A stretch of DNA of 64,000 nucleotides from a virus, in IMG/VR virus record IMGVR_UViG_3300003323_000334, positions 1 through 64,000 of that record. One strand, given 5' to 3'. Every line of letters begins with the position of its first letter. The first letter of the stretch is position 1. Under the pieces are notes generated by a model. That model did no database searches. It was not told the origin of the DNA and saw nothing but the letters and a program-made list of their open reading frames with translations. Both the position numbers and the translations under genes were made by a program. Shown here in pieces: positions 1 through 64,000 of the stretch.

Positions 1-644
1 TCTTCCTCTTCCTCCTCATCGTCCTCGCCCTCTTCAGAGTCTTCGGATTCTTCCGTTTCCTCTGTTTCTTCCTCTTCAGGCTCCTCTTCTTCCTCTTCCT
101 CTTCGACCCTCAGTTTCTTTTTCTTTTTAGGAAGAGGCTGATCTTCGGTCGCTTCTTCGGCTTGTTCTTGGAGGAATTGATCTTCCTCTTCCTCTTCGGT
201 CTGAGCAGTGGCGCCGCGGCGCCCGCCGTCTTTCGCCTTCACAGCGAAGCCTGTAGCGTTTGCCGCCTTAGTCGCGTTCGCTTTCGCGACCTTCTTGTTC
301 GTCTTTCCGGATCGCGCCTCACCCATGAGGGCGTCTTTGTCCCCTTGCATCGGCGGTTCTGCGAAGTTGGTGTGACCTGCTCGTTGCAGTTCCTTTTTGG
401 TTCGCAGGTGCAGCGGTTTGTCCATCACTCGTCCGCTGTTGTCCAGCGAGTGATCTGCTCCGCTAGCTCGTGCAGTCGGAGCATCTAGCCGGCGAAACTT
501 GTTGGCGAACATGACATCCAGCGGTTTGTCGCTCTCGACAGTTTCGCCGGCGAGCACCACGGTTTTCAAAAGCTGGTTGTTTTCCGGATCACGAGCCCCG
601 TCTCGAAGGGTAGCTCGTCCAAGCAAGCACTGAAACAATCCCAT
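1..644 (-). CDS. hypothetical virion-block protein, 3' end cut by window edge; C-terminal poly-Glu/Asp tract
   Basis: Absent from the ORF track because no stop lies in the window. ATG at 644-642 follows AGGAGA (reverse complement of 651-656), and the frame is open down to position 3. Translation MGLFQCLLGRATLRDG... ends ...KKKKKLRVEEEEEEEEPEEEE. It lies directly downstream of the capsid gene on the same strand. Confidence 0.5.
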   Translation of the reverse strand, partial: MGLFQCLLGRATLRDGARDPENNQLLKTVVLAGETVESDKPLDVMFANKFRRLDAPTARASGADHSLDNSGRVMDKPLHLRTKKELQRAGHTNFAEPPMQGDKDALMGEARSGKTNKKVAKANATKAANATGFAVKAKDGGRRGATAQTEEEEEDQFLQEQAEEATEDQPLPKKKKKLRVEEEEEEEEPEEEETEETEESEDSEEGEDDEEEEE

Positions 645-770
645 TGACAATCTCCTTGAAAAATGTTAGACAACGGGCCGAGCACTCGGTTAAAAGTGCT
701 CGGGCGGATATCGCGGCAGACCCGTGTCAGATTCCACCGACAGCGTCCACGGCTCCCGCTGGACGCGAAA

Positions 771-1862
771 TTACGCCGCAACCCCGTGGTTGATACCGGT
801 TTCGTTGTTTGCGTTGGCCCGCAACCGCGGCACCATGATACCCATGACCTTGAAGTTCTTCTGGAGACCGCCGTGCGAATCCCACTGAAGGGTCCGCATC
901 GACATCCCGGTTACCGCCTGCATCACGGTAGACTTCAGTTCGGCCAAAATGATCTGGAAGCCTGTGAGGTAATCGGCCTTGCGCCAGAAACTCACTCCGT
1001 CAGTTTCGGCCAAACGATTCTTCAGCGTGCCCCCTCGGTACGTCGCCGAGTAGTCACCGTTCATGTATTGAGACCATGAAGGCGAGTACCAGACACCGTA
1101 AGGCCCGTTGAAGTTGATGTCCTGAAGATCCTGGATCATACCGTTGATTTCTTCAACCAACAGTTGAGGAGTCCAACCTGGATCTGTCGGCAGCGTAAGA
1201 GTGGTCGTGACTCGCTGCGGGAAGTTCGTCAACCCGTAGATCGTACCGCCACCGTAAGTGTACGACGAAGCCGTACCCAGTGTCAACCGCTCGATCTGCT
1301 CCCAGCACTTCCGAGTGGCCTGTTCGGCCATCGTCAGATCGAGAGGCTGCCCGCGCTGAGCGACCAGCAGTTCTCGAAGACTGAAAGAGAAGTCCGAGTG
1401 AACGATCGGGAGCGGAATGTTCTTGATGTCGAACAGCACGCGATCCCGGTTCGTCTCGCGCAGAGCGTCCATGCTCAGCGCCGCCTCACCAGCGTCTGTC
1501 ATGGTCTGGTGCTGGATTACTGTCGTACCCATCCCGTTCGGGACGTTGTACGTCAGACCCAAGCCTTGGATGTCAGACCAGACCCGGAGTTCGTCTCGTG
1601 CGACCCGCACGAGCATGTCGTCCATCTGGATCCAGGCATCTTTAGGCAGCGAAGCGGATGCATTCGTCGCGAGCACCGTCTTTCGCTTCTGCTTGCCGTT
1701 GCCGTCCCAACCGTCTGGCACGTCATAACACGTTCGCCCGTATTTGTCGAGCCACGGCCGCAAAACACCGGTGTCGAACTCGCCACCAGTTTGCAGTGCA
1801 ACAGCAAGCAATTTGTCGGCGACTCCGCCGTGCGCTTGACCGTTGAAAATGAAATCGGTCAT
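771..1862 (-). CDS. major capsid protein, HK97 fold (encapsulin/linocin-like, DUF2184-type)
   Basis: 363 aa. The segment NIPLPIVHSDFSFSLRELLVAQRGQPLDLTMAEQATRKCWEQIERLTLGT fits the encapsulin-like capsid family as I recall it. Gene order is portal ... protease/scaffold, small decoration-like gene, then this gene. Confidence 0.85.
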   Translation of the reverse strand: MTDFIFNGQAHGGVADKLLAVALQTGGEFDTGVLRPWLDKYGRTCYDVPDGWDGNGKQKRKTVLATNASASLPKDAWIQMDDMLVRVARDELRVWSDIQGLGLTYNVPNGMGTTVIQHQTMTDAGEAALSMDALRETNRDRVLFDIKNIPLPIVHSDFSFSLRELLVAQRGQPLDLTMAEQATRKCWEQIERLTLGTASSYTYGGGTIYGLTNFPQRVTTTLTLPTDPGWTPQLLVEEINGMIQDLQDINFNGPYGVWYSPSWSQYMNGDYSATYRGGTLKNRLAETDGVSFWRKADYLTGFQIILAELKSTVMQAVTGMSMRTLQWDSHGGLQKNFKVMGIMVPRLRANANNETGINHGVAA

Positions 1863-1892
1863 GGACTGAAACCTTTCGTTGGTGTTGTTGGT

Positions 1893-2339
1893 TTAGGTAC
1901 GAGCGTAAGGACCCGCAACGACTTTGATCCGAGCGTCGGCACCACTCGGCGACAGAGCTTCTAGAGCCCGCACCAGCATAGCATCGGTGCCCGACGTAGC
2001 GGCCTTCAGTTTACCGTCGCCGTTAGATCCTAGTGGTGCGCCGATAGTTGCAACAGCGCCGTCCAGCAAGATCAACTGTGCCTCTTCGCCCGGCGCGAGC
2101 GAAATGAACCGACACAGGTCGCCTGCGGCGTAATCGGTGTCGATAGTGCCACCGATCAAACCGTCTTCAATCGCCACCAGGAGCTCGCCGCCTAAGTTCT
2201 GCCCGGAGTGAGGCTGAACGGTACCATCCGAGTACCGTTCGATCAGCATCCCCGGTTTGATCGTTTTCGTAGCCCGAACGCGAGCTTCTTCGTAGCGACG
2301 ACCCAAGTCGCCTTTTAGCAAAATTGTGTTGTTCGCCAT
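1893..2339 (-). CDS. DUF2190-like small beta protein, candidate head decoration/cement protein
   Basis: 148 aa with a Gly/Ala/Val-rich beta pattern (KPGMLIERYSDGTVQP, GELLVAIEDGLIGG, GAPLGSNGDGKL), typical of the family usually found between scaffold/protease and capsid genes. GAGGTG RBS upstream of ATG 2339. Confidence 0.45.
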   Translation of the reverse strand: MANNTILLKGDLGRRYEEARVRATKTIKPGMLIERYSDGTVQPHSGQNLGGELLVAIEDGLIGGTIDTDYAAGDLCRFISLAPGEEAQLILLDGAVATIGAPLGSNGDGKLKAATSGTDAMLVRALEALSPSGADARIKVVAGPYART

Positions 2340-2392
2340 GAACGTATCACCTCTGTGTCAGATGAGTAAAGGAAAGCGTTTATCGCGGTTTC

Positions 2393-3868
2393 TTACAGCT
2401 TGTTCGGAGGCGTGAACGTGAAGTCTGGAACCCCTAGCGGTGCGTCGAGTTCCGGAGCACCAGCCGCATTACCGATCATCGGAGGCGTCCCAGCGGCCCC
2501 ACGATAGTTCGGAGGAGCGAATCCAGGTTGGAACATAGCCGGAGCTTGCGACGCCTGGGTCACTGATTCTGCGAGACGCACCCAGCCTTCGAGTTCCGGA
2601 ATCTCTTTGGTTCCCAGAAACTCGGCTGTAAATCCGCTGCTCTGATTGGCCGCCAGAATCTTCTGAACGAGTTGGTCTTTGTACTGCTTGTCGCGGGCCA
2701 GAACGCCAGATAGTGCCGACCGAATTTCAGCCGGAACAGTCGGATCCGCCAGGTATTCGTTCACGGTCAGCGGGCGAGCCGGAGTTGTCGTGTTGGCGAC
2801 AACAGACTGTGTTACCGGAGGAATAGCGACTGGAGTCGCTGCAGGAATCGGAGTAGCTTTCGGTAGAATCCTCTGAAGACGGGTATCGTCCATTGATTCG
2901 AGGAATGGACGATCAGACTCATCCCAGCCGTTACCGATCAGGCTCTTGATGTGAGCCGCCTTGTCGAATGCCATCGTATCGTCCTTTTGGTTGGTGACGA
3001 GCGCGTAAGTGACCGATCTGGTCACTTCTTTAGCCTCGCCGGACAAAGAAACAACGTCGCTCTTGGTCGTGTATCCGACCTTCCAAGTTTTGTCCTTGTC
3101 GAAGAACACGACGTAATCAGGGAACACGTCCTGAATCCACCCACGCCAGTAGTGTCCCTTATCGCCGTAGGTCGAAGCGAGCAAATCGGCCAACTGCCGA
3201 GAAATCGCGTCGAACGACAACTCGTTACCTACCAGCTCGACGCCGATTCTCTTGAGCACTTCTAGCGCTGACACACCGAGAACGGTTTGAACTCCTTCGG
3301 GCTCTACGGCAGTGTTAGCGAACAGTCCACCGCCCATTGCCCGAGAGAACGCCCCGATCTGGTCAGGTAGAATAGCCAAGTGGTCCGGAAGCAAATCTAC
3401 GGCCCGTTTCTTATACTTTTCTGCTCCGAACTCACCTTCTTCAGGAATGTAGTCTACAGTAACTCCTGTAGACACTTCAGTTCCTTGATTGTTAACTATG
3501 GCCTCATAAATACGGCTATCAACCGATTTAGTGCGCTCTTCGTCAAACCAACACTCGGTTCGCAGTTTATCGTCAAACTTGGTGTTGAAAATGACGCCCA
3601 CTTTTCGCGAGTTAAAAAAGGTCGGGTTACGCGCTGATACGAACTTACCGTTTTTCTTGGGGTGATACACCACGATCGGCATACCGTCCCATTTACTAGG
3701 ATTGTTCGCGATCACCTCTTTCGGGTAAAAAACTTCTCCACCCGACCCTTTAACAACCGCTTCACCGAGCATCGCACAGTTGACGACCAGATGCTTTCGA
3801 CCTTCAAGCTCGTCGTATCGAAAACTGTTCGTTAACGCGGAGTTAACGAACAGGCCTACTTTCTCCAT
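2393..3868 (-). CDS. prohead protease/scaffold-like protein (DUF2213-type N-terminal domain)
   Basis: 491 aa. The N-terminal ~190 aa, including AVDLLPDHLAILPDQ, resemble the DUF2213 family that accompanies DUF1073 portals. The C-terminal half is Ala/Pro/Thr-rich. GGAG RBS present. Confidence 0.55.
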   Translation of the reverse strand: MEKVGLFVNSALTNSFRYDELEGRKHLVVNCAMLGEAVVKGSGGEVFYPKEVIANNPSKWDGMPIVVYHPKKNGKFVSARNPTFFNSRKVGVIFNTKFDDKLRTECWFDEERTKSVDSRIYEAIVNNQGTEVSTGVTVDYIPEEGEFGAEKYKKRAVDLLPDHLAILPDQIGAFSRAMGGGLFANTAVEPEGVQTVLGVSALEVLKRIGVELVGNELSFDAISRQLADLLASTYGDKGHYWRGWIQDVFPDYVVFFDKDKTWKVGYTTKSDVVSLSGEAKEVTRSVTYALVTNQKDDTMAFDKAAHIKSLIGNGWDESDRPFLESMDDTRLQRILPKATPIPAATPVAIPPVTQSVVANTTTPARPLTVNEYLADPTVPAEIRSALSGVLARDKQYKDQLVQKILAANQSSGFTAEFLGTKEIPELEGWVRLAESVTQASQAPAMFQPGFAPPNYRGAAGTPPMIGNAAGAPELDAPLGVPDFTFTPPNKL

Positions 3869-3871
3869 TTG

Positions 3872-4516
3872 TTACTCCGAAGTGATCTTCTTTTTGGGTT
3901 TCGGAGCCTGAGCCTGCTCGGCTTCCGCCTCCGCAGACTCCTTTTTTGATTCCGACTTTTTGGGCTCCTTCATTTCCACTCTAGTTACTCCAGGAACCGC
4001 AGAAGCGACTGTCCCGTTAGATGGAGTAACTGACGAAAGCCCTCCTGGTCCGAGATGAAGTCCAGTACTAGAAGGAATCGGACCGATGACAGGAGGATTA
4101 GTTACTGGCTTTGCCTCCTGAATTTTGGGGCTTGCTTTAGGTCGATACTCTGCGAGTTTCATACCGATCGCCAGAACATAGTTCACGTAAGCGGCCACTA
4201 CTGCCGAATGAAACTCGTCGTCACCTTGTCCGATACTTTTGGTCATGTTGTCTTTTGTCGCCGGTCCCATTTGTCTAGGGACAATTGACGCCAAAAGACC
4301 ATCGTATCGAGCGAAAACGTCTTCGAGCTTTTCGTCCTTCTGAACGGCGTTCAAACCGTCCATTTTAAGACGATCGAAGAAATCAGCCACTCCCTTAGAG
4401 TGCTTACCCAATTGCTGAAGGGCAGCAGAACCTTCAGCAATCGGATCACCGAAAGCAGAGTCAAGGAGGGTCTTGACTTCAGCCAAACCCTCCAAAGACG
4501 CGACGATACCGGCCAT
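3872..4516 (-). CDS. hypothetical protein with Pro/Gly/Ser-rich and Lys/Glu-rich C-terminus
   Basis: The ORF-track start at 4522 is TTG. ATG at 4516 (MAGIVASLEG) has an AGAGGG RBS 8 nt upstream. The gene is packed 3 nt from the downstream gene. Confidence 0.5.
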   Translation of the reverse strand: MAGIVASLEGLAEVKTLLDSAFGDPIAEGSAALQQLGKHSKGVADFFDRLKMDGLNAVQKDEKLEDVFARYDGLLASIVPRQMGPATKDNMTKSIGQGDDEFHSAVVAAYVNYVLAIGMKLAEYRPKASPKIQEAKPVTNPPVIGPIPSSTGLHLGPGGLSSVTPSNGTVASAVPGVTRVEMKEPKKSESKKESAEAEAEQAQAPKPKKKITSE

Positions 4517-4538
4517 TATCAAGACCCTCTTTGTTTAG

Positions 4539-4856
4539 TTACTCTTCGTCCTTCTTGGCGCACGTCACAGCGTCTTTGATGTCATCTTTGTCCACTTCTG
4601 ACAGACGCGGAGGGAAATCACGATCTTCGACCACCCACAGGATGTTCTTAAGGAGCATCCTGCGACCCGCTCTAACTCGAGGAGTCATGGCGATTGCTTT
4701 TTCGAGAACAGTGGTCATCTTGCTGTTCTCTTCTTCCAGATCAGACACATCGACCTTTTTAGCCGCTCTATTAAGAAGATCTTCCAACCATTTCTTAATA
4801 AGGGCCCCCAATAGGGGGCCCAGGAGGGCGATGAGTTGCTTGATTAGCTCTGACAC
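4539..4856 (-). CDS. hypothetical protein
   Basis: 105 aa with a GTG start preceded by a GGAGA RBS. Same-strand tight packing and a predicted helical, charged sequence. Confidence 0.45.
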   Translation of the reverse strand: MSELIKQLIALLGPLLGALIKKWLEDLLNRAAKKVDVSDLEEENSKMTTVLEKAIAMTPRVRAGRRMLLKNILWVVEDRDFPPRLSEVDKDDIKDAVTCAKKDEE

Positions 4857-4873
4857 GGTAATTTTCTCCGGTG

Positions 4874-5155
4874 TTAAATTCCGAATTCCTCTTGAATCTT
4901 GGAGATCAATGCCGGAATATCAACCGACGCTTTATTGATCTCCGCGAACAGTGCGGTAAAGTCGCGATCGGTGACCGCTTGAACCATGCGGAGAATCGTT
5001 TCGACCTCGTCAAGCACTTCCTTACCGTACTTGTCGAGGAGAACTATCGCCCGCTCTGCTACTGAACGGATACCGATCCAAGATAGGCCGTAAGTTCCCA
5101 TCTTTTCGGTCGGCGTCACTTGATTGGCCACCGCGAAACCGATGTTCTGTTGCAT
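4874..5155 (-). CDS. hypothetical protein
   Basis: 93 aa. ATG with an AAGGA RBS, in the same-strand operon. Confidence 0.45.
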   Translation of the reverse strand: MQQNIGFAVANQVTPTEKMGTYGLSWIGIRSVAERAIVLLDKYGKEVLDEVETILRMVQAVTDRDFTALFAEINKASVDIPALISKIQEEFGI

Positions 5156-5164
5156 GTCACGTCC

Positions 5165-5752
5165 TTATCGGAAAAGTCGAAAACCACGACGCTGAGGCGC
5201 ATAGCTGGTCGGGCAGTTTCCCGAAGCACACCCACCCGACGAACATCCGCCCATGATTGACGTTCCGCTGGCAGATTGTGGACTTCGCATGGTCCACACC
5301 TGCTTAGCGTTACCGTCGTTGTCGTAAATGGTCTCTTGCGTGAGACCTGATTGAACACTTCCTCGCATCGAACCGGAATCAACAATGTACTGAGACAACC
5401 CACACACCGGACACCGGTGTGTGCCTCCGTCCATTGTGTGGTCCCAGGTGTGCCCGTTCGCACAAGTGTGCGTGTGGCCTGAGAACCCGCGAGCAGGCAC
5501 GGAATACCGAGATGCTGTGGTCGCCTTGACGACCGGCTTGGTCGCGACGGTTTCGACCTTGAGGCTACACCCACCAGTAGAGCACTGACCGACGCACGCC
5601 TCTTTGTCGCAGTTAGCGCAGTCGCACACTTGAATCTTCGCCATCGCAACGGCTACCGCCGCTTGCGCTTTGGCCCGCTCACGCGCCCGATCACCGGCGA
5701 ACAGTGGCGAGGCGGTAAGCGCCAGTACCATCAGTGAGTAGAACAGACGCAT
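5165..5752 (-). CDS. secreted Cys/His-rich protein (Sec-type signal peptide)
   Basis: ATG at 5752 overlaps the upstream stop as TGATG. The product starts MRLFYSLMVLALTASPLFAGD (hydrophobic core plus an A-x-A-like site). The mature part has CDCANCDKEACVGQCSTGGCS, HTHTCANGHTWDH, HRCPVCG and GGCSSGGCASGNC. Confidence 0.55.
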   Translation of the reverse strand: MRLFYSLMVLALTASPLFAGDRARERAKAQAAVAVAMAKIQVCDCANCDKEACVGQCSTGGCSLKVETVATKPVVKATTASRYSVPARGFSGHTHTCANGHTWDHTMDGGTHRCPVCGLSQYIVDSGSMRGSVQSGLTQETIYDNDGNAKQVWTMRSPQSASGTSIMGGCSSGGCASGNCPTSYAPQRRGFRLFR

Positions 5753-6786
5753 CAGATTTTGCTCCAGTCTACCACTTGATCTTCGTCCCACAAAGGGAAA
5801 CCGAAAATCATGTGGAACGACCCTTTGAGGATCATGTCTCGTTCGAGCGTAACGTCGTCGGCCCCGAACGAGTAATTGGGCCAGCGACCGTCTTCGAGCG
5901 TTGGACCTGCCGGAGTATTTTCACCCCAGGACTGGTCGATAGCGCCGAATTTCTGCCCGTTCTTGTTAAGACCGCCGCCACTGACGGCCATGTAATGGTA
6001 CCAAGTTCCTGAGGGCTTACACATCCCGTATTTGTCACGGGTCATAGTAAACCCACGGGCGCTAGACACCAAACCGACACCGCCAGAAGCGAATCCGTCC
6101 ATCATTTCTTGAAAGGAACGAATCTTAACAAGGTTGGCTTCGACCTTGTTGTCCGACGCGAGTTCGAACATCTTCGTCGGAATATTGCTCCGACTAGCAC
6201 CCCATTTTACAGCCAGATCGTCCGATCCTTGACCGTAAAAGTTGGTGTCGCCGGCCTCATCAACAGTAACTAGCCCGTACTTGGCTAGCGTCGGCGGAAT
6301 ACCACCGTCAGGAACACCGTCGTCGTTTTGTCCGGAACCTGTCATACCGTAATCGGCGCGACAGGCCCCGTAAATGAAGGCGTGCGACACGTCTTTGAAC
6401 TTCGCAGGACGCCCACCTGCGATCAGGATGCACTGAATGAGCTGACCGGCTCGTTTCCCGGTACGAGACCCACAAGTACCTCGAGGCTGCAACTGAGCAG
6501 GCAAATCGTTTCCGAGAACCTTACGAGCCGCATCGTGGCAGCAAATGACCGATTTGCCGTCCCATCGCCCTTGGATGTGAGGCGCCACCGAGTACAAAGC
6601 TGGAGCACTGTCCGGAATGATCGGAGAATTCTCCAATCCCGGACGACCTCCGACCCCAAAATTGTAGATCGCGTTTTCAGGATCTTTGGGATCTGCTCCG
6701 AAAAGCGTCGTCTTGATCCCGCCGAATTGGGTCAAGTCTACTTTTTCAGGATCAATCCCTTTTAAAGGATTCTTGTTCTTAGCCAT
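5752..6786 (-). CDS. papain-like (C1-type) cysteine peptidase candidate
   Basis: 344 aa. Catalytic-type motifs occur in papain order: Q-x3-TCGS (QPRGTCGSRTG), WYHYMAVSGG (His) and DQSWGEN (Asn/Ser-Trp-Gly). Confidence 0.55.
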   Translation of the reverse strand: MAKNKNPLKGIDPEKVDLTQFGGIKTTLFGADPKDPENAIYNFGVGGRPGLENSPIIPDSAPALYSVAPHIQGRWDGKSVICCHDAARKVLGNDLPAQLQPRGTCGSRTGKRAGQLIQCILIAGGRPAKFKDVSHAFIYGACRADYGMTGSGQNDDGVPDGGIPPTLAKYGLVTVDEAGDTNFYGQGSDDLAVKWGASRSNIPTKMFELASDNKVEANLVKIRSFQEMMDGFASGGVGLVSSARGFTMTRDKYGMCKPSGTWYHYMAVSGGGLNKNGQKFGAIDQSWGENTPAGPTLEDGRWPNYSFGADDVTLERDMILKGSFHMIFGFPLWDEDQVVDWSKI

Positions 6787-6787
6787 G

Positions 6788-7510
6788 TTACTTGATCGCC
6801 TCCAGAATCGAAGAGAACCGCAAAAGTTGTTTAGCCGCCTCGCCCTTCTGCTCTGCTGTTAGTTGCTGTCCTGCTGCGCTCGGAAGGAATTTCGCCAACT
6901 CGGCTCCGAAAAGGGCTCGCACTGGTCTCATGTTGTCCTGGCCGATGACATCGTTGGTCGCTTGGTTAATTACTCCGAACAGTTGCGCACTGGTGTTCGT
7001 GGAGCCTACTTGATCGGACACCGCTTTGTAAATTTCCGACAGCTTGACTTTGTTCCCCTTCTCCGAATCCGTCAGTCCTTTATACGCTTGTAAAACCGGA
7101 GTGTAAAGCGGGTCTTTCAGAATCGGATTGTCAGGATTTGGATTCGGATCAGGGTCTGGATTCGGCTTCGGTTTAGGATCGACACCTCCAGAACCTACTG
7201 TAACCTTGATTACCACCGGGTTGCTGAGTTCGTCACCTTTTGCGGTGTACGCCAGCAGGTCGAACGTTCCTTCGGTTAGCGAGCTGACGACCGTTCCTTT
7301 GATGTTAGGATTCAGAAACGCAGGAGGGAACACCCGAAGTTCTTTAGAAAGCGGATGGAACTTGACCTCTTTTCCCTCAGTTTCCACCACGATCGGGATG
7401 AAGTCTCCTTTTGCGCCTTTCGCTTCACCCACGAGTTTGATCGTGGGTGGCGCCGCAATCGCTACGGCAGTCAAATAAAGCAGGACAAACAGACTTGACA
7501 CGGTTTTCAT
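6788..7510 (-). CDS. secreted protein with signal peptide, beta N-domain, PKPKPNPDPDPNPNPD linker and helical C-domain
   Basis: ATG 7510 (MKTVSSLFVLLYLTAVAIAAPP) has a GGGAGAG RBS. The track start at 7519 is GTG. The sequence shows a clear N-terminal hydrophobic signal and a low-complexity Pro/Asn/Asp linker. Confidence 0.6.
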   Translation of the reverse strand: MKTVSSLFVLLYLTAVAIAAPPTIKLVGEAKGAKGDFIPIVVETEGKEVKFHPLSKELRVFPPAFLNPNIKGTVVSSLTEGTFDLLAYTAKGDELSNPVVIKVTVGSGGVDPKPKPNPDPDPNPNPDNPILKDPLYTPVLQAYKGLTDSEKGNKVKLSEIYKAVSDQVGSTNTSAQLFGVINQATNDVIGQDNMRPVRALFGAELAKFLPSAAGQQLTAEQKGEAAKQLLRFSSILEAIK

Positions 7511-7527
7511 AACGAGCACTCTCCCTG

Positions 7528-7920
7528 TTACGTTCCGCCTTTCTTCAAAACCCCGCTATCCTTGCTTTCAAGAAGGTCTACAACCTTTGGCGGAACTTCT
7601 TCGACCTTCTCTTTAATTTCCGCCGCCTTTTGAGCGACGGTTTCCATTTGAGCAGTGGCCACGCTAACTACCTTGGAAACAGTGTCCTTGACCTTTTCGG
7701 CCGTTTTATGGAGTTCTTCCGATTCCTTCTTGACGTCCTGTAGAACCCGCTTACCGGCGGCCTCTTTACTTTGGCTGGCTTCGAAATACTCCTTGGCCAG
7801 TTTGAACCAGACAGCGGCACTGGTAGTAGCCTTATGAAGTGCCTGTAACCTGATAATCAGGTACACGGCCAAACAAATCAAAATCAACGTGTTAACGTGA
7901 ACGAACGTGAACCCCCACAT
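7528..7920 (-). CDS. membrane-anchored coiled-coil protein (single N-terminal TM)
   Basis: 130 aa. It has an N-terminal TM segment (TLILICLAVYLIIRL), then Lys/Glu/Ala-rich helical repeats. Confidence 0.5.
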   Translation of the reverse strand: MWGFTFVHVNTLILICLAVYLIIRLQALHKATTSAAVWFKLAKEYFEASQSKEAAGKRVLQDVKKESEELHKTAEKVKDTVSKVVSVATAQMETVAQKAAEIKEKVEEVPPKVVDLLESKDSGVLKKGGT

Positions 7921-7921
7921 T

Positions 7922-8344
7922 TCAACCCTCCGGAGGATTTGAACTCGGCAGCGATTGGTGGGTTTTTGACCCGTGACTAACGGTTATCACAGGTATGTTG
8001 TACCCGTGCTCGCGTAAGATGTTCTCCAAAAGCTCCACTCGCTCTTGCGTGTTCTCTTGTCGCTCTACGGCTAGGGCTAAGTCTATCTCGCACTTGTTCT
8101 TGTGATTGGTCAGTTCTTGGAGTTTGTTCCTGAGTTCGTGAATTTCTTTCCGGTGTTCGACTATCTCGGTGTTCTTAACCTCGATGAGGCGAAACGCCTC
8201 ATCGAGCGTTCGCTTCTGGGTCGATTCAGAATTGGAGTGTTTGGCGGACATAACCTTTATTACGGCTGCCCCAAACGCTCCTATAATACCGGTTATCACC
8301 GTACCGACTACTCCGATGACAGCGCCGTCGGCTGCATCCATCAT
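7922..8344 (-). CDS. membrane-anchored coiled-coil protein (single N-terminal TM)
   Basis: 140 aa. The TM segment is GAVIGVVGTVITGIIGAFGAAVIKV, followed by heptad-like LRNKLQELTNHKNKCEIDLALAVERQ. GGAGG RBS present. Confidence 0.5.
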   Translation of the reverse strand: MMDAADGAVIGVVGTVITGIIGAFGAAVIKVMSAKHSNSESTQKRTLDEAFRLIEVKNTEIVEHRKEIHELRNKLQELTNHKNKCEIDLALAVERQENTQERVELLENILREHGYNIPVITVSHGSKTHQSLPSSNPPEG

Positions 8345-8353
8345 TGCCTCCGG

Positions 8354-9883
8354 TTACTTAGGTTTAGCACGTCCGAGTCCATTTCGCTTACCGGCCGATC
8401 CCGTCGAGCGGTCCGGCGACGTTCCTGTCGTGTTCGGCGTCTTACCTGCCAGAGGATCGGAGAGTTTTCCGAGCTCCTTGACTATCTTATCTTCACCCCC
8501 ACAGGCATCTATGATTGCTTGCGATTCTTCCCGGCTAAAGCCGAGAACGAGGGTGAAATAGTGCATCGGCCGGATCGTATAAGACGCGCCACTGGTGACG
8601 TATTGGAGAACCGCCTGAGTGCGCTTCAAGGCGACATCGGCCTTGTCCTTGTCGTTCAGCGCGTTCAGGTCACGCCAAGCCGTGAACAGCGTCTTAGTCT
8701 TAGGCATCACACCAAGAGCTTGAAGTCTCCTGATGAGCGGGTGAATGTGTCGCTGGTTCAGAAACTTAGACTGCCTCCCACGAAGGCGTCGATTCCAATC
8801 CTCGCTGTTGTTTTCACCCGCCAAATGCCCGGTCTGATTCCCGAGTAACACAGGAACCGGACACCTTAGAGTCGCAGCTATGTATTGGTAGTGCTGCATT
8901 AAGTGGTTGGTCGGATCGGCGATTTGCGGCGCCATGCTCTTCGCCGTCATACCGATCAACCGAACATATCGCTGTAACCCTTGAGCGTAAGCCTCGATTT
9001 CGGCCTGAACTGACGCTTTGTCGAAGTCTGCGTTTTCCGTCAGTTCCGGGTACGTTTCGAAACTGATGCCAGGCCACGCTCCTTTATACCAGATTTCACC
9101 GTCCGATGCCAAAATTTTCCGGATGTCGTAAACGCGCTTGTGCAGGTTTCGCAACCTAGGCTGACCTAACCATAGGTTGCCTTTGCAGTTGTCGGCCAAG
9201 TGATGGATTCTTGACCAGTGTACCCGTAACTCTTCGGCCGCAGCAGGAATGACCTGAACGCTCTCGTTCAAGGATGCTGTGTCCCACTGTTTGATTCGGT
9301 AGTAAAGCGGTTGCTGATACCTACGACTGCTAGGATCAGGATTCAAACTGTCGATGCTGACCGCCGACTGATCATAAGGCATCAGATATATGACCTGCCG
9401 ATCTTTAACGTTGTCGGTTGGCATCCCGTTTTCGTCGATGCCGTCAGCAGGTCGCTCTAAATCCTGTCCGTCATCAAGTCCAATTATCATCGCGCCGAAC
9501 TGACCGATGCCGCAGATTTCGTCCAACTGGTGCATCCAGTACCAGAGATTTTGATCCTCTACGAACTGGTCGAAAAAGCGTTCGAACGCGGTTCTCCTGT
9601 TATCTTCGGTTTCGTACACCTCAGGATCAACAGTCCAGCATTCGTCTGGAAGAACACCTACGATTCTGGTTGCGATCCCTTCCGTGTTGAACATTTGCCG
9701 GTACTGCAAAGCGGTTGGTTCGCCTTGGATGTATCCGCACTCACTGTCCAACTTAGTCCATCGCGTCGAATCGATAGACGCTAACGCGGTCCGACTCATC
9801 AACAGGTTTGCAGTTACTTCCGAAAGTCGGTTCTGCAACCGGTTAATGATCATCTGGGTGTGATTCTTCGGCGGCGCTTTCAT
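8354..9883 (-). CDS. portal protein (DUF1073-type)
   Basis: 509 aa. The central segment LRVHWSRIHHLADNCKGNLWLGQPRLRNLHKRVYDIRKI resembles the DUF1073 portal signature. Size and position upstream of the protease/capsid genes fit. GAGGT RBS present. Confidence 0.8.
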   Translation of the reverse strand: MKAPPKNHTQMIINRLQNRLSEVTANLLMSRTALASIDSTRWTKLDSECGYIQGEPTALQYRQMFNTEGIATRIVGVLPDECWTVDPEVYETEDNRRTAFERFFDQFVEDQNLWYWMHQLDEICGIGQFGAMIIGLDDGQDLERPADGIDENGMPTDNVKDRQVIYLMPYDQSAVSIDSLNPDPSSRRYQQPLYYRIKQWDTASLNESVQVIPAAAEELRVHWSRIHHLADNCKGNLWLGQPRLRNLHKRVYDIRKILASDGEIWYKGAWPGISFETYPELTENADFDKASVQAEIEAYAQGLQRYVRLIGMTAKSMAPQIADPTNHLMQHYQYIAATLRCPVPVLLGNQTGHLAGENNSEDWNRRLRGRQSKFLNQRHIHPLIRRLQALGVMPKTKTLFTAWRDLNALNDKDKADVALKRTQAVLQYVTSGASYTIRPMHYFTLVLGFSREESQAIIDACGGEDKIVKELGKLSDPLAGKTPNTTGTSPDRSTGSAGKRNGLGRAKPK

Positions 9884-9891
9884 AACGACCT

Positions 9892-10212
9892 CTATGAATC
9901 GTAAGACCCGACGCCTTCGATGCGGGCCCTTCTGGTCTTCCCTCCGGGAGTCTCAGCGACCAGATTGATGTAAACGTACTGGTTTTCTTCTATCAGTCCG
10001 GTTACCGAATCGCCAACTAGACCTTCGTAATTCCCACCGCTACCGGTGTAGTTGAGAGTCCCGGAACCTAATGTTACCGGAGCAGTTTTCGGGTACTTAG
10101 TGGTAATCGTGAACGAACACACTGCGTCGGACACAACGGCGCCAGTCCGATCTTTGACATTTCTGAAGTACAGGTTGATGTCCGACCCTATCGGGATCTT
10201 TTTAGTTGCCAT
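9892..10212 (-). CDS. small beta-sandwich-like virion protein (hypothetical)
   Basis: ATG 10212 (MATKKIPIGSD) has a GAGGTG RBS. The track start at 10224 is GTG. The sequence is beta-strand-rich, and the gene lies directly upstream of the portal gene. Confidence 0.45.
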   Translation of the reverse strand: MATKKIPIGSDINLYFRNVKDRTGAVVSDAVCSFTITTKYPKTAPVTLGSGTLNYTGSGGNYEGLVGDSVTGLIEENQYVYINLVAETPGGKTRRARIEGVGSYDS

Positions 10213-10220
10213 TGAGCACC

Positions 10221-11015
10221 TCACGCCGACTCGAACCCAAATAGTCCTGTTATTTCTGGTTCGAAATCGAAAATACCGTAAAGAACTCCTCCAAATTCTT
10301 CAACGTGAACGACTACCGCTTTTACCGTTCCTAGTCCGATAATAGGAGCCACTCCTACAATATTGTCCAACACTGCTACAGGTTGAACTATAGAGGAGTT
10401 ACTAATTAAAGGAGAAATAACGGCTTCAATTGTGACCGAAACAATTAAAGTAGGACTTGTTCCTGTTCCGACAATAGGACTCAAACTGACCGATACATCG
10501 GAGTAAAGAACAGGTTCTATAACGGATTCGATCGCCACTACAGGTCCGATCTGTGCGACGTTGGCCCACACAACGCTCGGACCAACTGCCGAGCTGACCG
10601 AAGTCACAGAGTTCAGATCCACCAAAATGACGATAGCTACAGTCGGAGACGCTATAGCTCCTTGTGCGATAACGCTCGCCGTAGCTATCGTAACTGTTTG
10701 GGTGACAGTTGTCGCTGTTGGGGCGTTAGAAGCGACTACGGCGAGCAATGCAACGACGTTAGCTACGGTTGTCACAGGAGACACGACACTGCTTGTTTCG
10801 ACTACAGGGGTCGCATCTATCTGGTTTACCACGCTGACTACCGGACTTATCGAAGTCGTCGTTTCTACCACAGGACTCAAAACAACAGTGTTATCTATGG
10901 ATACTATAGATCCGGACGGTGTAACAGCCGATCCAATTACCGGAGAGGCTCCAATAACTATCGCACCGCCTCCGGCAGTCTTTCTGTAAAACCACCAGAG
11001 TGCTGCGGTACTCAT
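10221..11015 (-). CDS. extremely Val/Ser/Thr/Ile/Ala/Pro-rich low-complexity protein (hypothetical structural)
   Basis: 264 aa. The start overlaps the upstream stop as TAATG. It contains repeated SPVV/TPVV-type decapeptides and almost no charged residues across ~230 aa. Confidence 0.45.
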   Translation of the reverse strand: MSTAALWWFYRKTAGGGAIVIGASPVIGSAVTPSGSIVSIDNTVVLSPVVETTTSISPVVSVVNQIDATPVVETSSVVSPVTTVANVVALLAVVASNAPTATTVTQTVTIATASVIAQGAIASPTVAIVILVDLNSVTSVSSAVGPSVVWANVAQIGPVVAIESVIEPVLYSDVSVSLSPIVGTGTSPTLIVSVTIEAVISPLISNSSIVQPVAVLDNIVGVAPIIGLGTVKAVVVHVEEFGGVLYGIFDFEPEITGLFGFESA

Positions 11016-11566
11016 TATTCACTCCGGCCTAGAATGATGAACGGATCGCTGTTCGCAGGAGCGCTGCTAAAAGCCGTCGCTACAGTGATCGCACCGGTGC
11101 TGGTGTTGTACGCGCTGATCTTGCGTGACTGACCCTGGAGCGCCCCGTCGGTGAATAATAGGAATGAGTCCTTAAAAAAGTCTGTGCCCTTCCCGGTGAT
11201 CGTGGTGACGAAACTAGTAGCAATAGCTCCTGCATCGTTAACTGATCCTGTAAAGCCGAGACTAGATGGTTGAATATTAACTATCAGGTCTACCCATTCT
11301 GATCCGGCAGCATCTGATAAAACAACGGTAACGTTGTCTGCATCCATCTCAGCCGCGCTCAGATCCACCTGCACCATCTTGGACGATGCCGGGGTAACGG
11401 TCGGAAGCGTAGCCAGGTTCGCTAACGCGCCTCCGTCCTTACTGACCTTCGCGTCACCGGCCGCGATCGACGGGTTCACCTGCGCGCCCGTCGGGTCGGC
11501 TTGCGACGTCAATCCGACGAAGAAACGGAACGCCTGACCTCGGATGCACGGGTTATAGTTTGGCAT
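11015..11566 (-). CDS. hypothetical virion protein
   Basis: ATG 11566 (MPNYNPCIRGQAFRFFVGL) overlaps the upstream stop as TGATG. The longer track ORF (to 11692) would overlap the upstream gene by 127 nt. Confidence 0.5.
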   Translation of the reverse strand: MPNYNPCIRGQAFRFFVGLTSQADPTGAQVNPSIAAGDAKVSKDGGALANLATLPTVTPASSKMVQVDLSAAEMDADNVTVVLSDAAGSEWVDLIVNIQPSSLGFTGSVNDAGAIATSFVTTITGKGTDFFKDSFLLFTDGALQGQSRKISAYNTSTGAITVATAFSSAPANSDPFIILGRSE

Positions 11567-12693
11567 CAGAATATTCCCCCGCCAATGAAACGATTGCGTG
11601 AGCCTGGGCCGACCGCATTCGCAAACGGGTCCGCCGAGTCCAGAATCACCGCGAACGGATAAAACGTCTGACCTAGCGTCCCTTGAGTCCAACCAGACCC
11701 ATCGAAGTAAGTCGTGTTAGGCGTGCCCTGGAACGGCAACAAGGCAATGCTGTTAGCGGTGGCGTTATAGTCGCACTGGAGCAGATTGTATCGAGCTGTA
11801 CTAGCATCCGCGTTGCTCTCCTCGCCGCCGGTGACGCGAACGGTCGTGTTCGGTGGAATAATTACTGAGGACGAAAAGAATCCGGACACCATACCGCTAA
11901 CTCCGGATCCGGCTCCGGGAATCGAAGCGTATCCCAGATTGATTGGCGTGCTTCCGGTCCAAAGACCGACGCGAAACAACCCCGATGGAGTTCCCGTTCG
12001 ACCGTTCAGATAAATTCCGACTCCAGATACGCGTAGAGCGGTGTGAGGTGGCGACGTGAACACCATCCCGGCCTCACGGGCGCCGTAGATGCCGACGCCG
12101 ACCCCGGCGGCGGCGACGTTGTTCACCGGGAACCCGTCATAGGTCCCGTCCGAATACGCGACCCGAATCCCGACGCGCCCGGTGTTGACGGACCAGTTGC
12201 TGCCGCTGTTAGAGGAACTTCCAGCAGCCCACGCACCGGCGAACAGTCCTGTTCCCCCTTGAAGTCCCGTGACGAGTCCGCTTACGTATCGGAACTGCAC
12301 GTTGATCGACGCCGGCGTAGCATTCAAGTTCCGGAACACGATCCAATACAACGTGTTTGCCGTAAGTGCCGTCGTAAATCCGTTAAAATCATAGTATCCC
12401 GGTGCCGAAATTGTTGCAGTCGGAAGCTTACCGGTCTCGATCTGACTCAACGAGTACGGCTGACCATTCCCCGCGTTGGCCGCCCACAAGTCGGCAACTA
12501 TGTCTCCAGAGGCAGGCGCGCCGTTCACCGTCGATACGTAGACCCGAACGGCGTTAAGGGTCTTGTTCCCGGACGGGGAAAAGCTGAATGCCGCATAAGT
12601 TGCGGCAGCATTAGTTCCCATAGCTGTGGCGGTAGGAACCTGTGCAGAGCTGCACAGAATCCCCATTGCGTTGCTCATCAGGTTGGTGGCCAT
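11566..12693 (-). CDS. fibre/receptor-binding-like protein with two tandem beta-sandwich (DUF4082-like) domains
   Basis: 375 aa. An internal duplication is visible: FSFSPSGNKTLNAVRVYVSTVNGAPASGDIVADLWAAN versus VFTSPPHTALRVSGVGIYLNGRTGTPSGLFRVGLWTGS. AGAGGG RBS present. Confidence 0.5.
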   Translation of the reverse strand: MATNLMSNAMGILCSSAQVPTATAMGTNAAATYAAFSFSPSGNKTLNAVRVYVSTVNGAPASGDIVADLWAANAGNGQPYSLSQIETGKLPTATISAPGYYDFNGFTTALTANTLYWIVFRNLNATPASINVQFRYVSGLVTGLQGGTGLFAGAWAAGSSSNSGSNWSVNTGRVGIRVAYSDGTYDGFPVNNVAAAGVGVGIYGAREAGMVFTSPPHTALRVSGVGIYLNGRTGTPSGLFRVGLWTGSTPINLGYASIPGAGSGVSGMVSGFFSSSVIIPPNTTVRVTGGEESNADASTARYNLLQCDYNATANSIALLPFQGTPNTTYFDGSGWTQGTLGQTFYPFAVILDSADPFANAVGPGSRNRFIGGGIF

Positions 12694-12733
12694 AACACCC
12701 TCTTTAAATCCCGTTCAACCGAAACAACCTGAT

Positions 12734-13357
12734 TTAGAACCGGAACTCATAATCTGGAATAGCCTGAATCGCAGTTTTTCCTTCATTGAATCCGTTGATC
12801 GCCGGAGTTGTCAAATCGGTGTAACCTTCCATCCACATCCACGACCGCACATTCATAAGCACCAGATCGAGACTCCGATTGTCATCCATCAAATCAGCCG
12901 GCCACACTGTCGCGGTCGTTGTCGGACTGGTTTGCGACGACGACGTGCCAAATCCTAGTTCGTAGGATTGATCCTGGTTTAATTCTATACTGGTCAGGTA
13001 ATATCGACCCGTGTTGACGATAATCCCCTTCTCGTTGATCAACTGCCTAAACTCTTCGCTCCATAGTGCTTGTCCGGTGTACCCGCCGATCAGCGCTTTA
13101 AGCCTGATGTTCCCGATGATCTGTTCGGGCTCGTCGGTCGTCCGATCGAACAGGTAAGATATCGGCTTGGTGTAGGTATTCCCGCCGATGTTGATGTTAC
13201 ACGTCGTCGGCGGTTCGTTATTTTCGCCGGGAATCGGAACGATAGTGACACCACTGATGCGATCGGGCACGACGACTCTCCTGGATTTTCTGGGGTACAC
13301 AAAATGCACCGGCTGACGAACCGGTTTTCTGAACAAGTGCAGCACCGCAGCGATCAT
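12734..13357 (-). CDS. hypothetical virion protein
   Basis: 207 aa ATG ORF in the same-strand block. I recognise no motif. Confidence 0.4.
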   Translation of the reverse strand: MIAAVLHLFRKPVRQPVHFVYPRKSRRVVVPDRISGVTIVPIPGENNEPPTTCNINIGGNTYTKPISYLFDRTTDEPEQIIGNIRLKALIGGYTGQALWSEEFRQLINEKGIIVNTGRYYLTSIELNQDQSYELGFGTSSSQTSPTTTATVWPADLMDDNRSLDLVLMNVRSWMWMEGYTDLTTPAINGFNEGKTAIQAIPDYEFRF

Positions 13358-13367
13358 GCCACACCAA

Positions 13368-13640
13368 TTAACGGAGCAAGTACGAGGTGACTATGACAGC
13401 GACAAGAGCCGTGAGTAGCAAAAAGTTGATGGCGTTTCCGGTATTCCGGTACTCGGATACAAGGCGCCTAGCTTCCGGTCCGTATTCGCCCTTCCACTGT
13501 TTGCTGAGAACGTAAGCCTTCTGTTGATCCGTCTGAAACTCACCCGGCCGTTCACTCAGCCACATCATGAACCAGCCGATCAGTGCCAGCGCGCAAAGCC
13601 CCAGAATGGCGTACAGTTGCAGTATGGTAATGTCAGTCAT
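13368..13640 (-). CDS. small two-TM membrane protein (holin-like topology)
   Basis: 90 aa with two hydrophobic segments (ILQLYAILGLCALALIGWFMMWL and AINFLLLTALVAVIVTSYLL) flanking a charged loop. Confidence 0.5.
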   Translation of the reverse strand: MTDITILQLYAILGLCALALIGWFMMWLSERPGEFQTDQQKAYVLSKQWKGEYGPEARRLVSEYRNTGNAINFLLLTALVAVIVTSYLLR

Positions 13641-13983
13641 CGGTTTTGTCCTTTTTCCCGAGTTTGCCTCGGGTCATGAACTTGGCGACCCGCCCTTCGA
13701 CCGTTTTCTCGGTCATCCATTCGTTGCCGGGCGCCTCTTGCGCTTTGACCGCTTTACCTTTAACGGCGGTCAATTTGATCCCGCCTTCTTTCGGGCCGTT
13801 GAGTACGGCGTTAATGGTCCGTTGGAGTCCTTCCGGTGAGGTCGAGTAGTACGCGGACTCTTGCCCGTTGATCCTGAACGACCACATTCCGTCTTGTCGC
13901 TGGAACGTTTCGACGGTGAATCCCGTTCCTTCCTTCGGGTCACCGGGAGCTGGTTCGTCCTTCTTTCCCTTAGCCATTAGCAT
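13633..13983 (-). CDS. hypothetical protein (Lys-rich ends)
   Basis: 116 aa with a GGAGG RBS. It overlaps the next gene by 8 nt. Confidence 0.45.
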   Translation of the reverse strand: MLMAKGKKDEPAPGDPKEGTGFTVETFQRQDGMWSFRINGQESAYYSTSPEGLQRTINAVLNGPKEGGIKLTAVKGKAVKAQEAPGNEWMTEKTVEGRVAKFMTRGKLGKKDKTDD

Positions 13984-13992
13984 TTCCTCCGG

Positions 13993-14454
13993 TTACGCGG
14001 ACGTCAGTTGAATGAGGCCCTCGGCGTCGATCTGCACGCTGAACGTGCCGCCGCCCAGTGCCGCTCCACCGGTAAGCCCGGTCGCCGTGTCGATGTGCAG
14101 CACTAACGGGTCGTCGTTCGGTGTGGAATCGTTCCCACCAGTCTGCACGTACACGATCAGCGATTTGACAGTTTGCCCGGATTCGAGCGCCCCGAACGAT
14201 ATGTCGGCACAGTCCAGTTCAACCCGGTCGTTGGCGTCGTCGATGTTGACCGCGGCGCTCCCGAGCGTCTGCCTGGCGTAACTGGCCACACTGACCTCGA
14301 CCAAACCTGTAAGGTCTCCGACGAAATCATGGTCTTTGTTCGGACTGTACGTACTGGTGGAACGCTCCAACAACATCCGGATGACCGCACTCGCCCAGTT
14401 CAAGTTGCCGGAAGCCATCCGTTCAAAAAACTTGGTGTACAAGAAGTTAGCCAT
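13993..14454 (-). CDS. hypothetical conserved-looking virion protein
   Basis: 153 aa. The pattern NLNWASAVIRMLL...YSPNKDHDFVGDL...YARQTLGSAAVNIDDANDRVELDCADISF recalls a widespread phage structural family whose name I cannot place. Confidence 0.45.
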   Translation of the reverse strand: MANFLYTKFFERMASGNLNWASAVIRMLLERSTSTYSPNKDHDFVGDLTGLVEVSVASYARQTLGSAAVNIDDANDRVELDCADISFGALESGQTVKSLIVYVQTGGNDSTPNDDPLVLHIDTATGLTGGAALGGGTFSVQIDAEGLIQLTSA

Positions 14455-14481
14455 TGGTGTTGTCCGGAGTGTTTGTTTGGT

Positions 14482-14682
14482 GTGCTAACCGAGGCCGGGC
14501 CTTCGAGAATCTCCCCCTCCCGAATGATGAACTCGGCCCTCCTTGTGAGAAGTGGCCTGTCGTTCACTTCAGCCCGGCCTCGGCGGGGTGCTAACCGGAG
14601 TTCGGTCGAAAGGTTCGCCATTCCTTAGAGGACGCCCCTTGAGGTGCTGCCGCTCATCGTCCTCGTCCCGACCGAACTCCGG
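14482..14682 (-). promoter_or_regulatory. two tandem long-range stem structures in a 238-nt intergenic spacer
   Basis: There is a perfect 12-bp stem (14489-14500 with 14572-14583) and a perfect 14-bp stem (14595-14608 with 14669-14682). The second also has an inner 7-bp stem (14628-14634 with 14658-14664). GTGCTAACC precedes each unit on the plus strand (14482, 14588). Confidence 0.45.
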
Positions 14683-14692
14683 CGTGTATTAG

Positions 14693-15088
14693 TTACGCGA
14701 ACGCAATCGCTCCTGTTACCACCAGTCCACCGTCTGGCCTTCTGAACACCAGGTAAATTGTCCTTACAGCCGTGTCCGTGATAACCAGGTCCATTACACC
14801 TGCAGCGTTGGTCACAATCCTGCCTACCTGACCGGACGTCTGACTGATGAACACTCCGTTAGTACCGGCCGCAAAGTTAGAACTGGTCGCCGTCCCAACT
14901 GCCAACGTAGTCAGGTTCGTGGTCAGGTAAAAATCGGCACTGATCCGCTCTTTCACCGCTTTACCTTCTAAATCATTGAACGTCAAGGTCGCCGTTCTCG
15001 CGTTCGTCGCCTCTGCCGTGAGCGACATGCTGATGCTGTCCCACAACGCATCCCGGTACGGATTCCTATATTTCGGTACGCGACGCAT
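14693..15088 (-). CDS. small beta-sandwich (Ig-like) virion protein, first gene of the late block
   Basis: ATG 15088 (MRRVPKYRNPY) has an AAGGAG RBS 8 nt upstream. The track start at 15097 is GTG. The sequence is Thr/Ala/Val-rich and beta-type. Confidence 0.5.
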   Translation of the reverse strand: MRRVPKYRNPYRDALWDSISMSLTAEATNARTATLTFNDLEGKAVKERISADFYLTTNLTTLAVGTATSSNFAAGTNGVFISQTSGQVGRIVTNAAGVMDLVITDTAVRTIYLVFRRPDGGLVVTGAIAFA

Positions 15089-15153
15089 CTTACACACTCC
15101 TTTTCAGAGTTAAGGGTCATTCGCGATCAAGGGTGGTTTCGTGTTTGGTGTTT

Positions 15154-15182
15154 ATTCTGGGTTACCGGTTGTGTCCTGTCAA
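15154..15182 (-). promoter_or_regulatory. possible sigma70-like late promoter
   Basis: On the minus strand the sequence reads TTGACA (15182-15177), a 17-nt spacer, then CAGAAT (15159-15154), about 65 nt upstream of ATG 15088. The -10 element is weak. Confidence 0.25.
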
Positions 15183-15188
15183 CCGAAG

Positions 15189-15211
15189 TTGAACACCCTT
15201 TGGGTGTTCAA
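15189..15211. repeat. perfect 10-bp inverted repeat TTGAACACCC-TTT-GGGTGTTCAA
   Basis: Read directly from the sequence. It sits immediately upstream (minus sense) of the candidate late promoter. Confidence 0.7.
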
Positions 15212-15369
15212 ACGCCGGAAAACCAGCTAAAATCTGGCGGTTTTATCACTCCTTAAAATTTCCAAAAAATTTTTATTTTTGGCCGTTTTTAAGCACTTTT
15301 TGGAGCATTCCGGAAGTTTTTGGGACTATAGTTGCTCCGGTAAATGTTATGGGCGATTTATTTAGATTA

Positions 15370-15445
15370 GGAAAATTTTTGGAGGCAAATGAGCTAGAGG
15401 AAATTCATTTAAGGGAAATTTTTTGGAGGTAAATAACTTAGAGGA
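15370..15445. repeat. two ~32-nt imperfect direct repeats (AAATTTTTGGAGG-AAAT-N-CTTAGAGGA type) in an AT-rich tract
   Basis: 15370-15401 reads ggaaaatttttggaggcaaatgagctagagga. 15413-15445 reads gggaaattttttggaggtaaataacttagagga. Confidence 0.7.
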
Positions 15446-15505
15446 GCTAACCCCGGTGCAGAAAAGGTCGTAAATCCGTCAGATGACCGGTACCCAAATT
15501 GGACC

Positions 15506-15664
15506 TGTAGATCTAGATGTCTGGTTTGACCCGAGCCTGCTCCTAAACCCGATATGTAGATCGATTTGTCTAGTACCGGAACATTCTAGATATGTAGATA
15601 CAGATGTCGGGTTTACCGAACCACTCCATTAAACCCGATATGTCGATACAGATGTCTGGTTTGA
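15506..15664. repeat. iteron cluster: 3 direct copies of AGATGTC(T/G)GGTTT plus 2 inverted partners AAACCCGATATGT
   Basis: Direct copies lie at 15514-15529, 15601-15616 and 15649-15664. Inverted partners lie at 15545-15557 and 15631-15643. ATGTAGAT recurs at 15554 and 15592. Confidence 0.7.
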
Positions 15665-15734
15665 GTGCAAGCCGTGCGCCAAGGTGCAGACCAAAATGTA
15701 CTAGAAATTTCTTTTATTTTTTCGTGACATCGAG

Positions 15735-15763
15735 TTGACATCAGCGGGGGGAGAGAGTATATT
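15735..15763 (+). promoter_or_regulatory. sigma70-type promoter for the GC-rich island
   Basis: TTGACA (15735-15740), a 17-nt spacer, then TATATT (15758-15763), about 85 nt upstream of ATG 15846. Confidence 0.55.
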
Positions 15764-15845
15764 TACATCATGACAACTGAGTGACGCGACAACGCAACAC
15801 ACTGTTGCACTCGCGATCACAAGTGTCATGTAGAGAGTACGCAAG

Positions 15846-16340
15846 ATGTCGAAGACCAAGAAGAACGTCGCTGTCGTCGCGAGCACGAGCGAGAGCAAGA
15901 AGAACGTCAAGGCGCCGGCGCCCGTCGTCGCACAAGCGCCCGTCGAGAGCGAAGTCGTCGCGAAGACGACGAAAGAGAAGCGTGCCGAGCATCACACGAA
16001 AGCCGTCAACACGGGCGCCCTCATTACTAAGGGCGCCGGCGCCGATGTGCTCGGGGGCGCGATCGGGCGCCGCACGCACGCGATTCACGTCGTGCTGCTC
16101 GACGCTGCTCGTGCAGGGGCGCTGCTCACGACGAAAGAGATTACAGCGCAAGCGACGAGCGTTCTCGGGGTGACCTGCAACGCTACTGCGTCGCATCTCA
16201 ACACGATGAAAGAGCGCCTGTATCTGACTCGCGAGAACGGCGCCTGGCGCCTCACTGATCTTGCACTTAAGCTGTGCGGCGCGACGTGGGCGCAAGACTT
16301 GACGCCAGCGCCTACGAAGAAGCCGAGCAAGAAAAAGTGA
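15846..16340 (+). CDS. basic winged-helix (linker-histone-like) DNA-binding protein candidate
   Basis: 164 aa. Both ends are Lys/Ala/Pro-rich (MSKTKKNVAVV..., ...TPAPTKKPSKKK). The core IGRRTHAIHVVLLDAARAGALLTTKEITAQA...ASHLNTMKERLYLTRENGAWRL is paralogous to the C-termini of 37712-38917 and 39574-40683. Codon usage is GC-rich. Confidence 0.55.
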   Translation: MSKTKKNVAVVASTSESKKNVKAPAPVVAQAPVESEVVAKTTKEKRAEHHTKAVNTGALITKGAGADVLGGAIGRRTHAIHVVLLDAARAGALLTTKEITAQATSVLGVTCNATASHLNTMKERLYLTRENGAWRLTDLALKLCGATWAQDLTPAPTKKPSKKK

Positions 16341-16362
16341 GTGACGAGTCGTTGACACGCTC

Positions 16363-16385
16363 GGGCGCCCTCACAAGGGGCGCCC
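16363..16385 (+). terminator. GC stem-loop GGGCGCCC-TCACAAG-GGGCGCCC after the 15846 gene
   Basis: An 8-bp GC stem with only TT following, so it is a weak intrinsic terminator or a protein-binding palindrome. Confidence 0.3.
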
Positions 16386-16438
16386 TTACAGCATTGAGTG
16401 ACGACACTTCGTTGTCACGAGTCTACAGAGAGCACACG

Positions 16439-16702
16439 ATGAACGACACAATCACACTGATCGAGCTTCGCAACGTGATTCTGCGGGGCGCCGCACGAAT
16501 CAAGACGAACGAGAACGACGTTCACGCACTACTCGAAATCGTGCGGGAAGTGCTCGGCAAGGGCGCAGCACAAGACGACGCGAACGACAACGTTCTCGCG
16601 TTCGCGTGCAAGCTACAAGTCGAAATCGAACAGTACACATCGAGCGCCGAAGACTATCACACGTTCGACTACATAGAGCGATGGGCGCCGTTCACAAAAT
16701 GA
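16439..16702 (+). CDS. hypothetical protein
   Basis: ATG 16439 (MNDTITLIELRN) is preceded by AGAGAGCACACG. The track ORF start at 16274 overlaps the previous gene. A strong terminator follows. Confidence 0.5.
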   Translation: MNDTITLIELRNVILRGAARIKTNENDVHALLEIVREVLGKGAAQDDANDNVLAFACKLQVEIEQYTSSAEDYHTFDYIERWAPFTK

Positions 16703-16715
16703 TCTTGCGTCAACG

Positions 16716-16757
16716 AAACGTCGCGAGTTATAATGCTCGCGACGTTTCTTCTTTTTC
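16716..16757 (+). terminator. rho-independent terminator
   Basis: A 13-bp perfect stem GAAACGTCGCGAG / CTCGCGACGTTTC with an 8-nt loop, then TTCTTTTTC. Confidence 0.75.
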
Positions 16758-16781
16758 ACACTCACTCTCAGAGGGCGCCCG

Positions 16782-17069
16782 ATGAACATGACTCGTGATG
16801 ATGCAATCGTGCTCGCTGCGTACACAGCACTGATCGCGTCTCGAAACGACGACAGCTACTTCAAAGCGATGACGCGTCAATGCGAAGTTCTCGACGCGAT
16901 TCGCAGTTATGACAAGACGTGTCAGCTCGACGACGCAGTATATGTGTTCTCGACGCTGCTCATGCTGACGAGCGCCGAGCACGCAGAGCACTACGGCGCC
17001 GACAAACAGGTTGAGTATCACGCGATCCACGACCGATTCATCCGAAAGCTGAACGAAATTTCTGAGTGA
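16782..17069 (+). CDS. hypothetical protein
   Basis: 95 aa ATG ORF preceded by CTCAGAGGGCGCCCG. GC-rich codon usage. A 9-bp stem (17092-17100 with 17114-17122) follows. Confidence 0.5.
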   Translation: MNMTRDDAIVLAAYTALIASRNDDSYFKAMTRQCEVLDAIRSYDKTCQLDDAVYVFSTLLMLTSAEHAEHYGADKQVEYHAIHDRFIRKLNEISE

Positions 17070-17195
17070 CATCTGAATGTCGCACATCTATACGACGCAT
17101 GTTTAATGGTCGTATGCGTCGTTAAACGCTCGTCGGATGAAGACCAAGTTTGCCGGTTCATTTCTGACCTCACACCTATATACACATTTCCGCGT

Positions 17196-17411
17196 CCAGT
17201 CAAAACCATACGTCCGATCAAAACCAGTCAGAACCGGAAACTTCCAGTCAAAACCGCGTGACCAGTCAGAACCAGTCAGAACCGGTATGTTCTGGAGTTT
17301 ACCTGCGGTTCAGCCTCGGTACACCTACGTGCGTGCGTCCAGTCAGAACCAAAATGTTTCGGTAAACGCGTGTGCGTAAACTCGCCCTAGAATGGGTGAC
17401 CAGTCAGAACC
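17196..17411 (+). repeat. iteron array: CCAGTCA(A/G)AACC x7 plus one degenerate copy, all in one orientation
   Basis: Copies lie at 17196, 17224, 17244, 17262, 17272, 17339 and 17400 (12 nt each). A degenerate copy CGATCAAAACC lies at 17215. The array sits in a gene-free tract downstream of the terminase gene. Confidence 0.8.
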
Positions 17412-17709
17412 GAATAGCATTTTAGTGTGATAAATAAATTCGGGTCCCCCCGGTTGGAATACCTATAAAAAATGCCCCTCTATTTTGGGATAGTGCTCCT
17501 TTTATACTCCTTTTGGTTTCATTCCTAATACAGCACATACCGGCATACACGCACTGCGCATATGTGCGTACATATGTGCCGAGAGATGTGCTCAGTGTAA
17601 CAGTGCTGAGCACAGTAGCGGTTTGTGTTTCCCCTTAGGATTTTAAGGGGAAAGTAGATTATTCCCCGGAGTTCTTTTTCACTCAGGAAAATAAACCTAA
17701 ACGCTCCAA

Positions 17710-19473
17710 CTAAATCTTGGACGCATAGCCAAAATTAGAGTGGACTGCACCTGAGCCTTGTCGCAGGAGAACGCCACCCACTTGACCATAGGAATTCCTG
17801 GCCTCATAAAGTTGCTCCTCGGTAGACGGATTGAACCCGCCGACCCGGACCTTCTTCCTGTGACACATCGAGAACGCGAGCGCCGCCGAGTCCACCTGGT
17901 CTTTGTCCTTAGAATGGGGAAAGTATTTGACCTCTTCGACCCAGTCATACGCCCAGTCCACCCAGAACTTACCTTTACGAGTCGTTTCCGGCAGATACAC
18001 GTTCCCGGCATTAACCTGCGAGCTGAAAGGGTCGGCACGCTCCTTTTTATCACCCATGGCCTTGTTGACCTTTATGACCGTTACGCGGAAGCCTGCCAAC
18101 CTGCGGACCGTGTTTTCGGCCGATTCTTTGCCGCCTGATCCGCCTTCCTGTTCGATACCGACCTGCACCGCGTAACCGTCCTGTCTGGCCGTCCTTTCAA
18201 TAATACGTTCCCGCTCCGCAGAATCCTTTTTAAACCGGATGACGTCCAAAATCCAGAACTTACCTTCTAAGTCCAAACCCATTAGAGTACCGACTGTCCA
18301 GTTCCCACCGTCGGCCGTTCCTGCTTTGTCCCAGAACCGAACTAACCGCTGCCAACGGGTAGGTGGGGGCCCGTACTTCAGCCTCGACGTTTTGAACATG
18401 GCGCCCTCGGGGGGCGCCGGGCTCTGTCTGAACTGTGAGGCGTAAAATCCGGCACCGTTGCCTTTGTACTCCTTTAATACCTTTTTGGACAAACGGACAG
18501 GATCCAACAAACCCCAGCGGTAAAACTTCCTGATTCTTTTAGGAAACGGTCGGTCTTCCAGCTCCGCAGGAAGTTTGATGTGCTTGACGTTCCTCTTTGT
18601 GAGCATCTGGGCCGTAGGATCGTCCTGGTGTAGCCGTTGCATCACCAGGATTGTGACCGTTACGGCCTTGTCCACTTTGCGCGAGCTGAGCGTCTCCCGA
18701 ATCCAACGGTTCGCGGCGTTTAAGTCCAACTCCGAGAACGCCTGGTTCGGGTCGAGTGGGTCGTCAATGACGATGCAGTGGGCGTGCTTCCCCGTTACCG
18801 AGCCGTTTACGCCTACCGCGTACCGCCAACCACCGTGCGTGTTCTGAAACAACCCTTTCGTATTCTGGTCTTCACGCAGGACGATGTCCGTGAAGCACCG
18901 TTTGTACTTGTCCGATTCTACGATGTCACGGGTCTTCAGGCTCAGATCGTCACGGGCCAGTTTCTCCGAGTACGAGGCGCCGATGAACTTGAACCTGGGC
19001 ATGCGGGTCCACGCCCACGCGGGCAGCATGACCGACATGATCGTGGACTTAGTGGTCCCAGGCGGGATGTTTACCACCAGATCGAACTTCTTAGGTTCGC
19101 CTTTGAACACCCGCTCCATCATTAGCTGGACGCGGTGACACAGGTACTCGATGTGCCAGTTCCAGATTGGTTTCTCTTGGCTGACACACGACCAGAACTC
19201 CTTGACGAACTCGAAAAACGACTCCCGGCAGACCGAGGCCATTACGTCGTACGGATCGAACTCGACTTCTTCCGGTATTTCCGGGTTTAGTGCCTTGGTG
19301 CGTTTGATCTTTCGGACCATTCGCCTGATTTCACCTTTGAGTTCTTTAAGCGCAAGGCGTCTTATTTTGCGATTGTGACATTTCCTTTGACGTTCGAGGC
19401 GCGAAACAGGCAAAAGTGCAGGGCGAGCAATTTTGTTTTGCGGAATGCGTCGGTTTTTAACGGAAGACACCAT
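17710..19473 (-). CDS. terL: terminase large subunit
   Basis: 587 aa. Walker A-like NIPPGTTKST, Walker B HCIVIDDPLDP, and a C-terminal nuclease-type segment FWDKAGTADGGNWTVG...VGIEQEGGSGGKES. The basic N-terminal extension may mean the true start is internal. Confidence 0.85.
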   Translation of the reverse strand: MVSSVKNRRIPQNKIARPALLPVSRLERQRKCHNRKIRRLALKELKGEIRRMVRKIKRTKALNPEIPEEVEFDPYDVMASVCRESFFEFVKEFWSCVSQEKPIWNWHIEYLCHRVQLMMERVFKGEPKKFDLVVNIPPGTTKSTIMSVMLPAWAWTRMPRFKFIGASYSEKLARDDLSLKTRDIVESDKYKRCFTDIVLREDQNTKGLFQNTHGGWRYAVGVNGSVTGKHAHCIVIDDPLDPNQAFSELDLNAANRWIRETLSSRKVDKAVTVTILVMQRLHQDDPTAQMLTKRNVKHIKLPAELEDRPFPKRIRKFYRWGLLDPVRLSKKVLKEYKGNGAGFYASQFRQSPAPPEGAMFKTSRLKYGPPPTRWQRLVRFWDKAGTADGGNWTVGTLMGLDLEGKFWILDVIRFKKDSAERERIIERTARQDGYAVQVGIEQEGGSGGKESAENTVRRLAGFRVTVIKVNKAMGDKKERADPFSSQVNAGNVYLPETTRKGKFWVDWAYDWVEEVKYFPHSKDKDQVDSAALAFSMCHRKKVRVGGFNPSTEEQLYEARNSYGQVGGVLLRQGSGAVHSNFGYASKI

Positions 19474-20220
19474 TTATTCTTGCTCCTTTTCACGGTACTT
19501 GGCCAGGATCGCTTTACGGTGCTCTAACGGGAGATCAAGGTCGTCAATTTTTACGGTAGTGGTGTTCTTGGTGCCGCCGGTGATGTTCACGTTCTTTTCG
19601 ACCACGTTCTTGATGCTGTACCCGCGATCGCTATTAATGGTACGATTGGCGAACATGACCGCACCTGGGTGACCTTTCTTGACGAGGAGCATTAGGGCGC
19701 CCTCGAAGAAGTTCTTTTTGTGCCAGTCGATTTCGTCAATAAGTTCCGCGAACCTGCGGTCTTCTTTGATCCATCTTTCCAGTTTGCGCTTGGAAACGTG
19801 ACACAGACGGAGAGCTGTGGACAGATTAAATGCGGAGTGCACCAGTGCGTGGATGAACAGGTTTTGTTGACCCACTCGACCGAGTCCTTCTAACTTGGCT
19901 TCGAGCCTGCCTACCGGCGATTTGGCCTTTTCGCACTCCATTATTTCTTCCCACAGATAACGGAGCTCAGGATCAAGTTGCTTGTAAATGTACTCCTTGA
20001 AGTTATTGGCCTCTTCGTCTAGTTTTCGACCACGTTCGAGGGCTTCCATGACGTGCTTGCGTTTCATCCATTTCCTGAACGTGTTCCAGGATACGTCCAG
20101 GAGTTCCGCAATACGCATGTTTGAGTGACCGGCCTTGGCCAAGGCGTAAATGTCCAGAATCCGTTCCGCGATCGCCTCTTCCATTCTGACCTTAGGAATC
20201 TTTGGAGTGCCTTTAGGCAT
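19474..20220 (-). CDS. terminase small subunit candidate (HTH protein)
   Basis: ATG 20220 (MPKGTPKIPK) has an AGGAGG RBS. The HTH-like segment is GHSNMRIAELLDVSWNTFRKWMKR. Its stop abuts the terL start (TAA then ATG). Confidence 0.5.
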   Translation of the reverse strand: MPKGTPKIPKVRMEEAIAERILDIYALAKAGHSNMRIAELLDVSWNTFRKWMKRKHVMEALERGRKLDEEANNFKEYIYKQLDPELRYLWEEIMECEKAKSPVGRLEAKLEGLGRVGQQNLFIHALVHSAFNLSTALRLCHVSKRKLERWIKEDRRFAELIDEIDWHKKNFFEGALMLLVKKGHPGAVMFANRTINSDRGYSIKNVVEKNVNITGGTKNTTTVKIDDLDLPLEHRKAILAKYREKEQE

Positions 20221-20354
20221 CGGAATCCTCCTGTGATTGCGGGCGACACCAGCAGATAATATAAAGTACCGGAATGTTCCAGTCAATACGCTCACCTCGC
20301 GACGAGGTTCGCAAACCTTTGAGGAACCCATTAAAATCCTGCAAAATTTATCTA

Positions 20355-20384
20355 TTGACAACTTGTAGACGGGATCAGTATCTT
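20355..20384 (+). promoter_or_regulatory. sigma70-type early promoter
   Basis: TTGACA (20355-20360), an 18-nt spacer, then TATCTT (20379-20384), at the divergent junction with the terminase operon. Confidence 0.45.
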
Positions 20385-20463
20385 ACACAATACGCTCTCT
20401 TGCGCTGTGCGAGAGAACGGCGCACGGCGCCCGCTCGGCGCCCCGTACAGAGTGATTCGCACA

Positions 20464-21147
20464 ATGTATATCGACAAGCAAAACGGAACGACGTACACGA
20501 ACGAAATGCTCGCAATGCTCCAGACCATCAGCGAAAACTTCGCCGACGACAACGCAATTACTCCTGCTATCGACTACTGCGACGAAATGGGTTACGATCG
20601 GGTCAAATGGCTCCTCCAACTGCTCCTCAAGATCAGTCCAAAAAAACGAAGCCAAGCGATGCTGTTCACAGGTTCTCGCCGCTACGGGAAAGTTCACGAC
20701 CAATCAGACTTCGATTGGGTACTGGCGTACAGCAAAGACTCGTACAATCTGGCTGGCACACATCACCTCACACCTTACACGAGCGACACCGTTGACTTAG
20801 CAGACTACCTGATCAACTACTGCGACACCCGATCTGATGAATACGGCCACGATTGGCCAGATTACGAGAAATACGCATGTCCGCAAGTCGATATGTCATA
20901 TCGATTCGGCCCGATCAACCTTATATTAGTACACCGCAAAATCCAGTTCCAAACATGGAAAGAAGGAACAACGAATTGCCTAGCGTTGGTTAGAAATCAC
21001 AACTACAGAGTTCCACGAGATGTGGCGATATGCGTTATCAACAACGAATTCCAGCGCTTACTGCATTTCTACAGACCGGGACCACGTCGCACGGCGTTAG
21101 TTACTGAACTTTGTTCCTGTGCCGTCTCCTTGAAGGAGGTGCTGTGA
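20464..21147 (+). CDS. Pol-beta-superfamily nucleotidyltransferase-fold protein
   Basis: ATG 20464 (MYIDKQNG); the track start at 20407 is GTG. The motif FTGSRRYGKVHDQSDFDWVL fits the G-S ... D-x-D minimal NTase signature. Confidence 0.5.
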   Translation: MYIDKQNGTTYTNEMLAMLQTISENFADDNAITPAIDYCDEMGYDRVKWLLQLLLKISPKKRSQAMLFTGSRRYGKVHDQSDFDWVLAYSKDSYNLAGTHHLTPYTSDTVDLADYLINYCDTRSDEYGHDWPDYEKYACPQVDMSYRFGPINLILVHRKIQFQTWKEGTTNCLALVRNHNYRVPRDVAICVINNEFQRLLHFYRPGPRRTALVTELCSCAVSLKEVL

Positions 21148-21482
21148 TGTTGAGTGTCCGACAAAAAGCGTTCCTGAAACAGTACCCGAACAAACTCCTA
21201 GAATGTCTTTGGAAGTTAGAAGCCGAACGATTCGTTCCGGACGAACCGACAACGAAGCCTCAGCCGCTTATTAAAGACAAACCGAATTACGCACCGAGCA
21301 AACTAAAAATCCTGCACTACGCGAGCGCAACACGACCTAACGTGTACTACCTAGTGCGTTGCCACAGCAACGGCAAAGTCGAGTTCTGTTCCTGCGAGGG
21401 GTTTAAGTACCGCAAGACCTGTTGGCACCGTTCTGATGTCGAACTGAACGGTGCCAAATTGTCCGTAAAACCTGTTTCTTAG
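21147..21482 (+). CDS. SWIM zinc-finger protein
   Basis: ATG 21147 overlaps the upstream stop (TGATG) and has an AGGAGG RBS. CSCEGFKYRKTCWH matches C-x-C-xn-C-x-H. Confidence 0.6.
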   Translation: MLSVRQKAFLKQYPNKLLECLWKLEAERFVPDEPTTKPQPLIKDKPNYAPSKLKILHYASATRPNVYYLVRCHSNGKVEFCSCEGFKYRKTCWHRSDVELNGAKLSVKPVS

Positions 21483-21496
21483 GAAAAGGATTTCCT

Positions 21497-21724
21497 ATGA
21501 ACGTCATCCGCAAGTACGCTGTGGTCAAGTATCTCGTAAACGGTATCATCGACGAAATCACGGTGTCGAGTCTGTTCCTGAAAAGCGAAACAGACCGCAC
21601 AGTACAACTGGTACTAAACGCGCTGGCCAGATACGACATCGCTAAGATGCTCCTTGTTCCTTCGATATCCGTCAAAATTCTTACCGTAAAACTGGATGCG
21701 TTCTATGATCATCAGGTACTGTGA
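21497..21724 (+). CDS. hypothetical protein
   Basis: 75 aa ATG ORF with an AAAGGA RBS. Confidence 0.4.
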   Translation: MNVIRKYAVVKYLVNGIIDEITVSSLFLKSETDRTVQLVLNALARYDIAKMLLVPSISVKILTVKLDAFYDHQVL

Positions 21725-21920
21725 GGTCTGCAAGAAACAGATCCCTGAAGAGCGTCTAGAAGCCCTCCCAGACACATGGAGGTGCGTAAAATGCTCCAAT
21801 GAGACCAAAACACAAGGCGTGGTCGAGTACGGTCACAAAACCGCAGGCGTGATTCTAATTCTTCCTAAAGACTCGGAACAGCGTCGTCAAGTGCTCCGAG
21901 CATACAGGAGGGCCAGGTGA
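21696..21920 (+). CDS. TraR/DksA-type C4 zinc-finger protein
   Basis: CEVCKKQIPEERLEALPDTWRCVKC fits C-x2-C ... P ... C-x2-C of the TraR/DksA family. The start may be ATG 21705. Confidence 0.6.
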   Translation: MRSMIIRYCEVCKKQIPEERLEALPDTWRCVKCSNETKTQGVVEYGHKTAGVILILPKDSEQRRQVLRAYRRAR

Positions 21921-22123
21921 TGCCTAAATGCCTGAACGCTTACGGCTTGATTTACGATTATGCAGGAAGAATCTGTCACGCAGGTATAGTGAATCAGTGC
22001 GCCGAGTGCCCGTACAAATACCAATTACCTGTATTACATTCGGAATCAAAGATAGACACCGATTTTCTGTGTCCATCATGCTTCCTTAAAAACCGTGCCA
22101 AACGTAAAGAAAGGAAAAAGTGA
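21920..22123 (+). CDS. small Cys-rich protein
   Basis: ATG 21920 overlaps the upstream TGA. It has Cys pairs QCAECP and CPSC and a basic C-terminal tail. Confidence 0.4.
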   Translation: MPKCLNAYGLIYDYAGRICHAGIVNQCAECPYKYQLPVLHSESKIDTDFLCPSCFLKNRAKRKERKK

Positions 22124-22383
22124 ATCCTGTCAATCCGAACACCATCCCTTCGAACCACGCTCCAGAAGACTTAGCCATTTGGCTTTTTGGAGCGTGCTGC
22201 GGAGATAACGTCCGATTCGCCCAGCTCAGACTGCTCGCTCGCAGGGCTTTCATGGATGCGTCCGATATGTACGGTGACATCGACACCGATTCATACGGCA
22301 TTCTAGAAACGATCAGCCGGTTCAACGCCAGACTAGACGAACTAGACCGAGATTACAAAAAGGAGAATCAAAAGGATGTCTAG
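22120..22383 (+). CDS. hypothetical protein
   Basis: 87 aa with a GTG start overlapping the upstream stop (GTGA). Confidence 0.4.
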   Translation: MNPVNPNTIPSNHAPEDLAIWLFGACCGDNVRFAQLRLLARRAFMDASDMYGDIDTDSYGILETISRFNARLDELDRDYKKENQKDV

Positions 22384-23815
22384 CAACTTCACGTTCAGCC
22401 AAGCCAATCAAGTCCTCGACTACTTGAACAGACATTACCCCGCTGAACGGAAAACATCATGGAACTGGATCAGCACGAGGAAACTGCTGATTAACTCCGA
22501 TCTTTCAGGATCTATGGATCACAAGAACTTCAGGAGCATGATGCTCCGGCTATACAGTGCAGGTGTAGTGGAGAAAACTGGAGTAGGCACATTCCAGTGG
22601 CGTATGAAGGTCGATAAGTGGGATCGTGAATTTCCTACCAAACGACTCGATACGGCTCCTACTCCAACTATTAAACCGTTACACCAACATAATCACGGAC
22701 TGAACGTGACTGAGACTGAAAAGGAGATCATTCTGACCGAAAAGATAAAAGATCCGTCGGACGCAATTCGAGTTCTGTCCGAAATTACTACAGGACTCAA
22801 TCAGCGACTAAAAGCCGCAGAACAAGCTTACGACAAACTGGAGAAAGAATACGAAGCGTTCCGCACAGTGACCAAATCTCAGATAGACTCAGCGCTAGCT
22901 GCGGCGCGAAGTGCTCAGGAAACGTCAAACAGCAGGGTTAAAACGATCGAAATTAAAAAGCCTGATGGCAAAGTAGTTAAGCTCAAGAACAAAGTCCTAC
23001 CTAAAGTGTTCGACCGAGTTCTCGCACTGGCACAGTGTCGCAGGAACATCTTACTAGTAGGCCCGGCAGGGTGTGGTAAAACGCACCTGGCAAAACTGGT
23101 GGCAGAAACCTTAGACCTCGATTTCGGTAGTATTTCGTGTACCGCAGGTATGAGCGAATCGCACCTGCTAGGCAGGAGCACACCTAACGTAACTACAGGG
23201 GAATCGGTGTACAACGGCGCCTCCTTCATTGACTGCTACGAAGGCGGAGGAGTATGGCTGTTCGATGAGTTGGATGCTGCCGATCCGAACTTGTTGCTGT
23301 GCATCAACACAGCACTGGCTAACGGGTACGTCAACATTCCAAACAGGCGTAAAAAGCCGAGAGCGACCAAACATCCAGATTTCGTGTGCATCGGCACAGC
23401 AAACACGTTCGGAAGAGGAGCTAACCGCATTTACGCAGGACGCAATCAACTGGACGAAGCGACGCTGGATCGATTCAGAATCGGGATCGTAGAGTGTGAT
23501 TACGATCTTTCGGTAGAAATGTCGATCTGTCCGAACATAGGAGGCCAGCCTGACAGGAGCTGGCACTGGCCGGCAGAATCCCTTAACGGTCACGTGGACA
23601 TAAACAGACTGGTCAACAGAGGATACAATCTGAGAGAAACGCTCCAGTTCATCAGGCATCAAATAAGTAAAACCGGACTCAGGCGAATCATGAGCACCCG
23701 CTTCATAGAAGACGCCTACATAATGATGAGTCAGGGAGACTGGTCGATCAAGGACGTGCTCGACGCCTACTTCGAAGGTTGGAGCGATGAAGAAAAGGCC
23801 AAGGTGATCGTATGA
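22376..23815 (+). CDS. AAA+ ATPase (AAA_5 / MoxR-CobS-like) with N-terminal extension
   Basis: Walker A LLVGPAGCGKTHLA, Walker B GGVWLFDELDAADP, and sensor/arginine region RNQLDEATLDRF. The first ~200 aa are unrelated and include a coiled-coil. Confidence 0.75.
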   Translation: MSSNFTFSQANQVLDYLNRHYPAERKTSWNWISTRKLLINSDLSGSMDHKNFRSMMLRLYSAGVVEKTGVGTFQWRMKVDKWDREFPTKRLDTAPTPTIKPLHQHNHGLNVTETEKEIILTEKIKDPSDAIRVLSEITTGLNQRLKAAEQAYDKLEKEYEAFRTVTKSQIDSALAAARSAQETSNSRVKTIEIKKPDGKVVKLKNKVLPKVFDRVLALAQCRRNILLVGPAGCGKTHLAKLVAETLDLDFGSISCTAGMSESHLLGRSTPNVTTGESVYNGASFIDCYEGGGVWLFDELDAADPNLLLCINTALANGYVNIPNRRKKPRATKHPDFVCIGTANTFGRGANRIYAGRNQLDEATLDRFRIGIVECDYDLSVEMSICPNIGGQPDRSWHWPAESLNGHVDINRLVNRGYNLRETLQFIRHQISKTGLRRIMSTRFIEDAYIMMSQGDWSIKDVLDAYFEGWSDEEKAKVIV

Positions 23816-23955
23816 GCAAGAAAATCATTAAATGCCGGTGTAACGGCTGCAACCGCACAACCGTCCACATCGAGTTCAAGAACGTTTGCAACAAGCCTCC
23901 GGTGCGAGTTTGTTCTGCCTGTAACTACACTACAACGAACAGGAGAAAGAAATGA
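23812..23955 (+). CDS. 47-aa zinc-ribbon protein
   Basis: Below the ORF-track size cutoff. MSKKIIKCRCNGCNRTTVHIEFKNVCNKPPVRVCSACNYTTTNRRKK. Its start and stop both overlap neighbours as ATGA. Confidence 0.5.
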   Translation: MSKKIIKCRCNGCNRTTVHIEFKNVCNKPPVRVCSACNYTTTNRRKK

Positions 23956-24851
23956 GAGCATTCGAAGATCACGGTATGAAAGGATGGGCTATGATGTTCG
24001 ACGGCCCGCTAGAACTGGTCGAACTGGCCCGAGCAGCCTCTGAAAACAATCCTGCCGCACTGATAAAACGGATCAACATCAACTGGCCGGGAAGACGAGG
24101 TCACGACTGGAGCAAGGTCAGCGAATTCCTACGATCTCCTTGGCCTGAAGCGACCAAACTGATTCGGTACGTCACAGATGGAATCATGCGGGATAATCTC
24201 CCGCAACCCGCATCAGTCAAACGTCGTCCTAGATGGAATGAGGACGAAGGCGACGTAGACGTAGACAGATTACTAGGAGGCGAACCTGAGTACATGAGGC
24301 AGATGAAACGCGGGAAAAGTACCGGTCCTACGCACGTCGCACTGATCGGCAACCTAGACGCAGGAGAGTACCATAACTGCAACTCATCAGGAGTCTGGTT
24401 CAGATCGGCCGCTTGTATAGCTTTAGCCGACATTTTGGAGAACTTAGGATACACGGTCGAGATTTGGGTCTGGAACAGAGGTGAATCGGTCTATCCTGAA
24501 CCGTTACCGCATCAGTTCATCGCGTGCAGGCCCAAAGCCGCAGGCGAACCCGTAGACATTGACGCCTTGTGCGACACGATGTCGTCTTGGTTTACAACGA
24601 ACGCCATATTCGCGGCGATGAACACCTGTCCTGTTAAGCCGAAAGGTATAGGATATTTGGTCGAAGCCGATCACTATGAACTCGATCCCGAAAAGTCAGG
24701 AATAGGAGGCTGGTATCGATACCTACAAATCGGACAAGACGTGATACCGATATCCGTTCCTGTAGTTACCGGATGGAACGTACAAAATGGTTTGGATAAC
24801 GCGCGCGAAGTGTGCCGTCAGATCCTAACTAAGATCACGGAGAACAACTAA
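23952..24851 (+). CDS. CobT-like / degenerate vWA partner of the AAA+ ATPase (candidate)
   Basis: 299 aa. VALIGNLDAGEYHNCNSSGVWFRSAACIALADILENLGYTVEIWVWN resembles the vWA beta1-MIDAS-helix-strand layout of CobT-like proteins, with a degenerate MIDAS site. It is translationally coupled to the AAA+ gene through the zinc-ribbon ORF. Confidence 0.4.
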   Translation: MRAFEDHGMKGWAMMFDGPLELVELARAASENNPAALIKRININWPGRRGHDWSKVSEFLRSPWPEATKLIRYVTDGIMRDNLPQPASVKRRPRWNEDEGDVDVDRLLGGEPEYMRQMKRGKSTGPTHVALIGNLDAGEYHNCNSSGVWFRSAACIALADILENLGYTVEIWVWNRGESVYPEPLPHQFIACRPKAAGEPVDIDALCDTMSSWFTTNAIFAAMNTCPVKPKGIGYLVEADHYELDPEKSGIGGWYRYLQIGQDVIPISVPVVTGWNVQNGLDNAREVCRQILTKITENN

Positions 24852-25141
24852 TGGTAAATTGGCAAAATGATCCGAAAGAGCTTATAGGACGAAAGCTCTG
24901 GACTGTAGTTTATTGGAGCCGAGAGGATCGGATAGTTCAGTGTGCCATCACTGATGTTTTGACTGCCGATTTTCCCGAAATTTTTACCGTAACAGTTAAA
25001 TGCCACTTATCCCGAGAGGATCGCAAAAAAAGAAAACCGCATTTCGTAGGAATATTGCGTGAATTTAATCAGATATTCTACACACGAAAAGAAGGGAAAA
25101 AGTTCATAAAACCCATGCGATCGAAGTATCGCAGAGATTAG
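24851..25141 (+). CDS. hypothetical protein
   Basis: 96 aa with a TAATG overlap with the upstream gene. Confidence 0.45.
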   Translation: MVNWQNDPKELIGRKLWTVVYWSREDRIVQCAITDVLTADFPEIFTVTVKCHLSREDRKKRKPHFVGILREFNQIFYTRKEGKKFIKPMRSKYRRD

Positions 25142-25244
25142 GTTTAAAACTTGCTATTGTCGTGTCGTTTACTTGTCGCTAAACTGATTAAATGGCGCAT
25201 AGGGCGCCGAGCGAGCACTACAAATACTCAGAGAGGGCGCTGCA

Positions 25245-26327
25245 ATGTCTACTGAATTTCGATGCGAATCGTGCAACGAACTGTTCCCGTCAACCCGCTT
25301 ACGCTTCGACCGCAAGAGCGAGCAGTACCTGTGCACCTTCAAATGCTACGCCGATTATACCAGAGCGCCCCGCGTCTCTCGCTCTACAAAGGCGCGATGC
25401 GAGCACTGCGACCGTGAAGTCGATCGCAAGTACATGACCGAGAAGAACGCCGAGCACCTGTGCGTGTCGTGCGCGAGCAAAACTGGCTTGTGCTGGTTCG
25501 CGTGCGCCGTAGTCGGAAACGAAACCAAAATCACTAAAGCTATACGCGACCGCTTCACCGCTGACAACGTCCGAACGAAACTCGGCAAGATCGTCATACC
25601 TAAAGTTCGCGAAGCGAAACGATCCAAAGACCGATACGAAGTGCTCGACCTGAAAGGCGAACCTATCCAAGTCACTGACTGGCGAAGTGGTAAACTCGGC
25701 CCCGCAATAATCAGTGCCGACTCCGAAGAGCAAGCGCTCCACGAAGCCGTTAGATCGTTCGACGGGCGCGAAGAAGCCGTCACCGAAACTAAGCGGGTCA
25801 GAAAGACCATAGACAAGAAACGGCAGACGATCGATCAGACCCGAATTGTGGGTATGCGAAAAGTGGAAGTGGGCTCAGTACGCCTGGTTAAACAAGGAGG
25901 TGAGCTGAAGATCGGCAACACGAAAGCGATGCCCGGGTATCTGCTCGTGCAGGTCGAAAACGATCACGACCTGTTAATGCTGCTGAAGCAAGTCAAAGGG
26001 ATATACTCCGTTCTCCCGTTTACTGAAAAGGCGGACTTCGAGAAATACCAAAAGCTGGAAGAGGAAGGCGAAGTTCCAAAGCCTGCTGTGGTTAACGACG
26101 AGCAGGTCGAGAAGTTCGCAGTCAACCCGAAAACACTCCCTGTTCCGACGAACGTCGCTATAGGCGACGAGGTCAAGATCGTTTCAGGAATGTACGCCAG
26201 CAGTGAGCGTGGCTATGTAGTAGGTATAGTGGGAACGAATGTGGTCCCGCTCGTGCGGGTGCGAATCGTGTTGATGGGGCGCCCCGTCGAAACGAACGTG
26301 TCGATCGCAGACGTTCGCAAAGTGTAA
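25245..26327 (+). CDS. NusG-like transcription factor (NGN + KOW) with N-terminal Cys-rich extension
   Basis: NGN-type segment KAMPGYLLVQVENDHDLLMLLKQVKGIYSVLPF. KOW-type segment IGDEVKIVSGMYASSERGYVVGIV ... RVRIVLMGRPVETNVSIADVRKV. The N-terminus carries CESCN ... CTFKC ... CEHCD ... CVSC. Confidence 0.6.
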   Translation: MSTEFRCESCNELFPSTRLRFDRKSEQYLCTFKCYADYTRAPRVSRSTKARCEHCDREVDRKYMTEKNAEHLCVSCASKTGLCWFACAVVGNETKITKAIRDRFTADNVRTKLGKIVIPKVREAKRSKDRYEVLDLKGEPIQVTDWRSGKLGPAIISADSEEQALHEAVRSFDGREEAVTETKRVRKTIDKKRQTIDQTRIVGMRKVEVGSVRLVKQGGELKIGNTKAMPGYLLVQVENDHDLLMLLKQVKGIYSVLPFTEKADFEKYQKLEEEGEVPKPAVVNDEQVEKFAVNPKTLPVPTNVAIGDEVKIVSGMYASSERGYVVGIVGTNVVPLVRVRIVLMGRPVETNVSIADVRKV

Positions 26328-26358
26328 CCTGACCTATCTTCTCAGAAAGGGGACTACA

Positions 26359-26721
26359 ATGTCGGAAGAATTCCTTCAGAACGAAGTTTTCGAGAAGGTC
26401 TGGAAGAACGCCGTGATCTACGTCGGTTATAAAGGTAAACCGACAAAACGAAAACGGGAAATAGAAGTGTTCCTCTTCAGCCGCTTCGAGCACGAAGGAA
26501 ATAAACTGTTCCTGAACATAGGAGCCGGCTTTGATTTGACCAAAATAGATCAAGAACTCGAACTCCCTCTGGATAAAGAGGAACTTAAACTCATGGTGTC
26601 TACAATGCTTTCTGTGGGAAATCCGGCTCTGTGGTCCATTGACGACATCATGTACTCTTCCGCGGAAGAAGAGATGTCCGCAGACTGCATTAAACGCGGG
26701 CTGACTCGCGTGCGATTTTAA
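26359..26721 (+). CDS. hypothetical protein
   Basis: 120 aa ATG ORF in the same-strand series. Confidence 0.45.
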   Translation: MSEEFLQNEVFEKVWKNAVIYVGYKGKPTKRKREIEVFLFSRFEHEGNKLFLNIGAGFDLTKIDQELELPLDKEELKLMVSTMLSVGNPALWSIDDIMYSSAEEEMSADCIKRGLTRVRF

Positions 26722-26870
26722 CGCTCTGTGCGTGCGTTTTACGCGTCGAAAGCGTCAAGATGTAGACGCACACGTTTTGCGCCCCGTTCGTCGCTTTTAG
26801 ACGTGTTCTGTGCGATTTGGCGCGTGTCGCTTCTGACGCGCCGTCATTCAACGTGAGAGAGTAACTCCTT

Positions 26871-27593
26871 ATGATCGTTTCGAACAAGAAAACCGTGTCG
26901 ATAAAGCACCAGAACAGCAAGAAGCTGGACGAGCGCCAGAAAAACCTGGTTAAGTATCTCGAAGAGAGTGCGGCGACTCACAAAATCGGTCTCAGCGAGT
27001 TCGCAGGTGGGACCGACAAAAAAGGAGACATGGTCGCGATTACGTGGATGACAAATTTGGAACCTGCACCTAAAGTTCAGAAAGGTCGATTCGAACTGAC
27101 GGACAATTGGCGCTGGTCTATAGCACTGGTCATGGACGCAGCACACCGCAGGAAGCTGTCTGCGTTCTTAGGCATCAAATGTGGTAGTACAGGTATTCCC
27201 ATTATGTCATATCCGGCGAGCGAATACAACTCGTCTAAAATGGACGAACAGAGCGTCGCCAACGAATTCTTGATCCGTGTCAAAGCTACACTAGGTGTGG
27301 CGCAAGATCGAATAACCGATCTCAACTTCCTGATGAACCACGGAGACGTATGGTCTGCAATGGCCGACTGGTGCCGACTCGACAGTCGCGGAGAGCGGGA
27401 CGAAAAGTTCCCCTGGCCTAAACTGTGCACGGTGGACAAAATGCTAAACGAGGTGTGCGGTCGAGACGCGATCAGGCCGATAGATGTGCTGTGCATTGGT
27501 CACGCTGCTTTAGGCAGCGACACTTCACCAGTTCGCCAACTAGATACGATGTTCAAACTGGTGAACATATTGCACAGAAAATCGCCGAACTAA
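26871..27593 (+). CDS. hypothetical protein
   Basis: 240 aa ATG ORF preceded by a GAGAGAG leader and an upstream intergenic cassette. Confidence 0.5.
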   Translation: MIVSNKKTVSIKHQNSKKLDERQKNLVKYLEESAATHKIGLSEFAGGTDKKGDMVAITWMTNLEPAPKVQKGRFELTDNWRWSIALVMDAAHRRKLSAFLGIKCGSTGIPIMSYPASEYNSSKMDEQSVANEFLIRVKATLGVAQDRITDLNFLMNHGDVWSAMADWCRLDSRGERDEKFPWPKLCTVDKMLNEVCGRDAIRPIDVLCIGHAALGSDTSPVRQLDTMFKLVNILHRKSPN

Positions 27594-27599
27594 CAGACC

Positions 27600-27627
27600 T
27601 TGACACGCCCGATCGTCCTCATAAAAT
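27600..27627 (+). promoter_or_regulatory. sigma70-type promoter upstream of the phage sigma-factor gene
   Basis: TTGACA (27600-27605), a 16-nt spacer, then TAAAAT (27622-27627). Confidence 0.5.
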
Positions 27628-27662
27628 GTTGACTAAGCTAACCTTGTCGCACGAGTACGTCC

Positions 27663-28217
27663 ATGAGTAAGATTGATCGCTCCATTCCTGCAAATGAGAC
27701 CTACAAAGATCTAGAAAGGTGGGTGAACAAACTGATTCATCAGGCCGCATTCAGATGGCCTAACGTGAACACTGCCGAACTCAGGAGTGCCGCGTATCTC
27801 GGCTACTGCGTCGCATACCAAACGTATGAACCGGATCGCGGAGCTTTCTCGACTTGGGTCGGGTTGAAAGTCAAAACAGCGATGCTGGAGTATGTTCGCG
27901 CACAGATCGCAAAGGCCAAAAAGGTAGAAGCGCTGTTCTCACAACTGGTACCGGATCCGTTTGCGTTCGATACACCGGAACAACCGAAATCGAAATTTCG
28001 AGTTAACGAATGGTTACATCAACTTAGTCCGGACGCTAAGAAAGTGGCGAAGCTCGTGCTGTTCGATCCTCCGATCGACATAAAGCTCCTACTGAAACAG
28101 TTCGGAGAAGACCGGAAAGACGCTTACAGGCGAGCGATCAAAACGTTCCTAACTGAGATTAACTGGAGTCGAGACCGAATCAAGAAAGCGTTCCAAGAAA
28201 TAAAGGAATCTCTATGA
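27663..28217 (+). CDS. sigma-70 family (ECF-like, regions 2 and 4) sigma factor
   Basis: 184 aa. Region-2-like segment AELRSAAYLGYCVAYQTYEPDRGAFSTWVGLKVKTAMLEYVR. A C-terminal helix-turn-helix-like segment is also present. Confidence 0.65.
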   Translation: MSKIDRSIPANETYKDLERWVNKLIHQAAFRWPNVNTAELRSAAYLGYCVAYQTYEPDRGAFSTWVGLKVKTAMLEYVRAQIAKAKKVEALFSQLVPDPFAFDTPEQPKSKFRVNEWLHQLSPDAKKVAKLVLFDPPIDIKLLLKQFGEDRKDAYRRAIKTFLTEINWSRDRIKKAFQEIKESL

Positions 28218-28474
28218 ACGACGACGTGTTCTTCCACATGATCGTAGGAATTTTCATGTTCCTGTTCGTTGCAGGAGCATGGACTGTTTCCGGACTAATT
28301 GCCCACACAGTCGCAAAAATCGAATACGGCGTTGCATGTGCGTTCTGTCGACAATACATCAAGTTAGGAACACAAGGCGGATATTATGATCTAGACAACA
28401 AGAGACTGTATTGCGTCATGTGCTACCGGACTCAACAAAACTTTTCCAAAGAAAGGATTGGAAATGGAAAATGA
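28214..28474 (+). CDS. membrane protein with C-terminal double CxxC motif
   Basis: 86 aa. ATGA overlap with the sigma gene. TM segment FFHMIVGIFMFLFVAGAWTVSGLIA, then CAFC ... CVMC. Confidence 0.5.
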   Translation: MNDDVFFHMIVGIFMFLFVAGAWTVSGLIAHTVAKIEYGVACAFCRQYIKLGTQGGYYDLDNKRLYCVMCYRTQQNFSKERIGNGK

Positions 28475-28670
28475 AATCCGAATCGGGTTAAAACAGGACG
28501 ATTTTCCTAAAAACAAAATCAGGAGCGCGACGTTTCACCCGAAGAAGGACATTTGGTACATTTACACAACGGACGGCTGGTTAGTAATTATTACTGACAA
28601 AGTGGTTACTTCGATCGAAAAGAACAAATCAAAGGCGTTCGAACGGTTCCTAAAAATAGTGTCCAAATAA
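28458..28670 (+). CDS. hypothetical protein
   Basis: 70 aa ATG ORF that overlaps the upstream gene by 17 nt. Confidence 0.4.
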   Translation: MEMENEIRIGLKQDDFPKNKIRSATFHPKKDIWYIYTTDGWLVIITDKVVTSIEKNKSKAFERFLKIVSK

Positions 28671-28682
28671 AGGAGAACTAAG

Positions 28683-29432
28683 GTGGGAGTGCTTCCAGAC
28701 TGGATGATCGAGCGCGACATCAAGATCGAACCATTCGCGCCACAACAACACCGACCTGGTATCATAAGCTACGGAGTAACGAGCTACGGCTATGACACGA
28801 GGCTTGGATACAAATTCAAAGCGTTCATGCCGCGACACCCGTTTTCGATTATCGACCCGAAAAACTTCGATGACCGGATGATGGAGGAAGTTGACCTCAC
28901 TCCGCCCAAAGATCACACCTGTATAGACGAAACTGGAACTGACACGAGGCTGAGTTGCAAAGCCTGTGCATATGACAGCAACAACACGTTCATCGTCATT
29001 CCGCCTAACTCTTTCGTTCTCGGCGAATCGCTCGAACGTTTCTGGATTCCTCGAGACGTTCTGTGCGTAGTAGTAGGCAAGAGCACCTACGCCCGTACCG
29101 GACTGGTCGTCAACGTCACGCCGGGTGAACCTGAGTGGGGCGGTAAGTGGACTATCGAACTGAGCAACACCACGCCATTACCTATGAAGGTGTACGCCGG
29201 AGAAGGCATCATGCAATGCCTGTTCTTCCGAGGAGACGGTGTTTCGCAGAACGCCATCAATGCTATCCAGAAATTGCTTCCTAAACTAAGCATCAGCCAG
29301 GAAGACCAGAATAAAATCTTGACCACGCTAAACGTGAATGTCACCTGTGAAACCAGTTATGCGGACAAGAAAGGTCGTTATCAAAACCAAACCGGATTAA
29401 CTCTTCCGTTCGTAGAAGGAGAAAAGAAGTGA
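28683..29432 (+). CDS. dcd: dCTP deaminase (dUTPase superfamily) with insertions
   Basis: GTG start with an AAGGAG RBS. N-terminus [15 protein letters not shown], then GYDTRLG, and a C-terminal [21 protein letters not shown]. All are typical of Dcd. Confidence 0.8.
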
Positions 29433-29557
29433 GCCGCAGTGTCTACGATCCTTACGACCCTGAAGACAAACCTGATCCTATGTCAGTAGGATGCGCTTGC
29501 ATATTGGCGTTCATCGTCGTGTTCGTGTTCACCTATCGTATGCTCGGAGATCATTAA
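29429..29557 (+). CDS. possible small membrane peptide
   Basis: GTG 29429 (GTGA overlap with dcd) or ATG 29480. It ends TAATG, overlapping the SNF2 start. The hydrophobic core is [15 protein letters not shown]. Too short for the ORF track. Confidence 0.3.
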
Positions 29558-30972
29558 TGAGGAAAAGAGTCCTCAACGAGCGCCCGTTCAAGTATCAAAT
29601 GATTGGTCCTTGGAAAATCCACCGCTTCAAAGGAGAAGCCCTTCTAGGCGACGAGATGGGTCTAGGCAAGACGTTTCAGGTGCTCATCTACATGCGGATA
29701 TTCATGGACGAAGGTCCGTTTGTGGTTGTATGTCCGAAAACCGCTAAATACGTCTGGCTGAGAGAGGCGTTCGAAAAAGTAGGGATGCGGGTCGAAATTC
29801 TCGACAAGCGAACACCTCCTGAAAACCTGAACAACATTCTGGCCAATCCTAAGAACACCATTTACGTGGTGAACTACGAGATCCTGGGAAAGCTGCACGG
29901 CAGTCAGCGAACTTGGTGTAAGTTTCTTAGAAAACTAAAACCGAAGCTGATCGTAGGTGACGAAGCTCAGTACCTAATAAATCCTCGCGCTCAACGGACC
30001 AAGAACTTCAAAGACCTCAGGAGAAAAATTCCAAAATGCATTTTGGTCACTGGAACTCCTATGGATGACAATCCAAGTGACTTGTGGTCACTATTGAACA
30101 TCCTGAAGCCGAGACTGTTCCCCGGATACATGCCGTTCGTCAAACGGTACTGCAAGGTCAAGATGACCCATTGGGGCCCTAAAGTGTTCGGCGGTCAAAG
30201 ACTGGACGAACTCCACGAAATACTGAAACAGGAGGTGCTGATTCGCAGAACGACGGCACAGGTGCACAAAGACCTGCCGCCGAAAAGACGGGTGGTGATC
30301 CCGATCGATCTGCCTGACATGAAATCGTACCGTGCTGCCGAGAAAGATCTGATCGCCTGGCTGCGAGCGACTAAAAAGGACAAATCGAGCACACGGAAAC
30401 AGGAACGTCAGTCCAAGATGATGTACCTGAAACACATGGTCGGGCAGCTTAAAGTTCCGGTCGTCAAACAATGGATAGACGACTTCCACAAAGAGACGGG
30501 TGAAAAGCTGGTAGTGTTCGGCTATCACAGAGACGTTTTAAAGCCGCTACACCAGCATTACAAGAAACGGTCGGTAATTGTTGACGGCTCGGTGACCGAC
30601 AAGAAACGGGTCCACGCGATCGACACGTTTCTGAACGCCGACAGTTGCGACCTGTTCTTCGGCAACTTGAAAGCGGCGAGCAGTGCTTGGTCGGCTCGTG
30701 GTGTTACTAAATCACTTACCATAGAGCTTTGGTGGAAACCTGCTGTACACAACCAGGCCGAAAAGCGAACGCACGGTGTAGGTCGTGGTCGCAAAGGAGA
30801 AATAAGCACGGCTTACTACCTGATTGCCAAAGGAACGATCGAAGAGAAGTTAATGGCGATTCTGCAAGAACGGCAGCAAATCGTGGACGAGACTTTAGAC
30901 GGTCACATCCGCGAAGACAGTTTTGATGGGTTTGATAAACTGGAAGAAGCTTTACTAAAAGGAGGAATCTGA
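29557..30972 (+). CDS. SNF2-family helicase/ATPase
   Basis: Motif I is LGDEMGLGKT, motif II is GDEAQYL, and motif III is LVTGTPMDDNPSDLWSLLNIL. A C-terminal helicase lobe is present. ATG 29557 ([14 protein letters not shown]) was chosen over the track start at 29491. Confidence 0.8.
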   Translation: MRKRVLNERPFKYQMIGPWKIHRFKGEALLGDEMGLGKTFQVLIYMRIFMDEGPFVVVCPKTAKYVWLREAFEKVGMRVEILDKRTPPENLNNILANPKNTIYVVNYEILGKLHGSQRTWCKFLRKLKPKLIVGDEAQYLINPRAQRTKNFKDLRRKIPKCILVTGTPMDDNPSDLWSLLNILKPRLFPGYMPFVKRYCKVKMTHWGPKVFGGQRLDELHEILKQEVLIRRTTAQVHKDLPPKRRVVIPIDLPDMKSYRAAEKDLIAWLRATKKDKSSTRKQERQSKMMYLKHMVGQLKVPVVKQWIDDFHKETGEKLVVFGYHRDVLKPLHQHYKKRSVIVDGSVTDKKRVHAIDTFLNADSCDLFFGNLKAASSAWSARGVTKSLTIELWWKPAVHNQAEKRTHGVGRGRKGEISTAYYLIAKGTIEEKLMAILQERQQIVDETLDGHIREDSFDGFDKLEEALLKGGI

Positions 30973-31214
30973 TGCCGAAGTCGAAGCTCAACAAGAAAAA
31001 GAAGATCGACGTGCCCGAGTGCGCGATCTACCTGAGACACATTCCTCAATGGCTACGAGCCGAGTTCAAAGCGGCCTGCGCCATTAGAGGAGGCAGCATG
31101 CGCAAGGTGATCATTCGGTTCATGAAGGAGTATTCCGGCGTTTACGGTCCGTCTTACAAATTTCGCACCAGCGAACGCACGAAGTACAACATCAAGAAGA
31201 AGGCTAATATCTAA
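30972..31214 (+). CDS. ribbon-helix-helix-like small DNA-binding protein (candidate)
   Basis: 80 aa. CAIYLRHIPQWLRAEFKAACAIRGGSMRKVIIRFMKEY fits a beta-strand/helix/helix pattern. Both termini are basic. Confidence 0.4.
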   Translation: MPKSKLNKKKKIDVPECAIYLRHIPQWLRAEFKAACAIRGGSMRKVIIRFMKEYSGVYGPSYKFRTSERTKYNIKKKANI

Positions 31215-31238
31215 CCCGATTAACAACAGCCCAAAACA

Positions 31239-32129
31239 ATGACCTTCATCGAGTTACTGGAGGAACTCAATGTCCCTTTCCGAAGACACGGAGAGCATCA
31301 CCACGCTACCGCCGGATTCGTCAACATCGACTGCCCGTTCTGCTCTCCAGGATGGAATAAGTTTAGACTCGGTTACAGCCTTAGAAGCGGATACTTCTCG
31401 TGCTGGGTATGCGGAAGTGTCCGAACATCAGAGGTACTTAAATCACTATTTCAGGACGTACACAAAGAACGGCAAAGGGAACTTAGATCCCGCATTGGCC
31501 GAAATCTTCGATTTGACTCCGAATGGGCCGATACCGGAGGAGCAAAACTCCGAGGAAGGCTAGTTTTGCCGGATAAACTCGGTCCACTAAAAGAGCCTCA
31601 CAAAGCGTTCATCCGCAGAAAAAAACTAGACCCTGAAGAGATAGAAGCCGTTTGGAAGATTCAGGGCATCGCCCACGCCCCCCAACTGTTTTGGAGGATC
31701 TTCATCCCGATTCACTTAGGGAGTGAAGTCGTGTCCTGGACCACCAGATCGATCAAAGACAGAGCGGAGGTCAGGTATGTGTCAGCTCGTCCGGATCAAG
31801 AACGGATCAATCATAAGGATCTGTTGTACGGAGCCCACCGAGCCGGGAGTGCCGTCTGCGTCGTCGAAGGTCCAACCGACGTTTGGCGGGGTGGCCCAGG
31901 ATTTGTTGCAACAATGGGAACAGCATACCGGGCGCAGCAGGTCAGACGGATCGCAAAATACCCGGTCCGGGCGATCTGGTTCGATTCCGCCGCAATTGAA
32001 CAAGGAGAGGCGCTGGCGGAGGAACTGAAGCTGTTTCCGGGTACCACGTACCTGATAAATTCGGACTATAAAGACCCTGGGAGTGCCCCTATTAAAGAGA
32101 TCCGAGCAGTTAGAAAACTCCTTCGATAA
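31239..32129 (+). CDS. DNA primase (zinc-binding + TOPRIM)
   Basis: Zinc motif CPFCSPGWNKFRLGYSLRSGYFSCWVCG and TOPRIM-type VCVVEGPTDVWR ... WFDSAAIEQGE. Confidence 0.65.
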   Translation: MTFIELLEELNVPFRRHGEHHHATAGFVNIDCPFCSPGWNKFRLGYSLRSGYFSCWVCGSVRTSEVLKSLFQDVHKERQRELRSRIGRNLRFDSEWADTGGAKLRGRLVLPDKLGPLKEPHKAFIRRKKLDPEEIEAVWKIQGIAHAPQLFWRIFIPIHLGSEVVSWTTRSIKDRAEVRYVSARPDQERINHKDLLYGAHRAGSAVCVVEGPTDVWRGGPGFVATMGTAYRAQQVRRIAKYPVRAIWFDSAAIEQGEALAEELKLFPGTTYLINSDYKDPGSAPIKEIRAVRKLLR

Positions 32130-32370
32130 AGCTCGCCTTTGACGTTCTGTTATCGCAATCGCACTTTCTGACGTTGAGAGCACTAAATGCGAAAATAACG
32201 GCGGACAGTGCGATTTGGCGCTAAGTCCTCGGCGCTCGTGCAGATAATAGATGTGACGTTTCGACACGTCAGCGTGGGATAGACCGGAAGTAGCTAGCCG
32301 GTTGACAAGAGTTTGAGAGGGCTTTTCCCACGCCCTATTTTCTCTCGCTGACCTCTTGTACCAGGAAAAC

Positions 32371-33657
32371 ATGAAACCTCTACCGCCTGTTAAAGACATC
32401 CAACAATCCAACTTTCTAGACAAATTCCACGCCGATCATCTCGAAATACCGATTGAGGCTTTAAAACTATTTTGGGATACTCGAATAACACTTACCGAAG
32501 TTTTACTGGTATCTTTCGTCAATATGTTGGTCAACGTAAACAGAAATGAAGGATGCTACGCCTCAAATAAACGACTGGCATTACACGCGATGGCCAGAAA
32601 TCCAAAAAAAGTGTCGAGCATGATTTCCAAACTCAAACGGCTTGGTCTAATTAGAGAGGTTGGATATAAAGTAACAAAATTCGGAAGAATTCGAGTGTTG
32701 GACACTAAATGGAGACCGATTGGGGGGGTTATCTTAAAGGATAACCGGGGGGTTATCTTAAAGGATAACCCATACTCTTCTTCACTTCGTTCAGAAGAAC
32801 TACATAGTATTACCGACCCTGCTCCGCAGGGATCGGGAGAACTGATGACACCAAGTAAAGGAGATAATGAAATGTCCACCAAACATGGATTTAATGTGCG
32901 CCTCGGTATGAATACCGATAATAAAATCGCCAAGATGGATTTAATGTGCGCTCACCAATTGAGGCGCGCAGTGATATCCAATTCTGGCGCTCAAACGTAC
33001 TCACACCAACCAAATAAATGGGCTAATGAATTTAAAATACTCCGGAGTAGACGCCATATCGGAGACATTTGTTCCGTTTTAGATTGGTTGGAAGAAAACG
33101 CGAAGTCGCTCCGCGACGAGCGTGTCTTCTTCCCAAAAAACGCTAAAGTGTTCCGGCAGCATTTCGATTCCCTTTTGGAGCGCATGAACAAAGATCCGAA
33201 AAGAATCCAAGTCACGTTCGAAGCCGAACAGCACGCGCTCGCGCTAAAATTACTCCAATGGCCGAAGGGAGCGGCGGAGCAGCTCCCGCAGGCGGTACAA
33301 ATAACGCTCGAAAATTTCCAGCAACTGTGGCGCAGGCTTAAAGACTACACCACAGATAATCCGGAACTAATCATCCAAGGTAAAAAGGTGACATACGCCG
33401 AGCCGCACGTCAAGCTCGCCCACCAAATCATTCAGGTGATCATTCCTGGTAGTAGAACGTTAGACTGGTTTCATTCGTTGTACGCCCGCGTAAAAGATTG
33501 GAAAGATTGGTCAGGGAATATAATATCGGGAGCTTGGCACGGTGAACTTCTGTCCAAACAGTTCAAAAAGTTCATCATGCCTTTTGTGATCAGGCACGTT
33601 CCGGCGAAAGACGCAGATCGAACCTGGAGTACGCTCGCAAAGGAGGTCGAATCATGA
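32371..33657 (+). CDS. replication-initiator-like winged-helix protein (candidate)
   Basis: ATG 32371 (MKPLPPVKD) has an AGGAAA RBS; the track start at 32356 is TTG. wHTH-like segment SNKRLALHAMARNPKKVSSMISKLKRLGLIREVGY. It contains an in-frame 24-nt tandem repeat and lies upstream of the helicase gene. Confidence 0.45.
   Translation: MKPLPPVKDIQQSNFLDKFHADHLEIPIEALKLFWDTRITLTEVLLVSFVNMLVNVNRNEGCYASNKRLALHAMARNPKKVSSMISKLKRLGLIREVGYKVTKFGRIRVLDTKWRPIGGVILKDNRGVILKDNPYSSSLRSEELHSITDPAPQGSGELMTPSKGDNEMSTKHGFNVRLGMNTDNKIAKMDLMCAHQLRRAVISNSGAQTYSHQPNKWANEFKILRSRRHIGDICSVLDWLEENAKSLRDERVFFPKNAKVFRQHFDSLLERMNKDPKRIQVTFEAEQHALALKLLQWPKGAAEQLPQAVQITLENFQQLWRRLKDYTTDNPELIIQGKKVTYAEPHVKLAHQIIQVIIPGSRTLDWFHSLYARVKDWKDWSGNIISGAWHGELLSKQFKKFIMPFVIRHVPAKDADRTWSTLAKEVES
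32723..32770 (+). repeat. perfect 24-nt tandem duplication GGGGGGTTATCTTAAAGGATAACC x2
   Basis: 32723-32746 is identical to 32747-32770. It encodes GVILKDNR/GVILKDNP. Each unit contains a TTATC ... GATAA inverted element. Confidence 0.9.
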
Positions 33658-34520
33658 CCGAGACAGAGTGGGCCAAAATATCGGTCGGCAACGTCAAGAC
33701 CAAAAACGCTTTGAAGTTCAAGGCGAGCTCCCGCTTACAGGTCGTTTTAACTCCTTTTTACAAGTGCCATTGGTTTAGCACTCCGTATTCGGATCCTGAA
33801 AACAAATGTCCGATTTGTGGAGCTAAGCTCCTAATAACCTTAACACCAGGACACTCTACGCCTTCTTCCTTACGCCATTACGTCAACGAGTACGCCAATT
33901 TGATCGAAAGTTATCCGAACCAAGATCAAGTAGGAGAACACGAATATGACGAGGACGAACCTGACGCAGAACTGGACGAAACATTTGTTGTTCCGTACTC
34001 TTCCGTAGAATGCACAGAATGTGGTCTGTTCGCCCACCATACCAATCCGCAACCGATATTCGGTCCAGGAACCTTATACCTCCGAAGAGGGTTGATGTAT
34101 TTTGTCGGACAAGCGACAAACAACTACCAAAACGGTATACTGACTCTCGGTCGATTTCCTCCGTCGTTTACTCCTGAGTTTACGGCGATCCAGGATCAGG
34201 TTATAGATTATACAACCGAAAGCGCCGAACTGTTCGCATACGACGAGTTCCGGAATACATGGTGGAAAGATCACTGGCGTGATGTTCAAGCAAAACCTAT
34301 AAGGGAGATACGTCCTGAAGAACCAACAAGTGATACTCTGCGCCCGTTTTCACTTCCTGCGCGGAATTCACGGCCTAAAAAGCACATTCAAAGAAAGCAG
34401 TGCCATTTGGACGATAACGGTTTTATGGCTTTGTGCGACTGGCTTCAAGACCGCGTAGATATGTTCCCTTTGAACTTCAAAGCCCTGTACACCCAGATTT
34501 ATGGAAAGGCTCCTGAGTAA
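33654..34520 (+). CDS. hypothetical protein (Zn-ribbon motifs), helicase-loader position
   Basis: 288 aa. ATGA overlap upstream and TAATG overlap with the helicase gene downstream. CPICG and CTECG motifs. Confidence 0.45.
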   Translation: MTETEWAKISVGNVKTKNALKFKASSRLQVVLTPFYKCHWFSTPYSDPENKCPICGAKLLITLTPGHSTPSSLRHYVNEYANLIESYPNQDQVGEHEYDEDEPDAELDETFVVPYSSVECTECGLFAHHTNPQPIFGPGTLYLRRGLMYFVGQATNNYQNGILTLGRFPPSFTPEFTAIQDQVIDYTTESAELFAYDEFRNTWWKDHWRDVQAKPIREIRPEEPTSDTLRPFSLPARNSRPKKHIQRKQCHLDDNGFMALCDWLQDRVDMFPLNFKALYTQIYGKAPE

Positions 34521-35932
34521 TGGGATTCTCGATCACTAAAAAGGACGGCGCGATCGAACGCCAGATTATAACGGCCATGGTCGTCTCAGACCGAGTGCTA
34601 GCGAGGATCGCGTCTCGCTGGAAAAAAGATGGACTGTTCGCCAGTAAATGGTGTAACTTAGTAGGAACTTGGTGCGTTAAGTATCACACCAAGTTCGGTA
34701 AGGCGCCCCGCAAGTCGATCGTAGGCATTTTCGAAGCCTGGGCCGACAAGCGAGACGATCCTGATACGGTCAAAATGGTCGAGAAGTTTCTAGGCTCTAT
34801 TTCGGACGAGTACGCTTCACTCCGAAAGGGAATAAACGCCGACTTCACGATCGACATTGCCGGCAATTTGTTCAACGAAGTCGCCTTGAAAAAGCTCACC
34901 AAGCAGATCGAAGGAGATCTGGCCAAAGGCGAACTGATCAAAGCAAAAGAGCGGGTGTCGCTGTTTTCCGGCGTAAGTGTAGGAACGTCATCGGGCACCA
35001 CGCTGGCCGACGAGGCAATGGTCGAAGACGTTTTGGACAACAAAACCGAGATGCTGTTCAGATATCCAGGTGCTATGGGGCGCTTTTTGGGAGACACATT
35101 TGCTCGGGACACGTTCGTCTCGTTCATGGGTCCAGAAAAAGTAGGCAAAACTTGGTGGCTTCTGGACGCTTCTTGGCGGGCGATAATGAATAAAGTCCGG
35201 GTCGCGTTCTTCGAAGTCGGTGACCTGTCTCAACGGCAGATCATGCGCCGGTTCTACACCAGAGCGGCAAAACGTCCTTTAAAAAAGCCGAGACAGTTTC
35301 GACCTGTTCTAGTTCCTACCAAATTGGAGTTACTGGCTGAAGGTCAGTATGACGTTGGTCACGAGGTCATGAAGATCACTTCGGACATGTCTCCGAAAGA
35401 GGTGATCAGACGAAACCAAAGAGTAATCGAAAAGACCGGAGATGTTAACATTCTCAGGGTTTCGACGCACCCAAACGATTCGATCAGCGCCGAGGGCATT
35501 CACTCAATCCTGAAAGAATGGTCTAGTCGGGACGGTCAGCCTCCTGGACTGGTCGTAATCGATTACGCCGACATTATCGCACCTCCTCCTGGGTTTCAGG
35601 GGGAGTCTCGGGACGCAATCAACAAAACTTGGAAACATTTGCGCCGAGTGTCCCAGGAAGATCATTGCTGTGTACTCACCGCAACTCAGGCCAAAGCGAC
35701 CGCATATGCGAAGGAGCAACTCGACATGTCCGACTTTAGTGAGGACAAACGGAAGTTCGCCCACGTGACCGCAATGCTTGGCCTGAACGTGTCGGTCAAA
35801 GACAAGCCGTTCGGCGTCACCAGGTTGAATTTCTTGGTACTTCGGGAAGACGAATTCGTATCGACCAAAGAGGTGTACGCCGCTGGCTGTTTGGGTATTG
35901 GGAACCCTTGTATGTTCAGCACAGAACGGTGA
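34520..35932 (+). CDS. DnaB-family replicative DNA helicase
   Basis: 470 aa. Walker A FMGPEKVGKTWWLL, Walker B-like PGLVVIDYADII, then HCCVLTATQAK. Confidence 0.7.
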   Translation: MGFSITKKDGAIERQIITAMVVSDRVLARIASRWKKDGLFASKWCNLVGTWCVKYHTKFGKAPRKSIVGIFEAWADKRDDPDTVKMVEKFLGSISDEYASLRKGINADFTIDIAGNLFNEVALKKLTKQIEGDLAKGELIKAKERVSLFSGVSVGTSSGTTLADEAMVEDVLDNKTEMLFRYPGAMGRFLGDTFARDTFVSFMGPEKVGKTWWLLDASWRAIMNKVRVAFFEVGDLSQRQIMRRFYTRAAKRPLKKPRQFRPVLVPTKLELLAEGQYDVGHEVMKITSDMSPKEVIRRNQRVIEKTGDVNILRVSTHPNDSISAEGIHSILKEWSSRDGQPPGLVVIDYADIIAPPPGFQGESRDAINKTWKHLRRVSQEDHCCVLTATQAKATAYAKEQLDMSDFSEDKRKFAHVTAMLGLNVSVKDKPFGVTRLNFLVLREDEFVSTKEVYAAGCLGIGNPCMFSTER

Positions 35933-36036
35933 AATTTTGTTCTAAATTCCTGCTAGAAATTTTTGTCGAGGACGTTTACAGTAGACGATAGCTCTTGCTG
36001 CACTGTGCAGTGAGAGCGAGCAGAAACACTCAGTGA

Positions 36037-36285
36037 GTGCGTGCCGTGATTAAGTCCTTACAAGACAACCATCCAAACAAAACGTTCCCGCCGAAGGGGC
36101 CTGAAAATCCGCTCAGCATCGAGTACGGTGATTTGATCGAATACGGGTGCTCGATTCCCAACGTGACCGTAATGATCTACGCCTGTCGCTGGTCTGAAAA
36201 CCATATGATCTACGACGGAAACGTTGCCTGCTCGATGAGCCAAGTCACCCGCATCGTTAAGAAGAGTGCCCTTGGATCTTTTTGA
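36037..36285 (+). CDS. hypothetical protein
   Basis: 82 aa with a GTG start of uncertain position. Confidence 0.35.
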   Translation: MRAVIKSLQDNHPNKTFPPKGPENPLSIEYGDLIEYGCSIPNVTVMIYACRWSENHMIYDGNVACSMSQVTRIVKKSALGSF

Positions 36286-36330
36286 TATTATCCCTTTATC
36301 TAACCATCTACCAAAACACGAGTACGACCG

Positions 36331-36615
36331 ATGAACGCGACCAAGACTAGAGAAGCGAGCGTCAAGCTCCCGATCCGAATCGGCACGCTGAACGTCTACC
36401 TCACCGAACGCAACCGACTGCTCAAGCTCGGCGCCAACGGCTCGCCTAAGACTCCTGTTAACTTCGCCCTCAGCATCGAGAGCAAGGGCGCCCGGCGCAA
36501 GTTCCGCAAAGCACTCCACAAGATCGATTCGTCCCTCGCGGCCGACACGATGCCGAGCAAGCCTATGTCCGAAAAGAAGTTCCGACAATTGTTGGCCGAA
36601 GCCAACACTTTCTGA
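36331..36615 (+). CDS. small basic protein (hypothetical), stand-alone GC-rich transcription unit
   Basis: 94 aa. ATG preceded by ACGAGTACGACCG. GC-rich codons, with an intrinsic terminator immediately downstream. Confidence 0.5.
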   Translation: MNATKTREASVKLPIRIGTLNVYLTERNRLLKLGANGSPKTPVNFALSIESKGARRKFRKALHKIDSSLAADTMPSKPMSEKKFRQLLAEANTF

Positions 36616-36630
36616 TCCGATTCGATCCGA

Positions 36631-36662
36631 AGTGTCGCTCGTTGTAAGAGCGACACTTTTCT
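36631..36662 (+). terminator. rho-independent terminator
   Basis: An 11-bp perfect stem AAGTGTCGCTC / GAGCGACACTT with a 7-nt loop, followed by TTTCT. Confidence 0.65.
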
Positions 36663-36713
36663 ACCTAACTTCAAGCTAACATACCTATTATGTCGAATTA
36701 CTCCGACCAATAA

Positions 36714-37394
36714 GTGATTGCGGCCGTCAACTCGTGCGTCAACATCCACAAACTCAGTCAACTGCAACCGTATTGCGAGTGTAAAATGTTGTATCGTGTA
36801 GGCTACCAACTTATTCGTAATCGCAGTGGTCACGAATCTCGTCTGTTACTCGTGGCCACAACTCCTATGAGTGATCCGGGGTGGGGTCATGGGCCTGTAT
36901 ACTGGTGTCGGCCTAGTGAAGTAAATTATCGTATGCGTCGAATAGTGTCCGCTATGGGACTTCGTCCGGCAAGTCAACCAGTCATGTCTGAGGAGCGATT
37001 CGCGAGTTACACCATCACAGCTCCTTTGATTATCTTAGAATGCGCTGATTCAATCCAGTCAATAATGTTGGATTGGGGCATTAAAACCTGCAATTTTTCA
37101 TTCGGGGACTTTGAACAAAAGCTCGCTAGTGTTTTACCTCCGCCAACTCCTAAAATGCCTTCTAATCGGGAGGTTCCTACACTCGAACGCCTTATAGAAA
37201 GAATCGCGATCGACTGTCGCCCCAGAACTATTGTAGCAGGAGTACCTCTCACTAGTGATTGGGCTGAAATCGTCGCATCTGCTGTCGGCGGATATTATGC
37301 TCAATTGCCTAGATCCGAGGTAATTGCCGCTGCTATCACAGCATTTGGACAACTCCCTGCGAATAGGCAAGCAGAGCTGATGAAGTCTATTTGA
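36714..37394 (+). CDS. hypothetical protein
   Basis: The ORF is open from GTG 36714. The true start is uncertain (ATG 36786 is possible). Confidence 0.4.
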   Translation: MIAAVNSCVNIHKLSQLQPYCECKMLYRVGYQLIRNRSGHESRLLLVATTPMSDPGWGHGPVYWCRPSEVNYRMRRIVSAMGLRPASQPVMSEERFASYTITAPLIILECADSIQSIMLDWGIKTCNFSFGDFEQKLASVLPPPTPKMPSNREVPTLERLIERIAIDCRPRTIVAGVPLTSDWAEIVASAVGGYYAQLPRSEVIAAAITAFGQLPANRQAELMKSI

Positions 37395-37492
37395 TTAGGT
37401 ATACACCAATCCGAACGGTGACGAGGCCGAAGCGTCCACTAAACCTTGATAAACAAGGTTAAGTGACCTAAACACCCAAACGAGTACAAACT

Positions 37493-37708
37493 ATGAAAGC
37501 CAAATACCATATCGTCCGTGATTCAGGAATTGCTCCTGTTATCGCACTCGTCACCAGGCTGTGTACACTACCAGGTGTTAAAGAGGCCAGCGTGTCCGGA
37601 CGCGAACTGAAGGTCACGACACTGACGATAGCTCCGGCTGAGCTACCAGATATCGTCACCAAGAAAACTCGCGGCAACGTCGTGATCGAACTGATCAGCG
37701 CGGAGTAA
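37493..37708 (+). CDS. hypothetical protein
   Basis: 71 aa ATG ORF. Confidence 0.4.
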   Translation: MKAKYHIVRDSGIAPVIALVTRLCTLPGVKEASVSGRELKVTTLTIAPAELPDIVTKKTRGNVVIELISAE

Positions 37709-37711
37709 ATC

Positions 37712-38917
37712 GTGACCATCAAACTGAACTGGTACACGACCGAGACCGGGTTAACAGCCCGGCTCGGTATCGGGAAGCATCAAAAGACGTTCCGGATTGA
37801 ACGGCGACCCCACGCTTACTGGAAGCGGAATGGGGAAGTGTGGGAACTGTTCTTCGAGAACAAGCGGATTTACGGTCTAGAATCCGTGTACATCGCACCC
37901 GATCTGTTCGGCAAACTGACCTCCGAAGAACAGGACGAGAACGTCCGCAGAAAGCGTGCCGCGAAACAGTCCTTAAAGGACGTTGCCAACGCCATCGCTA
38001 ACGGCAATCAGGCGTCCGTTTACCAAGAAGTGCTGTATTCCCTCCCGCAACGCGACAAGTTCGGCACAAAGCAAGCCTTTATCTACGCCATGAAGGAGGT
38101 GTTTCGACTAACGCATCTTCCGATAATGACTGTGACCGAAAAAGACAACACCAAACAATGGAGTACAGACTCCGAGTTCATTAGATCGTTTCCGCAACGT
38201 CACCGAGAGCAACAGCGACGAACACACGTTGCGTCGCCGATCGCAGCACAGGAAGTAAACGTCCCAGTAAAAACTGAGGCTTTGACAGCGAAGCCTGTCA
38301 AAGCTCTGAAGTACAAAGGTCCAGCTCCTGCTAACCGGAATAAAGAGACGCTAATCCCGGCTAGCATAGGGACCAAAAAGAAGTGTCCTGTTCTGATCGA
38401 AGGAACCAAGTTTAAGCACCTGTACAAATGGGCCGAAAAGACCCGAGACTGGTACCAAGCTAGAGGATATCACGCCGGGATTCTGTTCCTGATCCATACG
38501 TTGATGCACAGCCTTCCTACGTGCAAGCAGGCGTTAGCTGCGGGTCGCAAACTGTCCCTCATTTACAGGGAAGAATACGCCGCAGTCAACGCACAGTTCG
38601 CCGCGATGGTGTCTAAAGAACCTACCGAAGTTAAAAAGGAGGTGCCTGAAAAACAGCCGAAGCTTCCTAGGTCTAAAGAAAAGGACAAATGGGGCTACCG
38701 TGTGAGCACGCGGGCTGCGGCCGTTAACGCCGTGCTCAGCAAAGTGCCAATGTCGAAAGAGAAAATCACGGTGTTGGCAAAAGCACAAGGTGACATCGGT
38801 TCACATCTGTCCACTTTGATCAAACAGAAGTTGGTGGTTCGTACAGAAGAAGGGTTATACCGACTTCGCAAGAAAAAGAAGGTACCAAAACATGGTTCAA
38901 AAAAGAGCGGATCCTGA
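37712..38917 (+). CDS. hypothetical protein with C-terminal linker-histone-like winged helix and Lys-rich tail
   Basis: 401 aa with a GTG start. The C-terminus KWGYRVSTRAAAVNAVLSKVPMSKEKITVLAKAQGDIGSHLSTLIKQKLVVRTEEGLYRLRKKKK is paralogous to 40357-40560. Confidence 0.55.
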   Translation: MTIKLNWYTTETGLTARLGIGKHQKTFRIERRPHAYWKRNGEVWELFFENKRIYGLESVYIAPDLFGKLTSEEQDENVRRKRAAKQSLKDVANAIANGNQASVYQEVLYSLPQRDKFGTKQAFIYAMKEVFRLTHLPIMTVTEKDNTKQWSTDSEFIRSFPQRHREQQRRTHVASPIAAQEVNVPVKTEALTAKPVKALKYKGPAPANRNKETLIPASIGTKKKCPVLIEGTKFKHLYKWAEKTRDWYQARGYHAGILFLIHTLMHSLPTCKQALAAGRKLSLIYREEYAAVNAQFAAMVSKEPTEVKKEVPEKQPKLPRSKEKDKWGYRVSTRAAAVNAVLSKVPMSKEKITVLAKAQGDIGSHLSTLIKQKLVVRTEEGLYRLRKKKKVPKHGSKKSGS

Positions 38918-39152
38918 ATCCAAAGGATCTAGCGGACTGGTGATAACGGTCAGGTTCGTTATATCCACAAGGCAGTTTCACAAGTACCTGACCAGCGAAG
39001 GATACACCTGTTCTCTAGAACAGGTAGAAACTTTGCTAAAGGACGTAGACTTCACCAACAAGGTTCACAAGGATGTAGAACAATGGTGGCATGACCTTCC
39101 TGCCGAAGCGTTTAAAGATCTGCTCGTCCGCCACAACATTAAGAAAGGGTAA
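38892..39152 (+). CDS. hypothetical protein
   Basis: 86 aa. It overlaps the upstream gene by 26 nt, so the true start may be internal. Confidence 0.35.
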   Translation: MVQKRADPESKGSSGLVITVRFVISTRQFHKYLTSEGYTCSLEQVETLLKDVDFTNKVHKDVEQWWHDLPAEAFKDLLVRHNIKKG

Positions 39153-39161
39153 GGGTAAACT

Positions 39162-39416
39162 GTGCCTGTAATCAACATCGTGACTCAGGTCAACCTGACA
39201 CCGGATCAGATTGACGAACTGATGCACCTGAGCAAGTACAAATATTCCAAGGCTCAGCACGAACAGCTTTTAATGGACGCGACCTTTATCGAGTTGGTCG
39301 GTCTGGTGATCTCCAAGGAGATCAGTGCGGTGGATCGGGACGAATCGGAAATCGATCCAGACATGCAAAAGAGAATCGATTCGATCTGCTCCCTTTACGG
39401 GATTAAAGAAAGGTGA
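39162..39416 (+). CDS. hypothetical protein
   Basis: 84 aa with a GTG start. Confidence 0.35.
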   Translation: MPVINIVTQVNLTPDQIDELMHLSKYKYSKAQHEQLLMDATFIELVGLVISKEISAVDRDESEIDPDMQKRIDSICSLYGIKER

Positions 39417-39463
39417 GACGCCGAAAATCCAGCGATGTCACGCCTAGGTGAAAAATTCCTAAG

Positions 39464-39492
39464 TTGACGTTACGCACCGTGCGCAATAATAG
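39464..39492 (+). promoter_or_regulatory. putative promoter for the acidic wHTH gene
   Basis: TTGACG (39464-39469), a 17-nt spacer, then TAATAG (39487-39492). The GCAATAATAG-type element recurs at 32243, 45088, 57279 and 58667. Confidence 0.4.
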
Positions 39493-39573
39493 AAGCGATA
39501 GGGGCGCTACGTCGGCGCCCCGATTTAGTTTCAGTGTGTCACAACACCGTTCTCTAAAAGAGGCCTGAGTCCG

Positions 39574-40683
39574 ATGAAAATGTCCAAAGAAGACGCGATC
39601 GCAGTGCTCCTCGCTCTCAAGTTCCAGAACGCAAAGTCCTTTACGACCGCTAAGATCAAGGACAAGATCAACGCTCTGACCGAAATCGTGGACGACTCCA
39701 TGATCAAGGCTATCAAGAACGTCAAGATCGCGAAGCTGCTGCGGGATGCGGTGAAGGCCATCAAGAAGGGCACCGAAATCGAAATCGAAGACCCCAAGGC
39801 AAAGAAGGAGGCCTCCAAGAAGCCTGCAGCCAAGCCTGTGAAGGGCAAGAAGTCTAAGGCTAAGGCTGAAGAGGAGGAAGAAGAGGAAGATTCGGAGGAC
39901 GAAGAGGAAGAAGAGGAAGATTCGGAGGACGAAGAGGAAGACGAAGAAGACTCCGAGGAGGACGAAGAGGAAGACGAGACCGATGAAGACGAAGACGGCG
40001 AAGATGACGAGGACGATGATTCCGATGACGACGATGATGGAGAAGACGATGACAGTGAAGAGGACGATGACGAGTCTGTAGACGAGGATGAGGAAGAAGA
40101 GGACGACGAAGATAACGACTCTGAAGATGATGAAGAAGAGGACGACGAAGAGGACGACGAAGAGGACGACGAAGAGGACGACGAAGAGGACGACGAAGAG
40201 GACGACGAAGAGGACGACTCTGAAGATGATGAAGAAGAGGACGACGAAGAGGACGAACCCGTGTCACCCAAAAAGAAAGGTAAAGACAAAGTGAACAAGA
40301 CCAAAAAGCCGGCCGCAGCTAAGAGCGGTGCCAAGAACGCCGACAAGCCCAAGGACAAGTGGGGCGCGACTCTCGGCACGAGGACTGCCGCGATCAACGC
40401 GGCCATCACTGACAAGCCTCAAACGCTCGGAGAAATCGCGAAGCGGGCGAAGGCCGAATCCATCAGCAGCCACATTAGCAAGTTGAAGGCCGAAGGGTGG
40501 ATCGTTCGCGACGATGACGGCAGGTATTCCATCAATCCGAAGAAGAAGGCGAAGGCGGCAGTGATCCCATCGCCAAAGAAGGCCCCGAAAGAGACAGTAA
40601 AAGAGTCCGCGAAGACCAAGCCGACTGCTAAGGTCTCTAAGAAGGCCGAAGCGGCTCCTGTGAAGAAGACCAAGAAGAAGTAA
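39574..40683 (+). CDS. poly-acidic protein with linker-histone-like winged helix and Lys/Ala/Pro-rich tails
   Basis: 369 aa. A helical N-domain is followed by KKPAAKPVKGKKSKAKA, then ~130 aa made almost entirely of Asp/Glu (39866-40260). The wHTH segment is KWGATLGTRTAAINAAITDKPQTLGEIAKRAKAESISSHISKLKAEGWIVRDDDGRYSI, and the tail ends ...KKAEAAPVKKTKKK. Confidence 0.7.
   Translation: MKMSKEDAIAVLLALKFQNAKSFTTAKIKDKINALTEIVDDSMIKAIKNVKIAKLLRDAVKAIKKGTEIEIEDPKAKKEASKKPAAKPVKGKKSKAKAEEEEEEEDSEDEEEEEEDSEDEEEDEEDSEEDEEEDETDEDEDGEDDEDDDSDDDDDGEDDDSEEDDDESVDEDEEEEDDEDNDSEDDEEEDDEEDDEEDDEEDDEEDDEEDDEEDDSEDDEEEDDEEDEPVSPKKKGKDKVNKTKKPAAAKSGAKNADKPKDKWGATLGTRTAAINAAITDKPQTLGEIAKRAKAESISSHISKLKAEGWIVRDDDGRYSINPKKKAKAAVIPSPKKAPKETVKESAKTKPTAKVSKKAEAAPVKKTKKK
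40135..40218 (+). repeat. 7 perfect tandem copies of GAAGAGGACGAC inside the acidic tract
   Basis: Read directly from the sequence (encodes EEDD x7). A 30-nt unit GAGGAAGAAGAGGAAGATTCGGAGGACGAA is also duplicated at 39871-39930. Confidence 0.9.
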
Positions 40684-40707
40684 TCGATTGGCTCTTCCTC
40701 TTCGTTG

Positions 40708-40749
40708 AACAACCGGGAGCTTGAAAACTCCCGGTTGTTTCCTTTTTCC
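40708..40749 (+). terminator. rho-independent terminator
   Basis: A 12-bp perfect stem AACAACCGGGAG / CTCCCGGTTGTT with an 8-nt loop, then TCCTTTTTCC. Confidence 0.8.
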
Positions 40750-40763
40750 TACAGGAGTTTCCC

Positions 40764-41216
40764 ATGGCGATGTGTGTGTCGATCGACAAGACGTTCGAAG
40801 CGGCTCATCGTCTCCTTAATCACCCAGGCAAGTGCAGATTCTTACACGGCCACAGCTACAACCTCACCGTTACAATCGGCCGCAAAGACGGCGGCGTTGG
40901 TCCCAGACAAATGGTGATCGACTTCGGAAACGCCAAAGAAATTATAAACGCCGTAGTAGACGGCGGATGGGACCACAATACGATTCTGAACGCGATCGAT
41001 CCCTTGGCAAAACGGCCTGATCTGATCGGTCGAGATCCGATGATCGTTTCGTGTACCGGACACGATCAAGATCCTACAGCCGAAATGATCGCTTTGCGCC
41101 TCAAAGAAGACATTGAGTCGGCTTTGAACGGTCGTTTTCCGAACGCGTTCGAAATCCTCAACGTCGTCGTCAAAGAGACCGACAAGTGCTCGGCCGAATG
41201 GTACCCTGATCGTTAA
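40764..41216 (+). CDS. queD: 6-carboxy-5,6,7,8-tetrahydropterin synthase
   Basis: 150 aa. FEAAHRLLNHPGKCRFLHGHSYNLTVTI carries the T-fold C-x3-HGH signature of QueD/PTPS. Confidence 0.85.
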   Translation: MAMCVSIDKTFEAAHRLLNHPGKCRFLHGHSYNLTVTIGRKDGGVGPRQMVIDFGNAKEIINAVVDGGWDHNTILNAIDPLAKRPDLIGRDPMIVSCTGHDQDPTAEMIALRLKEDIESALNGRFPNAFEILNVVVKETDKCSAEWYPDR

Positions 41217-41228
41217 CAGGAGAGTGCG

Positions 41229-41954
41229 ATGTATCCGCTCATCATGCGACCGAACACGCAACACCCGAAAGGTCCGCTGTACCGACAAGACGGTCAACTC
41301 GACGTGGTCGAGGTGTTCGAAACGATTCAAGGCGAAGGTCCGTACACCGGTCGTCCCGCAGTGTTCGTTCGCCTCGAAGGATGCAACCTGAAGTGTCCTG
41401 GGTGTGACACCGACTACACCAGTAACCGTGAGTTGTATTCTCCGACCATGCTGTTGACTATGATCAACGACAGGTTCGCTCGGCGCAAAGAAATCGATGG
41501 TGACAACACGCTGATCGTCCTGACTGGCGGCGAACCACTCAGGCAGAACATCGCGCCATTCGTTCGTGACGCCAAGCACGATGGTTGGAACATTCAGCTG
41601 GAGACGAACGGAACACTCTTCAACGAAGACCTGCCCGTGCTCGGGATGGACATCGTGTGCAGTCCTAAAACACCTAACGTCCGAGACGAACTGAAGGATC
41701 ACATCTGCTGCCTGAAGTACGTCATCGAGGCCGGCTTCGTTAGCGAGGAAGATGGGTTGCCGATCAGTGTTATGGGTCTGAACGTCACTCCTGCTCGCCC
41801 GTGGCCAACGTTCAAAGGCGAGGTCATCGTTCAACCTTTCGATGTGGGGAACGCTCGCGCCAACATTAATAACTTGGACGCCGCGGTAGAAAGCTGTCTG
41901 AAGTTCGGGTACACACTCGGGGTTCAGGTACACAAGATTGCTCGGCTGAAGTGA
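41229..41954 (+). CDS. queE: 7-carboxy-7-deazaguanine synthase (radical SAM)
   Basis: FETIQGEGPYTGRPAVFVRLEGCNLKCPGCDTDY is the characteristic QueE N-terminus and cluster motif. Confidence 0.85.
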   Translation: MYPLIMRPNTQHPKGPLYRQDGQLDVVEVFETIQGEGPYTGRPAVFVRLEGCNLKCPGCDTDYTSNRELYSPTMLLTMINDRFARRKEIDGDNTLIVLTGGEPLRQNIAPFVRDAKHDGWNIQLETNGTLFNEDLPVLGMDIVCSPKTPNVRDELKDHICCLKYVIEAGFVSEEDGLPISVMGLNVTPARPWPTFKGEVIVQPFDVGNARANINNLDAAVESCLKFGYTLGVQVHKIARLK

Positions 41955-42155
41955 CTCGCTCAGAATCGATATTTTCGTTATGACCGAATGCTTCCGCGAA
42001 CCGAGGTGAACGATGCAGTGGATTCGTGGTCCGCCGGATGAACTAACGTCTGAAATGGGCGGCGATCGTGTGTATCGGCCATTAGACCTTCTTTGAGCGG
42101 TCGCTCATACGGAGGAAACTCGTGAGGAGAAACACCATGTAAAGTAATAAATCAA

Positions 42156-42190
42156 ACCTAGAGAGCTATTGGTAAGCTAGCTCTCTAGGT
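42156..42190 (+). other. 12-bp perfect stem-loop in the queE-folE spacer
   Basis: ACCTAGAGAGCT (42156-42167) pairs with AGCTCTCTAGGT (42179-42190) around an 11-nt loop. GTTATATAT follows, with no clean U-run. Confidence 0.6.
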
Positions 42191-42199
42191 GTTATATAT

Positions 42200-42296
42200 G
42201 GCAGGTGGAGCTAGCTCCAGCTAGGTGCTGTTATCGTACTCGGCACACTTAACTGGAGTCGGCAGCCCTCATGGGGTTGAAATCCCCAGCCTGCCC
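42200..42296 (+). other. tRNA-like three-way-junction RNA element (not a canonical tRNA)
   Basis: Acceptor-like 7-bp stem GGCAGGT (42200-42206) with GCCTGCC (42289-42295). T-arm-like TGGGG-TTGAAAT-CCCCA (42272-42288). Central long hairpin CTCCAG (42215-42220) with CTGGAG (42253-42258), enclosing GTGCTG/CGGCAC. No D-arm or 7-nt anticodon loop could be drawn. Confidence 0.35.
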
Positions 42297-42317
42297 TTCC
42301 TTTAAAAGGAGTATTTT

Positions 42318-42905
42318 ATGAAGTTCAACGCCACTGCCGTAAGCTACGCTGCTACCCAGGATTTGTTCCGAGAACTGATCAGCAGGTTCGACAACGAGCC
42401 TTCACGTCCAGGATTAAAAGATACTCCGGCTCGCTTAGAGAAAGCCTGGCAGGAAATGTTTTCAGGTTACTTCGTGACCGCCGAAAACATCGCCAAAATG
42501 CTCACCACGTTCGAAGAAGAAAAATCGGACGATATGGTGATTCAGAGGTTCATTCCGTTCAGCAGCACCTGTGAACATCATTTACTCCCATTTATGGGGC
42601 ACGCCACCATCGCGTACATTCCGGACGGACGCATCTTAGGACTGTCTAAATTCAGTAGGTTGCTAGACGTGTTCACCAAACGAATGCAGAATCAGGAACG
42701 CATTACGGTACAAGTCGCCGAAGCGTTTATGGAGCATCTGAAGCCGAAGGGTGCGGCTTGCGTTCTTACGGCGCAACACCTCTGCATGGAGTGTAGAGGT
42801 GTTAAAGTAGCAGGCGTCGAAACGACGACCTGTTGCCTGCGAGGCTGTTTCAGTTCCGAACCTACGCGATCTGAGTTCCTCAGGTTCGCAACAACGAAAG
42901 GGTAA
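42318..42905 (+). CDS. folE: GTP cyclohydrolase I
   Basis: PFSSTCEHHLLPFMGHATIAYIP, GLSKFSRLLDVFTKRMQNQERIT and TAQHLCMECRGVK are FolE type I signatures. AAGGAG RBS present. Confidence 0.9.
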   Translation: MKFNATAVSYAATQDLFRELISRFDNEPSRPGLKDTPARLEKAWQEMFSGYFVTAENIAKMLTTFEEEKSDDMVIQRFIPFSSTCEHHLLPFMGHATIAYIPDGRILGLSKFSRLLDVFTKRMQNQERITVQVAEAFMEHLKPKGAACVLTAQHLCMECRGVKVAGVETTTCCLRGCFSSEPTRSEFLRFATTKG

Positions 42906-42906
42906 C

Positions 42907-43191
42907 ATGGGCTTCAAGCAACAGCTTTTGAACTTCGAGAAGGCAAAGGTAAAAACGAAACCGCCGCAAACGCAAAAGAAAACCGAAGCAAAGCTCCCGA
43001 AAAAGGGAACACCTGAGTCCGCGTACAGAGATGGAGTGAAGGACATGGAACAACTTCGTTCCATGTTCAGCAAACGGTTTTGTAAACACCTGGTGTTCAT
43101 TCTCGGATTCTCCAGAAAAGGACCGCAGAGCGATCCGTTAATCAGGTCGTACTGTGACGGTTTTAACGACAAACTGGAGGACAAGGCGTGA
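42907..43191 (+). CDS. hypothetical basic protein
   Basis: 94 aa, 1 nt after the folE stop and overlapping the next gene (GTGA). Confidence 0.45.
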   Translation: MGFKQQLLNFEKAKVKTKPPQTQKKTEAKLPKKGTPESAYRDGVKDMEQLRSMFSKRFCKHLVFILGFSRKGPQSDPLIRSYCDGFNDKLEDKA

Positions 43192-43655
43192 CAACGCTCG
43201 AAGAATTCAATCAATGGTTTCAGACCAACAAATCGGTAGTAACGCGACGTTCTCCGTACGACGCGGCTAAACTCGCTTGGTTTGCTGCAAAGCAAACTCC
43301 TTTATTTGACGCAGGAAAATCGCCAGCAGATGTTTCGACGTTCATCATCGTTAAAACCGAGTTCGTTGGTTTTCACCGGTGGTGTGATGCGCCTGTGAAT
43401 GTGTCGTTCCTTCGCCAATTCCATCGACACGTGTTCAAAGTGGAGGTGACAATCAGAGTAGATCATCAAAATCGGGCCCTAGAGTTCTTCACCGAGCAAC
43501 AGAAAGTGGAGCTGTTCTGTCAAAAGTTTCACAACCAACATTTTGAAAAGTCCTGCGAAATGTTGGCTCAAGAAATCCTAGACAGTAATCCGGAGTATCA
43601 TTCCGTCAAGGTTAGCGAAGACGGTGAGAACGCCGGTATTGTGATTCGTAACTAA
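43188..43655 (+). CDS. divergent T-fold (QueD/PTPS-like) paralogue candidate
   Basis: 155 aa. FVGFHRWCDAPVNVSFLRQFHRHVFKVEVTIRV mirrors the F-x-A-x-H ... HGH-x-(Y/F)-x-V-x-V layout of QueD, but with HRH and no Cys four residues before it. Confidence 0.4.
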   Translation: MTTLEEFNQWFQTNKSVVTRRSPYDAAKLAWFAAKQTPLFDAGKSPADVSTFIIVKTEFVGFHRWCDAPVNVSFLRQFHRHVFKVEVTIRVDHQNRALEFFTEQQKVELFCQKFHNQHFEKSCEMLAQEILDSNPEYHSVKVSEDGENAGIVIRN

Positions 43656-43676
43656 CCTTTAACTTCTGAGTACGCC

Positions 43677-44966
43677 ATGCTCTACTACGTCCCTCTTGAG
43701 TGCTACCGTCAGCGTTACACCATGCAACTCTCAGCCCCAAAAGTCGGGTGGTTCGAGAGTAAATGGATCGAGCACAACATTCCATACGTTCGAGTCGAAC
43801 CGAGTTACGCCGCTCTCGGCGAAAACTTTCCGAACAGAATGATTAACAACGGATCGGTACTCGATGCTGTAGGACGCAGCCGATACGCCATGAGTCAAAT
43901 CGACAACCTGCTGCTGATGCTGGATCGAGGAGAAATCAAGGACTCTGACGTAATCTACTTTGACGACTTCTGGCACCCAGGTATCGAGGCGTTTAAATAC
44001 ACCTGTGACATTTTAGGTAAACGACCACGAATGTACGCCTACTGCTGGGCTCAGTCGGTCGATCAGTTCGACTTCACCAACAAGATGAAACACTGGATTC
44101 GTCTGATCGAAAAAGGATACAGCGCGATACTCGATGGGGTGTTCGTTGCGAACACAGGCCTAAAGGAGCTGCTGTACGATCACGCCGTGTGTGACAGTCT
44201 AAAAATCCATGTGGTCGGTCTACCGTTCGACACCAAAGAAGTGCTGAGTCGAATGCCGGATTCGTACCGCGAGTTCATCTTAAATCCGCAATCACAAGAC
44301 ACGCCTAGTCCTAGACTGGATCGGGTAGTGTTCTCGTCTAGATGGGACTCAGAAAAGAACCCGATATTCTTTTTGAGGCTCGCCGCACTTGCAGCACGCG
44401 ATCCGGAGATGAGTCACGTCAAGTTCGCAGTGTGTTCGTCGGCACCGGAAATGAAAAGCAACAACAGCGGGCTTTTGACCGTGCTGTTCGGAGCAACAAA
44501 GGATCTGTCGAACTTCGAACTTCACACCAATCTGTCTAAAGAGGCGTACTACAAGCTGTTGGCCGAGTCCAAAGTTCAGTTCAACTGTGCCGACCAAGAT
44601 TGGACTTCGTTCACACTGCTGGAAGCGGTTACTGCCGGATGCTATCCACTCTATCCGTACTTCAGGAGTTTTTCGGAAGTGTTCTTGAACGGGTCGAGGT
44701 TTTTGTACGAGCACAAAAACCTCGACGCGGCGTATTCGAAACTGAAACAGTCTATATTAAACCAGTACCCGTTGCCAGATTCAGGAAAGTGGTCACACGA
44801 AGAGATCATAGGTCGCATGTGGATCGCCAAACGATTCAACGCCACTTGGTACCGAATCGCCAAGCATATGGGCGTCATTCCTGAAAACTTCTCTACCACT
44901 GTAGAGCACATCACCCCACCGTACGATCGCGAGCAAGTGAAGCGTGTCGATTGGGCGCGTCTCTAG
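43677..44966 (+). CDS. GT-B fold glycosyltransferase (candidate)
   Basis: 429 aa. The C-terminal half VVFSSRWDSEKNPIFFLRLA ... FTLLEAVTAGCYPLYPYF fits the GT-B donor-binding domain and E-x7-E-type region. Confidence 0.55.
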   Translation: MLYYVPLECYRQRYTMQLSAPKVGWFESKWIEHNIPYVRVEPSYAALGENFPNRMINNGSVLDAVGRSRYAMSQIDNLLLMLDRGEIKDSDVIYFDDFWHPGIEAFKYTCDILGKRPRMYAYCWAQSVDQFDFTNKMKHWIRLIEKGYSAILDGVFVANTGLKELLYDHAVCDSLKIHVVGLPFDTKEVLSRMPDSYREFILNPQSQDTPSPRLDRVVFSSRWDSEKNPIFFLRLAALAARDPEMSHVKFAVCSSAPEMKSNNSGLLTVLFGATKDLSNFELHTNLSKEAYYKLLAESKVQFNCADQDWTSFTLLEAVTAGCYPLYPYFRSFSEVFLNGSRFLYEHKNLDAAYSKLKQSILNQYPLPDSGKWSHEEIIGRMWIAKRFNATWYRIAKHMGVIPENFSTTVEHITPPYDREQVKRVDWARL

Positions 44967-45001
44967 AATCGCTTTACGTCGCGTTTTAAGCGTGTTCGTT
45001 T

Positions 45002-45044
45002 CGCGATCGGGCGCCGAGTAGCGTTGCGCCCGATCGCGTGTTTT
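45002..45044 (+). terminator. rho-independent terminator after the glycosyltransferase gene
   Basis: A 13-bp perfect stem CGCGATCGGGCGC / GCGCCCGATCGCG with an 11-nt loop, then TGTTTT. Confidence 0.7.
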
Positions 45045-45130
45045 AGACGCGTTTAATCGCATTTGGCGCGTGCGCGAAAGCGACGCGCAATAATAAACGA
45101 AACTATACATCCTTGTGCGAGACTTCTACC

Positions 45131-45871
45131 ATGACCTCAACCTATACCACGCTCACGCATCCTATCCTTCAAAACACACTCCAAACCAACTCGATCAATT
45201 TCGGCATCACGACCAGATGTACCATGATTTGCCCGAAATGCTCGATCGACGTTCCTGGAATTAAGAACAGGAAAGAAGCTCAAGACGCCTCAATCTCTAC
45301 GATTCATTGGACGGCATCTGTGCTGACCGCTCGCGGTACATTCCAGCGAGTTCACATCACAGGAGGCGAACCGACGATTCACCATGCTTTCGGTTTGATG
45401 ACACCAGAGTTCAAAGACTGGTTCAAGGCTGAGTACCTTACTCTTGAAACCAACGGCGCTCTAGTCTTGAAGCACATCGAGGTCATCAAAAAGCACTTCG
45501 ACCTGGTGTTCATAACGCATTACGTTAAGGGCGCAATTTACCCGGACAATTTCGACAACACCGAAATCATCAAACGAGCTAAACAAGAACTCGGCGACAA
45601 GTTGATAACTGAGCCGCCGGTCCGACATGACCTAGAGCACATTAAATTGTCCTTGAGAACCGAGGATCAGAAGCGAGCGGAACACGTCGCCTGTTCCAAG
45701 TTTTACGAACCGGGATTACCGTGTGCGTGGTACGACGGATATTTGTACCCGTGCTGCGTCAGTTTCGGAATCGATCGCGACAGGTACAAAGTGCCGGTAA
45801 CCGAAGACTGGCGAACAGTGATTCAAGACCAGAACAAAGGGTGCAGCAATTGCCTCTATCGGGGAACCTAA
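45131..45871 (+). CDS. radical SAM enzyme with Cys-rich C-terminal (SPASM/twitch-like) region
   Basis: ATG 45131; the track start at 45113 is TTG. C-x3-C-x2-C motif in GITTRCTMICPKCS, SAM-binding ITGGEPT, and C-terminal CAWYDGYLYPCC ... GCSNC. Confidence 0.7.
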   Translation: MTSTYTTLTHPILQNTLQTNSINFGITTRCTMICPKCSIDVPGIKNRKEAQDASISTIHWTASVLTARGTFQRVHITGGEPTIHHAFGLMTPEFKDWFKAEYLTLETNGALVLKHIEVIKKHFDLVFITHYVKGAIYPDNFDNTEIIKRAKQELGDKLITEPPVRHDLEHIKLSLRTEDQKRAEHVACSKFYEPGLPCAWYDGYLYPCCVSFGIDRDRYKVPVTEDWRTVIQDQNKGCSNCLYRGT

Positions 45872-45872
45872 A

Positions 45873-46880
45873 ATGAGCGGTGCTAATCTAGGACACAAAC
45901 GTAAAGGCCGAGCCAAGACCATTGTGTCTCTAGACGGCCTGCCTCGCAGGTGCCGGAGCTTCATGCCTGATTCCGGTGCCCACAGTTTGTTCAACCTACA
46001 TTGCTTCGAAACCGCTAAACAAAACGGTAAAGAAGTCCGAGTTTTCAAAAAACCGAACGAACGGTATAAATGGTACTCACCTGACGGTAACAAGCTGTCT
46101 AAAGAGTTCCGTGCGTATCTGGACAAATACGTCGGCTTCATCGACAAGTACGGTAAAGGAATAGACCACTACGTTACAGTGGACGCGATCTACAATCCGG
46201 AGATATCATGGAAGAGTCTCAAGTACCTAGAGTCGTGGGGTCTGAAACCGATTCCAGTAATCCACCACAGAACCTCGATGCGCTGGATCGAAAAGCATTT
46301 GGACTCTGGTTACAACTACATCGGGCTTGGAGGTCTCGGGCAGCAAAGCACCAAGAACACTTACACGATATGGGCGGATCAGGTGTTCGACCGAATATGT
46401 CAGGGGAGCAAACGTCTGCCGTGTGTTAAGACTCACGGCTTTGCGATGACGAGCTATTCTCTAATACTCCGCTACCCTTGGTGGAGCGTTGACAGTTCTT
46501 CCGTGTTCAAATGTGCCGGTAACGGTAGCATCTTCGTTCCACACAAGAGACAAGGCTCTTTCACTTTCGGTGAGGAGCCTTACGTCATGGGTGTTAGTCA
46601 CAGGTCTAGTGCAAAGCAGTCCGACAAGCGACACTACGACAACCTAACAAAAGGTGAAAAGGCGATCGTCGCCGAATGGCTGAAGTCGATCGACATGATC
46701 CTAGGAACTGTGTCAGAAGACGGAGAAATGGACGAGTACGGAGTGTACTCGTCTTACAACGCCAGAGTGGTCGCTAATCTGAGGTTTTTCGAACGCTTTT
46801 TGGACTGGCTACCAAAATGGCCTTGGTCGTTTAAAATTCGACCGAAACGCGGCTTCTTGAAATGGGAGGATTTGACGTGA
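45873..46880 (+). CDS. dpdA: DpdA-type DNA (guanine) transglycosylase, TGT superfamily
   Basis: 335 aa. FMPDSGAHSLF, YIGLGGLG, KTHGFAMTS and WWSVDSSS match the phage DpdA/TGT motif series. It starts 1 nt after the radical-SAM gene stop. Confidence 0.8.
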   Translation: MSGANLGHKRKGRAKTIVSLDGLPRRCRSFMPDSGAHSLFNLHCFETAKQNGKEVRVFKKPNERYKWYSPDGNKLSKEFRAYLDKYVGFIDKYGKGIDHYVTVDAIYNPEISWKSLKYLESWGLKPIPVIHHRTSMRWIEKHLDSGYNYIGLGGLGQQSTKNTYTIWADQVFDRICQGSKRLPCVKTHGFAMTSYSLILRYPWWSVDSSSVFKCAGNGSIFVPHKRQGSFTFGEEPYVMGVSHRSSAKQSDKRHYDNLTKGEKAIVAEWLKSIDMILGTVSEDGEMDEYGVYSSYNARVVANLRFFERFLDWLPKWPWSFKIRPKRGFLKWEDLT

Positions 46881-46981
46881 GTGTTGATACCGGATTGATC
46901 GTAACTATTCAGTTGGCAGCTATTGCCTTCATTCTGTTGATGATCGTTAAACTCCTTGCTAACATCAAAGAGAAGTTGTAA
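46877..46981 (+). CDS. possible 34-aa membrane peptide
   Basis: GTG start (GTGA overlap with dpdA) and stop overlapping the next ATG (TAATG). Product VSVDTGLIVTIQLAAIAFILLMIVKLLANIKEKL. Below the track cutoff. Confidence 0.3.
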   Translation: MSVDTGLIVTIQLAAIAFILLMIVKLLANIKEKL

Positions 46982-47325
46982 TGAGCCAATGGAAGCCAAA
47001 CGGTAGACACCAATTCGACTGTTACAACAGGTGCCGCAAATGTAATTTGACCAGACGTGAGTTGGAATTGGAGCGGCTTGCATCCGGCATGGTCATATCG
47101 TGCAGCCGTCTTACCAAAAGAATCAATGACGATCTTCGGAAAAAGAAGGCCGAAGAAAAAGAAAAGCAGCATACAGAAACAAAAGAACTGGTGAAGCGGA
47201 TTATTGCTAGTTTGGACACAGGTCCGATATTACAAGAGACTCCTATCGTTCATTTAAGGAACTGTTATGAGGTTGTTTCTAAGCGGCGGGAGTTCGATTC
47301 CGGAAGTGACAATGGACAAGCCTGA
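46981..47325 (+). CDS. hypothetical protein
   Basis: 114 aa ATG ORF with a CYNRCRKCN motif. Confidence 0.4.
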   Translation: MSQWKPNGRHQFDCYNRCRKCNLTRRELELERLASGMVISCSRLTKRINDDLRKKKAEEKEKQHTETKELVKRIIASLDTGPILQETPIVHLRNCYEVVSKRREFDSGSDNGQA

Positions 47326-47461
47326 TATAATGCTGTCGTTCTACGTTGACGTAGGTAAGAAAGGACTACCTAACGCCAGAATGAGAGCAATACTTAAAAT
47401 CAGGACGTGCTCTCGCTGGATCAAGATATTGAACCATACGATCAAGAAAGGCGGCATTTGA
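47312..47461 (+). CDS. possible 49-aa protein
   Basis: ATG 47312 (MDKPDIMLSFYVDVGKK). Its stop overlaps the clamp ATG as TGATG, and it fills an otherwise empty gap. Confidence 0.3.
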   Translation: MDKPDIMLSFYVDVGKKGLPNARMRAILKIRTCSRWIKILNHTIKKGGI

Positions 47462-48489
47462 TGTCGATCAAGTTGAACCGGGAAGAGTTCTTGCAGAAAC
47501 TGGAAGAAGTCTCGCCGGGCCTGTCTAAAACAGGGATTCAAGACCAATCGGCCTGTTTCGTGTTCCGTAAAGGCAAAGTGTGCGCGTACAACGAGGAAGT
47601 GTTTTGCTCGGCAAAGACGAAACTTCCGAATGATTTCACAGGAGCAGTTCCTGCCAAGAAGTTACTAGAACTACTCCGAAAAATGACAGTGGAACACGTT
47701 GTACTAGATCCGAAGGACAAAAAGTTCGACATCGTAGGTCACAATGAAAAAGCCGAACTTCGAATGGAGTCAAACATTTTGCTTCCTATGGACTCTATAG
47801 AAATTCCGGAAAAAGGAGCGTGGCGCCCCATTCACCCTGATTTCACGGACGCTATTTCGATCGTCGGCGAGTGTGCCAGCACCAACCAAGAGCTGTTCAC
47901 TTCGACGTGCATTCACCTGACTCCCAAATACATGGAAGCGTTCGACAACGCTCAGATGACCAGGTATCGCATTAAAACAGGAGTCAGCAGTTCGTTTTTG
48001 GTGCGCCGGCAGTCACTCAAACATGTTCCGACACACGACTACAAAGATTTCGCCGAGACGGCAAAATGGATTCATTTCCGTACTGGTGCCGGATCCGTCC
48101 TTTCGTGTCTCAGGTACATCAGCGAAGGCAACGAGTTCGGCAAACTTTCGCAGTTTTTGGACATTAGGGGCACACCGACATCACTGCCGAAAGCTCTGTC
48201 AGATACGGCCGAAAAGGCCGAAATCTTCTCTAAGGACGAAGGTGACGATAACACGGTTCTTTGCAGTATTAAGGACAACAAGATCCAAGTGGTCGGTGAA
48301 GGTGCTGCCGGTAAATACACCAAAGTTATGAAGGTGCGATACAAGGGCCCACAAGTGAAGTTTCGGATCAGTCCTAAACTTCTGGTAGAGATTCTCAAGA
48401 GACATACGGAGTGCGAAATCTCGGACAAGAACGTGCTCCGTGTTAACGGCGGTAAGTTCATTTACTGCGTTTGTTTGTTTCCAACGTGA
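47461..48489 (+). CDS. DNA polymerase sliding clamp (beta-clamp-like)
   Basis: ATG 47461 (MSIKLNREEFLQKLEEV...). Length is ~342 aa. The N-terminal pattern and repeated beta-alpha-beta periodicity are typical of DnaN-like clamps. The call comes from pattern and replisome context only. Confidence 0.55.
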   Translation: MSIKLNREEFLQKLEEVSPGLSKTGIQDQSACFVFRKGKVCAYNEEVFCSAKTKLPNDFTGAVPAKKLLELLRKMTVEHVVLDPKDKKFDIVGHNEKAELRMESNILLPMDSIEIPEKGAWRPIHPDFTDAISIVGECASTNQELFTSTCIHLTPKYMEAFDNAQMTRYRIKTGVSSSFLVRRQSLKHVPTHDYKDFAETAKWIHFRTGAGSVLSCLRYISEGNEFGKLSQFLDIRGTPTSLPKALSDTAEKAEIFSKDEGDDNTVLCSIKDNKIQVVGEGAAGKYTKVMKVRYKGPQVKFRISPKLLVEILKRHTECEISDKNVLRVNGGKFIYCVCLFPT

Positions 48490-48495
48490 GGACTC

Positions 48496-49014
48496 ATGAA
48501 AGCACCTAAAAGCGGAATTTGGCCGTACTTCGTCAAGTACGCCGAAACGAATGGCATCGATCTGACTGATTTGCCCGGCGTTTGGTTTGAAGAATGGCAG
48601 GCCTTTTTAGCCGGGACGTCCATTGGCGCAAAGCTCGCCGTACAGCAAATGTTGTTCGGCAAGTCGATCGACGGCGAAGGCGCTGCCGTAGCGAAAGGAA
48701 AAGAAGGAGAGTCGTCAGAAGACAAAGGAGCTAGTGACAATCTGAGTGACGAAGAACTCGACGACATCATCTCCCAAAAGCAGAAGCTGGTCGATCAGTT
48801 CAACAAGGAAGTCGAAGAGATGCGAGGCGTGGTCGAAGAACTCAGGAAGGAGCTGAAGACCAGAAAAGACAAGAAAGATAAGGAGAAAAAGGCCGAAGTG
48901 GCGGCGCCAGAAATGGCTAAAGACAAACCGGTAGAAGTTCCCACTCCGCCGTTCGTTGTCGAGCCTCCGCCAGAGCCTAACAAAGTGGTCCGCAAACGCA
49001 AGATCCCGATTTAG
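48496..49014 (+). CDS. hypothetical protein with acidic/coiled-coil C-terminal half
   Basis: 172 aa ATG ORF. Confidence 0.45.
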   Translation: MKAPKSGIWPYFVKYAETNGIDLTDLPGVWFEEWQAFLAGTSIGAKLAVQQMLFGKSIDGEGAAVAKGKEGESSEDKGASDNLSDEELDDIISQKQKLVDQFNKEVEEMRGVVEELRKELKTRKDKKDKEKKAEVAAPEMAKDKPVEVPTPPFVVEPPPEPNKVVRKRKIPI

Positions 49015-49022
49015 GTCGAACT

Positions 49023-50246
49023 ATGAAATTTAATGGACGAGGCTTCTTCGCTCTGTCAACGCTCATGCAGACGAAGAAGCCTCTACCGATCGTAGCCAAC
49101 TGCCAATCGTGTCGGTTGTGTACCACGGGTTGTAAAACTCCATACATGAAACCGACAGGAAAGGGAAAGCAGAAGATCCTGATCGTCGGCGAGTTTCCGG
49201 ACTCGGCAGACGACAGAACAGGAAAACCTTTTAGAGGAGAATCCGGGAAGCGAGCCAGATCGGAAGTGTCGGCAGCCGGATTAGACACGGACGCTGACGT
49301 AGTTTGGACCAACGCTCTGATATGCAACCCGCCAGGCGATCGCCCTCCGATGTCGAAGATCATTCCGTACTGTCGTCCGAACTTGATCAAAACGATCGAG
49401 TCGGTCAAACCGAACGTCATCTTGTTAATGGGGTCTATCGCGGTTAAAAGTCTGATAGGCTTTCTTTGGAAAGAAGACGTAGGCAAACTAAACAGATGGA
49501 TCGGATGGCGTATTCCGTGTCAAAGGTTTAATGCATGGATATGTCCGACTTATCATCCAGATCACCTGAGGAACAAGAATCATCCGGTAATGGACTTGAT
49601 GTTCAAGCAGCAGGTCCGATGGGCGTGTTCACAAACGAAACCTCCTTGGGAAACTGTTCCTGATTTAAGGAGTAGAGTCCGCGTCGTATTCGACCCTGAC
49701 GAAGCCGCATCGATCATCCGAAAAATGACGGATAATGTGAAACGGCCGGTTGCGTTCGACTATGAAACCAACATGCTGAAACCGGAGAACGAGCGGGCCA
49801 AGATCGTGTGTTGCTCCGTCAGTGACGGAAAGACCACGATCGCGTTCCCATGGATCGGTGAAGCGGTCAAAGCGATGAAGGCGTTTTTCCGGTCGAACGT
49901 TCCTAAAATCGCCTCGAACATGAAGTTCGAAGATCGTTGGACGAATTGTAAAGTCGGTGTAAGCGTTCGAAACTGGAAGCTGGACACGATGTTGGCGGCG
50001 CACGTTCTGGACAACAGACCAGAAATCACAAGTATCAAGTTTCAGGCTTTCGTCCGTTTAGGACAAGAAAGCTACGACGACCACATTAAGCCGTTCTTGA
50101 AATCGAAAGAGTCCGGCGGGTACGCAGAAAACCGAATTGATGAAGTCGATCCGCACGACCTGATGACCTACTGCGCCTTAGACTCTCTACTCGAATGGCG
50201 CGTAGCCTTAAAGCAATACGAGGAGCTTAGCAATGATCACGGCTAA
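49023..50246 (+). CDS. family-4 UDG-like domain fused to DnaQ-like 3'-5' exonuclease (N-terminal part of a split family-A polymerase)
   Basis: UDG4 motifs: CQSCRLC, ILIVGEFPDSADDRTGKPFRGESGK, VWTNALICNPP. Exonuclease motifs: VAFDYETNML (Exo I) and YCALDSLL (Exo III). Confidence 0.75.
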   Translation: MKFNGRGFFALSTLMQTKKPLPIVANCQSCRLCTTGCKTPYMKPTGKGKQKILIVGEFPDSADDRTGKPFRGESGKRARSEVSAAGLDTDADVVWTNALICNPPGDRPPMSKIIPYCRPNLIKTIESVKPNVILLMGSIAVKSLIGFLWKEDVGKLNRWIGWRIPCQRFNAWICPTYHPDHLRNKNHPVMDLMFKQQVRWACSQTKPPWETVPDLRSRVRVVFDPDEAASIIRKMTDNVKRPVAFDYETNMLKPENERAKIVCCSVSDGKTTIAFPWIGEAVKAMKAFFRSNVPKIASNMKFEDRWTNCKVGVSVRNWKLDTMLAAHVLDNRPEITSIKFQAFVRLGQESYDDHIKPFLKSKESGGYAENRIDEVDPHDLMTYCALDSLLEWRVALKQYEELSNDHG

Positions 50247-50436
50247 AGTTTTTTCGGTAGAAGCTAAAACTGCGGAACAAGCCGAAGTTAAACTCGCCGA
50301 AGAGTTTAACGCTTGGACAGAGTCTTCCAAAATCGGAGCAATTGTCCACATATTCGAACCGGTGAGGAAGAGCTACTCATACGGAGACTCCAACTACAAC
50401 AAAACTACGGTCACATTAACTGTATTTTACTGCTAA
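50233..50436 (+). CDS. hypothetical protein
   Basis: 67 aa; overlaps the upstream gene by 14 nt. Confidence 0.4.
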   Translation: MITAKVFSVEAKTAEQAEVKLAEEFNAWTESSKIGAIVHIFEPVRKSYSYGDSNYNKTTVTLTVFYC

Positions 50437-50448
50437 AGGAAGCTTCTG

Positions 50449-50664
50449 ATGACTTTAACCGAGTACACCCAACTTCAAGACGACGGCTGTCCTAACTGCT
50501 CTGAACACGTGGACAGGAACTCGCGATTCGCTATGATAGGCATGTACGCACACGTCTGGGGATACATATTCATCCTGGAGGACAAATATGCTTACTGTGA
50601 CGATCGAACTGGACGTTCATGGCAAAGGAGAAGTGAAACGTGTGTTGGCCGTGATGGTAATTGA
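50449..50664 (+). CDS. hypothetical protein (CPNC motif)
   Basis: 71 aa. Its last 77 nt overlap the next ORF. Confidence 0.35.
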   Translation: MTLTEYTQLQDDGCPNCSEHVDRNSRFAMIGMYAHVWGYIFILEDKYAYCDDRTGRSWQRRSETCVGRDGN

Positions 50665-50842
50665 GAACGACGGTACAGGTACCGAATTTCTCGGCAACTA
50701 CAAGTACGCCTTGAGTCACGCCGGAAAATTCTTCGGCAATCGAAAAGGAGTGTTCAAGAAAGGGCGAATCACCGGGTTCAAGCGCAGTCTGAGCCCGTAC
50801 AGACTGGTACAACGGTGCTTAAAGCACGCAGGAGAAATATGA
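50588..50842 (+). CDS. hypothetical protein
   Basis: 84 aa with a strong GGAGGA RBS 5 nt before ATG 50588. Confidence 0.45.
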   Translation: MLTVTIELDVHGKGEVKRVLAVMVIENDGTGTEFLGNYKYALSHAGKFFGNRKGVFKKGRITGFKRSLSPYRLVQRCLKHAGEI

Positions 50843-51081
50843 CACTTCTCCAACGTTGGATAACAGGTTTAGAGGGCGTGCTCGATTCGTTAGCCAAACG
50901 GCTAACAGTAGACAAGAAAGACAAGTGGAACTTTAATCCGTTTGTTTTTCTGCTTTTTCTAGGCCTAGCAATAACAGTAACCTTTTTGGACGTTCTCGAC
51001 GAAGAAGTCCGAAAAGTCCAAAAATCAATCGAAAAACTCCGGTCTGCTTTTATCCTTTACGTGTTTCAGGAAAGAAAATGA
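50839..51081 (+). CDS. small membrane protein
   Basis: ATG 50839 (ATGA overlap). TM segment FVFLLFLGLAITVTFL. ATGA overlap with the RNR gene. Confidence 0.45.
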   Translation: MTLLQRWITGLEGVLDSLAKRLTVDKKDKWNFNPFVFLLFLGLAITVTFLDVLDEEVRKVQKSIEKLRSAFILYVFQERK

Positions 51082-53363
51082 TTCCTCACGAACCGCATAC
51101 TTTCTCCGCGAACTCTCAGGCCATCCATGAAAAGCGATACCTCGACAAAGACGCTGGCACTATTGAAAAGCTCCATCGTCGCGTCAGTGGAGGTAACGAA
51201 GAATACTTCCGGCTGATGAACAACGCATGGTTCATGCCAAACAGTCCGGCTCTGTTTAACATGGGTACCAAACAGGGAGGAACGTCTAGCGCCTGTTTCG
51301 TGTTCGACCTGGACGACTCTCTTCTGGGAGACTGGCCTAACGGCGGACTTCCCGAACCTTTCGCCAACAGCATTCTAGGAACTACGTTCAAAGCCGCAGC
51401 AGTCGCTAAAGCCGGCGGCGGTGTCGGTTACTATTTGGGCAAACTTCGCGAAGAAGGAGCCGAAGTAAAATCGACGCACAAGAAAGCGTGCGGTCCGGTG
51501 ACAGTGCTGCGCTGGCTTAACGGAATCAACCGACTTATCACACAAGGAGGGAAACGAGCGCTCGCTCAGATGGGGATTCTTGACGCTCATCATCCTGATA
51601 TCAGGAAGTTCATTCACGTTAAGGATGAAAATCCGGATGAACTGTCCAGTTTCAACATAAGCGTGAGCTGGCGTAATGACTGGCTTAAACAGGTCGATTT
51701 CGATATGTTCCCTGTGTTTAACGGGAAAGCGATTTCGACGTTAGGAAAGAACAACCAAACTGCGTTATGGTGGGAACAGTGTCACTCTGCCTGGAAGACA
51801 GGTGACCCTGGGATGTTCTTCTACGACACTATGAATCTATCGAATGTGACCCCTCATATAGGCAACATCAACGCAACCAATCCTTGTGGCGAGACTCCTA
51901 ACTTGTCAGACGAACCTTGTAATCTCGGATCAATCAGTCTGATTAAGTTCGTCCGTAAAATCGGCAACAAGTTCGTGTTTCTATGGGATCTGTTCAAAGA
52001 GGTAGTTCGGGCGTCAATTCGATTCATGGACGACATCCTTGATTGGAACGTATTTCCACATCCAGACATCACGAAAATGGCTTTGTCTACAAGGAAGCTG
52101 GGTTTGGGTGTGATGGGTTACGCCGCAACGCTCCACCTGCTCGGATACGACTACGACACGCAAGACGCGGTCGATTGGGGCGAAGAGTTGATGAAGGTCC
52201 AAAATCAAACGGCTTTGGACGAAAGTGACAAGCTCGGACATTCTAAGGGAGTGTATCCTGCGTTCGATAAAGTCCGATCGCCTCATTGGGCACCAATGGT
52301 CCGCAACAGCACCAGAACGAGCATCGCTCCAACAGGAACTATTTATCTGTTGTCTGACGCCCAGACTAGCGGCATCGAACCGTACTTCGCACTCGAAACA
52401 CAACGTACTACTGGAGAAGGGCTGAAACTGCGAGAATCGGTGAGTGCTGTCGCAGAAACAGGTCGAACGCCCAAACTGGCGAACGAAATCGGGATCGAAT
52501 GGCACGTTCGTCACCAGGCCGCTTTCCAGAAGCACACTGACTTAGGCGTGTCCAAGACGATCAATCTGCCAAAGTCCGCGTCGATCAAGGACGTCAGCGA
52601 TTGCTACCGTCTCATGTGGCAATTAGGTTGTAAAGGCGGGACTATCTATCGCGACGGGTGCCGAGACGATCAAGTGCTCCGAGACGTTAGCAAAAAGACC
52701 ACCAACGTCTATGTATCGGGTAACGTCGAATCAGAGGTGCTAAAGCCGTATCTCGAGGAGATCGAATCGCTCAAGAAAAACGTCGCAACGCTCGCCGCTG
52801 CAACGAAGACTTCGAAATCGCCCCAACGTCGTAAGATGCCGAACGAACGCAACGGCAGCACACACAAATTCAAAATCGGAGGGACTGAAGGATATCTGAC
52901 CGCGAACACCTACGAAGATGGGACTTTAGGCGAAATCTTCGTAGTAGTGGACGGACAAGGATCTACGCTCGACGGATTCCTGGATGCTTGGTGCAAAGCG
53001 TTTAGCACCGCGTTGCAGTACGGAACTCCGTTAGACAAGTTGATCAAACTCCACAAGCACTCGAAGTTTGAACCGGCCGGGTTTACAGGTAATCCTAAAG
53101 TGCCGAACTGCACTTCACTGGTCGATTACATCGTGCGCTGGCTAGAAATTCGTTTTCTCAAACAAACCAAACAGCCGAACATATCAAACGATGTTAAATC
53201 GGCAGTTTTAGAGATTCTAGGCAACACAATTAGCACTGCCGAAACTGAAGTGATGTCAATGATCCGGTCAGGTGAGTTCTGTCCGGATTGTCACGAAGAG
53301 TTGATCCGTCAGGCCGGGTGTCTAGTGTGTGTCACGCCGAAGTGCGGTTTTTCAAAATGTTAA
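51078..53363 (+). CDS. nrdJ: ribonucleotide reductase, large catalytic chain (class II-like)
   Basis: 761 aa. FMPNSPALFNMGT...SSACFV, NATNPCGETPN (active-site Cys/Glu loop), and C-terminal CPDCHEELIRQAGCLVCVTPKCGFSKC. No nrdB-like gene is in the window. The class assignment is inferred. Confidence 0.8.
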   Translation: MIPHEPHTFSANSQAIHEKRYLDKDAGTIEKLHRRVSGGNEEYFRLMNNAWFMPNSPALFNMGTKQGGTSSACFVFDLDDSLLGDWPNGGLPEPFANSILGTTFKAAAVAKAGGGVGYYLGKLREEGAEVKSTHKKACGPVTVLRWLNGINRLITQGGKRALAQMGILDAHHPDIRKFIHVKDENPDELSSFNISVSWRNDWLKQVDFDMFPVFNGKAISTLGKNNQTALWWEQCHSAWKTGDPGMFFYDTMNLSNVTPHIGNINATNPCGETPNLSDEPCNLGSISLIKFVRKIGNKFVFLWDLFKEVVRASIRFMDDILDWNVFPHPDITKMALSTRKLGLGVMGYAATLHLLGYDYDTQDAVDWGEELMKVQNQTALDESDKLGHSKGVYPAFDKVRSPHWAPMVRNSTRTSIAPTGTIYLLSDAQTSGIEPYFALETQRTTGEGLKLRESVSAVAETGRTPKLANEIGIEWHVRHQAAFQKHTDLGVSKTINLPKSASIKDVSDCYRLMWQLGCKGGTIYRDGCRDDQVLRDVSKKTTNVYVSGNVESEVLKPYLEEIESLKKNVATLAAATKTSKSPQRRKMPNERNGSTHKFKIGGTEGYLTANTYEDGTLGEIFVVVDGQGSTLDGFLDAWCKAFSTALQYGTPLDKLIKLHKHSKFEPAGFTGNPKVPNCTSLVDYIVRWLEIRFLKQTKQPNISNDVKSAVLEILGNTISTAETEVMSMIRSGEFCPDCHEELIRQAGCLVCVTPKCGFSKC

Positions 53364-53376
53364 AAGGAGATATATT

Positions 53377-54375
53377 ATGGGCTCGTTCGTTCAACCAAAA
53401 GTCTTCTTGGTCGGTGCTACTGGAGCAAACGTTTCCGGCATCATTGATTACTTGAAGTACACAAAACAGGAAGAGTTTCTCCAAGACATCAACACGGCGT
53501 TAGACAGCGGAATATCTTACGCAGAGGTGCTGTGCAGTCTGTTCGCCAAACTGTGCTACAAGAGTCTGGTGGTCGGCAAGAACGCGAACATCAGCAAGAC
53601 CCGAGAAATCAAAAAGAATCTGGAGGCCACTTACGACGCGGCTCACGGTTCAGTGTTCGAGCACGTCGGGTTAAACTTTCTGCTCACCGACGTTTCTCGG
53701 GTGCTGACGCACGAAGCGGTGAGGCATCGTGTTGGTACCGCATTCAGCCAAACTAGTGGGCGATACTGCCGGCTCGACTCGATCGATTTGGTATGGGATC
53801 CAATTCTTGATCCGGTAAAGGAGTTATTCGACAAGTGCGCGAAGAACATCGAAGACACGGTGTACCTGGCCGAGTGCAAACTCGGACTCAGAAAGCCTCC
53901 TGAAAGGCTTTCTGATAACATCAAGAGCTTAGTCGAACACAACCCGTTATGGTGGAAATACCATTCTGAAAACGGACCTGCTCCAGAACTTCAGTGGGTT
54001 CCAGACAACAGTTTCGATTTCGACAAACGGAAGAAGATCACGTCCGCAATTCGTAGGATTGCTCCTAACGGACAGTCCAACGAAATCGCGATGTCGATCA
54101 ACATCCGGGCATTACGTCACATAGTCCAACTTCGAACAGCACCGGGCGCCGAGTGGGAGATCAGGAACGTGTTCGCTCAGGTGTATCACCTGGTAGCGGC
54201 ACAGTATCCGACAATCTTCTATAAAGCGAAGACCAGGATGATCGACGAGCAGCTTCAGGTTTACGGTATGCGATTGCAACCGTATGAGATTGAAGCCGGA
54301 GATCCGAAAGCACTCAGTTTCTGGACGACAGCAGACCTCAAAGCCGAAGTCGCGAACAGGGAGCTTGCTGAATGA
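53377..54375 (+). CDS. thyX: flavin-dependent thymidylate synthase
   Basis: ATG 53377 has an AAAGGAGA RBS; the track start at 53329 lies inside the RNR gene. LTHEAVRHRVGTAFSQTSGRY is the ThyX RHR-x7-S motif. Confidence 0.85.
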   Translation: MGSFVQPKVFLVGATGANVSGIIDYLKYTKQEEFLQDINTALDSGISYAEVLCSLFAKLCYKSLVVGKNANISKTREIKKNLEATYDAAHGSVFEHVGLNFLLTDVSRVLTHEAVRHRVGTAFSQTSGRYCRLDSIDLVWDPILDPVKELFDKCAKNIEDTVYLAECKLGLRKPPERLSDNIKSLVEHNPLWWKYHSENGPAPELQWVPDNSFDFDKRKKITSAIRRIAPNGQSNEIAMSINIRALRHIVQLRTAPGAEWEIRNVFAQVYHLVAAQYPTIFYKAKTRMIDEQLQVYGMRLQPYEIEAGDPKALSFWTTADLKAEVANRELAE

Positions 54376-54530
54376 ACCGGATAAAATTCTTCTTCCATCG
54401 ATTATTCTATCACTGGATCTGGTATGACAGAAAGAAAGCGTCATACGAGACCATTTGTTTGATGGACGAGCCGTGTATTAAAATCCGCGAATGCGAGTGC
54501 GGATTTTGTCTGTCAACTTTAATCGAGTAG
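54372..54530 (+). CDS. possible 52-aa Cys-rich protein
   Basis: ATGA overlap with the thyX stop. Product MNRIKFFFHRLFYHWIWYDRKKASYETICLMDEPCIKIRECECGFCLSTLIE. It contains the 54480-54507 hairpin, so it may be non-coding. Confidence 0.25.
   Translation: MNRIKFFFHRLFYHWIWYDRKKASYETICLMDEPCIKIRECECGFCLSTLIE
54480..54507 (+). terminator. stem-loop AAAATCCGC / GCGGATTTT after thyX
   Basis: A 9-bp perfect stem with a 10-nt loop. The right arm ends in TTTT. Confidence 0.4.
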
Positions 54531-54533
54531 TCC

Positions 54534-56024
54534 ATGAAACTCCCGACGCTGATTCCTACAACGAAACAGGCCTACGAGTTTTTCCATCGTGGAACTTTAG
54601 CCTTCAGCCAAATGGAAGCTAGAGGAATTAAGATCGATGTGGATTATCTCGAAGCGACTATGACGGACGTGGGAAATCAGATCAAGCAGCTGGAGAGGGA
54701 GTTCAAAGGATCTAAAATCTGGAAGCAGTGGCAGCGACGCTTCGGGGACAAAGCAAACGTTCAAAGCGTGCCTCAATTAGGCACGCTTCTTAAAAGCATT
54801 GGCTACAAGTCGATCGAAAAGACCGATACAGGAAAGGACAAATGGGACGAACGCGCCGTTGAGCGAATCGGGTTGCCGGAACTCAACACCTACATCCTGA
54901 TGAAGAAGCTCAAGAAGGCGAACGGCACTTACTTGAAAGGGATTCATCGCGAGCTAGACTCGGATGGATTTCTTCATCCGTCGTACAATTTGGCGGGAGG
55001 CCTCGAAGACGACCAAAAAGGTGGTGCTATGAGCTATCGTGGCAGCTCTAGCAATCCAAACTTCACGAACATCCCGATCAGAAATAAGACCATTGGGAAG
55101 CTCATCAGAAAAGCGGTAGTCGGGTACGGTGATTTTGAAATCGGTGAAATCGATCACAGCACGATCGAAGTCCGGGTTGCAGGTATGGTGACCCGGGATA
55201 AGCGGCTGATGAACTACGTCAAGAACAGTCCGCCGCTAGACATGCACCGTGATCGAGCGATGGAACTTTTCTTTCTGAAAGAAGATCAGGTCGTAAAGAA
55301 AGGTACCAGAGACGCGGCCAAAAACAAGTTCGTATTTCCACAGTTCTATGGATCGTTCTACGTCGATTGCGCCGAAGCAATTTGGGAGGCTATGGAACGA
55401 GGTGAGTACAAAGTAGGTAAACTGGACGAGAACGGTAACGTTGTTGATTCGGACGTACTGATCAAAGATCACCTGAAAAAGCACGGCGTAACTAAACGCG
55501 GTTTGTGCGATGAGGAACAAGCTCCTAAAAAGGGGACGTTTGAGTATCACGTTAAGACCGTCGAAGACAAAATGTGGAACGAGGTCTTCAAGGAGTATAC
55601 AGCCTGGAAGAAGGCTTCGTACAACAAGTACCTTAAAACAGGCGAGGTTCAACTTCCTACAGGATTCATAGCCCGCGGACCGTACAGACGAAATCAAGTG
55701 TTGAATCTGCCGATTCAAGGACCGGCGTTCCATATTCTGCTTTGGGGGATCATAGAACTTCAGGCCGAGCTAAAACGGCTGAAAATGAAGTCCTACATAT
55801 TCGGCCAAATTCACGACTGCATATTGTGCTACATCCACAAGAAAGAGCGGCAGCAGTTCTTGAACATGGCTAAGGAAATTATGACACAAAAGATCCGCAA
55901 ACACTGGAGTTGGATTAATCTTCCTTTGGAGATTGAGGTCGATATCGTCCCTAGTGGGCTAAGTTGGAATGAAAAGCAACCGTGGCACCAAACTAAAGAG
56001 GGGTTATGGGTGAGCAAAGCGTAA
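54534..56024 (+). CDS. family-A DNA polymerase, polymerase domain only
   Basis: 496 aa. Motif B is RDAAKNKFVFPQFYGS and motif C region is IFGQIHDCILCY. No exonuclease domain is present here; that domain is encoded at 49023-50246. Confidence 0.85.
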   Translation: MKLPTLIPTTKQAYEFFHRGTLAFSQMEARGIKIDVDYLEATMTDVGNQIKQLEREFKGSKIWKQWQRRFGDKANVQSVPQLGTLLKSIGYKSIEKTDTGKDKWDERAVERIGLPELNTYILMKKLKKANGTYLKGIHRELDSDGFLHPSYNLAGGLEDDQKGGAMSYRGSSSNPNFTNIPIRNKTIGKLIRKAVVGYGDFEIGEIDHSTIEVRVAGMVTRDKRLMNYVKNSPPLDMHRDRAMELFFLKEDQVVKKGTRDAAKNKFVFPQFYGSFYVDCAEAIWEAMERGEYKVGKLDENGNVVDSDVLIKDHLKKHGVTKRGLCDEEQAPKKGTFEYHVKTVEDKMWNEVFKEYTAWKKASYNKYLKTGEVQLPTGFIARGPYRRNQVLNLPIQGPAFHILLWGIIELQAELKRLKMKSYIFGQIHDCILCYIHKKERQQFLNMAKEIMTQKIRKHWSWINLPLEIEVDIVPSGLSWNEKQPWHQTKEGLWVSKA

Positions 56025-56224
56025 ACGACAACCGTCCGATCGACGAAGACGGAAAACCGGTTAGCGATCGCGTTTTGAACACTATGATAACGGCCCGATC
56101 GTATTTAGACGCATTAACTCCACATCAGCGTGGATTCGTTATGTGCTGGTACTGTCCGGCGTGCCACGAGTTCATCGGCCCCGGGAAAAAGTTCACTTGC
56201 GGTAAACACACTGAAAACGCGTAA
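56006..56224 (+). CDS. hypothetical protein (CPACHEF...C motif)
   Basis: 72 aa; overlaps the polymerase gene by 19 nt. Confidence 0.4.
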   Translation: MGEQSVNDNRPIDEDGKPVSDRVLNTMITARSYLDALTPHQRGFVMCWYCPACHEFIGPGKKFTCGKHTENA

Positions 56225-56243
56225 CTAAAGGAGATGCTGCTTT

Positions 56244-56528
56244 ATGATCACCATAGTGATCGCAGTCACCTGTGCGGCGCCAGTTCCGACTCATTTAATG
56301 AAGGAACGTGCTCCTGTCGGAACATGGGTGAATCATGGATACGGCTACTTGAGAGTAGCGGAAATAAAAACCAAAAAGAACGGTGATAAGTTCTACCGGT
56401 TAACTGACGTGGTCGAGTCCAACAAAAATTGGAAAATGAATTGGGTCGCAGAACACAATCTGATTGCTGTAATGGAACATCCGGATAAGTTCTTCTTGAT
56501 ATTTAGCGACCCTGAGTTCAACAAATGA
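56244..56528 (+). CDS. hypothetical protein
   Basis: 94 aa with an AAAGGAG RBS. Confidence 0.45.
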   Translation: MITIVIAVTCAAPVPTHLMKERAPVGTWVNHGYGYLRVAEIKTKKNGDKFYRLTDVVESNKNWKMNWVAEHNLIAVMEHPDKFFLIFSDPEFNK

Positions 56529-57301
56529 AAACCTACAAGTTCAAAAGAGGAGTTCTGATCAACGGAGACTGTTTAGACGTCCTTCCAAAACTCAAAGCCG
56601 AATCGGTGGATTTAGTAGTAGCCGATCCGCCGTTTAACATCGGTTACGAATACGACCAATATTTCGACAATTTGCTACCGGAAGAATACTACGCTTGGTC
56701 GTGTAAGTGGATCGACTGCTGCGTTCGCGCACTGAAGCCAACGGGTTCGATGTTCGTGGTGATCGGCGACGAGTACGCGGCGGAGTTGAAGTTCGCGTTA
56801 GACCGCAAACTTCATATGCGGAACTGGATTATCTGGTACTACACTTTTGGTGTGTACTCGAAACACAAATTCGGAAGAGATCATGCTCACATACTTTATT
56901 ACTGCAAAGATCCAAAACAACGAACCTTTCGAGCCGATGATATTAAGGTGCCTTCTAGAAGGCAAACACTATATCAAGATAAACGGGCAGACGCTAAAGG
57001 TCGAGTTCCTGGAGACGTTTGGACCTTTCCTCGAGTCTGTGGAACCTTCAAAGAGCGGAACACCGTCGGCCACAAATGTCAACTCCCCGAATCCCTCGTT
57101 GATCGAATTGTTAAGGTCGCTTCGCGCCCAGGTGGACTCGTTCTCGACCCGTTTGCTGGAACTGGAACGACGCTTGCAGTTTCAAAGCGACTTAAAAGGC
57201 GGTTTATAGGCGTCGAACTGTCAACGCGATATTCACGCTACATTGCGTCGAGAGTGCGCAACGTGCGATCGGGCGCCGATAATAGCTCTGTGCGAAAATA
57301 A
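56525..57301 (+). CDS. DNA methyltransferase, beta-class N6-adenine/N4-cytosine type
   Basis: Motif IV DLVVADPPFNIGYEY precedes motif I VLDPFAGTGTT (beta permutation). No restriction endonuclease partner is seen. Confidence 0.75.
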   Translation: MKTYKFKRGVLINGDCLDVLPKLKAESVDLVVADPPFNIGYEYDQYFDNLLPEEYYAWSCKWIDCCVRALKPTGSMFVVIGDEYAAELKFALDRKLHMRNWIIWYYTFGVYSKHKFGRDHAHILYYCKDPKQRTFRADDIKVPSRRQTLYQDKRADAKGRVPGDVWTFPRVCGTFKERNTVGHKCQLPESLVDRIVKVASRPGGLVLDPFAGTGTTLAVSKRLKRRFIGVELSTRYSRYIASRVRNVRSGADNSSVRK

Positions 57302-57335
57302 CGCACGCTAGACGTGTTAAAAACGAGAGCACGCA

Positions 57336-57731
57336 ATGAGATTGATCGTCAGCGGGGCGCCGAGATACGACGACAAAGAAACCGTATTCAAAATATTGAC
57401 CCGGGAGACTTGGTGTGAAGACGAGGTGATCTTAATAGCCGATCAGCTTCCTGACAAAGAATGGAAGTCCTCGTTCGAGCTAGGACAAGAGTGGCTTCAG
57501 TCCCGATTCGTTCGAGGACACCGAAAGTTCAACAAAGTGATCAGACACTATCCGCCGTTCTCCGGACAAAAGAAATGGAGCGTAGGTGTTCACCACATGC
57601 GGGTGAACATGGTACAAGACGCCGACACTTTGATAGCTTTCAAGGATGTCGGAGCAAATGACTTTCACACGAATGAACTCATTAGACTCGCCAAACTATT
57701 CGACCTCAAAGTAAAGGTTTACTTGGTATGA
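57336..57731 (+). CDS. hypothetical protein (weakly DUF2493/SLOG-like)
   Basis: 131 aa. RLIVSGAPRYDDKETVFKIL ... TLIAF ... layout. The assignment is tentative. Confidence 0.3.
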   Translation: MRLIVSGAPRYDDKETVFKILTRETWCEDEVILIADQLPDKEWKSSFELGQEWLQSRFVRGHRKFNKVIRHYPPFSGQKKWSVGVHHMRVNMVQDADTLIAFKDVGANDFHTNELIRLAKLFDLKVKVYLV

Positions 57732-58657
57732 CCTCGCCTACTGAACTGTACCGCAAATATCGCCCGAAAACGTTGGAGCAAGTTTGCGGTAACGAGAGCG
57801 TCATTAAATCCCTGTCCTCTAAGTTCAAAAAAGGAACGCTGCCGCACGCACTGATGTTCACGGGTGACAGTGGTTGTGGCAAAACGACCTTAGCTCGCAT
57901 CATAAAAAGGAAGCTGAAGTGCTCCGATCATGACTACATGGAGATTAACGCGAGTGAGAACCGCGGGATCGAAATGGCCCGGATGGTTGGGGACACGATT
58001 AGAGCGGTGCCTATGTTCGGCGCCACCCGTCTGTACGTTATTGACGAGGCACAAGGACTGACATCACAGGCACAGAACGCGCTGCTGAAACACCTGGAGG
58101 ATCCTCCGTCACACGCCTACATCGTGCTGTGTACGACCGATCCTGCCAAGATCATCAAAACGATCCACACCAGGTGCACACAGTTCAAAATGACTCCGCC
58201 GTCGGAAGACAAACTCGAAGAACTGATAAAGGAGGTGTGCAAGCGGGAGAAGGTAAAACCACCATCCAGCAAAGTGATAAAACGGATCTGTGACGTGTCA
58301 GAGTGCTTGCCACGAAAAGTGCTGGTACTTTTGGAACAGGTGTACCAACTGAGCAGTGAAGCCGAAATGCTCGACACGCTGCACAAGACCGAAACGAGGC
58401 AGTTGGCGATCGATCTGACCAGGAAGCTAATGCAACCCAAACCTCAATGGAATCAAATCAAAGAGGTGATCAAACAACTGGACGATGACGCCGAACTCAC
58501 CAGGCGAACTGTAATCGGGTACGCTTCCAGTGTTTGTTTAGGAGGCGGTCCGCTCGCGAAACGAGCGGCAGTCATTTACGACGTGTTTCGCGACTTTTTC
58601 GCCAACGGCAAATCGGACTTAGTGTTCGCCTGTTACGCAGTGTGCGCAGGATCATAA
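57728..58657 (+). CDS. clamp loader AAA+ subunit (DNA pol III gamma/tau-like)
   Basis: YRPKTLEQVCGNESVIKSL...LPHALMFTGDSGCGKTTLARII, Walker B YVIDEAQGL, and sensor TTDPAKIIKTIHTRC. Confidence 0.8.
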   Translation: MTSPTELYRKYRPKTLEQVCGNESVIKSLSSKFKKGTLPHALMFTGDSGCGKTTLARIIKRKLKCSDHDYMEINASENRGIEMARMVGDTIRAVPMFGATRLYVIDEAQGLTSQAQNALLKHLEDPPSHAYIVLCTTDPAKIIKTIHTRCTQFKMTPPSEDKLEELIKEVCKREKVKPPSSKVIKRICDVSECLPRKVLVLLEQVYQLSSEAEMLDTLHKTETRQLAIDLTRKLMQPKPQWNQIKEVIKQLDDDAELTRRTVIGYASSVCLGGGPLAKRAAVIYDVFRDFFANGKSDLVFACYAVCAGS

Positions 58658-58693
58658 TCCGACTGCAATAATAGAACAATCAAGGAGAACACA

Positions 58694-59188
58694 ATGAGTA
58701 GTTTCGTCCACATCGATCTAGGCCAGTTAGAACAAGAATGGTTAAAACAACCTAGACTTTACGAGAAGTACGCCACTAAGCTGGCCGAGGCGAAAGCCGA
58801 ACTCGTGTCAGTGGAAGCGCAGTTCGACGTTACCGAAGCCGAGATTAAACTCGAAATCAGGAAGCGTCCTAAAAAGTTCGGTTACGCCGACAAACCGACA
58901 GAAGCGGTGGTGAAAGAACTGCTGGTATCAGACTTGAGATACCAAAAAGCACTGAAGCGAGTGAACGACGCCAAACACACCGTAGACATTTTGGTGGCGA
59001 CCGTTAACACGCTGGAACACAGGAAGCGCACTCTAGAGAACCTAGTAACGCTTCACGGACAGAATTATTTCAGCAAACCAAAAGTGTCCAAGGCGGCCGG
59101 AGATTCGGCCCGGTCCGCCATTGAGTCTCACGGTATGCACCGCGGGACCAAGATTAAGCGCCGAAAGAAGAAGTCCTCCGGTATCTGA
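58694..59188 (+). CDS. coiled-coil protein, recombination-mediator (UvsY-like) candidate
   Basis: 164 aa. Helical protein located immediately upstream of the SSB and recombinase genes. The call rests on context only. Confidence 0.3.
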   Translation: MSSFVHIDLGQLEQEWLKQPRLYEKYATKLAEAKAELVSVEAQFDVTEAEIKLEIRKRPKKFGYADKPTEAVVKELLVSDLRYQKALKRVNDAKHTVDILVATVNTLEHRKRTLENLVTLHGQNYFSKPKVSKAAGDSARSAIESHGMHRGTKIKRRKKKSSGI

Positions 59189-59207
59189 CTCTAACTAAGG
59201 AACAATC

Positions 59208-60602
59208 ATGGGTAAGCGCGATCGCGACCGCCGCAAAGTCAACTACGCGAGCACCAAGAAGTGGGTGGACGATTCGGCCGGTGGATTCACGCCGACAGCT
59301 TTCGAAGTCCCCGAAGGCATGAAGGTGTACCGCTGGAAGAAAGGGAAGAACCGGTTGCGGTTCATTCCCTTCGTCGTCACCAGCGATTACAACTTCGAGA
59401 ACGCCAAAGGTGAGGTGACGTGGACCAAACTCTACAAAGTCCACGACAAGATCGGGCCCGAAGAAAAGCGGTATGCGTGTGCCACGAACTTCGGCAAAAA
59501 CTGTGCGATCTGCATGGGTCTCGCCAAAGACTGGAGGAGGAGCGACTCCGACAAGGATCTGCTCGACGCACAGAAGCAAAAGGACCGACGGCTGTTTTAC
59601 GTTATCGACCTTGACGACAAGGAAGACAACGGTGTTCAGGTTCTAGAGACGGGTCACTACAAAACGTTTGGCGCCATGATGCGCGACGAAATGGACGCTC
59701 TGCCTGACGGTGATCCGGCTCTCGACTTCTGGCACCTCGAAGACGGCATGATCGTCGAGGTGATGTGCAAAGAGGACACGTTCAACGGTCGTCCTTATAA
59801 CGCTCCGTTCAAGATCAACTTCGTCAAGACCAAAGATCAGTACACCGACGACATGCTGGACGAGATCCCGAGTCTGGACGAAGTGCCAAAGGAGATGTCG
59901 CCGAAACAACTCAAAGCCCTCTACAACATGGAGACGGACGGCGACGATGAAGAGGTCGAGGATGACGAACCGGCTACCAAAGTTAAGATCAAGAAAAAGA
60001 AATCCAAAAAGGATGACGAGGACGAAGACGACGATGTTCTAGACATGGACGATGACGATGACACGCCCAAAAAGTCCAAAAACAAGTCCAAGTCCCGAGA
60101 CGAAGACGACGAAGAAGAAACCGACGAAGACGAAGACGAGTTGGACGATAGCGAAGATGAGGAAGAAGAGTCCGATGAGGATGCTGATAACGAAGACGGC
60201 GAAGATGATGAGGATGACGAAGAGGAGGAAGAGGAAAGCCGTCCGAAGAGCAAAGGTAAATTCAAACCAGGTGACCGAGTCACCTTCAAGTACAAAGGGA
60301 AAACATTGAAGGGCAAAATCACCAAAATCAACAAAGCGAACGGACTGGCACTCGTGACAGTTAAAGGACAGGAGCGCCCGGCTTCTGTCGATCTAGACGA
60401 TCTAAAGCTCCTGAAAGACGTGGTTTCAGAGGACGATTCTCCAAAGAAATCCAAAAAGAAGACGAAACCTTCCTCAAAGCGCTCTTCGCGGGACTCCGAA
60501 GACGATGACGAATCGGACGACGACCTCGATTTCTTCGATGACGAGGAAGAGGACGAAGAGGAAGACGAGGACGAGAAGCCGAAGAAAAAGAAGAAGCGTT
60601 AG
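59208..60602 (+). CDS. gp32-like ssDNA-binding protein with long acidic C-terminal region containing an SH3/KOW-like insert
   Basis: NRLRFIPF, the Cys cluster YACATNFGKNCAICMG, and RRLFYVIDLDDKEDNGVQVLETG parallel T4 gp32 features. The C-terminal ~220 aa are Asp/Glu/Lys-rich, interrupted by KFKPGDRVTFKYKGKTLKGKITKINKANGLALVTVKG (60258-60410). Confidence 0.6.
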   Translation: MGKRDRDRRKVNYASTKKWVDDSAGGFTPTAFEVPEGMKVYRWKKGKNRLRFIPFVVTSDYNFENAKGEVTWTKLYKVHDKIGPEEKRYACATNFGKNCAICMGLAKDWRRSDSDKDLLDAQKQKDRRLFYVIDLDDKEDNGVQVLETGHYKTFGAMMRDEMDALPDGDPALDFWHLEDGMIVEVMCKEDTFNGRPYNAPFKINFVKTKDQYTDDMLDEIPSLDEVPKEMSPKQLKALYNMETDGDDEEVEDDEPATKVKIKKKKSKKDDEDEDDDVLDMDDDDDTPKKSKNKSKSRDEDDEEETDEDEDELDDSEDEEEESDEDADNEDGEDDEDDEEEEEESRPKSKGKFKPGDRVTFKYKGKTLKGKITKINKANGLALVTVKGQERPASVDLDDLKLLKDVVSEDDSPKKSKKKTKPSSKRSSRDSEDDDESDDDLDFFDDEEEDEEEDEDEKPKKKKKR

Positions 60603-60618
60603 TCCTGTCTGACTCGCG

Positions 60619-60656
60619 AAGGCGGGGTGTTGCTCGCACAGCACCCCGCCTTTTCT
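60619..60656 (+). terminator. rho-independent terminator
   Basis: An 11-bp perfect stem AAGGCGGGGTG / CACCCCGCCTT with a 12-nt loop and a TTTTCTT run. Confidence 0.8.
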
Positions 60657-60671
60657 TATGGAGGGCTTTAA

Positions 60672-61748
60672 ATGAAGAAACTCACGAACGATCTGAAAAA
60701 GAAGCTACGGAAAGAAAAGACCCCACAAACTCCGATAAGCGCCGAAGACTTGCTCAGCACGGGCGCCACACAACTAGACTTGGCCTGTTCCGGTAAATTA
60801 AGCGGAGGTTTTCCGAAAGGCAAGTACGTTTTACTGGTCGGGGACAGTGAGAGCGGCAAAACCTGGTTCAGCATGTCGTGCTTGGCCGAAGCGTGCCATA
60901 ATCCGTACTTCAATAACTACAGATTGGTGCACATCGATTCGGAAGACGGCGCTTCAATGGACAAGGCCGAGTATTTCGGTCGAGCACTAGAAAGGCGACT
61001 CGAAATCGTAGACCCTCCGCCAACTACGGTAGAAGAGTTCTACGACTTAATGGACGATTTACAAAAGGACGGAAGACCGTTCATAGCGGTGCTAGACAGC
61101 GAGAACGCGCTGTCAGCTCAAGCGGATCTTGCCAAGATCGAAAAGCAAAAGAAAGCCCGCCGGGAGAACGAAAAAGAAGCAGGCAACTATGGCACAGAAA
61201 AAGCCCGCGTTCACTCACAGCGTTTGCGGGTGATCAGAAACAGGTTGCGTAAAACGAAATCAATCCTTATCATCATTTCACAGACCAGACAGAACATCGG
61301 TTTCGGTTCCATGTTCGAACCGAAATCTCGTTCAGGAGGTACGGCGCTAAAATTCTTCGCCGATTTGGAACTTTGGACTTCGGTCGTCAAGAAACTGAAA
61401 TCTCCGAAAATTCGCGGCAAAGAGCACGAAATCGGAATGACGACCAAGATCAAGATTAAGAAGAACAGGATCACAGGTAAGAAGCCGTCCGTAGAAGTCG
61501 ATTTCTACCACAATACAGGGATCGACGATACGGGTTCGATGGTCAAATACCTGACCATGAACGAACAATGGAAAACTATCAAAGGCGTGATTGACGCGAA
61601 AGACCTAGGAGTAAAGCTCCCGTTCGAAAAGCTGGTCAACTGGATTGAAGCGACGGACAACGAACCGAAGCTTAGAAAACTGGTCAGAGAAGTTTGGAAG
61701 GACATCGAATCGCGAACCGCAGTCAAACGCAAGAGGAGGTACGCATGA
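60672..61748 (+). CDS. RecA-superfamily recombinase (UvsX/RecA-like)
   Basis: 358 aa. Walker A LLVGDSESGKTWF, Walker B FIAVLDSENAL, and SILIIISQTRQNIG. Confidence 0.7.
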   Translation: MKKLTNDLKKKLRKEKTPQTPISAEDLLSTGATQLDLACSGKLSGGFPKGKYVLLVGDSESGKTWFSMSCLAEACHNPYFNNYRLVHIDSEDGASMDKAEYFGRALERRLEIVDPPPTTVEEFYDLMDDLQKDGRPFIAVLDSENALSAQADLAKIEKQKKARRENEKEAGNYGTEKARVHSQRLRVIRNRLRKTKSILIIISQTRQNIGFGSMFEPKSRSGGTALKFFADLELWTSVVKKLKSPKIRGKEHEIGMTTKIKIKKNRITGKKPSVEVDFYHNTGIDDTGSMVKYLTMNEQWKTIKGVIDAKDLGVKLPFEKLVNWIEATDNEPKLRKLVREVWKDIESRTAVKRKRRYA

Positions 61749-62245
61749 TCACTGTGAGCGCCGACAAAATCAAAGAACGTCTCGCAGAAATCCACAGCAA
61801 ACCGGACAAAGAACGAACACCGGAGGAAATCGAGTTCTTAAGGACCAGCGGAGCAGTATTCGGCGGATGCTGTGAGAACTTCGCGGACAATAAAGGATGC
61901 TATTGTCTGACCAACGCTATGCAGAGATGGGGGATTAAAAGTCCTGAATCGTACACACAAGCCGCAGAAGGGATAGTAGGTGTTCCGTTTACACCTGACA
62001 ACATAAAAGGGCACTCAGGTAACAAATACGTCCGAAAAATTAAGTCCTGCATCACAAGGAAAGAAATAGGAGAAGTGGACGTTTACTCGGTAGAAAACGC
62101 TTTCGGACCTATGCCGATGGCTAGGAGCCACGCTCTGAAGAAAATCCTATGTGCCGGTTTGCGAAGCAAAGGTGACGCACAACAAGACATCAAAGAAGCG
62201 ATCGACGCTCTCAAAGAAGATCTAAAACTTTTGGAAAACTCCTAA
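61745..62245 (+). CDS. DUF3310-like protein
   Basis: ATG 61745 has an AGGAGG RBS and an ATGA overlap. The C-terminal segment VDVYSVENAFGPMPMARSHALKKILCAGLRSKGDAQQDIKEAIDAL resembles DUF3310. Confidence 0.45.
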   Translation: MITVSADKIKERLAEIHSKPDKERTPEEIEFLRTSGAVFGGCCENFADNKGCYCLTNAMQRWGIKSPESYTQAAEGIVGVPFTPDNIKGHSGNKYVRKIKSCITRKEIGEVDVYSVENAFGPMPMARSHALKKILCAGLRSKGDAQQDIKEAIDALKEDLKLLENS

Positions 62246-62257
62246 AAAGGAGAGTCC

Positions 62258-62752
62258 GTGTCAAAGACTATATTCAAAAGCCAAAAGCGATCGTGTCCTA
62301 GAAAGTACGACCATGTAAAACAAAACGAACTTCTAGCGGCCGCAGAGTACCGATTCGTGGTAGATGAATGGATATTAGGCCGATCTATAGTCAGTATTTC
62401 GATTCGTCTCGATAGGCCCGAATCAGGCGTTCGACAAATCCTAAACAACGTTTCAGGAAAATACACAGAGAACGGAATCAGGAAATGTCCTATAAACGAT
62501 CGCCTCAGTTCAGCCAGGTCTGATCTAAGTAGACGGCGAGATCCTGTATTTCAATCCGCGCAAGAAAAGGAATACTTTATCGAATGTTGGAGAAAAGGAA
62601 GAACACTATCAGAAATGTCGATCATATTCCACGTCCACAAGGACACAATCGTTAAACTGGAAGCTGTTGCCTTCCCAGCGCGAGACTGGCCTTTCTTCGG
62701 AAAAGAGTTCCAATCGAAATACCGACGTTTAGCTAAGGAGTTTAAAAAATGA
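62258..62752 (+). CDS. hypothetical protein with two HTH-like segments
   Basis: GTG start with an AAAGGAGAG RBS. HTH-like segments GRSIVSISIRLDRPESGVRQIL and GRTLSEMSIIFHVHKDTIVKL. Confidence 0.4.
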   Translation: MSKTIFKSQKRSCPRKYDHVKQNELLAAAEYRFVVDEWILGRSIVSISIRLDRPESGVRQILNNVSGKYTENGIRKCPINDRLSSARSDLSRRRDPVFQSAQEKEYFIECWRKGRTLSEMSIIFHVHKDTIVKLEAVAFPARDWPFFGKEFQSKYRRLAKEFKK

Positions 62753-63639
62753 GTAAAACTTGGCTCGTCTTAGACGTGAACTATCTGGCCCACCGTGCCA
62801 TGCACACGACCGGAAAGTTAAAGTGGGCGGGCCAAGCTACTGGCGTAACTTACGGACTGTTCCGCGACATCATCCAAATGCAGGAACAGTTCGGCGCCGA
62901 CCACATCGTGTTCTGTTTCGACCACGGCCGTGGGATAAGAAAGACGATGCTGAAGGAATACAAAAGCGAGCGGGAAAAGAAAAAGAAGAAATGGACACCT
63001 GAGCAAGTTCAGGCGTACAAACTTTTAGAAAAGGAGATTGGTCTTCTTAAAGAAATGTACCTGCCGTTCGTCGGATACGAAAACATTCTATACCAAGACG
63101 GATACGAGGCCGACGATCACATCGGCCAATTCTGCAAAACGCACACGAACATTGGTGACATTGTTGTAGTCACGGCCGACAAGGACATGTACCAGGTCCT
63201 TAGAGAAGGAGTGATCATATACAACCCGACATCGAAACAGGTCACTACGATGGACTCCTTTTATAAGGACTGGAAACTTAATCCTAAAAAGTGGACTTCG
63301 ATCAAAGCTATAGCCGGGTGTGCAACTGATCAGGTTCCTGGTATACCTGGTGTCGGTGAGAAAACGGCCGCTAAATACCTTCGCGGCGAAATGACCGACA
63401 AAGACGCCAAAGCGAACGCCAAAATCGATGATTGGATTTTCAACGGCGGTTTCGACAAGAGCAAAGAACTCGTCACTCTTCCGTTAGACGGGTGCGACAC
63501 GCACACTCCAATAGAAGACGAAATAGATCCCAAACGCTGGAAGAAGTTCTGTGCTAAACTCGGCATGAAATCGCTGATCGACAAGATTCCTGGTTTCGGT
63601 TTCGGTATCGCCAAAGGCACTATTAGGAGGGCAAAATGA
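62749..63639 (+). CDS. 5'-3' exonuclease / flap endonuclease (PIN + H3TH)
   Basis: WLVLDVNYLAHRAMH, VVTADKDMYQV and IPGVGEKTAAKYL are classic FEN / Pol I 5'-nuclease motifs. Confidence 0.8.
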   Translation: MSKTWLVLDVNYLAHRAMHTTGKLKWAGQATGVTYGLFRDIIQMQEQFGADHIVFCFDHGRGIRKTMLKEYKSEREKKKKKWTPEQVQAYKLLEKEIGLLKEMYLPFVGYENILYQDGYEADDHIGQFCKTHTNIGDIVVVTADKDMYQVLREGVIIYNPTSKQVTTMDSFYKDWKLNPKKWTSIKAIAGCATDQVPGIPGVGEKTAAKYLRGEMTDKDAKANAKIDDWIFNGGFDKSKELVTLPLDGCDTHTPIEDEIDPKRWKKFCAKLGMKSLIDKIPGFGFGIAKGTIRRAK

Positions 63640-64000
63640 CGCAGACGGAACAATTGGCCGATTTCTTGCTCAACAAAAAAACGACCGCTAAAAATAAAAC
63701 CCTGTTCTTAGCGATAGATCCAGGTAGCGAAGGCGCTATCGGAATGTTGTCCGGACAAAACTACACGGTCATTGACATACCAACTTTGAAAATAAAACGC
63801 GGAAAAGGGAAAAAGACCGTATTCGATCTACCACAAATCGTCAAACTTTTCGATATACTAGACGACACCGTTCACAACCATCAAGTAGTTGCTATCGTAG
63901 AGCAGCCTCCGCCTAGCATGGGTAAAGGAAAAGGAAGTGCTTACGGTCAGTTCAGATTAGGATGTGCTTACGCTATGTGGCCATTATTCCTCATTTCTAG
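63636..64000 (+). CDS. RuvC-like Holliday-junction resolvase, 3' end cut by window edge
   Basis: Absent from the ORF track because no stop lies in the window. ATG 63636 (ATGA overlap). Product MTQTEQLADFLLNKKTTAKNKTLFLAIDPGSEGAIGML... carries an AIDPG catalytic-Asp motif. Confidence 0.5.
   Translation, partial: MTQTEQLADFLLNKKTTAKNKTLFLAIDPGSEGAIGMLSGQNYTVIDIPTLKIKRGKGKKTVFDLPQIVKLFDILDDTVHNHQVVAIVEQPPPSMGKGKGSAYGQFRLGCAYAMWPLFLIS

Follow-up and report, generated by a model that had tools for sequence, protein, structure and literature searches.

The combination of DpdA, FolE, QueD, QueE and DpdL without QueC has been published as the gene signature of 2'-deoxy-7-deazaguanosine (dDG) (Cui et al., 2023, NAR 51:9214, PMC10516641). 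DpdL, a paralogue of QueD, is proposed there to decarboxylate 7-carboxy-7-deazaguanine (CDG), a role that was only predicted, heterologous expression tests having failed in the original study, and the survey found DpdL and QueC to be mutually exclusive. Cellulophaga phage phiST is the reference for this gene set; its DNA is 100% dDG and CDG was not detected. Its transglycosylase is a DpdA3, and the phage has no glycosyltransferase and encodes in addition a protein resembling MazG and a small P-loop protein with an AAA_18 domain (PMC10516641). The other relevant systems are the preQ0/G+ systems of Nonagvirus phages such as 9g and CAjan, which have DpdA1 and a gene for QueC or Gat-QueC and modify their DNA by post-replicative base exchange; the base that they insert is preQ0, which becomes G+ in 9g (Hutinet et al., 2019, PMC6884629).

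We have analyzed a viral locus within a window of 64 kb, the whole stretch of DNA considered here (positions 1 to 64,000 of IMG/VR record IMGVR_UViG_3300003323_000334). Like phiST, it encodes FolE, QueD, QueE, DpdL with the conserved LxxxHRHxF signature and a DpdA-family transglycosylase, has no recognizable QueC, and the cluster adjoins replication genes. It differs from phiST in having a DpdA1-like enzyme, a GT4-like glycosyltransferase, a radical SAM enzyme of the twitch type and an ORFan. The closest cultured homologues of its DpdA, QueE and FolE are those of the Nonagvirus phages (31-50% identity), with which it would share base exchange after replication, but these phages have neither DpdL nor a glycosyltransferase (PMC6884629).

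The core gene cluster

QueD, QueE, FolE and the DpdA-type transglycosylase are encoded in one operon at 40764-46880 on the plus strand, which is also the strand of all the features described below. The core genes were identified at high significance, and the 7-deazaguanine DNA-modification island proposed in a first-pass annotation of this DNA was confirmed. A terminator-like hairpin just 5' of queD (40707-40740, 13-bp stem and T-rich tail, found by a consensus scan as a pattern match only) is probably the 5' limit of the transcription unit. The first gene codes for QueD (6-carboxy-tetrahydropterin synthase, 150 aa, 40764-41216; PF01242, E 1.3e-24; phrog_2389, E 3.5e-27), in which CRFLHGH aligns with the CxxxHGH motif. 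It is followed by QueE (the radical SAM 7-carboxy-7-deazaguanine synthase, 241 aa, 41229-41954; phrog_2076, E 2.4e-53; PF04055, E 1.2e-7), 43% identical to the QueE of phage 9g. FolE (GTP cyclohydrolase I, 195 aa, 42318-42905; PF01227, E 4e-61; phrog_2197, E 2.4e-63) is separated from QueE by a non-coding spacer of 363 nt (41955-42317), with negative codon scores in all three frames and several strong hairpins (RNA fold z-score -3.84); it gave no match in Rfam, and no conservation was seen when it was looked for in relatives.

The transglycosylase (335 aa, 45873-46880; phrog_887, E 4.9e-30) is nearest in type to DpdA1. By tblastn it is 34% identical to its homologue in Edwardsiella phage ZHS (E 1e-30) and 31% identical to the DpdA of phage 9g (E 4e-19), with which it shares conserved DSGA, HG and SVDS blocks. 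This proximity to preQ0-inserting enzymes, seen at the sequence level, would argue against insertion of 7-deazaguanine (DG).

DpdL and the missing queC

No QueC was recognizable in the window, as had been noted in the first annotation. Phage QueC and the Gat-QueC of 9g gave a best E of 0.19 by tblastn, no credible ORF contained the SGGxDS motif of the PP-loop, and Pfam scans of 49 of the larger ORFs produced no QueC match. The contig has 80,131 bp, of which these searches cover the 64 kb or so of the window, the other 16 kb or so lying beyond it. Besides, QueC was found in none of the 80 related viral loci (0/80).

The T-fold paralogue of the cluster (155 aa, 43188-43655) had been described as degenerate. 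It is indeed a T-fold paralogue, but a well-conserved one: it is DpdL, the proposed 7-carboxy-7-deazaguanine decarboxylase, with LRQFHRHVF corresponding in the alignment to LxxxHRHxF and with the SCEM and SEDGEN blocks also present. Residues 1 to about 50 form an N-terminal extension that is unique to this protein. It matches by tblastn CGPG_00067 of phiST and gp125 of phage ACP17, both named DpdL in PMC10516641, and it belongs to phrog_17812 (E 2e-16) in a family of 2132 representative clusters. Against QueD, hhalign gave a probability of 94.8%, with Leu75 opposite the catalytic Cys. The previous annotation had listed dDG and dpdL among what is known, yet it did not see that the T-fold paralogue of this cluster is DpdL. 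Its inference of a pathway that ends at CDG and goes on from there by chemistry outside the described routes is not correct, since with DpdL the cluster has the gene content published for dDG. The lack of queC is accordingly what one would expect, and on the gene content the known dDG pathway already explains it.

It has been documented that hosts participate when phages have partial pathways, and the phage could conceivably supply additional CDG to be converted by a host QueC into preQ0, which the DpdA1-like enzyme would insert as dPreQ0, leaving unrelated roles for DpdL and the glycosyltransferase. The nearest cultured relatives of the transglycosylase (those of phage 9g, ZHS and Nonagvirus) do belong to preQ0/G+ systems. 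However, the mutual exclusion of DpdL and QueC extends from the published survey (PMC10516641) to 80 of 80 loci here, and the retention of FolE, QueD and QueE with only QueC left out and DpdL always in its place points to another end product. We consider this explanation very improbable.

We also regard as rather unlikely, though less so, an end point at CDG, as read in the first annotation, with DpdL not being a decarboxylase and the carboxyl of CDG, either in the free base or in DNA, being elaborated by the two extra enzymes (glycosyltransferase and second radical SAM), for example as a glycosyl ester. The failed heterologous tests of DpdL (PMC10516641) would fit, a carboxylate offers a better point of attachment than a bare C-H, and dCDG occurs in nature, a DpdA2 being able to insert CDG at low efficiency. 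Against it, the DpdL signature is found in phiST too, whose DNA has dDG and no detected CDG, and the invariant residues of DpdL are identical in phages with and without the linked glycosyltransferase. Glycosyl esters are moreover labile, and we know of none among the products of GT4 enzymes.

A glycosyltransferase linked to DpdL

Directly 3' of dpdL is a gene for a protein of 429 aa (43677-44966). We are confident, from its AF2 model (pLDDT 91.9), that this protein is a GT-B fold, GT4-like glycosyltransferase of the retaining type; the first annotation had likewise assigned it to the GT-B glycosyltransferases. Its top PDB matches by Foldseek were the retaining GT4 enzymes GlgM, BshA, MshA and PglA (E about 1e-11), its homologues carry PF00534, PF13692 or PF13524, and the columns of R222-x4-K227 and E316 were invariant in 36 homologues. 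Relatives are encoded on at least 590 IMG/VR contigs, whereas a search of bacterial and archaeal genomes (185,579 in all) gave only three matches, all in MAG contigs. By these searches the family is large and occurs almost only in phages.

In 75 of the 80 sampled viral loci DpdL was located within a few kb of the glycosyltransferase, and the five loci without it all end, at a contig end, close to the glycosyltransferase gene. All the pairs scored (73/73) were on the same strand, usually adjoining or with one small ORF between, and in many relatives the glycosyltransferase stop abuts or overlaps the dpdA start. The pair appears on unrelated backbones: phages of about 80 kb with split PolA, T4-like myoviruses such as ACP17 and BUCT-ZZ01, and jumbo contigs. 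BCSR5 and Phosso are further phages with both genes. Where the backbone is T4-like, nucleotide-sugar genes accompany the module, namely one for an NAD epimerase/dehydratase (31 loci, E 5e-53) and one for a cytidylyltransferase-like protein (19 loci). In hundreds of phage contigs the glycosyltransferase is, judged by gene neighborhoods, a near-obligate neighbor of DpdL.

We found no literature tying a glycosyltransferase to the dDG pathway. In ACP17 the homologue is gp124, which goes unmentioned in PMC10516641; the text available to us gives no DNA composition for this phage. What is new here is that a glycosyltransferase travels with the queC-independent gene set, and this linkage suggests that the DNA may contain a base, bearing a sugar, that has not been described so far. 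The notion of additional tailoring, already present in the first annotation, survives, strengthened by this linkage and by the likeness of the second radical SAM enzyme to sugar-modifying twitch enzymes.

The alpha- and beta-glucosyltransferases of T4 and other phage DNA glycosyltransferases are GT-B enzymes that use a nucleotide-sugar donor and act on 5-hydroxymethyl pyrimidines. They are a precedent for adding a sugar to a modified phage DNA base, but the enzyme studied here has no specific similarity to them, its top structural matches being bacterial GT4 enzymes; among the 50 viral matches listed, the only DNA glycosyltransferase was at rank 44. Their acceptor, a hydroxymethyl group, is absent in this system.

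Another alternative is a plain dDG system as in phiST (FolE, QueD, QueE, DpdL and DpdA), in which the glycosyltransferase and the radical SAM enzyme were merely co-inherited and act on another DNA position, on a virion or host protein or on the cell envelope. The glycosyltransferase is not needed for base replacement, because phiST makes plain dDG without one, and it is absent from several cultured DpdL phages. C7 of DG bears neither hydroxyl nor amine, so that there is no obvious acceptor and no chemical handle for glycosylation. A C-, N2- or O6-glycoside of DG would be, to our knowledge, unprecedented. GT4-like enzymes of phages are also common in many other contexts, and the radical SAM gene is present in few relatives only. 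On the other hand, a same-strand and usually adjacent linkage to DpdL on unrelated backbones is hard to understand without a shared function. The glycosyltransferase and dpdA genes also abut or overlap in many relatives, and no other modified-base pathway or handle was found in the window, where ThyX is present and there is no hydroxymethylase. We think a plain dDG system unlikely, though more probable than the other alternatives.

The second radical SAM enzyme and small ORFs

The gene that precedes dpdA (45113-45871, 252 aa, or 246 aa from the alternative start at 45131 given by the gene caller) codes, by its motifs, AF2 model (pLDDT 84) and Foldseek matches, for a second radical SAM enzyme, which had been called SPASM-like; its auxiliary-cluster domain is of the twitch type and not a full SPASM domain. 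It has C36xxxC40xxC43 and GGEPT, and C194, C214, C215, C244 and C247 are invariant at the C-terminus. SpeY and BtrN, from the spectinomycin and butirosin antibiotic pathways, are twitch-domain sugar or cyclitol dehydrogenases whose substrates are small-molecule aminocyclitols or sugars. They have the CxxxCxxC core in common with it, along with an auxiliary Fe-S domain at the C-terminus, and are its best full-length structural matches (SpeY 7wzx, E 1.7e-9, TM 0.64; BtrN, E 2e-4), yet their identity is at most about 20%. Only 23 proteins make up the family. The gene occupies the same slot in a related locus (L091), and by its distribution it is a lineage-specific accessory gene, confined to a small sub-lineage. 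Distant homologues occur in phage islands with genes for GT2 and TylF-type sugar O-methyltransferases, and the variable slots of related clusters hold other radical SAM enzymes and a SAM methyltransferase. Neither this enzyme nor the glycosyltransferase is part of the published dDG pathway.

The 94-aa protein with a basic N-terminus noted earlier is present (42907-43191), packed tightly between folE and dpdL. With a codon score of 0.23, like the adjoining genes, the ORF is probably coding. It is an ORFan that matched only itself among 5.8 billion proteins and had no match in any related locus searched, and does not count among the conserved genes of the module. The membrane peptide overlapping the 3' end of dpdA (46862-46981 in the ORF list) is indeed hydrophobic, but the 34 aa attributed to it apply only from an internal GTG, the ORF having 39 aa from the ATG; its codon score is positive (0.37), no homologue was found in the related loci searched, and its membership of the module is uncertain. 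Further 3', a conserved ORF of 64 aa (47267-47461, starting MRLFLSGG) without a Pfam match has homologues 3' of dpdA in many relatives, with small proteins starting MIIYFAG or MIVFFSG directly 3' of DpdA in L008, L010, L011, L013, L016, L018, L026 and L088, and is a candidate member of either the modification module or the replication module.

A proposed pathway

The reading that we prefer, with about an even chance of being right, is that of a QueC-independent, DpdL-type 7-deazaguanine DNA-modification operon with a sugar-adding step. From the established enzymology of their families, FolE would convert GTP into dihydroneopterin triphosphate, QueD this compound into 6-carboxy-tetrahydropterin, and QueE the latter into CDG. 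DpdL, with Leu in place of the catalytic Cys, would remove the carboxyl of CDG to give DG, as proposed in the literature, and the transglycosylase, by homology, would replace guanine in the phage DNA by DG after replication. Linkage and fold suggest that the glycosyltransferase would then use a nucleotide sugar to produce a glycosylated deazaguanine, most likely on the DNA-borne base, although the acceptor could be the free base or a pterin intermediate and not DNA. On the same grounds, the twitch enzyme may oxidize or otherwise tailor the sugar in this sub-lineage. The predicted product is DNA with dDG bearing a sugar, possibly modified, in place of some or all of its G. If this is true, the sugar-bearing dDG would shield the phage DNA from restriction and from other DNA-targeting defenses.

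Layout of the modification island and its genomic setting

The 7-deazaguanine genes form a tightly packed operon on the plus strand (40764-46981), directly preceded by a strong terminator-like hairpin (40707-40740). The operon starts with QueD (40764-41216, PF01242 E 1.3e-24) and QueE (41229-41954, phrog_2076 E 2.4e-53), followed after a spacer of 363 nt (41955-42317) by FolE (42318-42905, PF01227 E 4e-61), an ORF of 94 aa (42907-43191), a T-fold protein of 155 aa (43188-43655), a glycosyltransferase (GT) of 429 aa (43677-44966), a radical SAM protein of 252 aa (45113-45871), a DpdA-like protein of 335 aa (45873-46880, phrog_887 E 4.9e-30) and a hydrophobic ORF of 39 aa (46862-46981), all on the same strand. 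A megablast comparison of the island with 50,697 phage records gave zero matches. Proteins identical to DpdA, the GT and their neighbours are encoded on two contigs, L003 from a root metagenome (6.2 kb) and a JGI contig of 80,131 bp, ca. 16 kb of which lie beyond the window. In a close relative (contig L091, 1378-2670) QueE is split by an intein with Hint/Intein_splicing domains.

The rest of the window is that of a lytic-looking tailed phage. Terminase, small terminase and portal genes are located on the minus strand between 1 and 20 kb, and the plus strand codes for a dCTP-deaminase-like protein, SNF2 and DnaB-like helicases, a clamp, a clamp loader, a split family-A polymerase, a class II ribonucleotide reductase, ThyX, RecA, a 5'-3' exonuclease and an N6/N4 DNA methyltransferase. 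The two parts of the polymerase (49023-50246 and 54534-56024) lie ca. 4 kb apart, with the reductase, which carries a TSCPD domain, and ThyX between them; the upstream, N-terminal part is a 3'-5' exonuclease fused to a UDG-like domain, and the downstream part contains the polymerase domain. The methyltransferase (56525-57301, PF01555 E 9e-53) lies within the replication module and probably places a second, independent modification on the phage DNA. The dCTP-deaminase-like protein (249 aa, 28683-29432, PF22769 E 2e-27, phrog_1663 E 5e-44) extends at its C-terminus ca. 60 residues past the family match. Directly upstream of the cluster there is a pair of paralogous proteins (37712-38917 and 39574-40683) with a common C-terminal KDKWG...R.AA.NA... 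domain, the second with an Asp/Glu low-complexity tract of ca. 150 residues, and homologues of this pair are found at the equivalent place in relatives. Another acidic-repeat coding region is cut by the edge of the window, its interior occupying positions 1-120 on the minus strand.

The T-fold paralogue and the lack of queC

Decarboxylation of 7-carboxy-7-deazaguanine (CDG) by DpdL, a QueD paralogue whose defining motif is LxxxHRHxF where QueD has CxxxHGH, has been proposed by Cui et al. (PMC10516641). In the same work 2'-deoxy-7-deazaguanosine (dDG) was proven in the Cellulophaga phage phiST, and E. coli provided with only DpdL and DpdA formed no product (PMC10516641). The protein at 43188-43655 had been taken in the first-pass annotation for a degenerate T-fold paralogue. 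The T-fold is real, with a match to QueD alignments that spans the whole domain (hhalign probability 94.8%, E 5e-8), but the protein had not been recognized as what its sequence indicates, a DpdL with the motif intact, for which the decarboxylase role is the one proposed. The protein reads ...FLRQFHRHVFKVEV...; residues 75-83 are LRQFHRHVF, with Leu75 opposite the catalytic Cys of QueD in the hhalign alignment, and the SCEM and SEDGEN blocks common to DpdL proteins are also present. H79, R80 and H81 are invariant across 11 DpdL sequences. By tblastn the protein matches the two DpdLs named in PMC10516641, CGPG_00067 of phiST (35% identity, E 7e-5 against the whole phage collection and 3e-9 against the loci set) and gp125 of the Acidovorax phage ACP17 (33% identity, E 4e-5 and 2e-9, respectively). 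The protein belongs to a large family, with 2132 representative clusters at E<=1e-3. Conservation of the window protein is confined to residues ca. 50-153, so the N-terminal ca. 50 residues are peculiar to this phage.

The genomic context is the one of the DpdL pathway, with DpdA, FolE, QueD and QueE present and no QueC detectable within the 64 kb. Searches of the window for queC and gat-queC found neither: the best tblastn hit with phage QueC and the Gat-QueC of phage 9g as queries had an E value of 0.19, no PP-loop motif appeared in any credible ORF, and Pfam QueC had no match among the 49 of the larger window ORFs scanned. Nor was QueC found in any of the 80 best viral GT loci. The description of a QueD, QueE, FolE and DpdA-type cluster with no recognizable queC is thus borne out. 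Since the T-fold paralogue is DpdL, the missing queC is no anomaly but the expected state of a pathway already described, and the island belongs to the known DpdL/dDG kind, in which being "without queC" is ordinary. This would be so even if the product were merely dDG. Two other readings of the same absence have to be weighed here. One, that of the first-pass annotation, has the pathway halt at CDG, which the extra tailoring enzymes would then elaborate; we regard it as improbable. The other would have preQ0 completed by a QueC of the host, and we give it very little credence.

A glycosyltransferase associated with DpdL

The presence of a GT-B glycosyltransferase in the cluster, already noticed from the sequence, is supported by the structural predictions. 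The AlphaFold (AF2) model built from 36 homologues (pLDDT 91.9, pTM 0.91) predicts the two Rossmann domains of a GT-B fold, and Foldseek matched it to the retaining GT4 enzymes GlgM, BshA, MshA and PglA (probability 1.00, E ~1e-11, TM at most ~0.7). The only Pfam match, PF13524 (E 0.0076), fell under the cut-off, and one of PF00534, PF13692 or PF13524 (Glycos_transf_1-type) is present in many homologues that are 42-52% identical to it, e.g., the one of Synechococcus phage BUCT-ZZ01 (PF13692 E 2.5e-6). Across 36 sequences R222, K227 and E316 show no or almost no variation, and by analogy with the GT4 motif we take them to be the putative donor-binding Arg/Lys pair and Glu.

Relatives of this GT are essentially viral. 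We have found at least 336 related proteins, and a relative is encoded on no fewer than 590 IMG/VR contigs; 185,579 genomes of bacteria and archaea contributed only three contigs, all MAG-derived. When the 80 best viral GT loci were compared, DpdL was located within a few kb of the GT in 75, and the five loci lacking it all end at a contig edge no more than 0.9 kb from the GT on one side. The two genes were co-oriented in 73/73 scored pairs, usually adjacent or with one small ORF between them. FolE was present in 54/80 and QueE in 47/80 of the loci. The clade of the window keeps the order QueD-QueE-FolE-DpdL-GT-DpdA-clamp-UDG/exo, and the GT-DpdL pair extends over unrelated phage types, namely this clade, T4-like myoviruses such as ACP17 (gp124-gp125) and BUCT-ZZ01, jumbo contigs, and the phages BCSR5 and Phosso. 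At least four cultured phages have both genes (ACP17, BUCT-ZZ01, Burkholderia BCSR5 and Sinorhizobium Phosso). Among the T4-like phages the pair has as neighbours an NAD-dependent sugar epimerase/dehydratase (31 loci, PF01370 E 5e-53), a cytidylyltransferase-like protein (19 loci) and a phosphoribosyltransferase (15 loci). Having such nucleotide-sugar genes close by is consistent with a GT that does transfer sugar, from a donor supplied by the phage.

We found no publication linking a glycosyltransferase to DpdL or to deazaguanine DNA, and DpdL and the GT constitute a conserved partnership outside any described pathway. Unlike the window phage, phiST, in which dDG is proven, has no GT homologue, and neither have several other cultured DpdL phages; the GT is therefore a marker of a DpdL sub-type and not a universal part of the system. 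A rival reading would have plain dDG in the DNA and a GT that has nothing to do with deazaguanine; we consider it rather unlikely given how constantly DpdL and the GT travel together. The GT could also be a pterin glycosyltransferase forming a soluble pterin glycoside, but this is disfavoured because QueE and DpdA share its operon.

The second radical SAM enzyme

The first-pass annotation had listed a second radical-SAM/SPASM-like enzyme among the tailoring genes, and this identification held, with an auxiliary domain of the twitch and not the full SPASM type. The protein (45113-45871) has the cluster motif C36xxxC40xxC43 and GGEPT conserved, and five invariant Cys residues towards the C-terminus (C194, C214, C215, C244 and C247). 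PF04055 scored 28.1 bits on the window protein against a cut-off of 29.5 and is recorded for its homologues; the likeness to QueE (hhalign 98.3% over the core) is generic. The structural model (pLDDT 84) aligned full-length with the twitch dehydrogenase SpeY (Foldseek E 1.7e-9, TM 0.64), with weaker matches to viperin-like enzymes, BtrN, MoaA, AbmM and BlsE. Except for MoaA, the substrates of these enzymes are sugars, cyclitols or nucleotides. The window protein carries a Cys-rich C-terminal domain of the twitch type for an auxiliary cluster, and this sugar-type radical SAM enzyme, like the GT, falls outside any described pathway.

The family is small, with 23 proteins in 5.8 billion. One member occupies the same slot, in the interval between GT and DpdA, in L091, and another a different position in contig L088; none was found in the 80 GT loci from IMG/VR. 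The variable slots near the GT are filled in relatives by other radical SAM proteins (L013, L010/L016, L088, L012) or by a SAM methyltransferase (L024). The pattern is one of a conserved core plus lineage-specific tailoring enzymes. More distant homologues belong to phage islands that also hold genes for GT2, Gly_transf_sug and a TylF-type O-methyltransferase. Two of these islands (L089 6398-11283 and L090 686-6930), with homologues at ca. 31% identity and also dCMP deaminase and Thy1 genes, may represent another sugar-based DNA hypermodification cluster.

A family of ca. 150 aa that we call the Y domain (motif F.G.EaEGP..G..TLFvPG...YFGAGN), with no Pfam or PHROG match and absent from the window, adjoins DpdL or is fused to its C-terminus at about half of the GT loci. 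The fused form is found in L030 (9235-9996), L026 (4836-5618), L011 (9253-9996), L014 (8834-9730) and L015 (9129-9998), and the separate one in L008 (9483-9998), L018 (1218-1670), L019 (9564-9995) and L020 (2922-3374); gp122 of ACP17 (L005 6297-6695) is a distant member. Its being a QueE fragment deprived of the cluster was rejected (hhalign probability 3.7%). Within the clade of the window an extra non-QueE radical SAM is present in 7/11 loci without Y and in at most 1/14 with it, in counts that ignore phylogeny. Y and this radical SAM may stand in for each other functionally.

DpdA and a protein with a TGT-like motif in T4-like loci

The DpdA of the window is related to those of phage 9g (31% identity, covering 70% of the protein, E 4e-19) and Edwardsiella phage ZHS (34% identity, E 1e-30), sharing with both the DSGA, HG and SVDS blocks. 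Among 16 sequences, the 9g protein included, D33-S-G-A, H188-G189 and D207 do not vary, and the DSGA, HG and SxDS blocks may contain TGT-like catalytic residues. The protein had no match to Pfam PF01702 or to bDpdA (PADLOC), and phmmer and profile searches of PDB sequences did not connect it to any solved TGT or DpdA structure. In one 25-kb contig (L009, 2777-4988) QueD-QueE-FolE-DpdL-GT is followed directly by the clamp gene, leaving the usual slot of DpdA empty; the gene may be elsewhere in that genome.

In 49 T4-like loci a protein of 518 aa is encoded ca. 3 kb upstream of the GT (L073 2138-3694 and 48 homologues, e.g., L066 6553-8103). It has no Pfam, PHROG or PDB match, and as a candidate DpdA it was set aside as unproven (hhalign probability 0.3%) despite its TGT-like LGDSGGFQ motif, the profile similarity to DpdA/TGT not being significant. 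It may be an unrecognized transglycosylase family.

Small ORFs and the queE/folE spacer

The 94-aa ORF that the earlier reading had interleaved with the core genes does exist and has a coding-like codon usage, but no homologue was found anywhere in 5.8 billion proteins and the related loci, and we have discarded it as a conserved component of the module; it is an ORFan. The 39-aa hydrophobic ORF is not conserved in related loci either. An ORF of 64 aa (47267-47461, MRLFLSGGSS...) overlaps a weakly coding one of 114 aa (46981-47325), and at least eight related contigs have homologues of it (MIIYFAG..., MIVFFSG...) immediately downstream of dpdA. The ORF also suggests that the clamp gene starts near 47461 and not at 47407. 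In the queE/folE spacer no frame is coding. It contains long perfect hairpins and folds significantly more stably than its shuffled controls (z = -3.84), with neither an Rfam match nor DNA conservation in relatives. Over the whole cluster no known RNA or riboswitch (Rfam, gathering threshold and E<=1) and no tRNAs were detected.

A possibly glycosylated deazaguanine

The DpdL-GT partnership and the sugar-type radical SAM point to an uncharacterized deazaguanine, possibly a glycosylated one. In the pathway that we envisage, GTP would be converted to CDG by FolE, QueD and QueE, following established enzymology, and CDG to 7-deazaguanine (DG) by DpdL, as proposed in the literature. DpdA, judging from its homologues, would swap G in DNA for the deazapurine, onto which the GT would put a sugar that the twitch radical SAM enzyme could then modify. 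The weakest point of this scheme is that DG has no hydroxyl: the sugar would have to sit on the nucleophilic C7 as a C-glycoside, or be N- or O-linked at another place on the base, unless CDG or a free intermediate is what the GT really accepts. A bolder reading, which we hold possible but less likely than not, is that in DpdL-GT phages, that of the window included, guanine is replaced by a glycosylated 7-deazaguanine with the sugar on the deazapurine, possibly as a C-glycoside on the electron-rich pyrrole carbon C7, and that in the sub-lineage of the window the radical SAM enzyme oxidizes this sugar. The association also offers a possible explanation for the failure of DpdL plus DpdA in E. 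coli, perhaps for want of a partner enzyme.

To our knowledge, the eight 7-deazaguanine derivatives known in phage DNA bear no sugar, and the sugar modifications known in phage DNA are all on hydroxymethyl-pyrimidines. If the GT does act on deazaguanine, this would be a new class of DNA hypermodification and, as the acceptor lacks a hydroxyl handle, perhaps also new glycosyltransferase chemistry. A glycosylated 7-deazaguanine would be, as far as we know, the first sugar-bearing purine analogue in natural DNA, produced by a module that at least 590 IMG/VR viral contigs would carry. It would matter for the enzymatic labelling of 7-deaza-dG DNA, for sequencing and nanopore artefacts in metagenomic data and, in the phages themselves, for their encounters with restriction, CRISPR and glycosylase-based defences.

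Follow-up and report, generated by a model that had tools for sequence, protein, structure and literature searches.

A candidate irregular tRNA-like gene in the gap between queE and folE of a phage 7-deazaguanine cluster

Results

Genome Setting and Features of the Locus

The window of this study, a stretch of 64,000 nucleotides, comprises the initial 64 kb of a complete phage genome of 80,131 bp with direct terminal repeats. The phage encodes a terminase, a portal protein, a primase, helicases, a DNA polymerase, and a ribonucleotide reductase, and the nearest cultured terminases share only 36–38% identity with its own. At window positions 40764–46880, we identified a 7-deazaguanine cluster with queD, queE, folE, a second radical-SAM gene, and a TGT/DpdA-like gene, together with a conserved 429-aa gene without a Pfam domain, while QueC, Thg1, and TROVE were not found in the complete phage genome. 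Directly 5' of queD (40708–40750), a strong terminator-like hairpin followed by a T run was noticed, so that transcription of the queD-queE-folE block may depend on antitermination or on a separate promoter. The features of this block and of the gap between queE and folE are the following:

40764–41216, plus strand, queD
41229–41954, plus strand, queE, radical-SAM CDG synthase (Pfam Radical_SAM/Fer4_12; homologues named 7-carboxy-7-deazaguanine synthase), upstream boundary of the gap
41955–42012, plus strand, conserved short spacer with the RBS GAGGTG (42003–42008), equivalent to the whole spacer in the relative L116, where it lies directly before folE
42013–42096, plus strand, 27-codon ORF with a good RBS, putatively translated, starting at the position of the folE start in L116
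42111–42142, plus strand, SD-like sites (42111–42115 and 42124–42129) and a 6-codon GTG ORF (42122–42142), read from the sequence
42156–42190, plus strand, 13-bp stem-loop with A+T-rich flanks (arms 42156–42168 and 42178–42190; z −4.8)
42200–42296, plus strand, tRNA-like RNA of 97 nt (acceptor 42200–42206 with 42289–42295; C42296 at the discriminator position; CCA not encoded)
42211–42224, plus strand, candidate D-arm in the cloverleaf fold (5 Watson-Crick pairs, UCCA tetraloop, C42218 as position 19), sequestered in the rod fold
42225–42246, plus strand, 6-bp stem with a 10-nt loop at the anticodon-arm position, in both rod and cloverleaf
42272–42288, plus strand, T-arm (5 Watson-Crick pairs, loop UUGAAAU, G at position 56 (42279))
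42297–42311, plus strand, small hairpin pairing with the folE SD (42298–42302 with 42306–42310)
42318–42905, plus strand, folE, GTP cyclohydrolase I (Pfam GTP_cyclohydroI, 4e-61), downstream boundary of the gap

Composition of the Gap

The initial annotation had described the 363 nt between queE and folE as one structured leader. Gene calls at 41229–41954 and 42318–42905 confirmed the length, and the whole gap folds better than its shuffles (z −3.8), but the gap also holds small ORFs (27 and 6 codons), over which the apparent folding of 41990–42135 (z −2.6) extends, and only the first 58 nt are common to L116. In this closest relative found (FolE 69% identical), the same queE and folE genes are present without the tRNA-like element, and the queE-folE spacer of 59 nt aligns to window 41955–42012 including the RBS and the start-codon position; therefore, about 305 nt of the window gap are absent from L116. 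Judged by this alignment, the gap is made up of the short segment conserved in L116 and an apparently inserted cassette, and the claim of a single structured leader was given up. The boundary of the c. 305-nt difference appears insertion-like, and a gain in the window as well as a loss in L116 would be compatible with it. As cargo, the 27-codon ORF now occupies the old RBS and is followed by the 6-codon ORF, the 13-bp hairpin, and the tRNA-like element, after which folE has a new RBS.

Within the conserved spacer, 32 of 37 nt (86%) are identical between window 41975–42011 and L116:154–190, a non-coding segment including the RBS, compared to 25–36% at the fourfold-degenerate codon sites of the flanking genes. 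The segment shows no fold common to both phages, and neither the genome nor the viral contigs hold it a second time; it is probably a promoter or protein-binding site. A search with the 27-codon ORF gave no homologue. In the minigene-like 6-codon ORF, AGG and AGA codons stand in tandem, and an SD inside the ORF precedes an ATG-TAA start-stop; a cargo gene since lost may have left the region 42111–42142 behind, and phage L001 holds an ORF of 128 aa at the analogous place. No sigma-70 promoter or terminator was detected in a scan of the gap.

The stem-loop at 42156–42190 lies where it had been annotated, but comprises 13 bp and not 12. The 3' arm of this stem-loop nearly repeats the D-arm region 42209–42234 in direct orientation, and the D region of the tRNA-like element could pair with the 5' arm as well. 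A switch between these two pairings is not favored, as pairing with its own arm (−23.6) is preferred by 7 kcal/mol to pairing with the D region (−16.8) and the hairpin folds first.

Anatomy of the tRNA-Like Element

The acceptor-like stem, the central hairpin, and the T-arm-like hairpin reported initially are all present as described. The 7-bp acceptor stem consists of six Watson-Crick pairs and one U-G pair and forms, together with the T stem, a non-coding 12-bp branch (7/5) with 11 Watson-Crick pairs and one U-G pair; the hairpin at 42272–42288 is the only perfect T-arm of its pattern in the genome. In regard to the 3' end, the element does not stop about 20 nt before the RBS, as first thought, but 10 nt before the SD (42306–42311) and 22 nt before the ATG. 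On the 5' side, an A+U-rich leader (42191–42199) is predicted to be single-stranded next to a coaxial acceptor/T helix, so that the arrangement of an RNase P substrate is seen in the predicted fold only.

The element has the 7-bp acceptor, 5-bp T-stem, and 7-nt T-loop of a canonical tRNA, but of the invariants U8, G18-G19, C56, and R15-Y48 none is present, with G8, C18, C19, G56, and A48 found instead. Position 19 of a tRNA pairs with position 56; in the element, both are swapped (C19, G56) yet complementary, and it could therefore keep this pair in swapped form. A 5-bp anticodon stem with a 7-nt loop and U33 was not found, as the best stem leaves a loop of 10 nt. The D-arm sequence recurs within 100 nt in one direct and two inverted copies, and a direct repeat of 6 nt (42240–42245 and 42259–42264) flanks an inverted copy.

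Alternative Folds and Shuffled Controls

The three-way junction proposed initially corresponds to a rod with 42215–42220 paired to 42253–42258. At −44.0 kcal/mol, it lies within 0.4 kcal/mol of the MFE (−44.4) and stands in this respect, but its T-arm reaches a probability of only about 0.2 in the plain ensemble (acceptor about 1.0), because a small alternative hairpin competes with it under nearest-neighbour energies. A cloverleaf was calculated at −35.5 kcal/mol, i.e., 8.5 kcal/mol above the rod. Its middle part comprises a D-stem of 5 bp starting from nucleotide 12, the UCCA tetraloop, a directly abutting 6-bp stem, and a weakly structured variable region of 25 nt. A third fold, at 13 kcal/mol above the MFE, contains a 7-nt loop and places G at position 33.

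The combination of acceptor and T-arm, taken as a 7-bp stem with a 5-bp T-arm stacked on it at a tRNA-like distance, occurs once in the 80-kb genome; shuffling reproduced it in two of 20,000 spacer shuffles and one of 20 whole-genome shuffles, the pattern having been defined after the element was seen. In the same way, with a test defined post hoc, 21 of 50,000 shuffles of the middle part gave the cloverleaf layout, eight of them with C at loop position 3. Since these tests were designed after the fact, the numbers are indicative.

Searches for Homologues and Known RNA Families

BLASTn comparison of the spacer or the element with phages and plasmids resulted in chance matches or none. Pattern scans, which detect near-exact matches of the element only, gave no hit in viral contigs, 23 matches in metagenomes, none of which had a complete T-stem, and two in GTDB, both by chance, while a scan with the T-arm alone revealed 81 matches, including one real tRNA but no homologue of the element. 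Thus, there is no covariation within the element's own family. No protein relatives at ≥90% were found, and a search for short FolE fragments likewise gave none.

As had been recommended in the initial annotation, covariance models and ARAGORN in relaxed mode were run. Rfam at E 10, over 8 kb and over a 391-nt spacer (4227 families), revealed nothing relevant, and the relaxed ARAGORN mode gave hundreds of noise calls only, so this check produced no support. Neither RF00005 (tRNA) nor ARAGORN in default mode matched the element, and the same was true for RF01852 (tRNA-Sec) at E 10. We found no description of this RNA in the published literature.

The Slot before folE in Other Phages

Comparison of 85 distinct loci with queE before folE showed 35 with queC in the slot, 41 with other cargo, and 9 in which the genes follow each other directly. 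The queE-folE position is thus a variable cargo slot. Of 149 distinct folE loci from phages, those of one other phage type only (L001) had a tRNA-like element immediately before folE; as 148 of these 149 other folE genes and L116 do without it, the element is not a conserved folE leader. Eight related genomes were also scanned and revealed no element of the window type.

Phage L001 is the best full-length QueE relative (52%). Its cassette contains hairpins, a small ORF, a T-arm element, the 128-aa ORF, and an atypical tRNA-His(GUG) directly before the folE SD. This tRNA (L001:7542–7615) was detected by Rfam with 42 bits but not by ARAGORN; it has G55 and C73, and G-1 is not encoded. It belongs to the queuosine family of tRNAs and lies within a 7-deazaguanine cluster. 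The second T-arm element (L001:6895–7012), with a short acceptor-like stem, follows a 22-codon hydrophobic ORF and a TTGACA box. In L276, a variant of L001, the tRNA-like elements are identical, so that no covariation was obtained.

L005, a contig of a related phage or prophage, carries three tandem irregular tRNA-like RNAs at 2442–2767. The first one shares an identical 7-nt 5' acceptor strand with the window element. The third (2669–2767) matches the register of the window cloverleaf, with a D-stem of 5 bp at nucleotide 12, a tetraloop, and an abutting next helix, and combines UGGA in the D-loop with C56, compared to UCCA with G56 in the window; it also looks like a 9/3 allo-tRNA and shows an extra T-arm-like hairpin in the variable position. 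In addition, a genuine phage tRNA-Leu(CAA) (L216:6947–7033) has the same T-loop as the window element and likewise 19-56 swapped to C19-G56. MAFFT gave no sequence alignment of the irregular RNAs from different phages; since the compared RNAs do not align, the elbow pairing is suggested rather than proven by this likeness.

The folE SD and Riboswitch Models

The initial annotation had considered a metabolite-sensing riboswitch, though without recognizing preQ1, THF, or ZTP consensus sequences by eye. The model scans agreed with the latter at the locus, where THF-II (RF02977), preQ1-I (RF00522), and ZTP (RF01750) gave no match even at E 10; weak preQ1-I and ZTP matches lie elsewhere in the genome. 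The core of the folE SD was predicted to be paired with p >0.9 in all four contexts, i.e., with the RNA starting at 42013, 42145, 42200, or 42297, and since its pairing is unaffected by upstream context, no switch is predicted. Deletion of the element in silico left the SD closed, and no alternative fold connecting the element with the SD was obtained. In THF-II riboswitches, the RBS forms part of stem P1 (PMC11317127), whereas the folE RBS here lies outside the helices of the element. Conservation upstream of the regulated gene in relatives, as expected for a riboswitch, was not observed.

Discussion

Comparison with Known RNAs

A close likeness was found to allo-tRNAs and to the irregular tRNAs of polycistrons (Mukai et al. 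2017, PMC5389517), which share with the element the 12-bp acceptor/T branch and a 6-bp stem at the anticodon position and would, if the less stable cloverleaf forms, also share a long D-stem with a tetraloop and a long variable region. The D-stem/tetraloop plan of the cloverleaf is that of tRNA-Sec and allo-tRNAs, and polycistrons of irregular tRNAs, charged or inert, that are unused in translation are known (PMC5389517); allo-tRNA members with disrupted or alternative folds of this kind resemble the element (PMC5389517). Differences concern the branch, which is 7/5 in the element compared to 8/4 or 9/3 in allo-tRNAs and 8/5 in tRNA-Sec (read as 9/3, the element would have a G-A mismatch at pair 8), the discriminator (C73 instead of G73 or U73), the CC in the D-loop, G56 in the T-loop, the 10-nt loop, and the more stable rod. 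Unlike allo-tRNA systems, no toxin-antitoxin pair was recognized next to the element. Bacterial tRNA-Sec (RF01852) would be similar to the cloverleaf fold in D-arm architecture and in the directly abutting 6-bp stem, while the element lacks a UCA anticodon, has an acceptor of 7 bp, and did not match the model at E 10.

C4 antisense RNA of P1/P7, an RNase P substrate (cited in PMC4919922), is a non-coding RNA of phages as well and likewise carries a tRNA-like terminal helix as part of a longer transcript, but the element has no Rfam C4 match, no antisense target was identified, and its RNase P processing is a prediction. YrlA Y RNAs (PMC4201824) are tRNA mimics with a T-arm that occur in phages; their arm order is permuted, whereas that of the element is standard and the 5' GNCGAANG motif is missing, and neither a Ro60/TROVE gene, expected within a few kb but absent from the complete genome, nor an Rfam match was found. 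The THF-II riboswitch (folE motif, RF02977; PMC11317127) resembles the element in its position before folE and in a rod-like helix with internal bulges, but differs in that the RBS of folE is outside the helix, the element is closed by a tRNA-type acceptor and T-arm, it is unconserved before folE, and there was no model match. tmRNA, which is defined also by a tag reading frame and pseudoknots, was rejected, since the element has C3-G70 instead of G3-U70 and 97 nt instead of about 350 nt, and ARAGORN gave none.

Interpretation of the Element

Taken together, we favor, with a probability of roughly 0.5, the reading that 42200–42296 is a free-standing irregular tRNA-like gene carried as variable-slot cargo of the 7-deazaguanine operon, which would be excised by host enzymes and act as a non-decoding mimic or decoy. 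Of the options named initially, tRNA mimicry and a processing signal find support in the anatomy of the element and in the analogous irregular tRNA genes of related phages. The element would be co-transcribed with queE and folE, as the scan of the gap revealed no promoter or terminator. Host RNase P could then cut at G42200, and RNase Z or exonucleases could trim the RNA after C42296. Both cuts are proposed because RNase P and RNase Z read the 12-bp acceptor/T helix, which is intact in the element; for RNase P, moreover, the 7-bp acceptor is a major determinant (PMC4201824), and phage regulatory RNAs, besides mRNAs, are known substrates (PMC4919922). CCA may be added to the released RNA, which would present the top half of a tRNA and perhaps the elbow, with C19-G56 instead of G19-C56. 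Lacking an anticodon loop of 7 nt, the RNA most likely plays no part in decoding. With regard to its use, we infer that mimicry of tRNA as a decoy for tRNA-binding host proteins, e.g., tRNA-targeting toxins or defence nucleases, would be the likeliest. As a side effect, excision might create a new 5' end of the folE mRNA about 21 nt before the start codon.

Against this reading speak the predicted cost of the cloverleaf, 8.5 kcal/mol above the rod, the small hairpin modeled to compete with the T-arm, and the missing U8, G18, and G15-C48. A more elaborate version, in which the element mimics a tRNA with an inverted C19-G56 elbow and no usable anticodon, alternates between the rod and a tRNA-Sec-like cloverleaf, and through cleavage by host tRNA-processing enzymes gates folE translation and hence the supply of 7-deazaguanine precursor for phage DNA modification, appears quite improbable.

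The main rival is a decaying class II or allo-type tRNA gene, functionless now, in which local duplications of the D-arm sequence, both inverted and direct, would have produced the rod and the upstream hairpin; we take this seriously, though on balance it seems unlikely. It would fit an element that is a singleton across the databases searched, absent from L116, and surrounded by ORF-like remnants, with one direct and two inverted D-arm copies within 100 nt, a 6-nt direct repeat around an inverted copy, and pseudogene-like allo-tRNAs as known precedents (PMC5389517). Random decay, however, would not favor what is seen here: a middle part with no similarity left to tRNA models next to a fully paired acceptor/T branch (12 of 12 pairs), an unbroken D-stem, and positions 19 and 56 that are still complementary. 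Distinctly less probable is a signal in cis, by which a tRNA-like fold lets host RNase P or RNase Z cut the operon RNA and so sets folE mRNA stability or translation apart from queE. Here, the end of the element 10 nt before the folE SD, the tRNA-His of L001 that also abuts the folE SD, the SD-pairing hairpin directly 3' of the element, and the processing of mRNAs and phage regulatory RNAs by RNase P (PMC4919922) have to be set against L116 and the 148 of 149 other folE loci that manage without such an element, its single occurrence in the genome, which gives no punctuation pattern, and an SD that does not open upon its removal in silico.

The remaining explanations have little in their favor. 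A translating aberrant tRNA, i.e., a missense, nonsense, or frameshift suppressor, is very unlikely: activity in E. coli is known for allo-tRNAs with a similar D-arm, and both the third fold with its 7-nt loop and an Asn-like CU-GUU-AU stretch occur in the region, but 10 nt remain in the loop of the best stem, the 7-nt-loop fold combines its 13 kcal/mol above the MFE with G33, and the Asn-like loop would have only three of five stem pairs. For control of folE by a ligand-sensing riboswitch (preQ0/CDG, THF/pterin, ZTP, or guanine), the chances are slimmer still, and this option of the initial annotation was not supported. The element does precede folE, where THF-II riboswitches occur (PMC11317127), and a hairpin sequestering the SD is present, but this hairpin is predicted to form independently of context, no fold links it to the element, none of the 4227 families matched, including THF-II, preQ1-I, and ZTP at E 10, the RBS is not inside a stem equivalent to P1 of THF-II, and the element is unconserved before folE. 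Least probable of all seems a site at the DNA level (part of an operator array, promoter, or origin) with palindromes mimicking RNA helices. A perfect 14-bp palindrome (42206–42219), the genome's only two copies of an 8-bp palindrome, five CTAG sites in 70 bp, and A+T-rich flanks might point to it; however, it leaves unexplained the acceptor/T-arm geometry and U-G pairs that work only in plus-strand RNA, no sigma-70 promoter or terminator was found, and CTAG, with 174 sites, is not rare in the genome, which also argues against a CTAG-cluster origin.

If the preferred reading of a free-standing irregular tRNA-like gene holds, the element adds a case to the poorly described phage tRNA-like genes that are missed by tRNA finders and Rfam. 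The swapped 19-56 pair and the missing anticodon would offer a compact test of the requirements of RNase P, RNase Z, the CCA enzyme, and tRNA-targeting defence nucleases, and the locus illustrates that long structured gaps before phage metabolic genes can be cargo and not riboswitches. As a singleton known from sequence, the element is of modest value at present.

Further Observations

Additional irregular tRNA-like genes were noticed in other phages. Upstream of queE in L038 (2691–2871), two irregular tRNAs lie in tandem, one with a greatly enlarged anticodon loop and the other with a 9-bp D-stem, a tetraloop, and a CAU loop. Two more, neither called by ARAGORN, were identified on the minus strand, namely L250:8881–8998 in the related genome G007, with 118 nt and extra arms, and L258:17629–17705 in the related genome G009. 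In the window itself, the 429-aa gene is followed 3' by a C+G-rich spacer (44967–45112) with many CGCG-type inverted repeats, and a similar tract sits at the same place in L116. Finally, some 6-bp palindromes are strongly avoided across the whole genome (GTCGAC was found once compared to about 30 expected), which suggests host restriction pressure despite the modification cluster.

What the first reader, a model, noticed from the sequence alone, without database searches (positions are those of the whole stretch)
43677..44966. GT-B glycosyltransferase embedded in the deazaguanine operon
The 429-aa ORF has a GT-B-type C-terminal half (VVFSSRWDSEKNPIFFLRLA ... FTLLEAVTAGCYPLYPYF). It is the last gene of the folE transcription unit and ends at a strong terminator (45002-45044). 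As far as I know, phage DNA glycosyltransferases act on hydroxymethyl-pyrimidines, and a glycosylated 7-deazapurine has not been described. Co-transcription with folE suggests a sugar-decorated deazaguanine. A non-DNA target such as a virion protein or the host envelope is a less exciting alternative.
Basis: inference. Interest (0 to 1): 0.75.

Follow-up and report, generated by a model that had tools for sequence, protein, structure and literature searches.

The report
Phage glycosyltransferase paired with deazaguanine genes
A phage-specific sugar-transferring enzyme sits inside the gene cluster that replaces guanine in the phage's DNA with 7-deazaguanine, and it keeps the same partner gene in hundreds of unrelated phages, which points to a sugar-decorated purine in DNA that nobody has yet described chemically.

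Summary
The 429-aa ORF at 43677-44966 (+) is real. It folds as a GT-B glycosyltransferase: AlphaFold2 pLDDT is 91.6 and the best PDB matches are retaining GT4 enzymes. It lies in a cluster without QueC: QueD, QueE, FolE, a 94-aa unknown, DpdL, GT, an extra radical-SAM protein, DpdA.

The GT belongs to a large, essentially phage-only family: at least 591 viral contigs, against 7 short MAG contigs among 185,579 species genomes. It is almost always paired with DpdL, the QueD-like protein predicted to decarboxylate 7-carboxy-7-deazaguanine. DpdL lies on the same strand in 83 of 88 loci, and the 5 exceptions are cut by contig ends. DpdL occurs without the GT (for example phiST, which carries plain dDG), but the GT was not seen without DpdL. 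In relatives the GT is flanked by a phage GalE (UDP-glucose 4-epimerase) and a small nucleotidyltransferase. Its donor-binding half is specifically similar to human QTMAN, the enzyme that mannosylates queuosine in tRNA.

The best reading is that the GT adds a sugar to a DpdL-dependent 7-deazaguanine derivative destined for, or already in, phage DNA. The acceptor atom, the sugar and the timing are unknown. I found no paper describing this. Verdict: a new variant of a known system, unproven chemically.

The parts
40707..40740 (+). Terminator-like hairpin (13 pairs, T-rich tail) just upstream of QueD; the likely boundary before the QueD-to-GT gene block
40764..41216 (+). QueD (6-carboxy-tetrahydropterin synthase, PTPS family)
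   Evidence: PF01242 E 1.3e-24; phrog_2389
41229..41954 (+). QueE (7-carboxy-7-deazaguanine synthase, radical SAM)
   Evidence: phrog_2076 E 2.4e-53; PF04055
42318..42905 (+). FolE (GTP cyclohydrolase I)
   Evidence: PF01227 E 4e-61
42907..43191 (+). 94-aa basic protein of unknown function. A homolog sits in the same place (between FolE and DpdL) in L006 and L007.
43188..43655 (+). DpdL: QueD-like T-fold protein carrying the LxxxHRHxF motif (LRQFHRHVF), the predicted CDG decarboxylase. The first ~49 codons are probably not translated.
   Evidence: Motif and alignment with phiST and ACP17 DpdL. Model residues 50-155 have pLDDT above 90 and the top PDB hit is E. coli QueD. Family definition is in PMC10516641.
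43677..44966 (+). The finding: a phage-specific GT4-like GT-B glycosyltransferase whose C-terminal domain is QTMAN-like
45002..45044 (+). Stable hairpin (13-bp stem, 11-nt loop) followed by UGUUUUAG; a possible intrinsic terminator or attenuator after the GT
45113..45871 (+). Extra radical-SAM protein (MoaA/viperin-like N-terminal half), function unknown, not conserved in related loci
45873..46880 (+). DpdA-like DNA guanine transglycosylase (about 31% identity to DpdA of phage 9g-type viruses)
   Evidence: phrog_887 E 4.9e-30; tblastn

Best explanation
The ORF encodes an active, phage-specific GT-B (GT4-like) glycosyltransferase that works in the phage's 7-deazaguanine DNA-modification pathway. 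Proposed pathway: FolE, QueD and QueE make 7-carboxy-7-deazaguanine (CDG). There is no QueC, so the pathway does not go on to preQ0. DpdL processes CDG, by predicted decarboxylation to 7-deazaguanine. The GT then transfers a sugar from a nucleotide sugar onto the DpdL-dependent deazaguanine. The donor is probably a UDP-hexose such as UDP-galactose in relatives that carry GalE, and host-supplied in this phage. Transfer happens either on the free base before DpdA swaps it into DNA, or on the base once it is in DNA. The result would be a glycosylated 7-deazaguanine that shields the DNA from nucleases. Shown here: the fold, retention of the donor-binding residues, the genetic coupling, and the presence of sugar-nucleotide genes in relatives. 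Inferred: that sugar transfer occurs at all, the acceptor, the linkage (the C7 region; a C-glycoside on 7-deazaguanine or an ester on CDG are the chemically available options), and the timing.
For: (1) GT-B fold with high confidence; the best matches are retaining GT4 enzymes. Residues that align with the diphosphate-binding R and K of GT4 enzymes (R222, K227; alignment to WlaC/PglA) and the D308-x7-E316 counterpart of the EX7E motif are invariant in 36 family members. (2) The gene is embedded in a QueD-QueE-FolE-DpdL-GT-(rSAM)-DpdA block. No QueC is found in the 64-kb window or in any of 102 related loci. (3) At least 591 viral contigs encode a relative, and there are 451 clusters at 50% identity with E<=1e-30. 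Only 7 hits, all short MAG contigs, occur among 185,579 species genomes. (4) In the 80 best viral loci plus cultured phages, a DpdL homolog lies on the same strand, at a median distance of 316 nt, in 83 of 88 loci. All 5 exceptions are truncated by a contig end. The pairing holds across unrelated backbones: PolA/UDG phages of 60-100 kb, T4-like PolB phages, and jumbo phages up to 385 kb. (5) The relationship is asymmetric. DpdL occurs without the GT in the phiST group, RHph_I1_18, MA9V-3, Bakedbeans, Roos, Ahp1 and D479. The GT was not seen without DpdL, which fits a GT that acts on or after the DpdL product. (6) In relatives the GT is flanked by a GalE that passes the NCBIfam equivalog cutoff (298 bits against 262). 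GalE lies within 5 kb in 29 loci and is directly adjacent in 17. A small nucleotidyltransferase is adjacent in 11 loci, and some loci carry a second GT4-like gene. (7) The family HMM scores human QTMAN, which glycosylates a 7-deazaguanine nucleoside in tRNA, at 65 bits over the C-terminal domain. Every GT4 enzyme in the PDB, and the other GT family in the same loci, scores 19 bits or less. (8) PA5oct, which carries the pair, has DNA that resists enzymes with G in their sites, and the chemical identity of that modification is undetermined (PMC12191111).
Against: No chemical data exist for any phage that carries the pair. 7-Deazaguanine has no hydroxyl or amine at C7 and CDG has only a carboxylate, so an ordinary O-glycoside is not available. 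C-glycosylation or ester formation by a GT4-type enzyme has no precedent that I know of. phiST makes plain dDG without this GT, so the GT is not needed for the base itself. The N-terminal (acceptor) domain has no informative relatives. The family is mildly acidic (median pI 6.0, against 9.6 for DpdA), which does not favour a DNA-binding enzyme and leaves base-level versus DNA-level action open. This phage has no sugar-nucleotide genes of its own.
Confidence: 0.5

Rival explanations
1. The GT is an accessory enzyme needed to make or deliver 7-deazaguanine, and the final DNA base is plain dDG with no sugar. For example, it could transiently activate CDG as a glycosyl ester that DpdL then decarboxylates, or it could act as a partner of DpdL.
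For: Cui et al. could not obtain dDG in E. coli from ACP17 dpdL plus dpdA and suggested that other enzymes may be required (PMC10516641). ACP17 carries the GT directly upstream of DpdL (ASD50404.1, HMM E 2e-49). The pairing with DpdL is tight.
Against: phiST and its relatives have dDG in their DNA yet no GT near the cluster, and the phiST reconstitution failed as well. A dedicated GalE, a nucleotidyltransferase and sometimes a second GT next to the gene fit stoichiometric sugar consumption better than a catalytic helper role.
Confidence: 0.15
2. The GT glycosylates something other than a deazaguanine: a virion or other phage protein, host envelope glycans, or host tRNA (for example queuosine, as QTMAN does). 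On this view its position in the cluster is incidental.
For: GT4 enzymes have very diverse acceptors. The C-terminal domain resembles QTMAN, an RNA-modifying enzyme. The protein is not basic.
Against: The pairing with DpdL is conserved in 83 of 88 loci across unrelated phage backbones. The gene always sits among replication and nucleotide-metabolism genes, not structural or lysogeny genes. The family is virtually absent from cellular genomes. The QTMAN N-terminal domain PF12038 is absent.
Confidence: 0.1
3. The GT decorates a different DNA base (a hydroxymethyl- or hydroxy-pyrimidine), as T4, SP-15 or RB69 do, and merely neighbours the deazaguanine genes.
For: Every phage DNA sugar reported in the papers I read is attached through a hydroxyl on a pyrimidine (10.1101/2025.06.16.659550; 10.1101/2025.03.26.645540).
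Against: No ThyA-type hydroxymethylase or hydroxylase is found in the 64-kb window; only ThyX, a dCTP-deaminase-like protein and RNR are present. No such gene recurs near the GT in 88 loci. T4 Agt and Bgt are not among the top 50 structural matches.
Confidence: 0.05
4. FolE, the QueD-like T-fold protein and the GT make a glycosylated pterin, as in cyanobacterial biopterin glucoside synthesis, rather than a DNA base.
For: From general knowledge, GTP cyclohydrolase I plus a PTPS-family enzyme plus a group-1 glycosyltransferase is the logic of pteridine glycoside pathways. DpdL is structurally closest to QueD/PTPS.
Against: QueE and a DpdA-type transglycosylase accompany the pair wherever the flanks are long enough. 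No sepiapterin-reductase-like gene recurs. The clusters sit next to DNA polymerase genes. I could not compare directly with a pteridine glycosyltransferase sequence.
Confidence: 0.04

Closest known systems
Phage 7-deazaguanine DNA modification systems (FolE/QueD/QueE +/- QueC, DpdA; the dDG branch with DpdL, as in Cellulophaga phage phiST; Hutinet 2019, Cui 2023 PMC10516641)
   Same: The same biosynthetic genes, a DpdA-family transglycosylase, no QueC, and a DpdL with the LxxxHRHxF motif. The cluster sits in the replication module.
   Different: phiST has no glycosyltransferase and its DNA carries plain dDG. Here, and in hundreds of other viral contigs, a dedicated GT is coupled to DpdL, often together with GalE. 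The DpdA here is closer to the 9g type (about 31% identity) than to phiST's DpdA3. The GT is not mentioned in the 2023 paper.
QTMAN / GTDC1, the tRNA-queuosine alpha-mannosyltransferase (Pfam PF12038 + PF00534)
   Same: A GT-B enzyme whose acceptor is a 7-deazaguanine nucleoside in a nucleic acid. The C-terminal donor-binding domain shares specific motifs (RW[DE]xxK[DN]PxxFF; LEAxxxGCYP; [FY]PE[IT]F). The family HMM scores it at 65 bits and hhalign gives 98% probability.
   Different: The N-terminal QTMAN_N domain is not detectable in the phage family. The QTMAN acceptor is the cyclopentenediol of queuosine in tRNA-Asp, and this phage cannot make queuosine. The context is DNA-modification genes.
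T4 alpha- and beta-glucosyltransferases and other phage DNA sugar transferases (arabinosyl-5-hydroxycytosine in RB69/DLP3; glycosylated 5-hmU derivatives in SP-15/YerA41)
   Same: Phage-encoded transfer of a sugar to give hypermodified DNA that evades nucleases. The GT-B fold is shared with T4 Agt and Bgt.
   Different: Those enzymes act on a hydroxyl of a modified pyrimidine made by a thymidylate-synthase homolog, and no such gene is present here. There is no specific sequence or structural similarity. The proposed acceptor here is a purine analogue.
Small-molecule GT4 enzymes (BshA, MshA, GlgM, LmbT, PglA)
   Same: These are the best structural matches (Foldseek E about 1e-11). They share the retaining GT4 architecture and donor-binding residues.
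   Different: Sequence identity is 10-14%. Their acceptors are unrelated (malate, inositol phosphate, glucose-1-phosphate, ergothioneine, lipid-linked sugar), and so is their genomic context.

Membership tests
GT-B fold glycosyltransferases, GT4-like (Pfam clan of Glycos_transf_1) | Two Rossmann-like domains with an inter-domain cleft | tested here: met
   AlphaFold2 model with pLDDT 91.6. There are 286 PDB matches with E<=1e-3; the top ones are BshA, MshA, PglA and GlgM at prob 1.00.
GT-B fold glycosyltransferases, GT4-like (Pfam clan of Glycos_transf_1) | Significant match to a group-1 glycosyltransferase sequence model | tested here: inconclusive
   The window protein alone gives only PF13524 at 16.6 bits, below the cutoff of 25. 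Of its homologs, 27 of 36 match PF00534, with a best E of 6e-11.
GT-B fold glycosyltransferases, GT4-like (Pfam clan of Glycos_transf_1) | Conserved donor-binding residues (the R and K that hold the diphosphate; acidic residues of the EX7E region) | tested here: met
   R222, K227, D308 and E316 are invariant in 36 sequences. R222 and K227 align with the GRLDHNKNP segment of WlaC/PglA. Assigning roles to these residues rests on general knowledge of GT4 enzymes.
GT-B fold glycosyltransferases, GT4-like (Pfam clan of Glycos_transf_1) | Sugar transfer from a nucleotide sugar | not testable with these tools
   Indirect only: GalE and a nucleotidyltransferase are adjacent to the GT in relatives.
T4-type DNA glucosyltransferases (Agt/Bgt) | Specific sequence or structural similarity to Agt or Bgt | tested here: not met
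   Neither is among the top 50 PDB matches. In the viral library the only 'DNA alpha-GT' (S-TIM5) is at rank 32 with 10% identity.
T4-type DNA glucosyltransferases (Agt/Bgt) | Co-occurrence with an enzyme that makes a hydroxymethyl- or hydroxy-pyrimidine | tested here: not met
   Only ThyX, a dCTP-deaminase-like protein and RNR are found in the window. No such gene recurs near the GT in relatives.
QTMAN (tRNA-queuosine alpha-mannosyltransferase) | QTMAN-type C-terminal glycosyltransferase domain | tested here: met
   BLASTP E 1e-9. hhalign 98% probability, E 2.8e-13. Family HMM 65 bits, against 19 bits or less for other GT4 enzymes. The human sequence was verified by exact look-up.
QTMAN (tRNA-queuosine alpha-mannosyltransferase) | N-terminal QTMAN_N domain (PF12038) | tested here: not met
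   No PF12038 hit at E<=10 for the window protein, nor at E<=0.01 in 36 members. hhalign aligns only the C-terminal domain.
QTMAN (tRNA-queuosine alpha-mannosyltransferase) | Acceptor is queuosine-34 of tRNA-Asp; donor is GDP-mannose | not testable with these tools
   The phage lacks QueC and the later queuosine genes.
Phage 7-deazaguanine DNA modification cluster, DpdL (dDG) branch | FolE, QueD and QueE present, QueC absent | tested here: met
   A search with E. coli QueC (validated as PF06508, E 3e-83) finds nothing in the window or in 102 loci.
Phage 7-deazaguanine DNA modification cluster, DpdL (dDG) branch | DpdL: a QueD-like T-fold with LxxxHRHxF in place of CxxxHGH | tested here: met
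   LRQFHRHVF is present. It is homologous to phiST and ACP17 DpdL. The model is a T-fold whose top hit is E. coli QueD. The motif definition comes from PMC10516641.
Phage 7-deazaguanine DNA modification cluster, DpdL (dDG) branch | DpdA-family DNA transglycosylase | tested here: met
   phrog_887 E 4.9e-30. tblastn finds 166 phage records annotated as queuine tRNA-ribosyltransferase or 7-deazaguanosine-inserting enzyme. There is no Pfam hit.
Phage 7-deazaguanine DNA modification cluster, DpdL (dDG) branch | A 7-deazaguanine derivative actually present in virion DNA | not testable with these tools
   The window comes from a metagenome. The only indirect data are for PA5oct, whose modified G was inferred from restriction digests (PMC12191111).

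The most novel reading that the evidence does not exclude
Phages carrying the DpdL-GT pair put a sugar on a 7-deazaguanine in their DNA. This would be the first glycosylated purine-type base in any DNA. Because 7-deazaguanine offers only the nucleophilic pyrrole carbon C7 (and CDG only a carboxylate), the linkage would be a C-glycoside or an acyl glycoside made by a GT4-like enzyme, which is chemistry not known for that enzyme class. The enzyme's donor-binding domain would share ancestry with the animal enzyme that mannosylates queuosine in tRNA. That would link sugar decoration of 7-deazaguanines in RNA and in DNA.
Probability: 0.4. Interest if true: 0.9.

Novelty: new variant of a known kind. 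Interest (0 to 1): 0.78.

Why it matters
Eight 7-deazaguanine derivatives are known in phage DNA, and none carries a sugar. The phage DNA sugars in the papers I read are all on pyrimidines. A conserved, phage-restricted glycosyltransferase coupled to DpdL in hundreds of viral genomes predicts a new class of DNA hypermodification. These genomes include cultured phages (ACP17, PA5oct, X1, BUCT-ZZ01, BCSR5, Phosso), so the prediction can be tested directly by nucleoside mass spectrometry. The finding may also explain why the dDG pathway of ACP17 could not be reconstituted from dpdL and dpdA alone. It identifies the likely nature of the unidentified 'modified G' of the therapeutic-candidate jumbo phage PA5oct. 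It also matters for restriction and type IV defence evasion, and for sequencing and cloning of such DNA. Finally, the QTMAN-like donor domain offers an evolutionary lead on enzymes that recognise 7-deazaguanine nucleosides.

Tried and rejected
1. Megablast of the cluster against 50,697 phage genomes found nothing, so there is no close cultured relative.
2. PHROGs and NCBIfam gave no hit for the GT.
3. A profile search of PDB sequences gave only marginal hits (WlaC at E 0.004; a PhzD hit at E 0.005 in the N-terminal domain that I regard as chance).
4. I looked for the QTMAN N-terminal domain in the phage family and did not find it.
5. I asked whether the ~524-aa protein conserved upstream of DpdL in T4-like and jumbo relatives is a DpdA. 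hhalign links it at 94% to the X1/ACP17/BUCT-ZZ01 family, which is annotated as queuine tRNA-ribosyltransferase in X1. It does not link to the window's DpdA family, and Pfam, PHROGs and NCBIfam are silent, so this stays unresolved.
6. The extra radical-SAM gene is not conserved in relatives, so I did not build it into the mechanism.
7. The search for GT-DpdL fusion proteins was under-powered. None appeared among the top GT hits, and the DpdL search returned only 8 proteins.
8. The tRNA-like-looking spacer between QueE and FolE gave no tRNA and no Rfam match.
9. Literature searches for a glycosylated deazaguanine in DNA, or for any later mention of DpdL, found nothing. The 2024 MMBR review (PMC10966956) is not held. 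A 'dDG' hit in 10.1101/2025.03.26.645540 turned out to be ddGTP.
10. The supplementary tables of PMC10516641 are not held, so I could not check which phages its authors list as DpdL-positive.
Full report
**Observation.** By sequence alone the glycosyltransferase call is weak. Pfam gives only PF13524 at 16.6 bits, below its cutoff, and PHROGs and NCBIfam give nothing. The gene is nevertheless real and conserved. A search of the large protein collection found 336 homologs, many carrying PF00534 or PF13692, and 27 of 36 aligned members match PF00534. The AlphaFold2 model built on that alignment is confident (pLDDT 91.6, pTM 0.91). It matches GT-B enzymes of the retaining GT4 type: BshA, MshA, PglA, GlgM, LmbT and OtsA, with Foldseek E about 1e-11. 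Residues R222 and K227 align with the diphosphate-binding segment of WlaC/PglA. Together with D308 and E316 they are invariant across the family. T4 Agt and Bgt, however, are not among the close matches.

**Context in the window.** All of the following lie on the + strand:
- QueD, 40764-41216
- QueE, 41229-41954
- FolE, 42318-42905
- a 94-aa unknown, 42907-43191
- a 155-aa protein, 43188-43655
- the GT, 43677-44966
- a radical-SAM protein, 45113-45871
- a DpdA-like transglycosylase, 45873-46880

These are followed by a sliding clamp and a UDG-exonuclease/PolA replication module. It carries LRQFHRHVF, the LxxxHRHxF signature that Cui et al. 2023 use to define DpdL, their predicted 7-carboxy-7-deazaguanine decarboxylase (PMC10516641). 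[quoted passage not shown] Its model is a T-fold closest to E. coli QueD. No QueC is present in the 64-kb window. The pathway is therefore the DpdL branch, which in phiST yields 2'-deoxy-7-deazaguanosine.

**Transcription signals.** The hairpin after the GT (45002-45044) is real and stable (-27 to -30 kcal/mol, z = -3.1). Its U tract is short and the consensus terminator scan did not list it. A clearer terminator-like hairpin precedes QueD (40707-40740). 'Last gene of a transcription unit' is thus plausible, but the functional cluster continues past the hairpin.

**Relatives.** tblastn against cultured phages found the GT in 21 records. These include:
- Synechococcus phage BUCT-ZZ01 (36% identity)
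- Xanthomonas phage X1
- the PA5oct group of Pseudomonas jumbo phages
- Burkholderia phage BCSR5
- Sinorhizobium phage Phosso

In the three records I opened (BUCT-ZZ01, X1, PA5oct) the gene sits among FolE, QueD and QueE genes. A scan of IMG/VR found at least 591 viral contigs encoding a relative. A full HMMER pass over 1.84 billion cluster representatives found 451 clusters at E<=1e-30. A scan of one genome for each of 185,579 prokaryotic species found only 7 hits. All are on short MAG contigs, and six of the seven also carry DpdL next to the GT. The family is therefore essentially viral.

**The DpdL-GT pair.** I extracted ORFs from the 80 best viral loci plus the cultured-phage loci and built iterated HMMs from the window's own proteins. 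I then clustered all ORFs within 5 kb of the GT.
- A DpdL homolog lies on the same strand as the GT in 83 of 88 loci.
- DpdL is the immediate neighbour in 29 loci, and one or two ORFs away in a further 49.
- The median gap is 316 nt.
- The five loci without DpdL are all cut by a contig end on one side.
- The family HMM also detects the GT in ACP17 (ASD50404.1, E 2e-49), directly upstream of its DpdL. Foldseek independently ranks that protein second in the viral library.
- No QueC is found in any of the 102 loci.

The pair occurs in two unrelated architectures. The window type is QueD-QueE-FolE-DpdL-GT-DpdA-clamp-UDG/PolA. The second type, in T4-like and jumbo phages, is PolB-c4-c3-DpdL-(small ORF)-GT-... 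with FolE, QueD and QueE nearby. The relation is asymmetric. DpdL occurs without the GT within 10 kb in the phiST group, RHph_I1_18, MA9V-3, Bakedbeans, Roos, Ahp1 and D479. The GT was never seen without DpdL. That pattern is expected if the GT acts on, or after, the DpdL product.

**Sugar supply.** In the second architecture the GT is flanked by sugar-nucleotide genes. One is a protein that passes the NCBIfam equivalog cutoff for GalE, the UDP-glucose 4-epimerase (298 bits against 262). GalE lies within 5 kb of the GT in 29 loci and directly adjacent in 17. Another is a small cytidylyltransferase-family nucleotidyltransferase, adjacent in 11 loci. BUCT-ZZ01 and eight other loci carry a second GT4-like protein. 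Eleven loci also carry a bona fide GMP reductase (540 bits against 397). This could recycle the guanine released by base exchange, but that is my inference. The window phage has none of these genes and would have to use host nucleotide sugars. These neighbours make it very likely that the family transfers sugars stoichiometrically.

**The QTMAN link.** The motifs RWDxEKNPxFF and LEAxxAGCYPxYP reminded me of human GTDC1/QTMAN, the enzyme that mannosylates queuosine (a 7-deazaguanine nucleoside) in tRNA-Asp. I wrote that sequence from memory and then verified it. It matches Pfam QTMAN_N at 1e-67, and it is found letter for letter in the protein collection as QTMAN_HUMAN.
- BLASTP against the window protein gives E 1e-9 over the C-terminal domain.
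- hhalign between the two family alignments gives 98% probability, E 2.8e-13.
- The phage-family HMM scores QTMAN at 65 bits.
- Every GT4 enzyme in the PDB, and the second GT family in the same loci, scores 19 bits or less.

The similarity stops at the donor-binding C-terminal half. The QTMAN_N domain is not detectable. The phage enzyme is thus not a QTMAN, but its donor domain is specifically related to the one enzyme family known to glycosylate a 7-deazaguanine in a nucleic acid.

**Mechanism.** The steps up to CDG follow from established functions of FolE, QueD and QueE. The DpdL step is a published prediction supported by the dDG found in phiST. Base insertion by DpdA is established for the family. 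That the GT adds a sugar to a deazaguanine is inferred from the coupling to DpdL, the sugar-nucleotide neighbours, the viral restriction of the family and its place in the replication module.

The acceptor is the weak point. 7-Deazaguanine offers only ring carbons in the major groove, and CDG offers only a carboxylate. The linkage would therefore have to be a C-glycoside (C7 of the pyrrole ring is the nucleophilic position, from general chemistry) or an acyl glycoside. Neither is known for GT4-type enzymes. Precedent from T4, RB69 and QTMAN favours glycosylation on the polymer. The family's mild acidity (median pI 6.0 against 9.6 for DpdA), the small-molecule acceptors of its structural neighbours, and the DpdL-GT-DpdA gene order lean towards action on the free base before insertion. 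I cannot decide between these two timings.

**Rivals.**
- The GT is a helper needed to make dDG. This would explain the failed ACP17 reconstitution, but phiST makes dDG without it.
- The target is not DNA (a protein, the envelope or tRNA).
- The target is a modified pyrimidine. No hydroxymethylase is present.
- The product is a pterin glycoside.

Each is less consistent with the conserved pairing than the main model.

**Literature.** In the library held, no open-access paper other than Cui et al. 2023 mentions DpdL in this sense. No paper links a glycosyltransferase to deazaguanine in DNA. PA5oct DNA was shown by restriction digests to carry a modified G, and QueE and a PTPS homologue were noted there, but no mass spectrometry was done on it (PMC12191111). 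The 2024 MMBR review could not be read, so prior mention there cannot be excluded.

**Verdict.** This is a widespread, phage-specific DpdL-GT module inside QueC-less 7-deazaguanine clusters, and it predicts a sugar-bearing deazaguanine. It is a new variant of a known system. Interest is high because the prediction is specific and can be tested at once in cultured phages.

Noticed in passing
window 41955-42317 (especially 42150-42300): The 364-nt spacer between QueE and FolE contains several hairpins and a stretch that looks tRNA-like by eye (GGCAGG ... GGGGTTGAAATCCCC ... CCTGCC). ARAGORN finds no tRNA and Rfam finds no family.
   Followed up: partly
window 45113-45871: A second radical-SAM protein (MoaA/viperin-like N-terminal half, TTG start) is inserted between the GT and DpdA. 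It has no counterpart in 102 related loci, and its role, if any, in the modification is unknown.
   Followed up: partly
window 43188-43340: The first ~49 codons of the DpdL ORF (GTG start overlapping the stop of the upstream gene) are absent from all homologs and are modelled with low confidence. The real start is probably near codon 45-50.
   Followed up: partly
window 37712-38917 and 39574-40683: Two neighbouring proteins share a ~70-aa C-terminal domain (KDKWG..TR.AA.NA...). The second also has a run of about 150 residues made almost entirely of Asp and Glu. PHROGs finds no match for 37712-38917; 39574-40683 was not searched against any family library.
   Followed up: no
window 49023-50246, 51078-53363, 53329-54375, 54534-56024: The family-A DNA polymerase is split. 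A UDG plus 3'-5' exonuclease protein and the polymerase domain are separate genes with a class II-like RNR and a long ThyX between them. The same UDG-exonuclease gene follows the cluster in related contigs.
   Followed up: no
L035 13683-14663; L047 9887-10360; L073 5695-6774; L001 6001-7344: In relatives the GT/DpdL pair is flanked by a phage GalE, a small cytidylyltransferase-family nucleotidyltransferase, a bona fide GMP reductase and, in 9 loci, a second GT4-like protein. BUCT-ZZ01 also has a xanthine-guanine phosphoribosyltransferase in the cluster. This hints at guanine recycling and at di-glycosylation.
   Followed up: partly
L099 9215-10366 (Vibrio phage Bakedbeans gp176); L098 9485-10366 (Chryseobacterium phage MA9V-3): In these phages, which have no GT within 10 kb, the DpdL domain is the C-terminal part of longer proteins (383 and 293 aa) with unidentified N-terminal domains.
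   Followed up: no
L003 5364-6986 (PA5oct QCG76197.1) and 47 other loci; L002 8103-9416 (X1): A ~524-aa protein with no Pfam, PHROG or NCBIfam match is conserved just upstream of DpdL in T4-like and jumbo relatives. It is mutually exclusive with the window-type DpdA. hhalign links it (94%) to the ~430-aa family annotated as queuine tRNA-ribosyltransferase in phage X1, so it may be a further, unrecognised DpdA subfamily.
   Followed up: partly
L097 10426-11250 (Rhizobium phage RHph_I1_18): In this GT-less phage, DpdL is followed directly by a macro-domain ('Appr-1-p processing') protein.
   Followed up: no
window 56525-57301: An N6/N4 DNA methyltransferase (PF01555, E 9e-53) is also encoded in the replication module, so this phage probably carries a second kind of DNA modification.
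   Followed up: no
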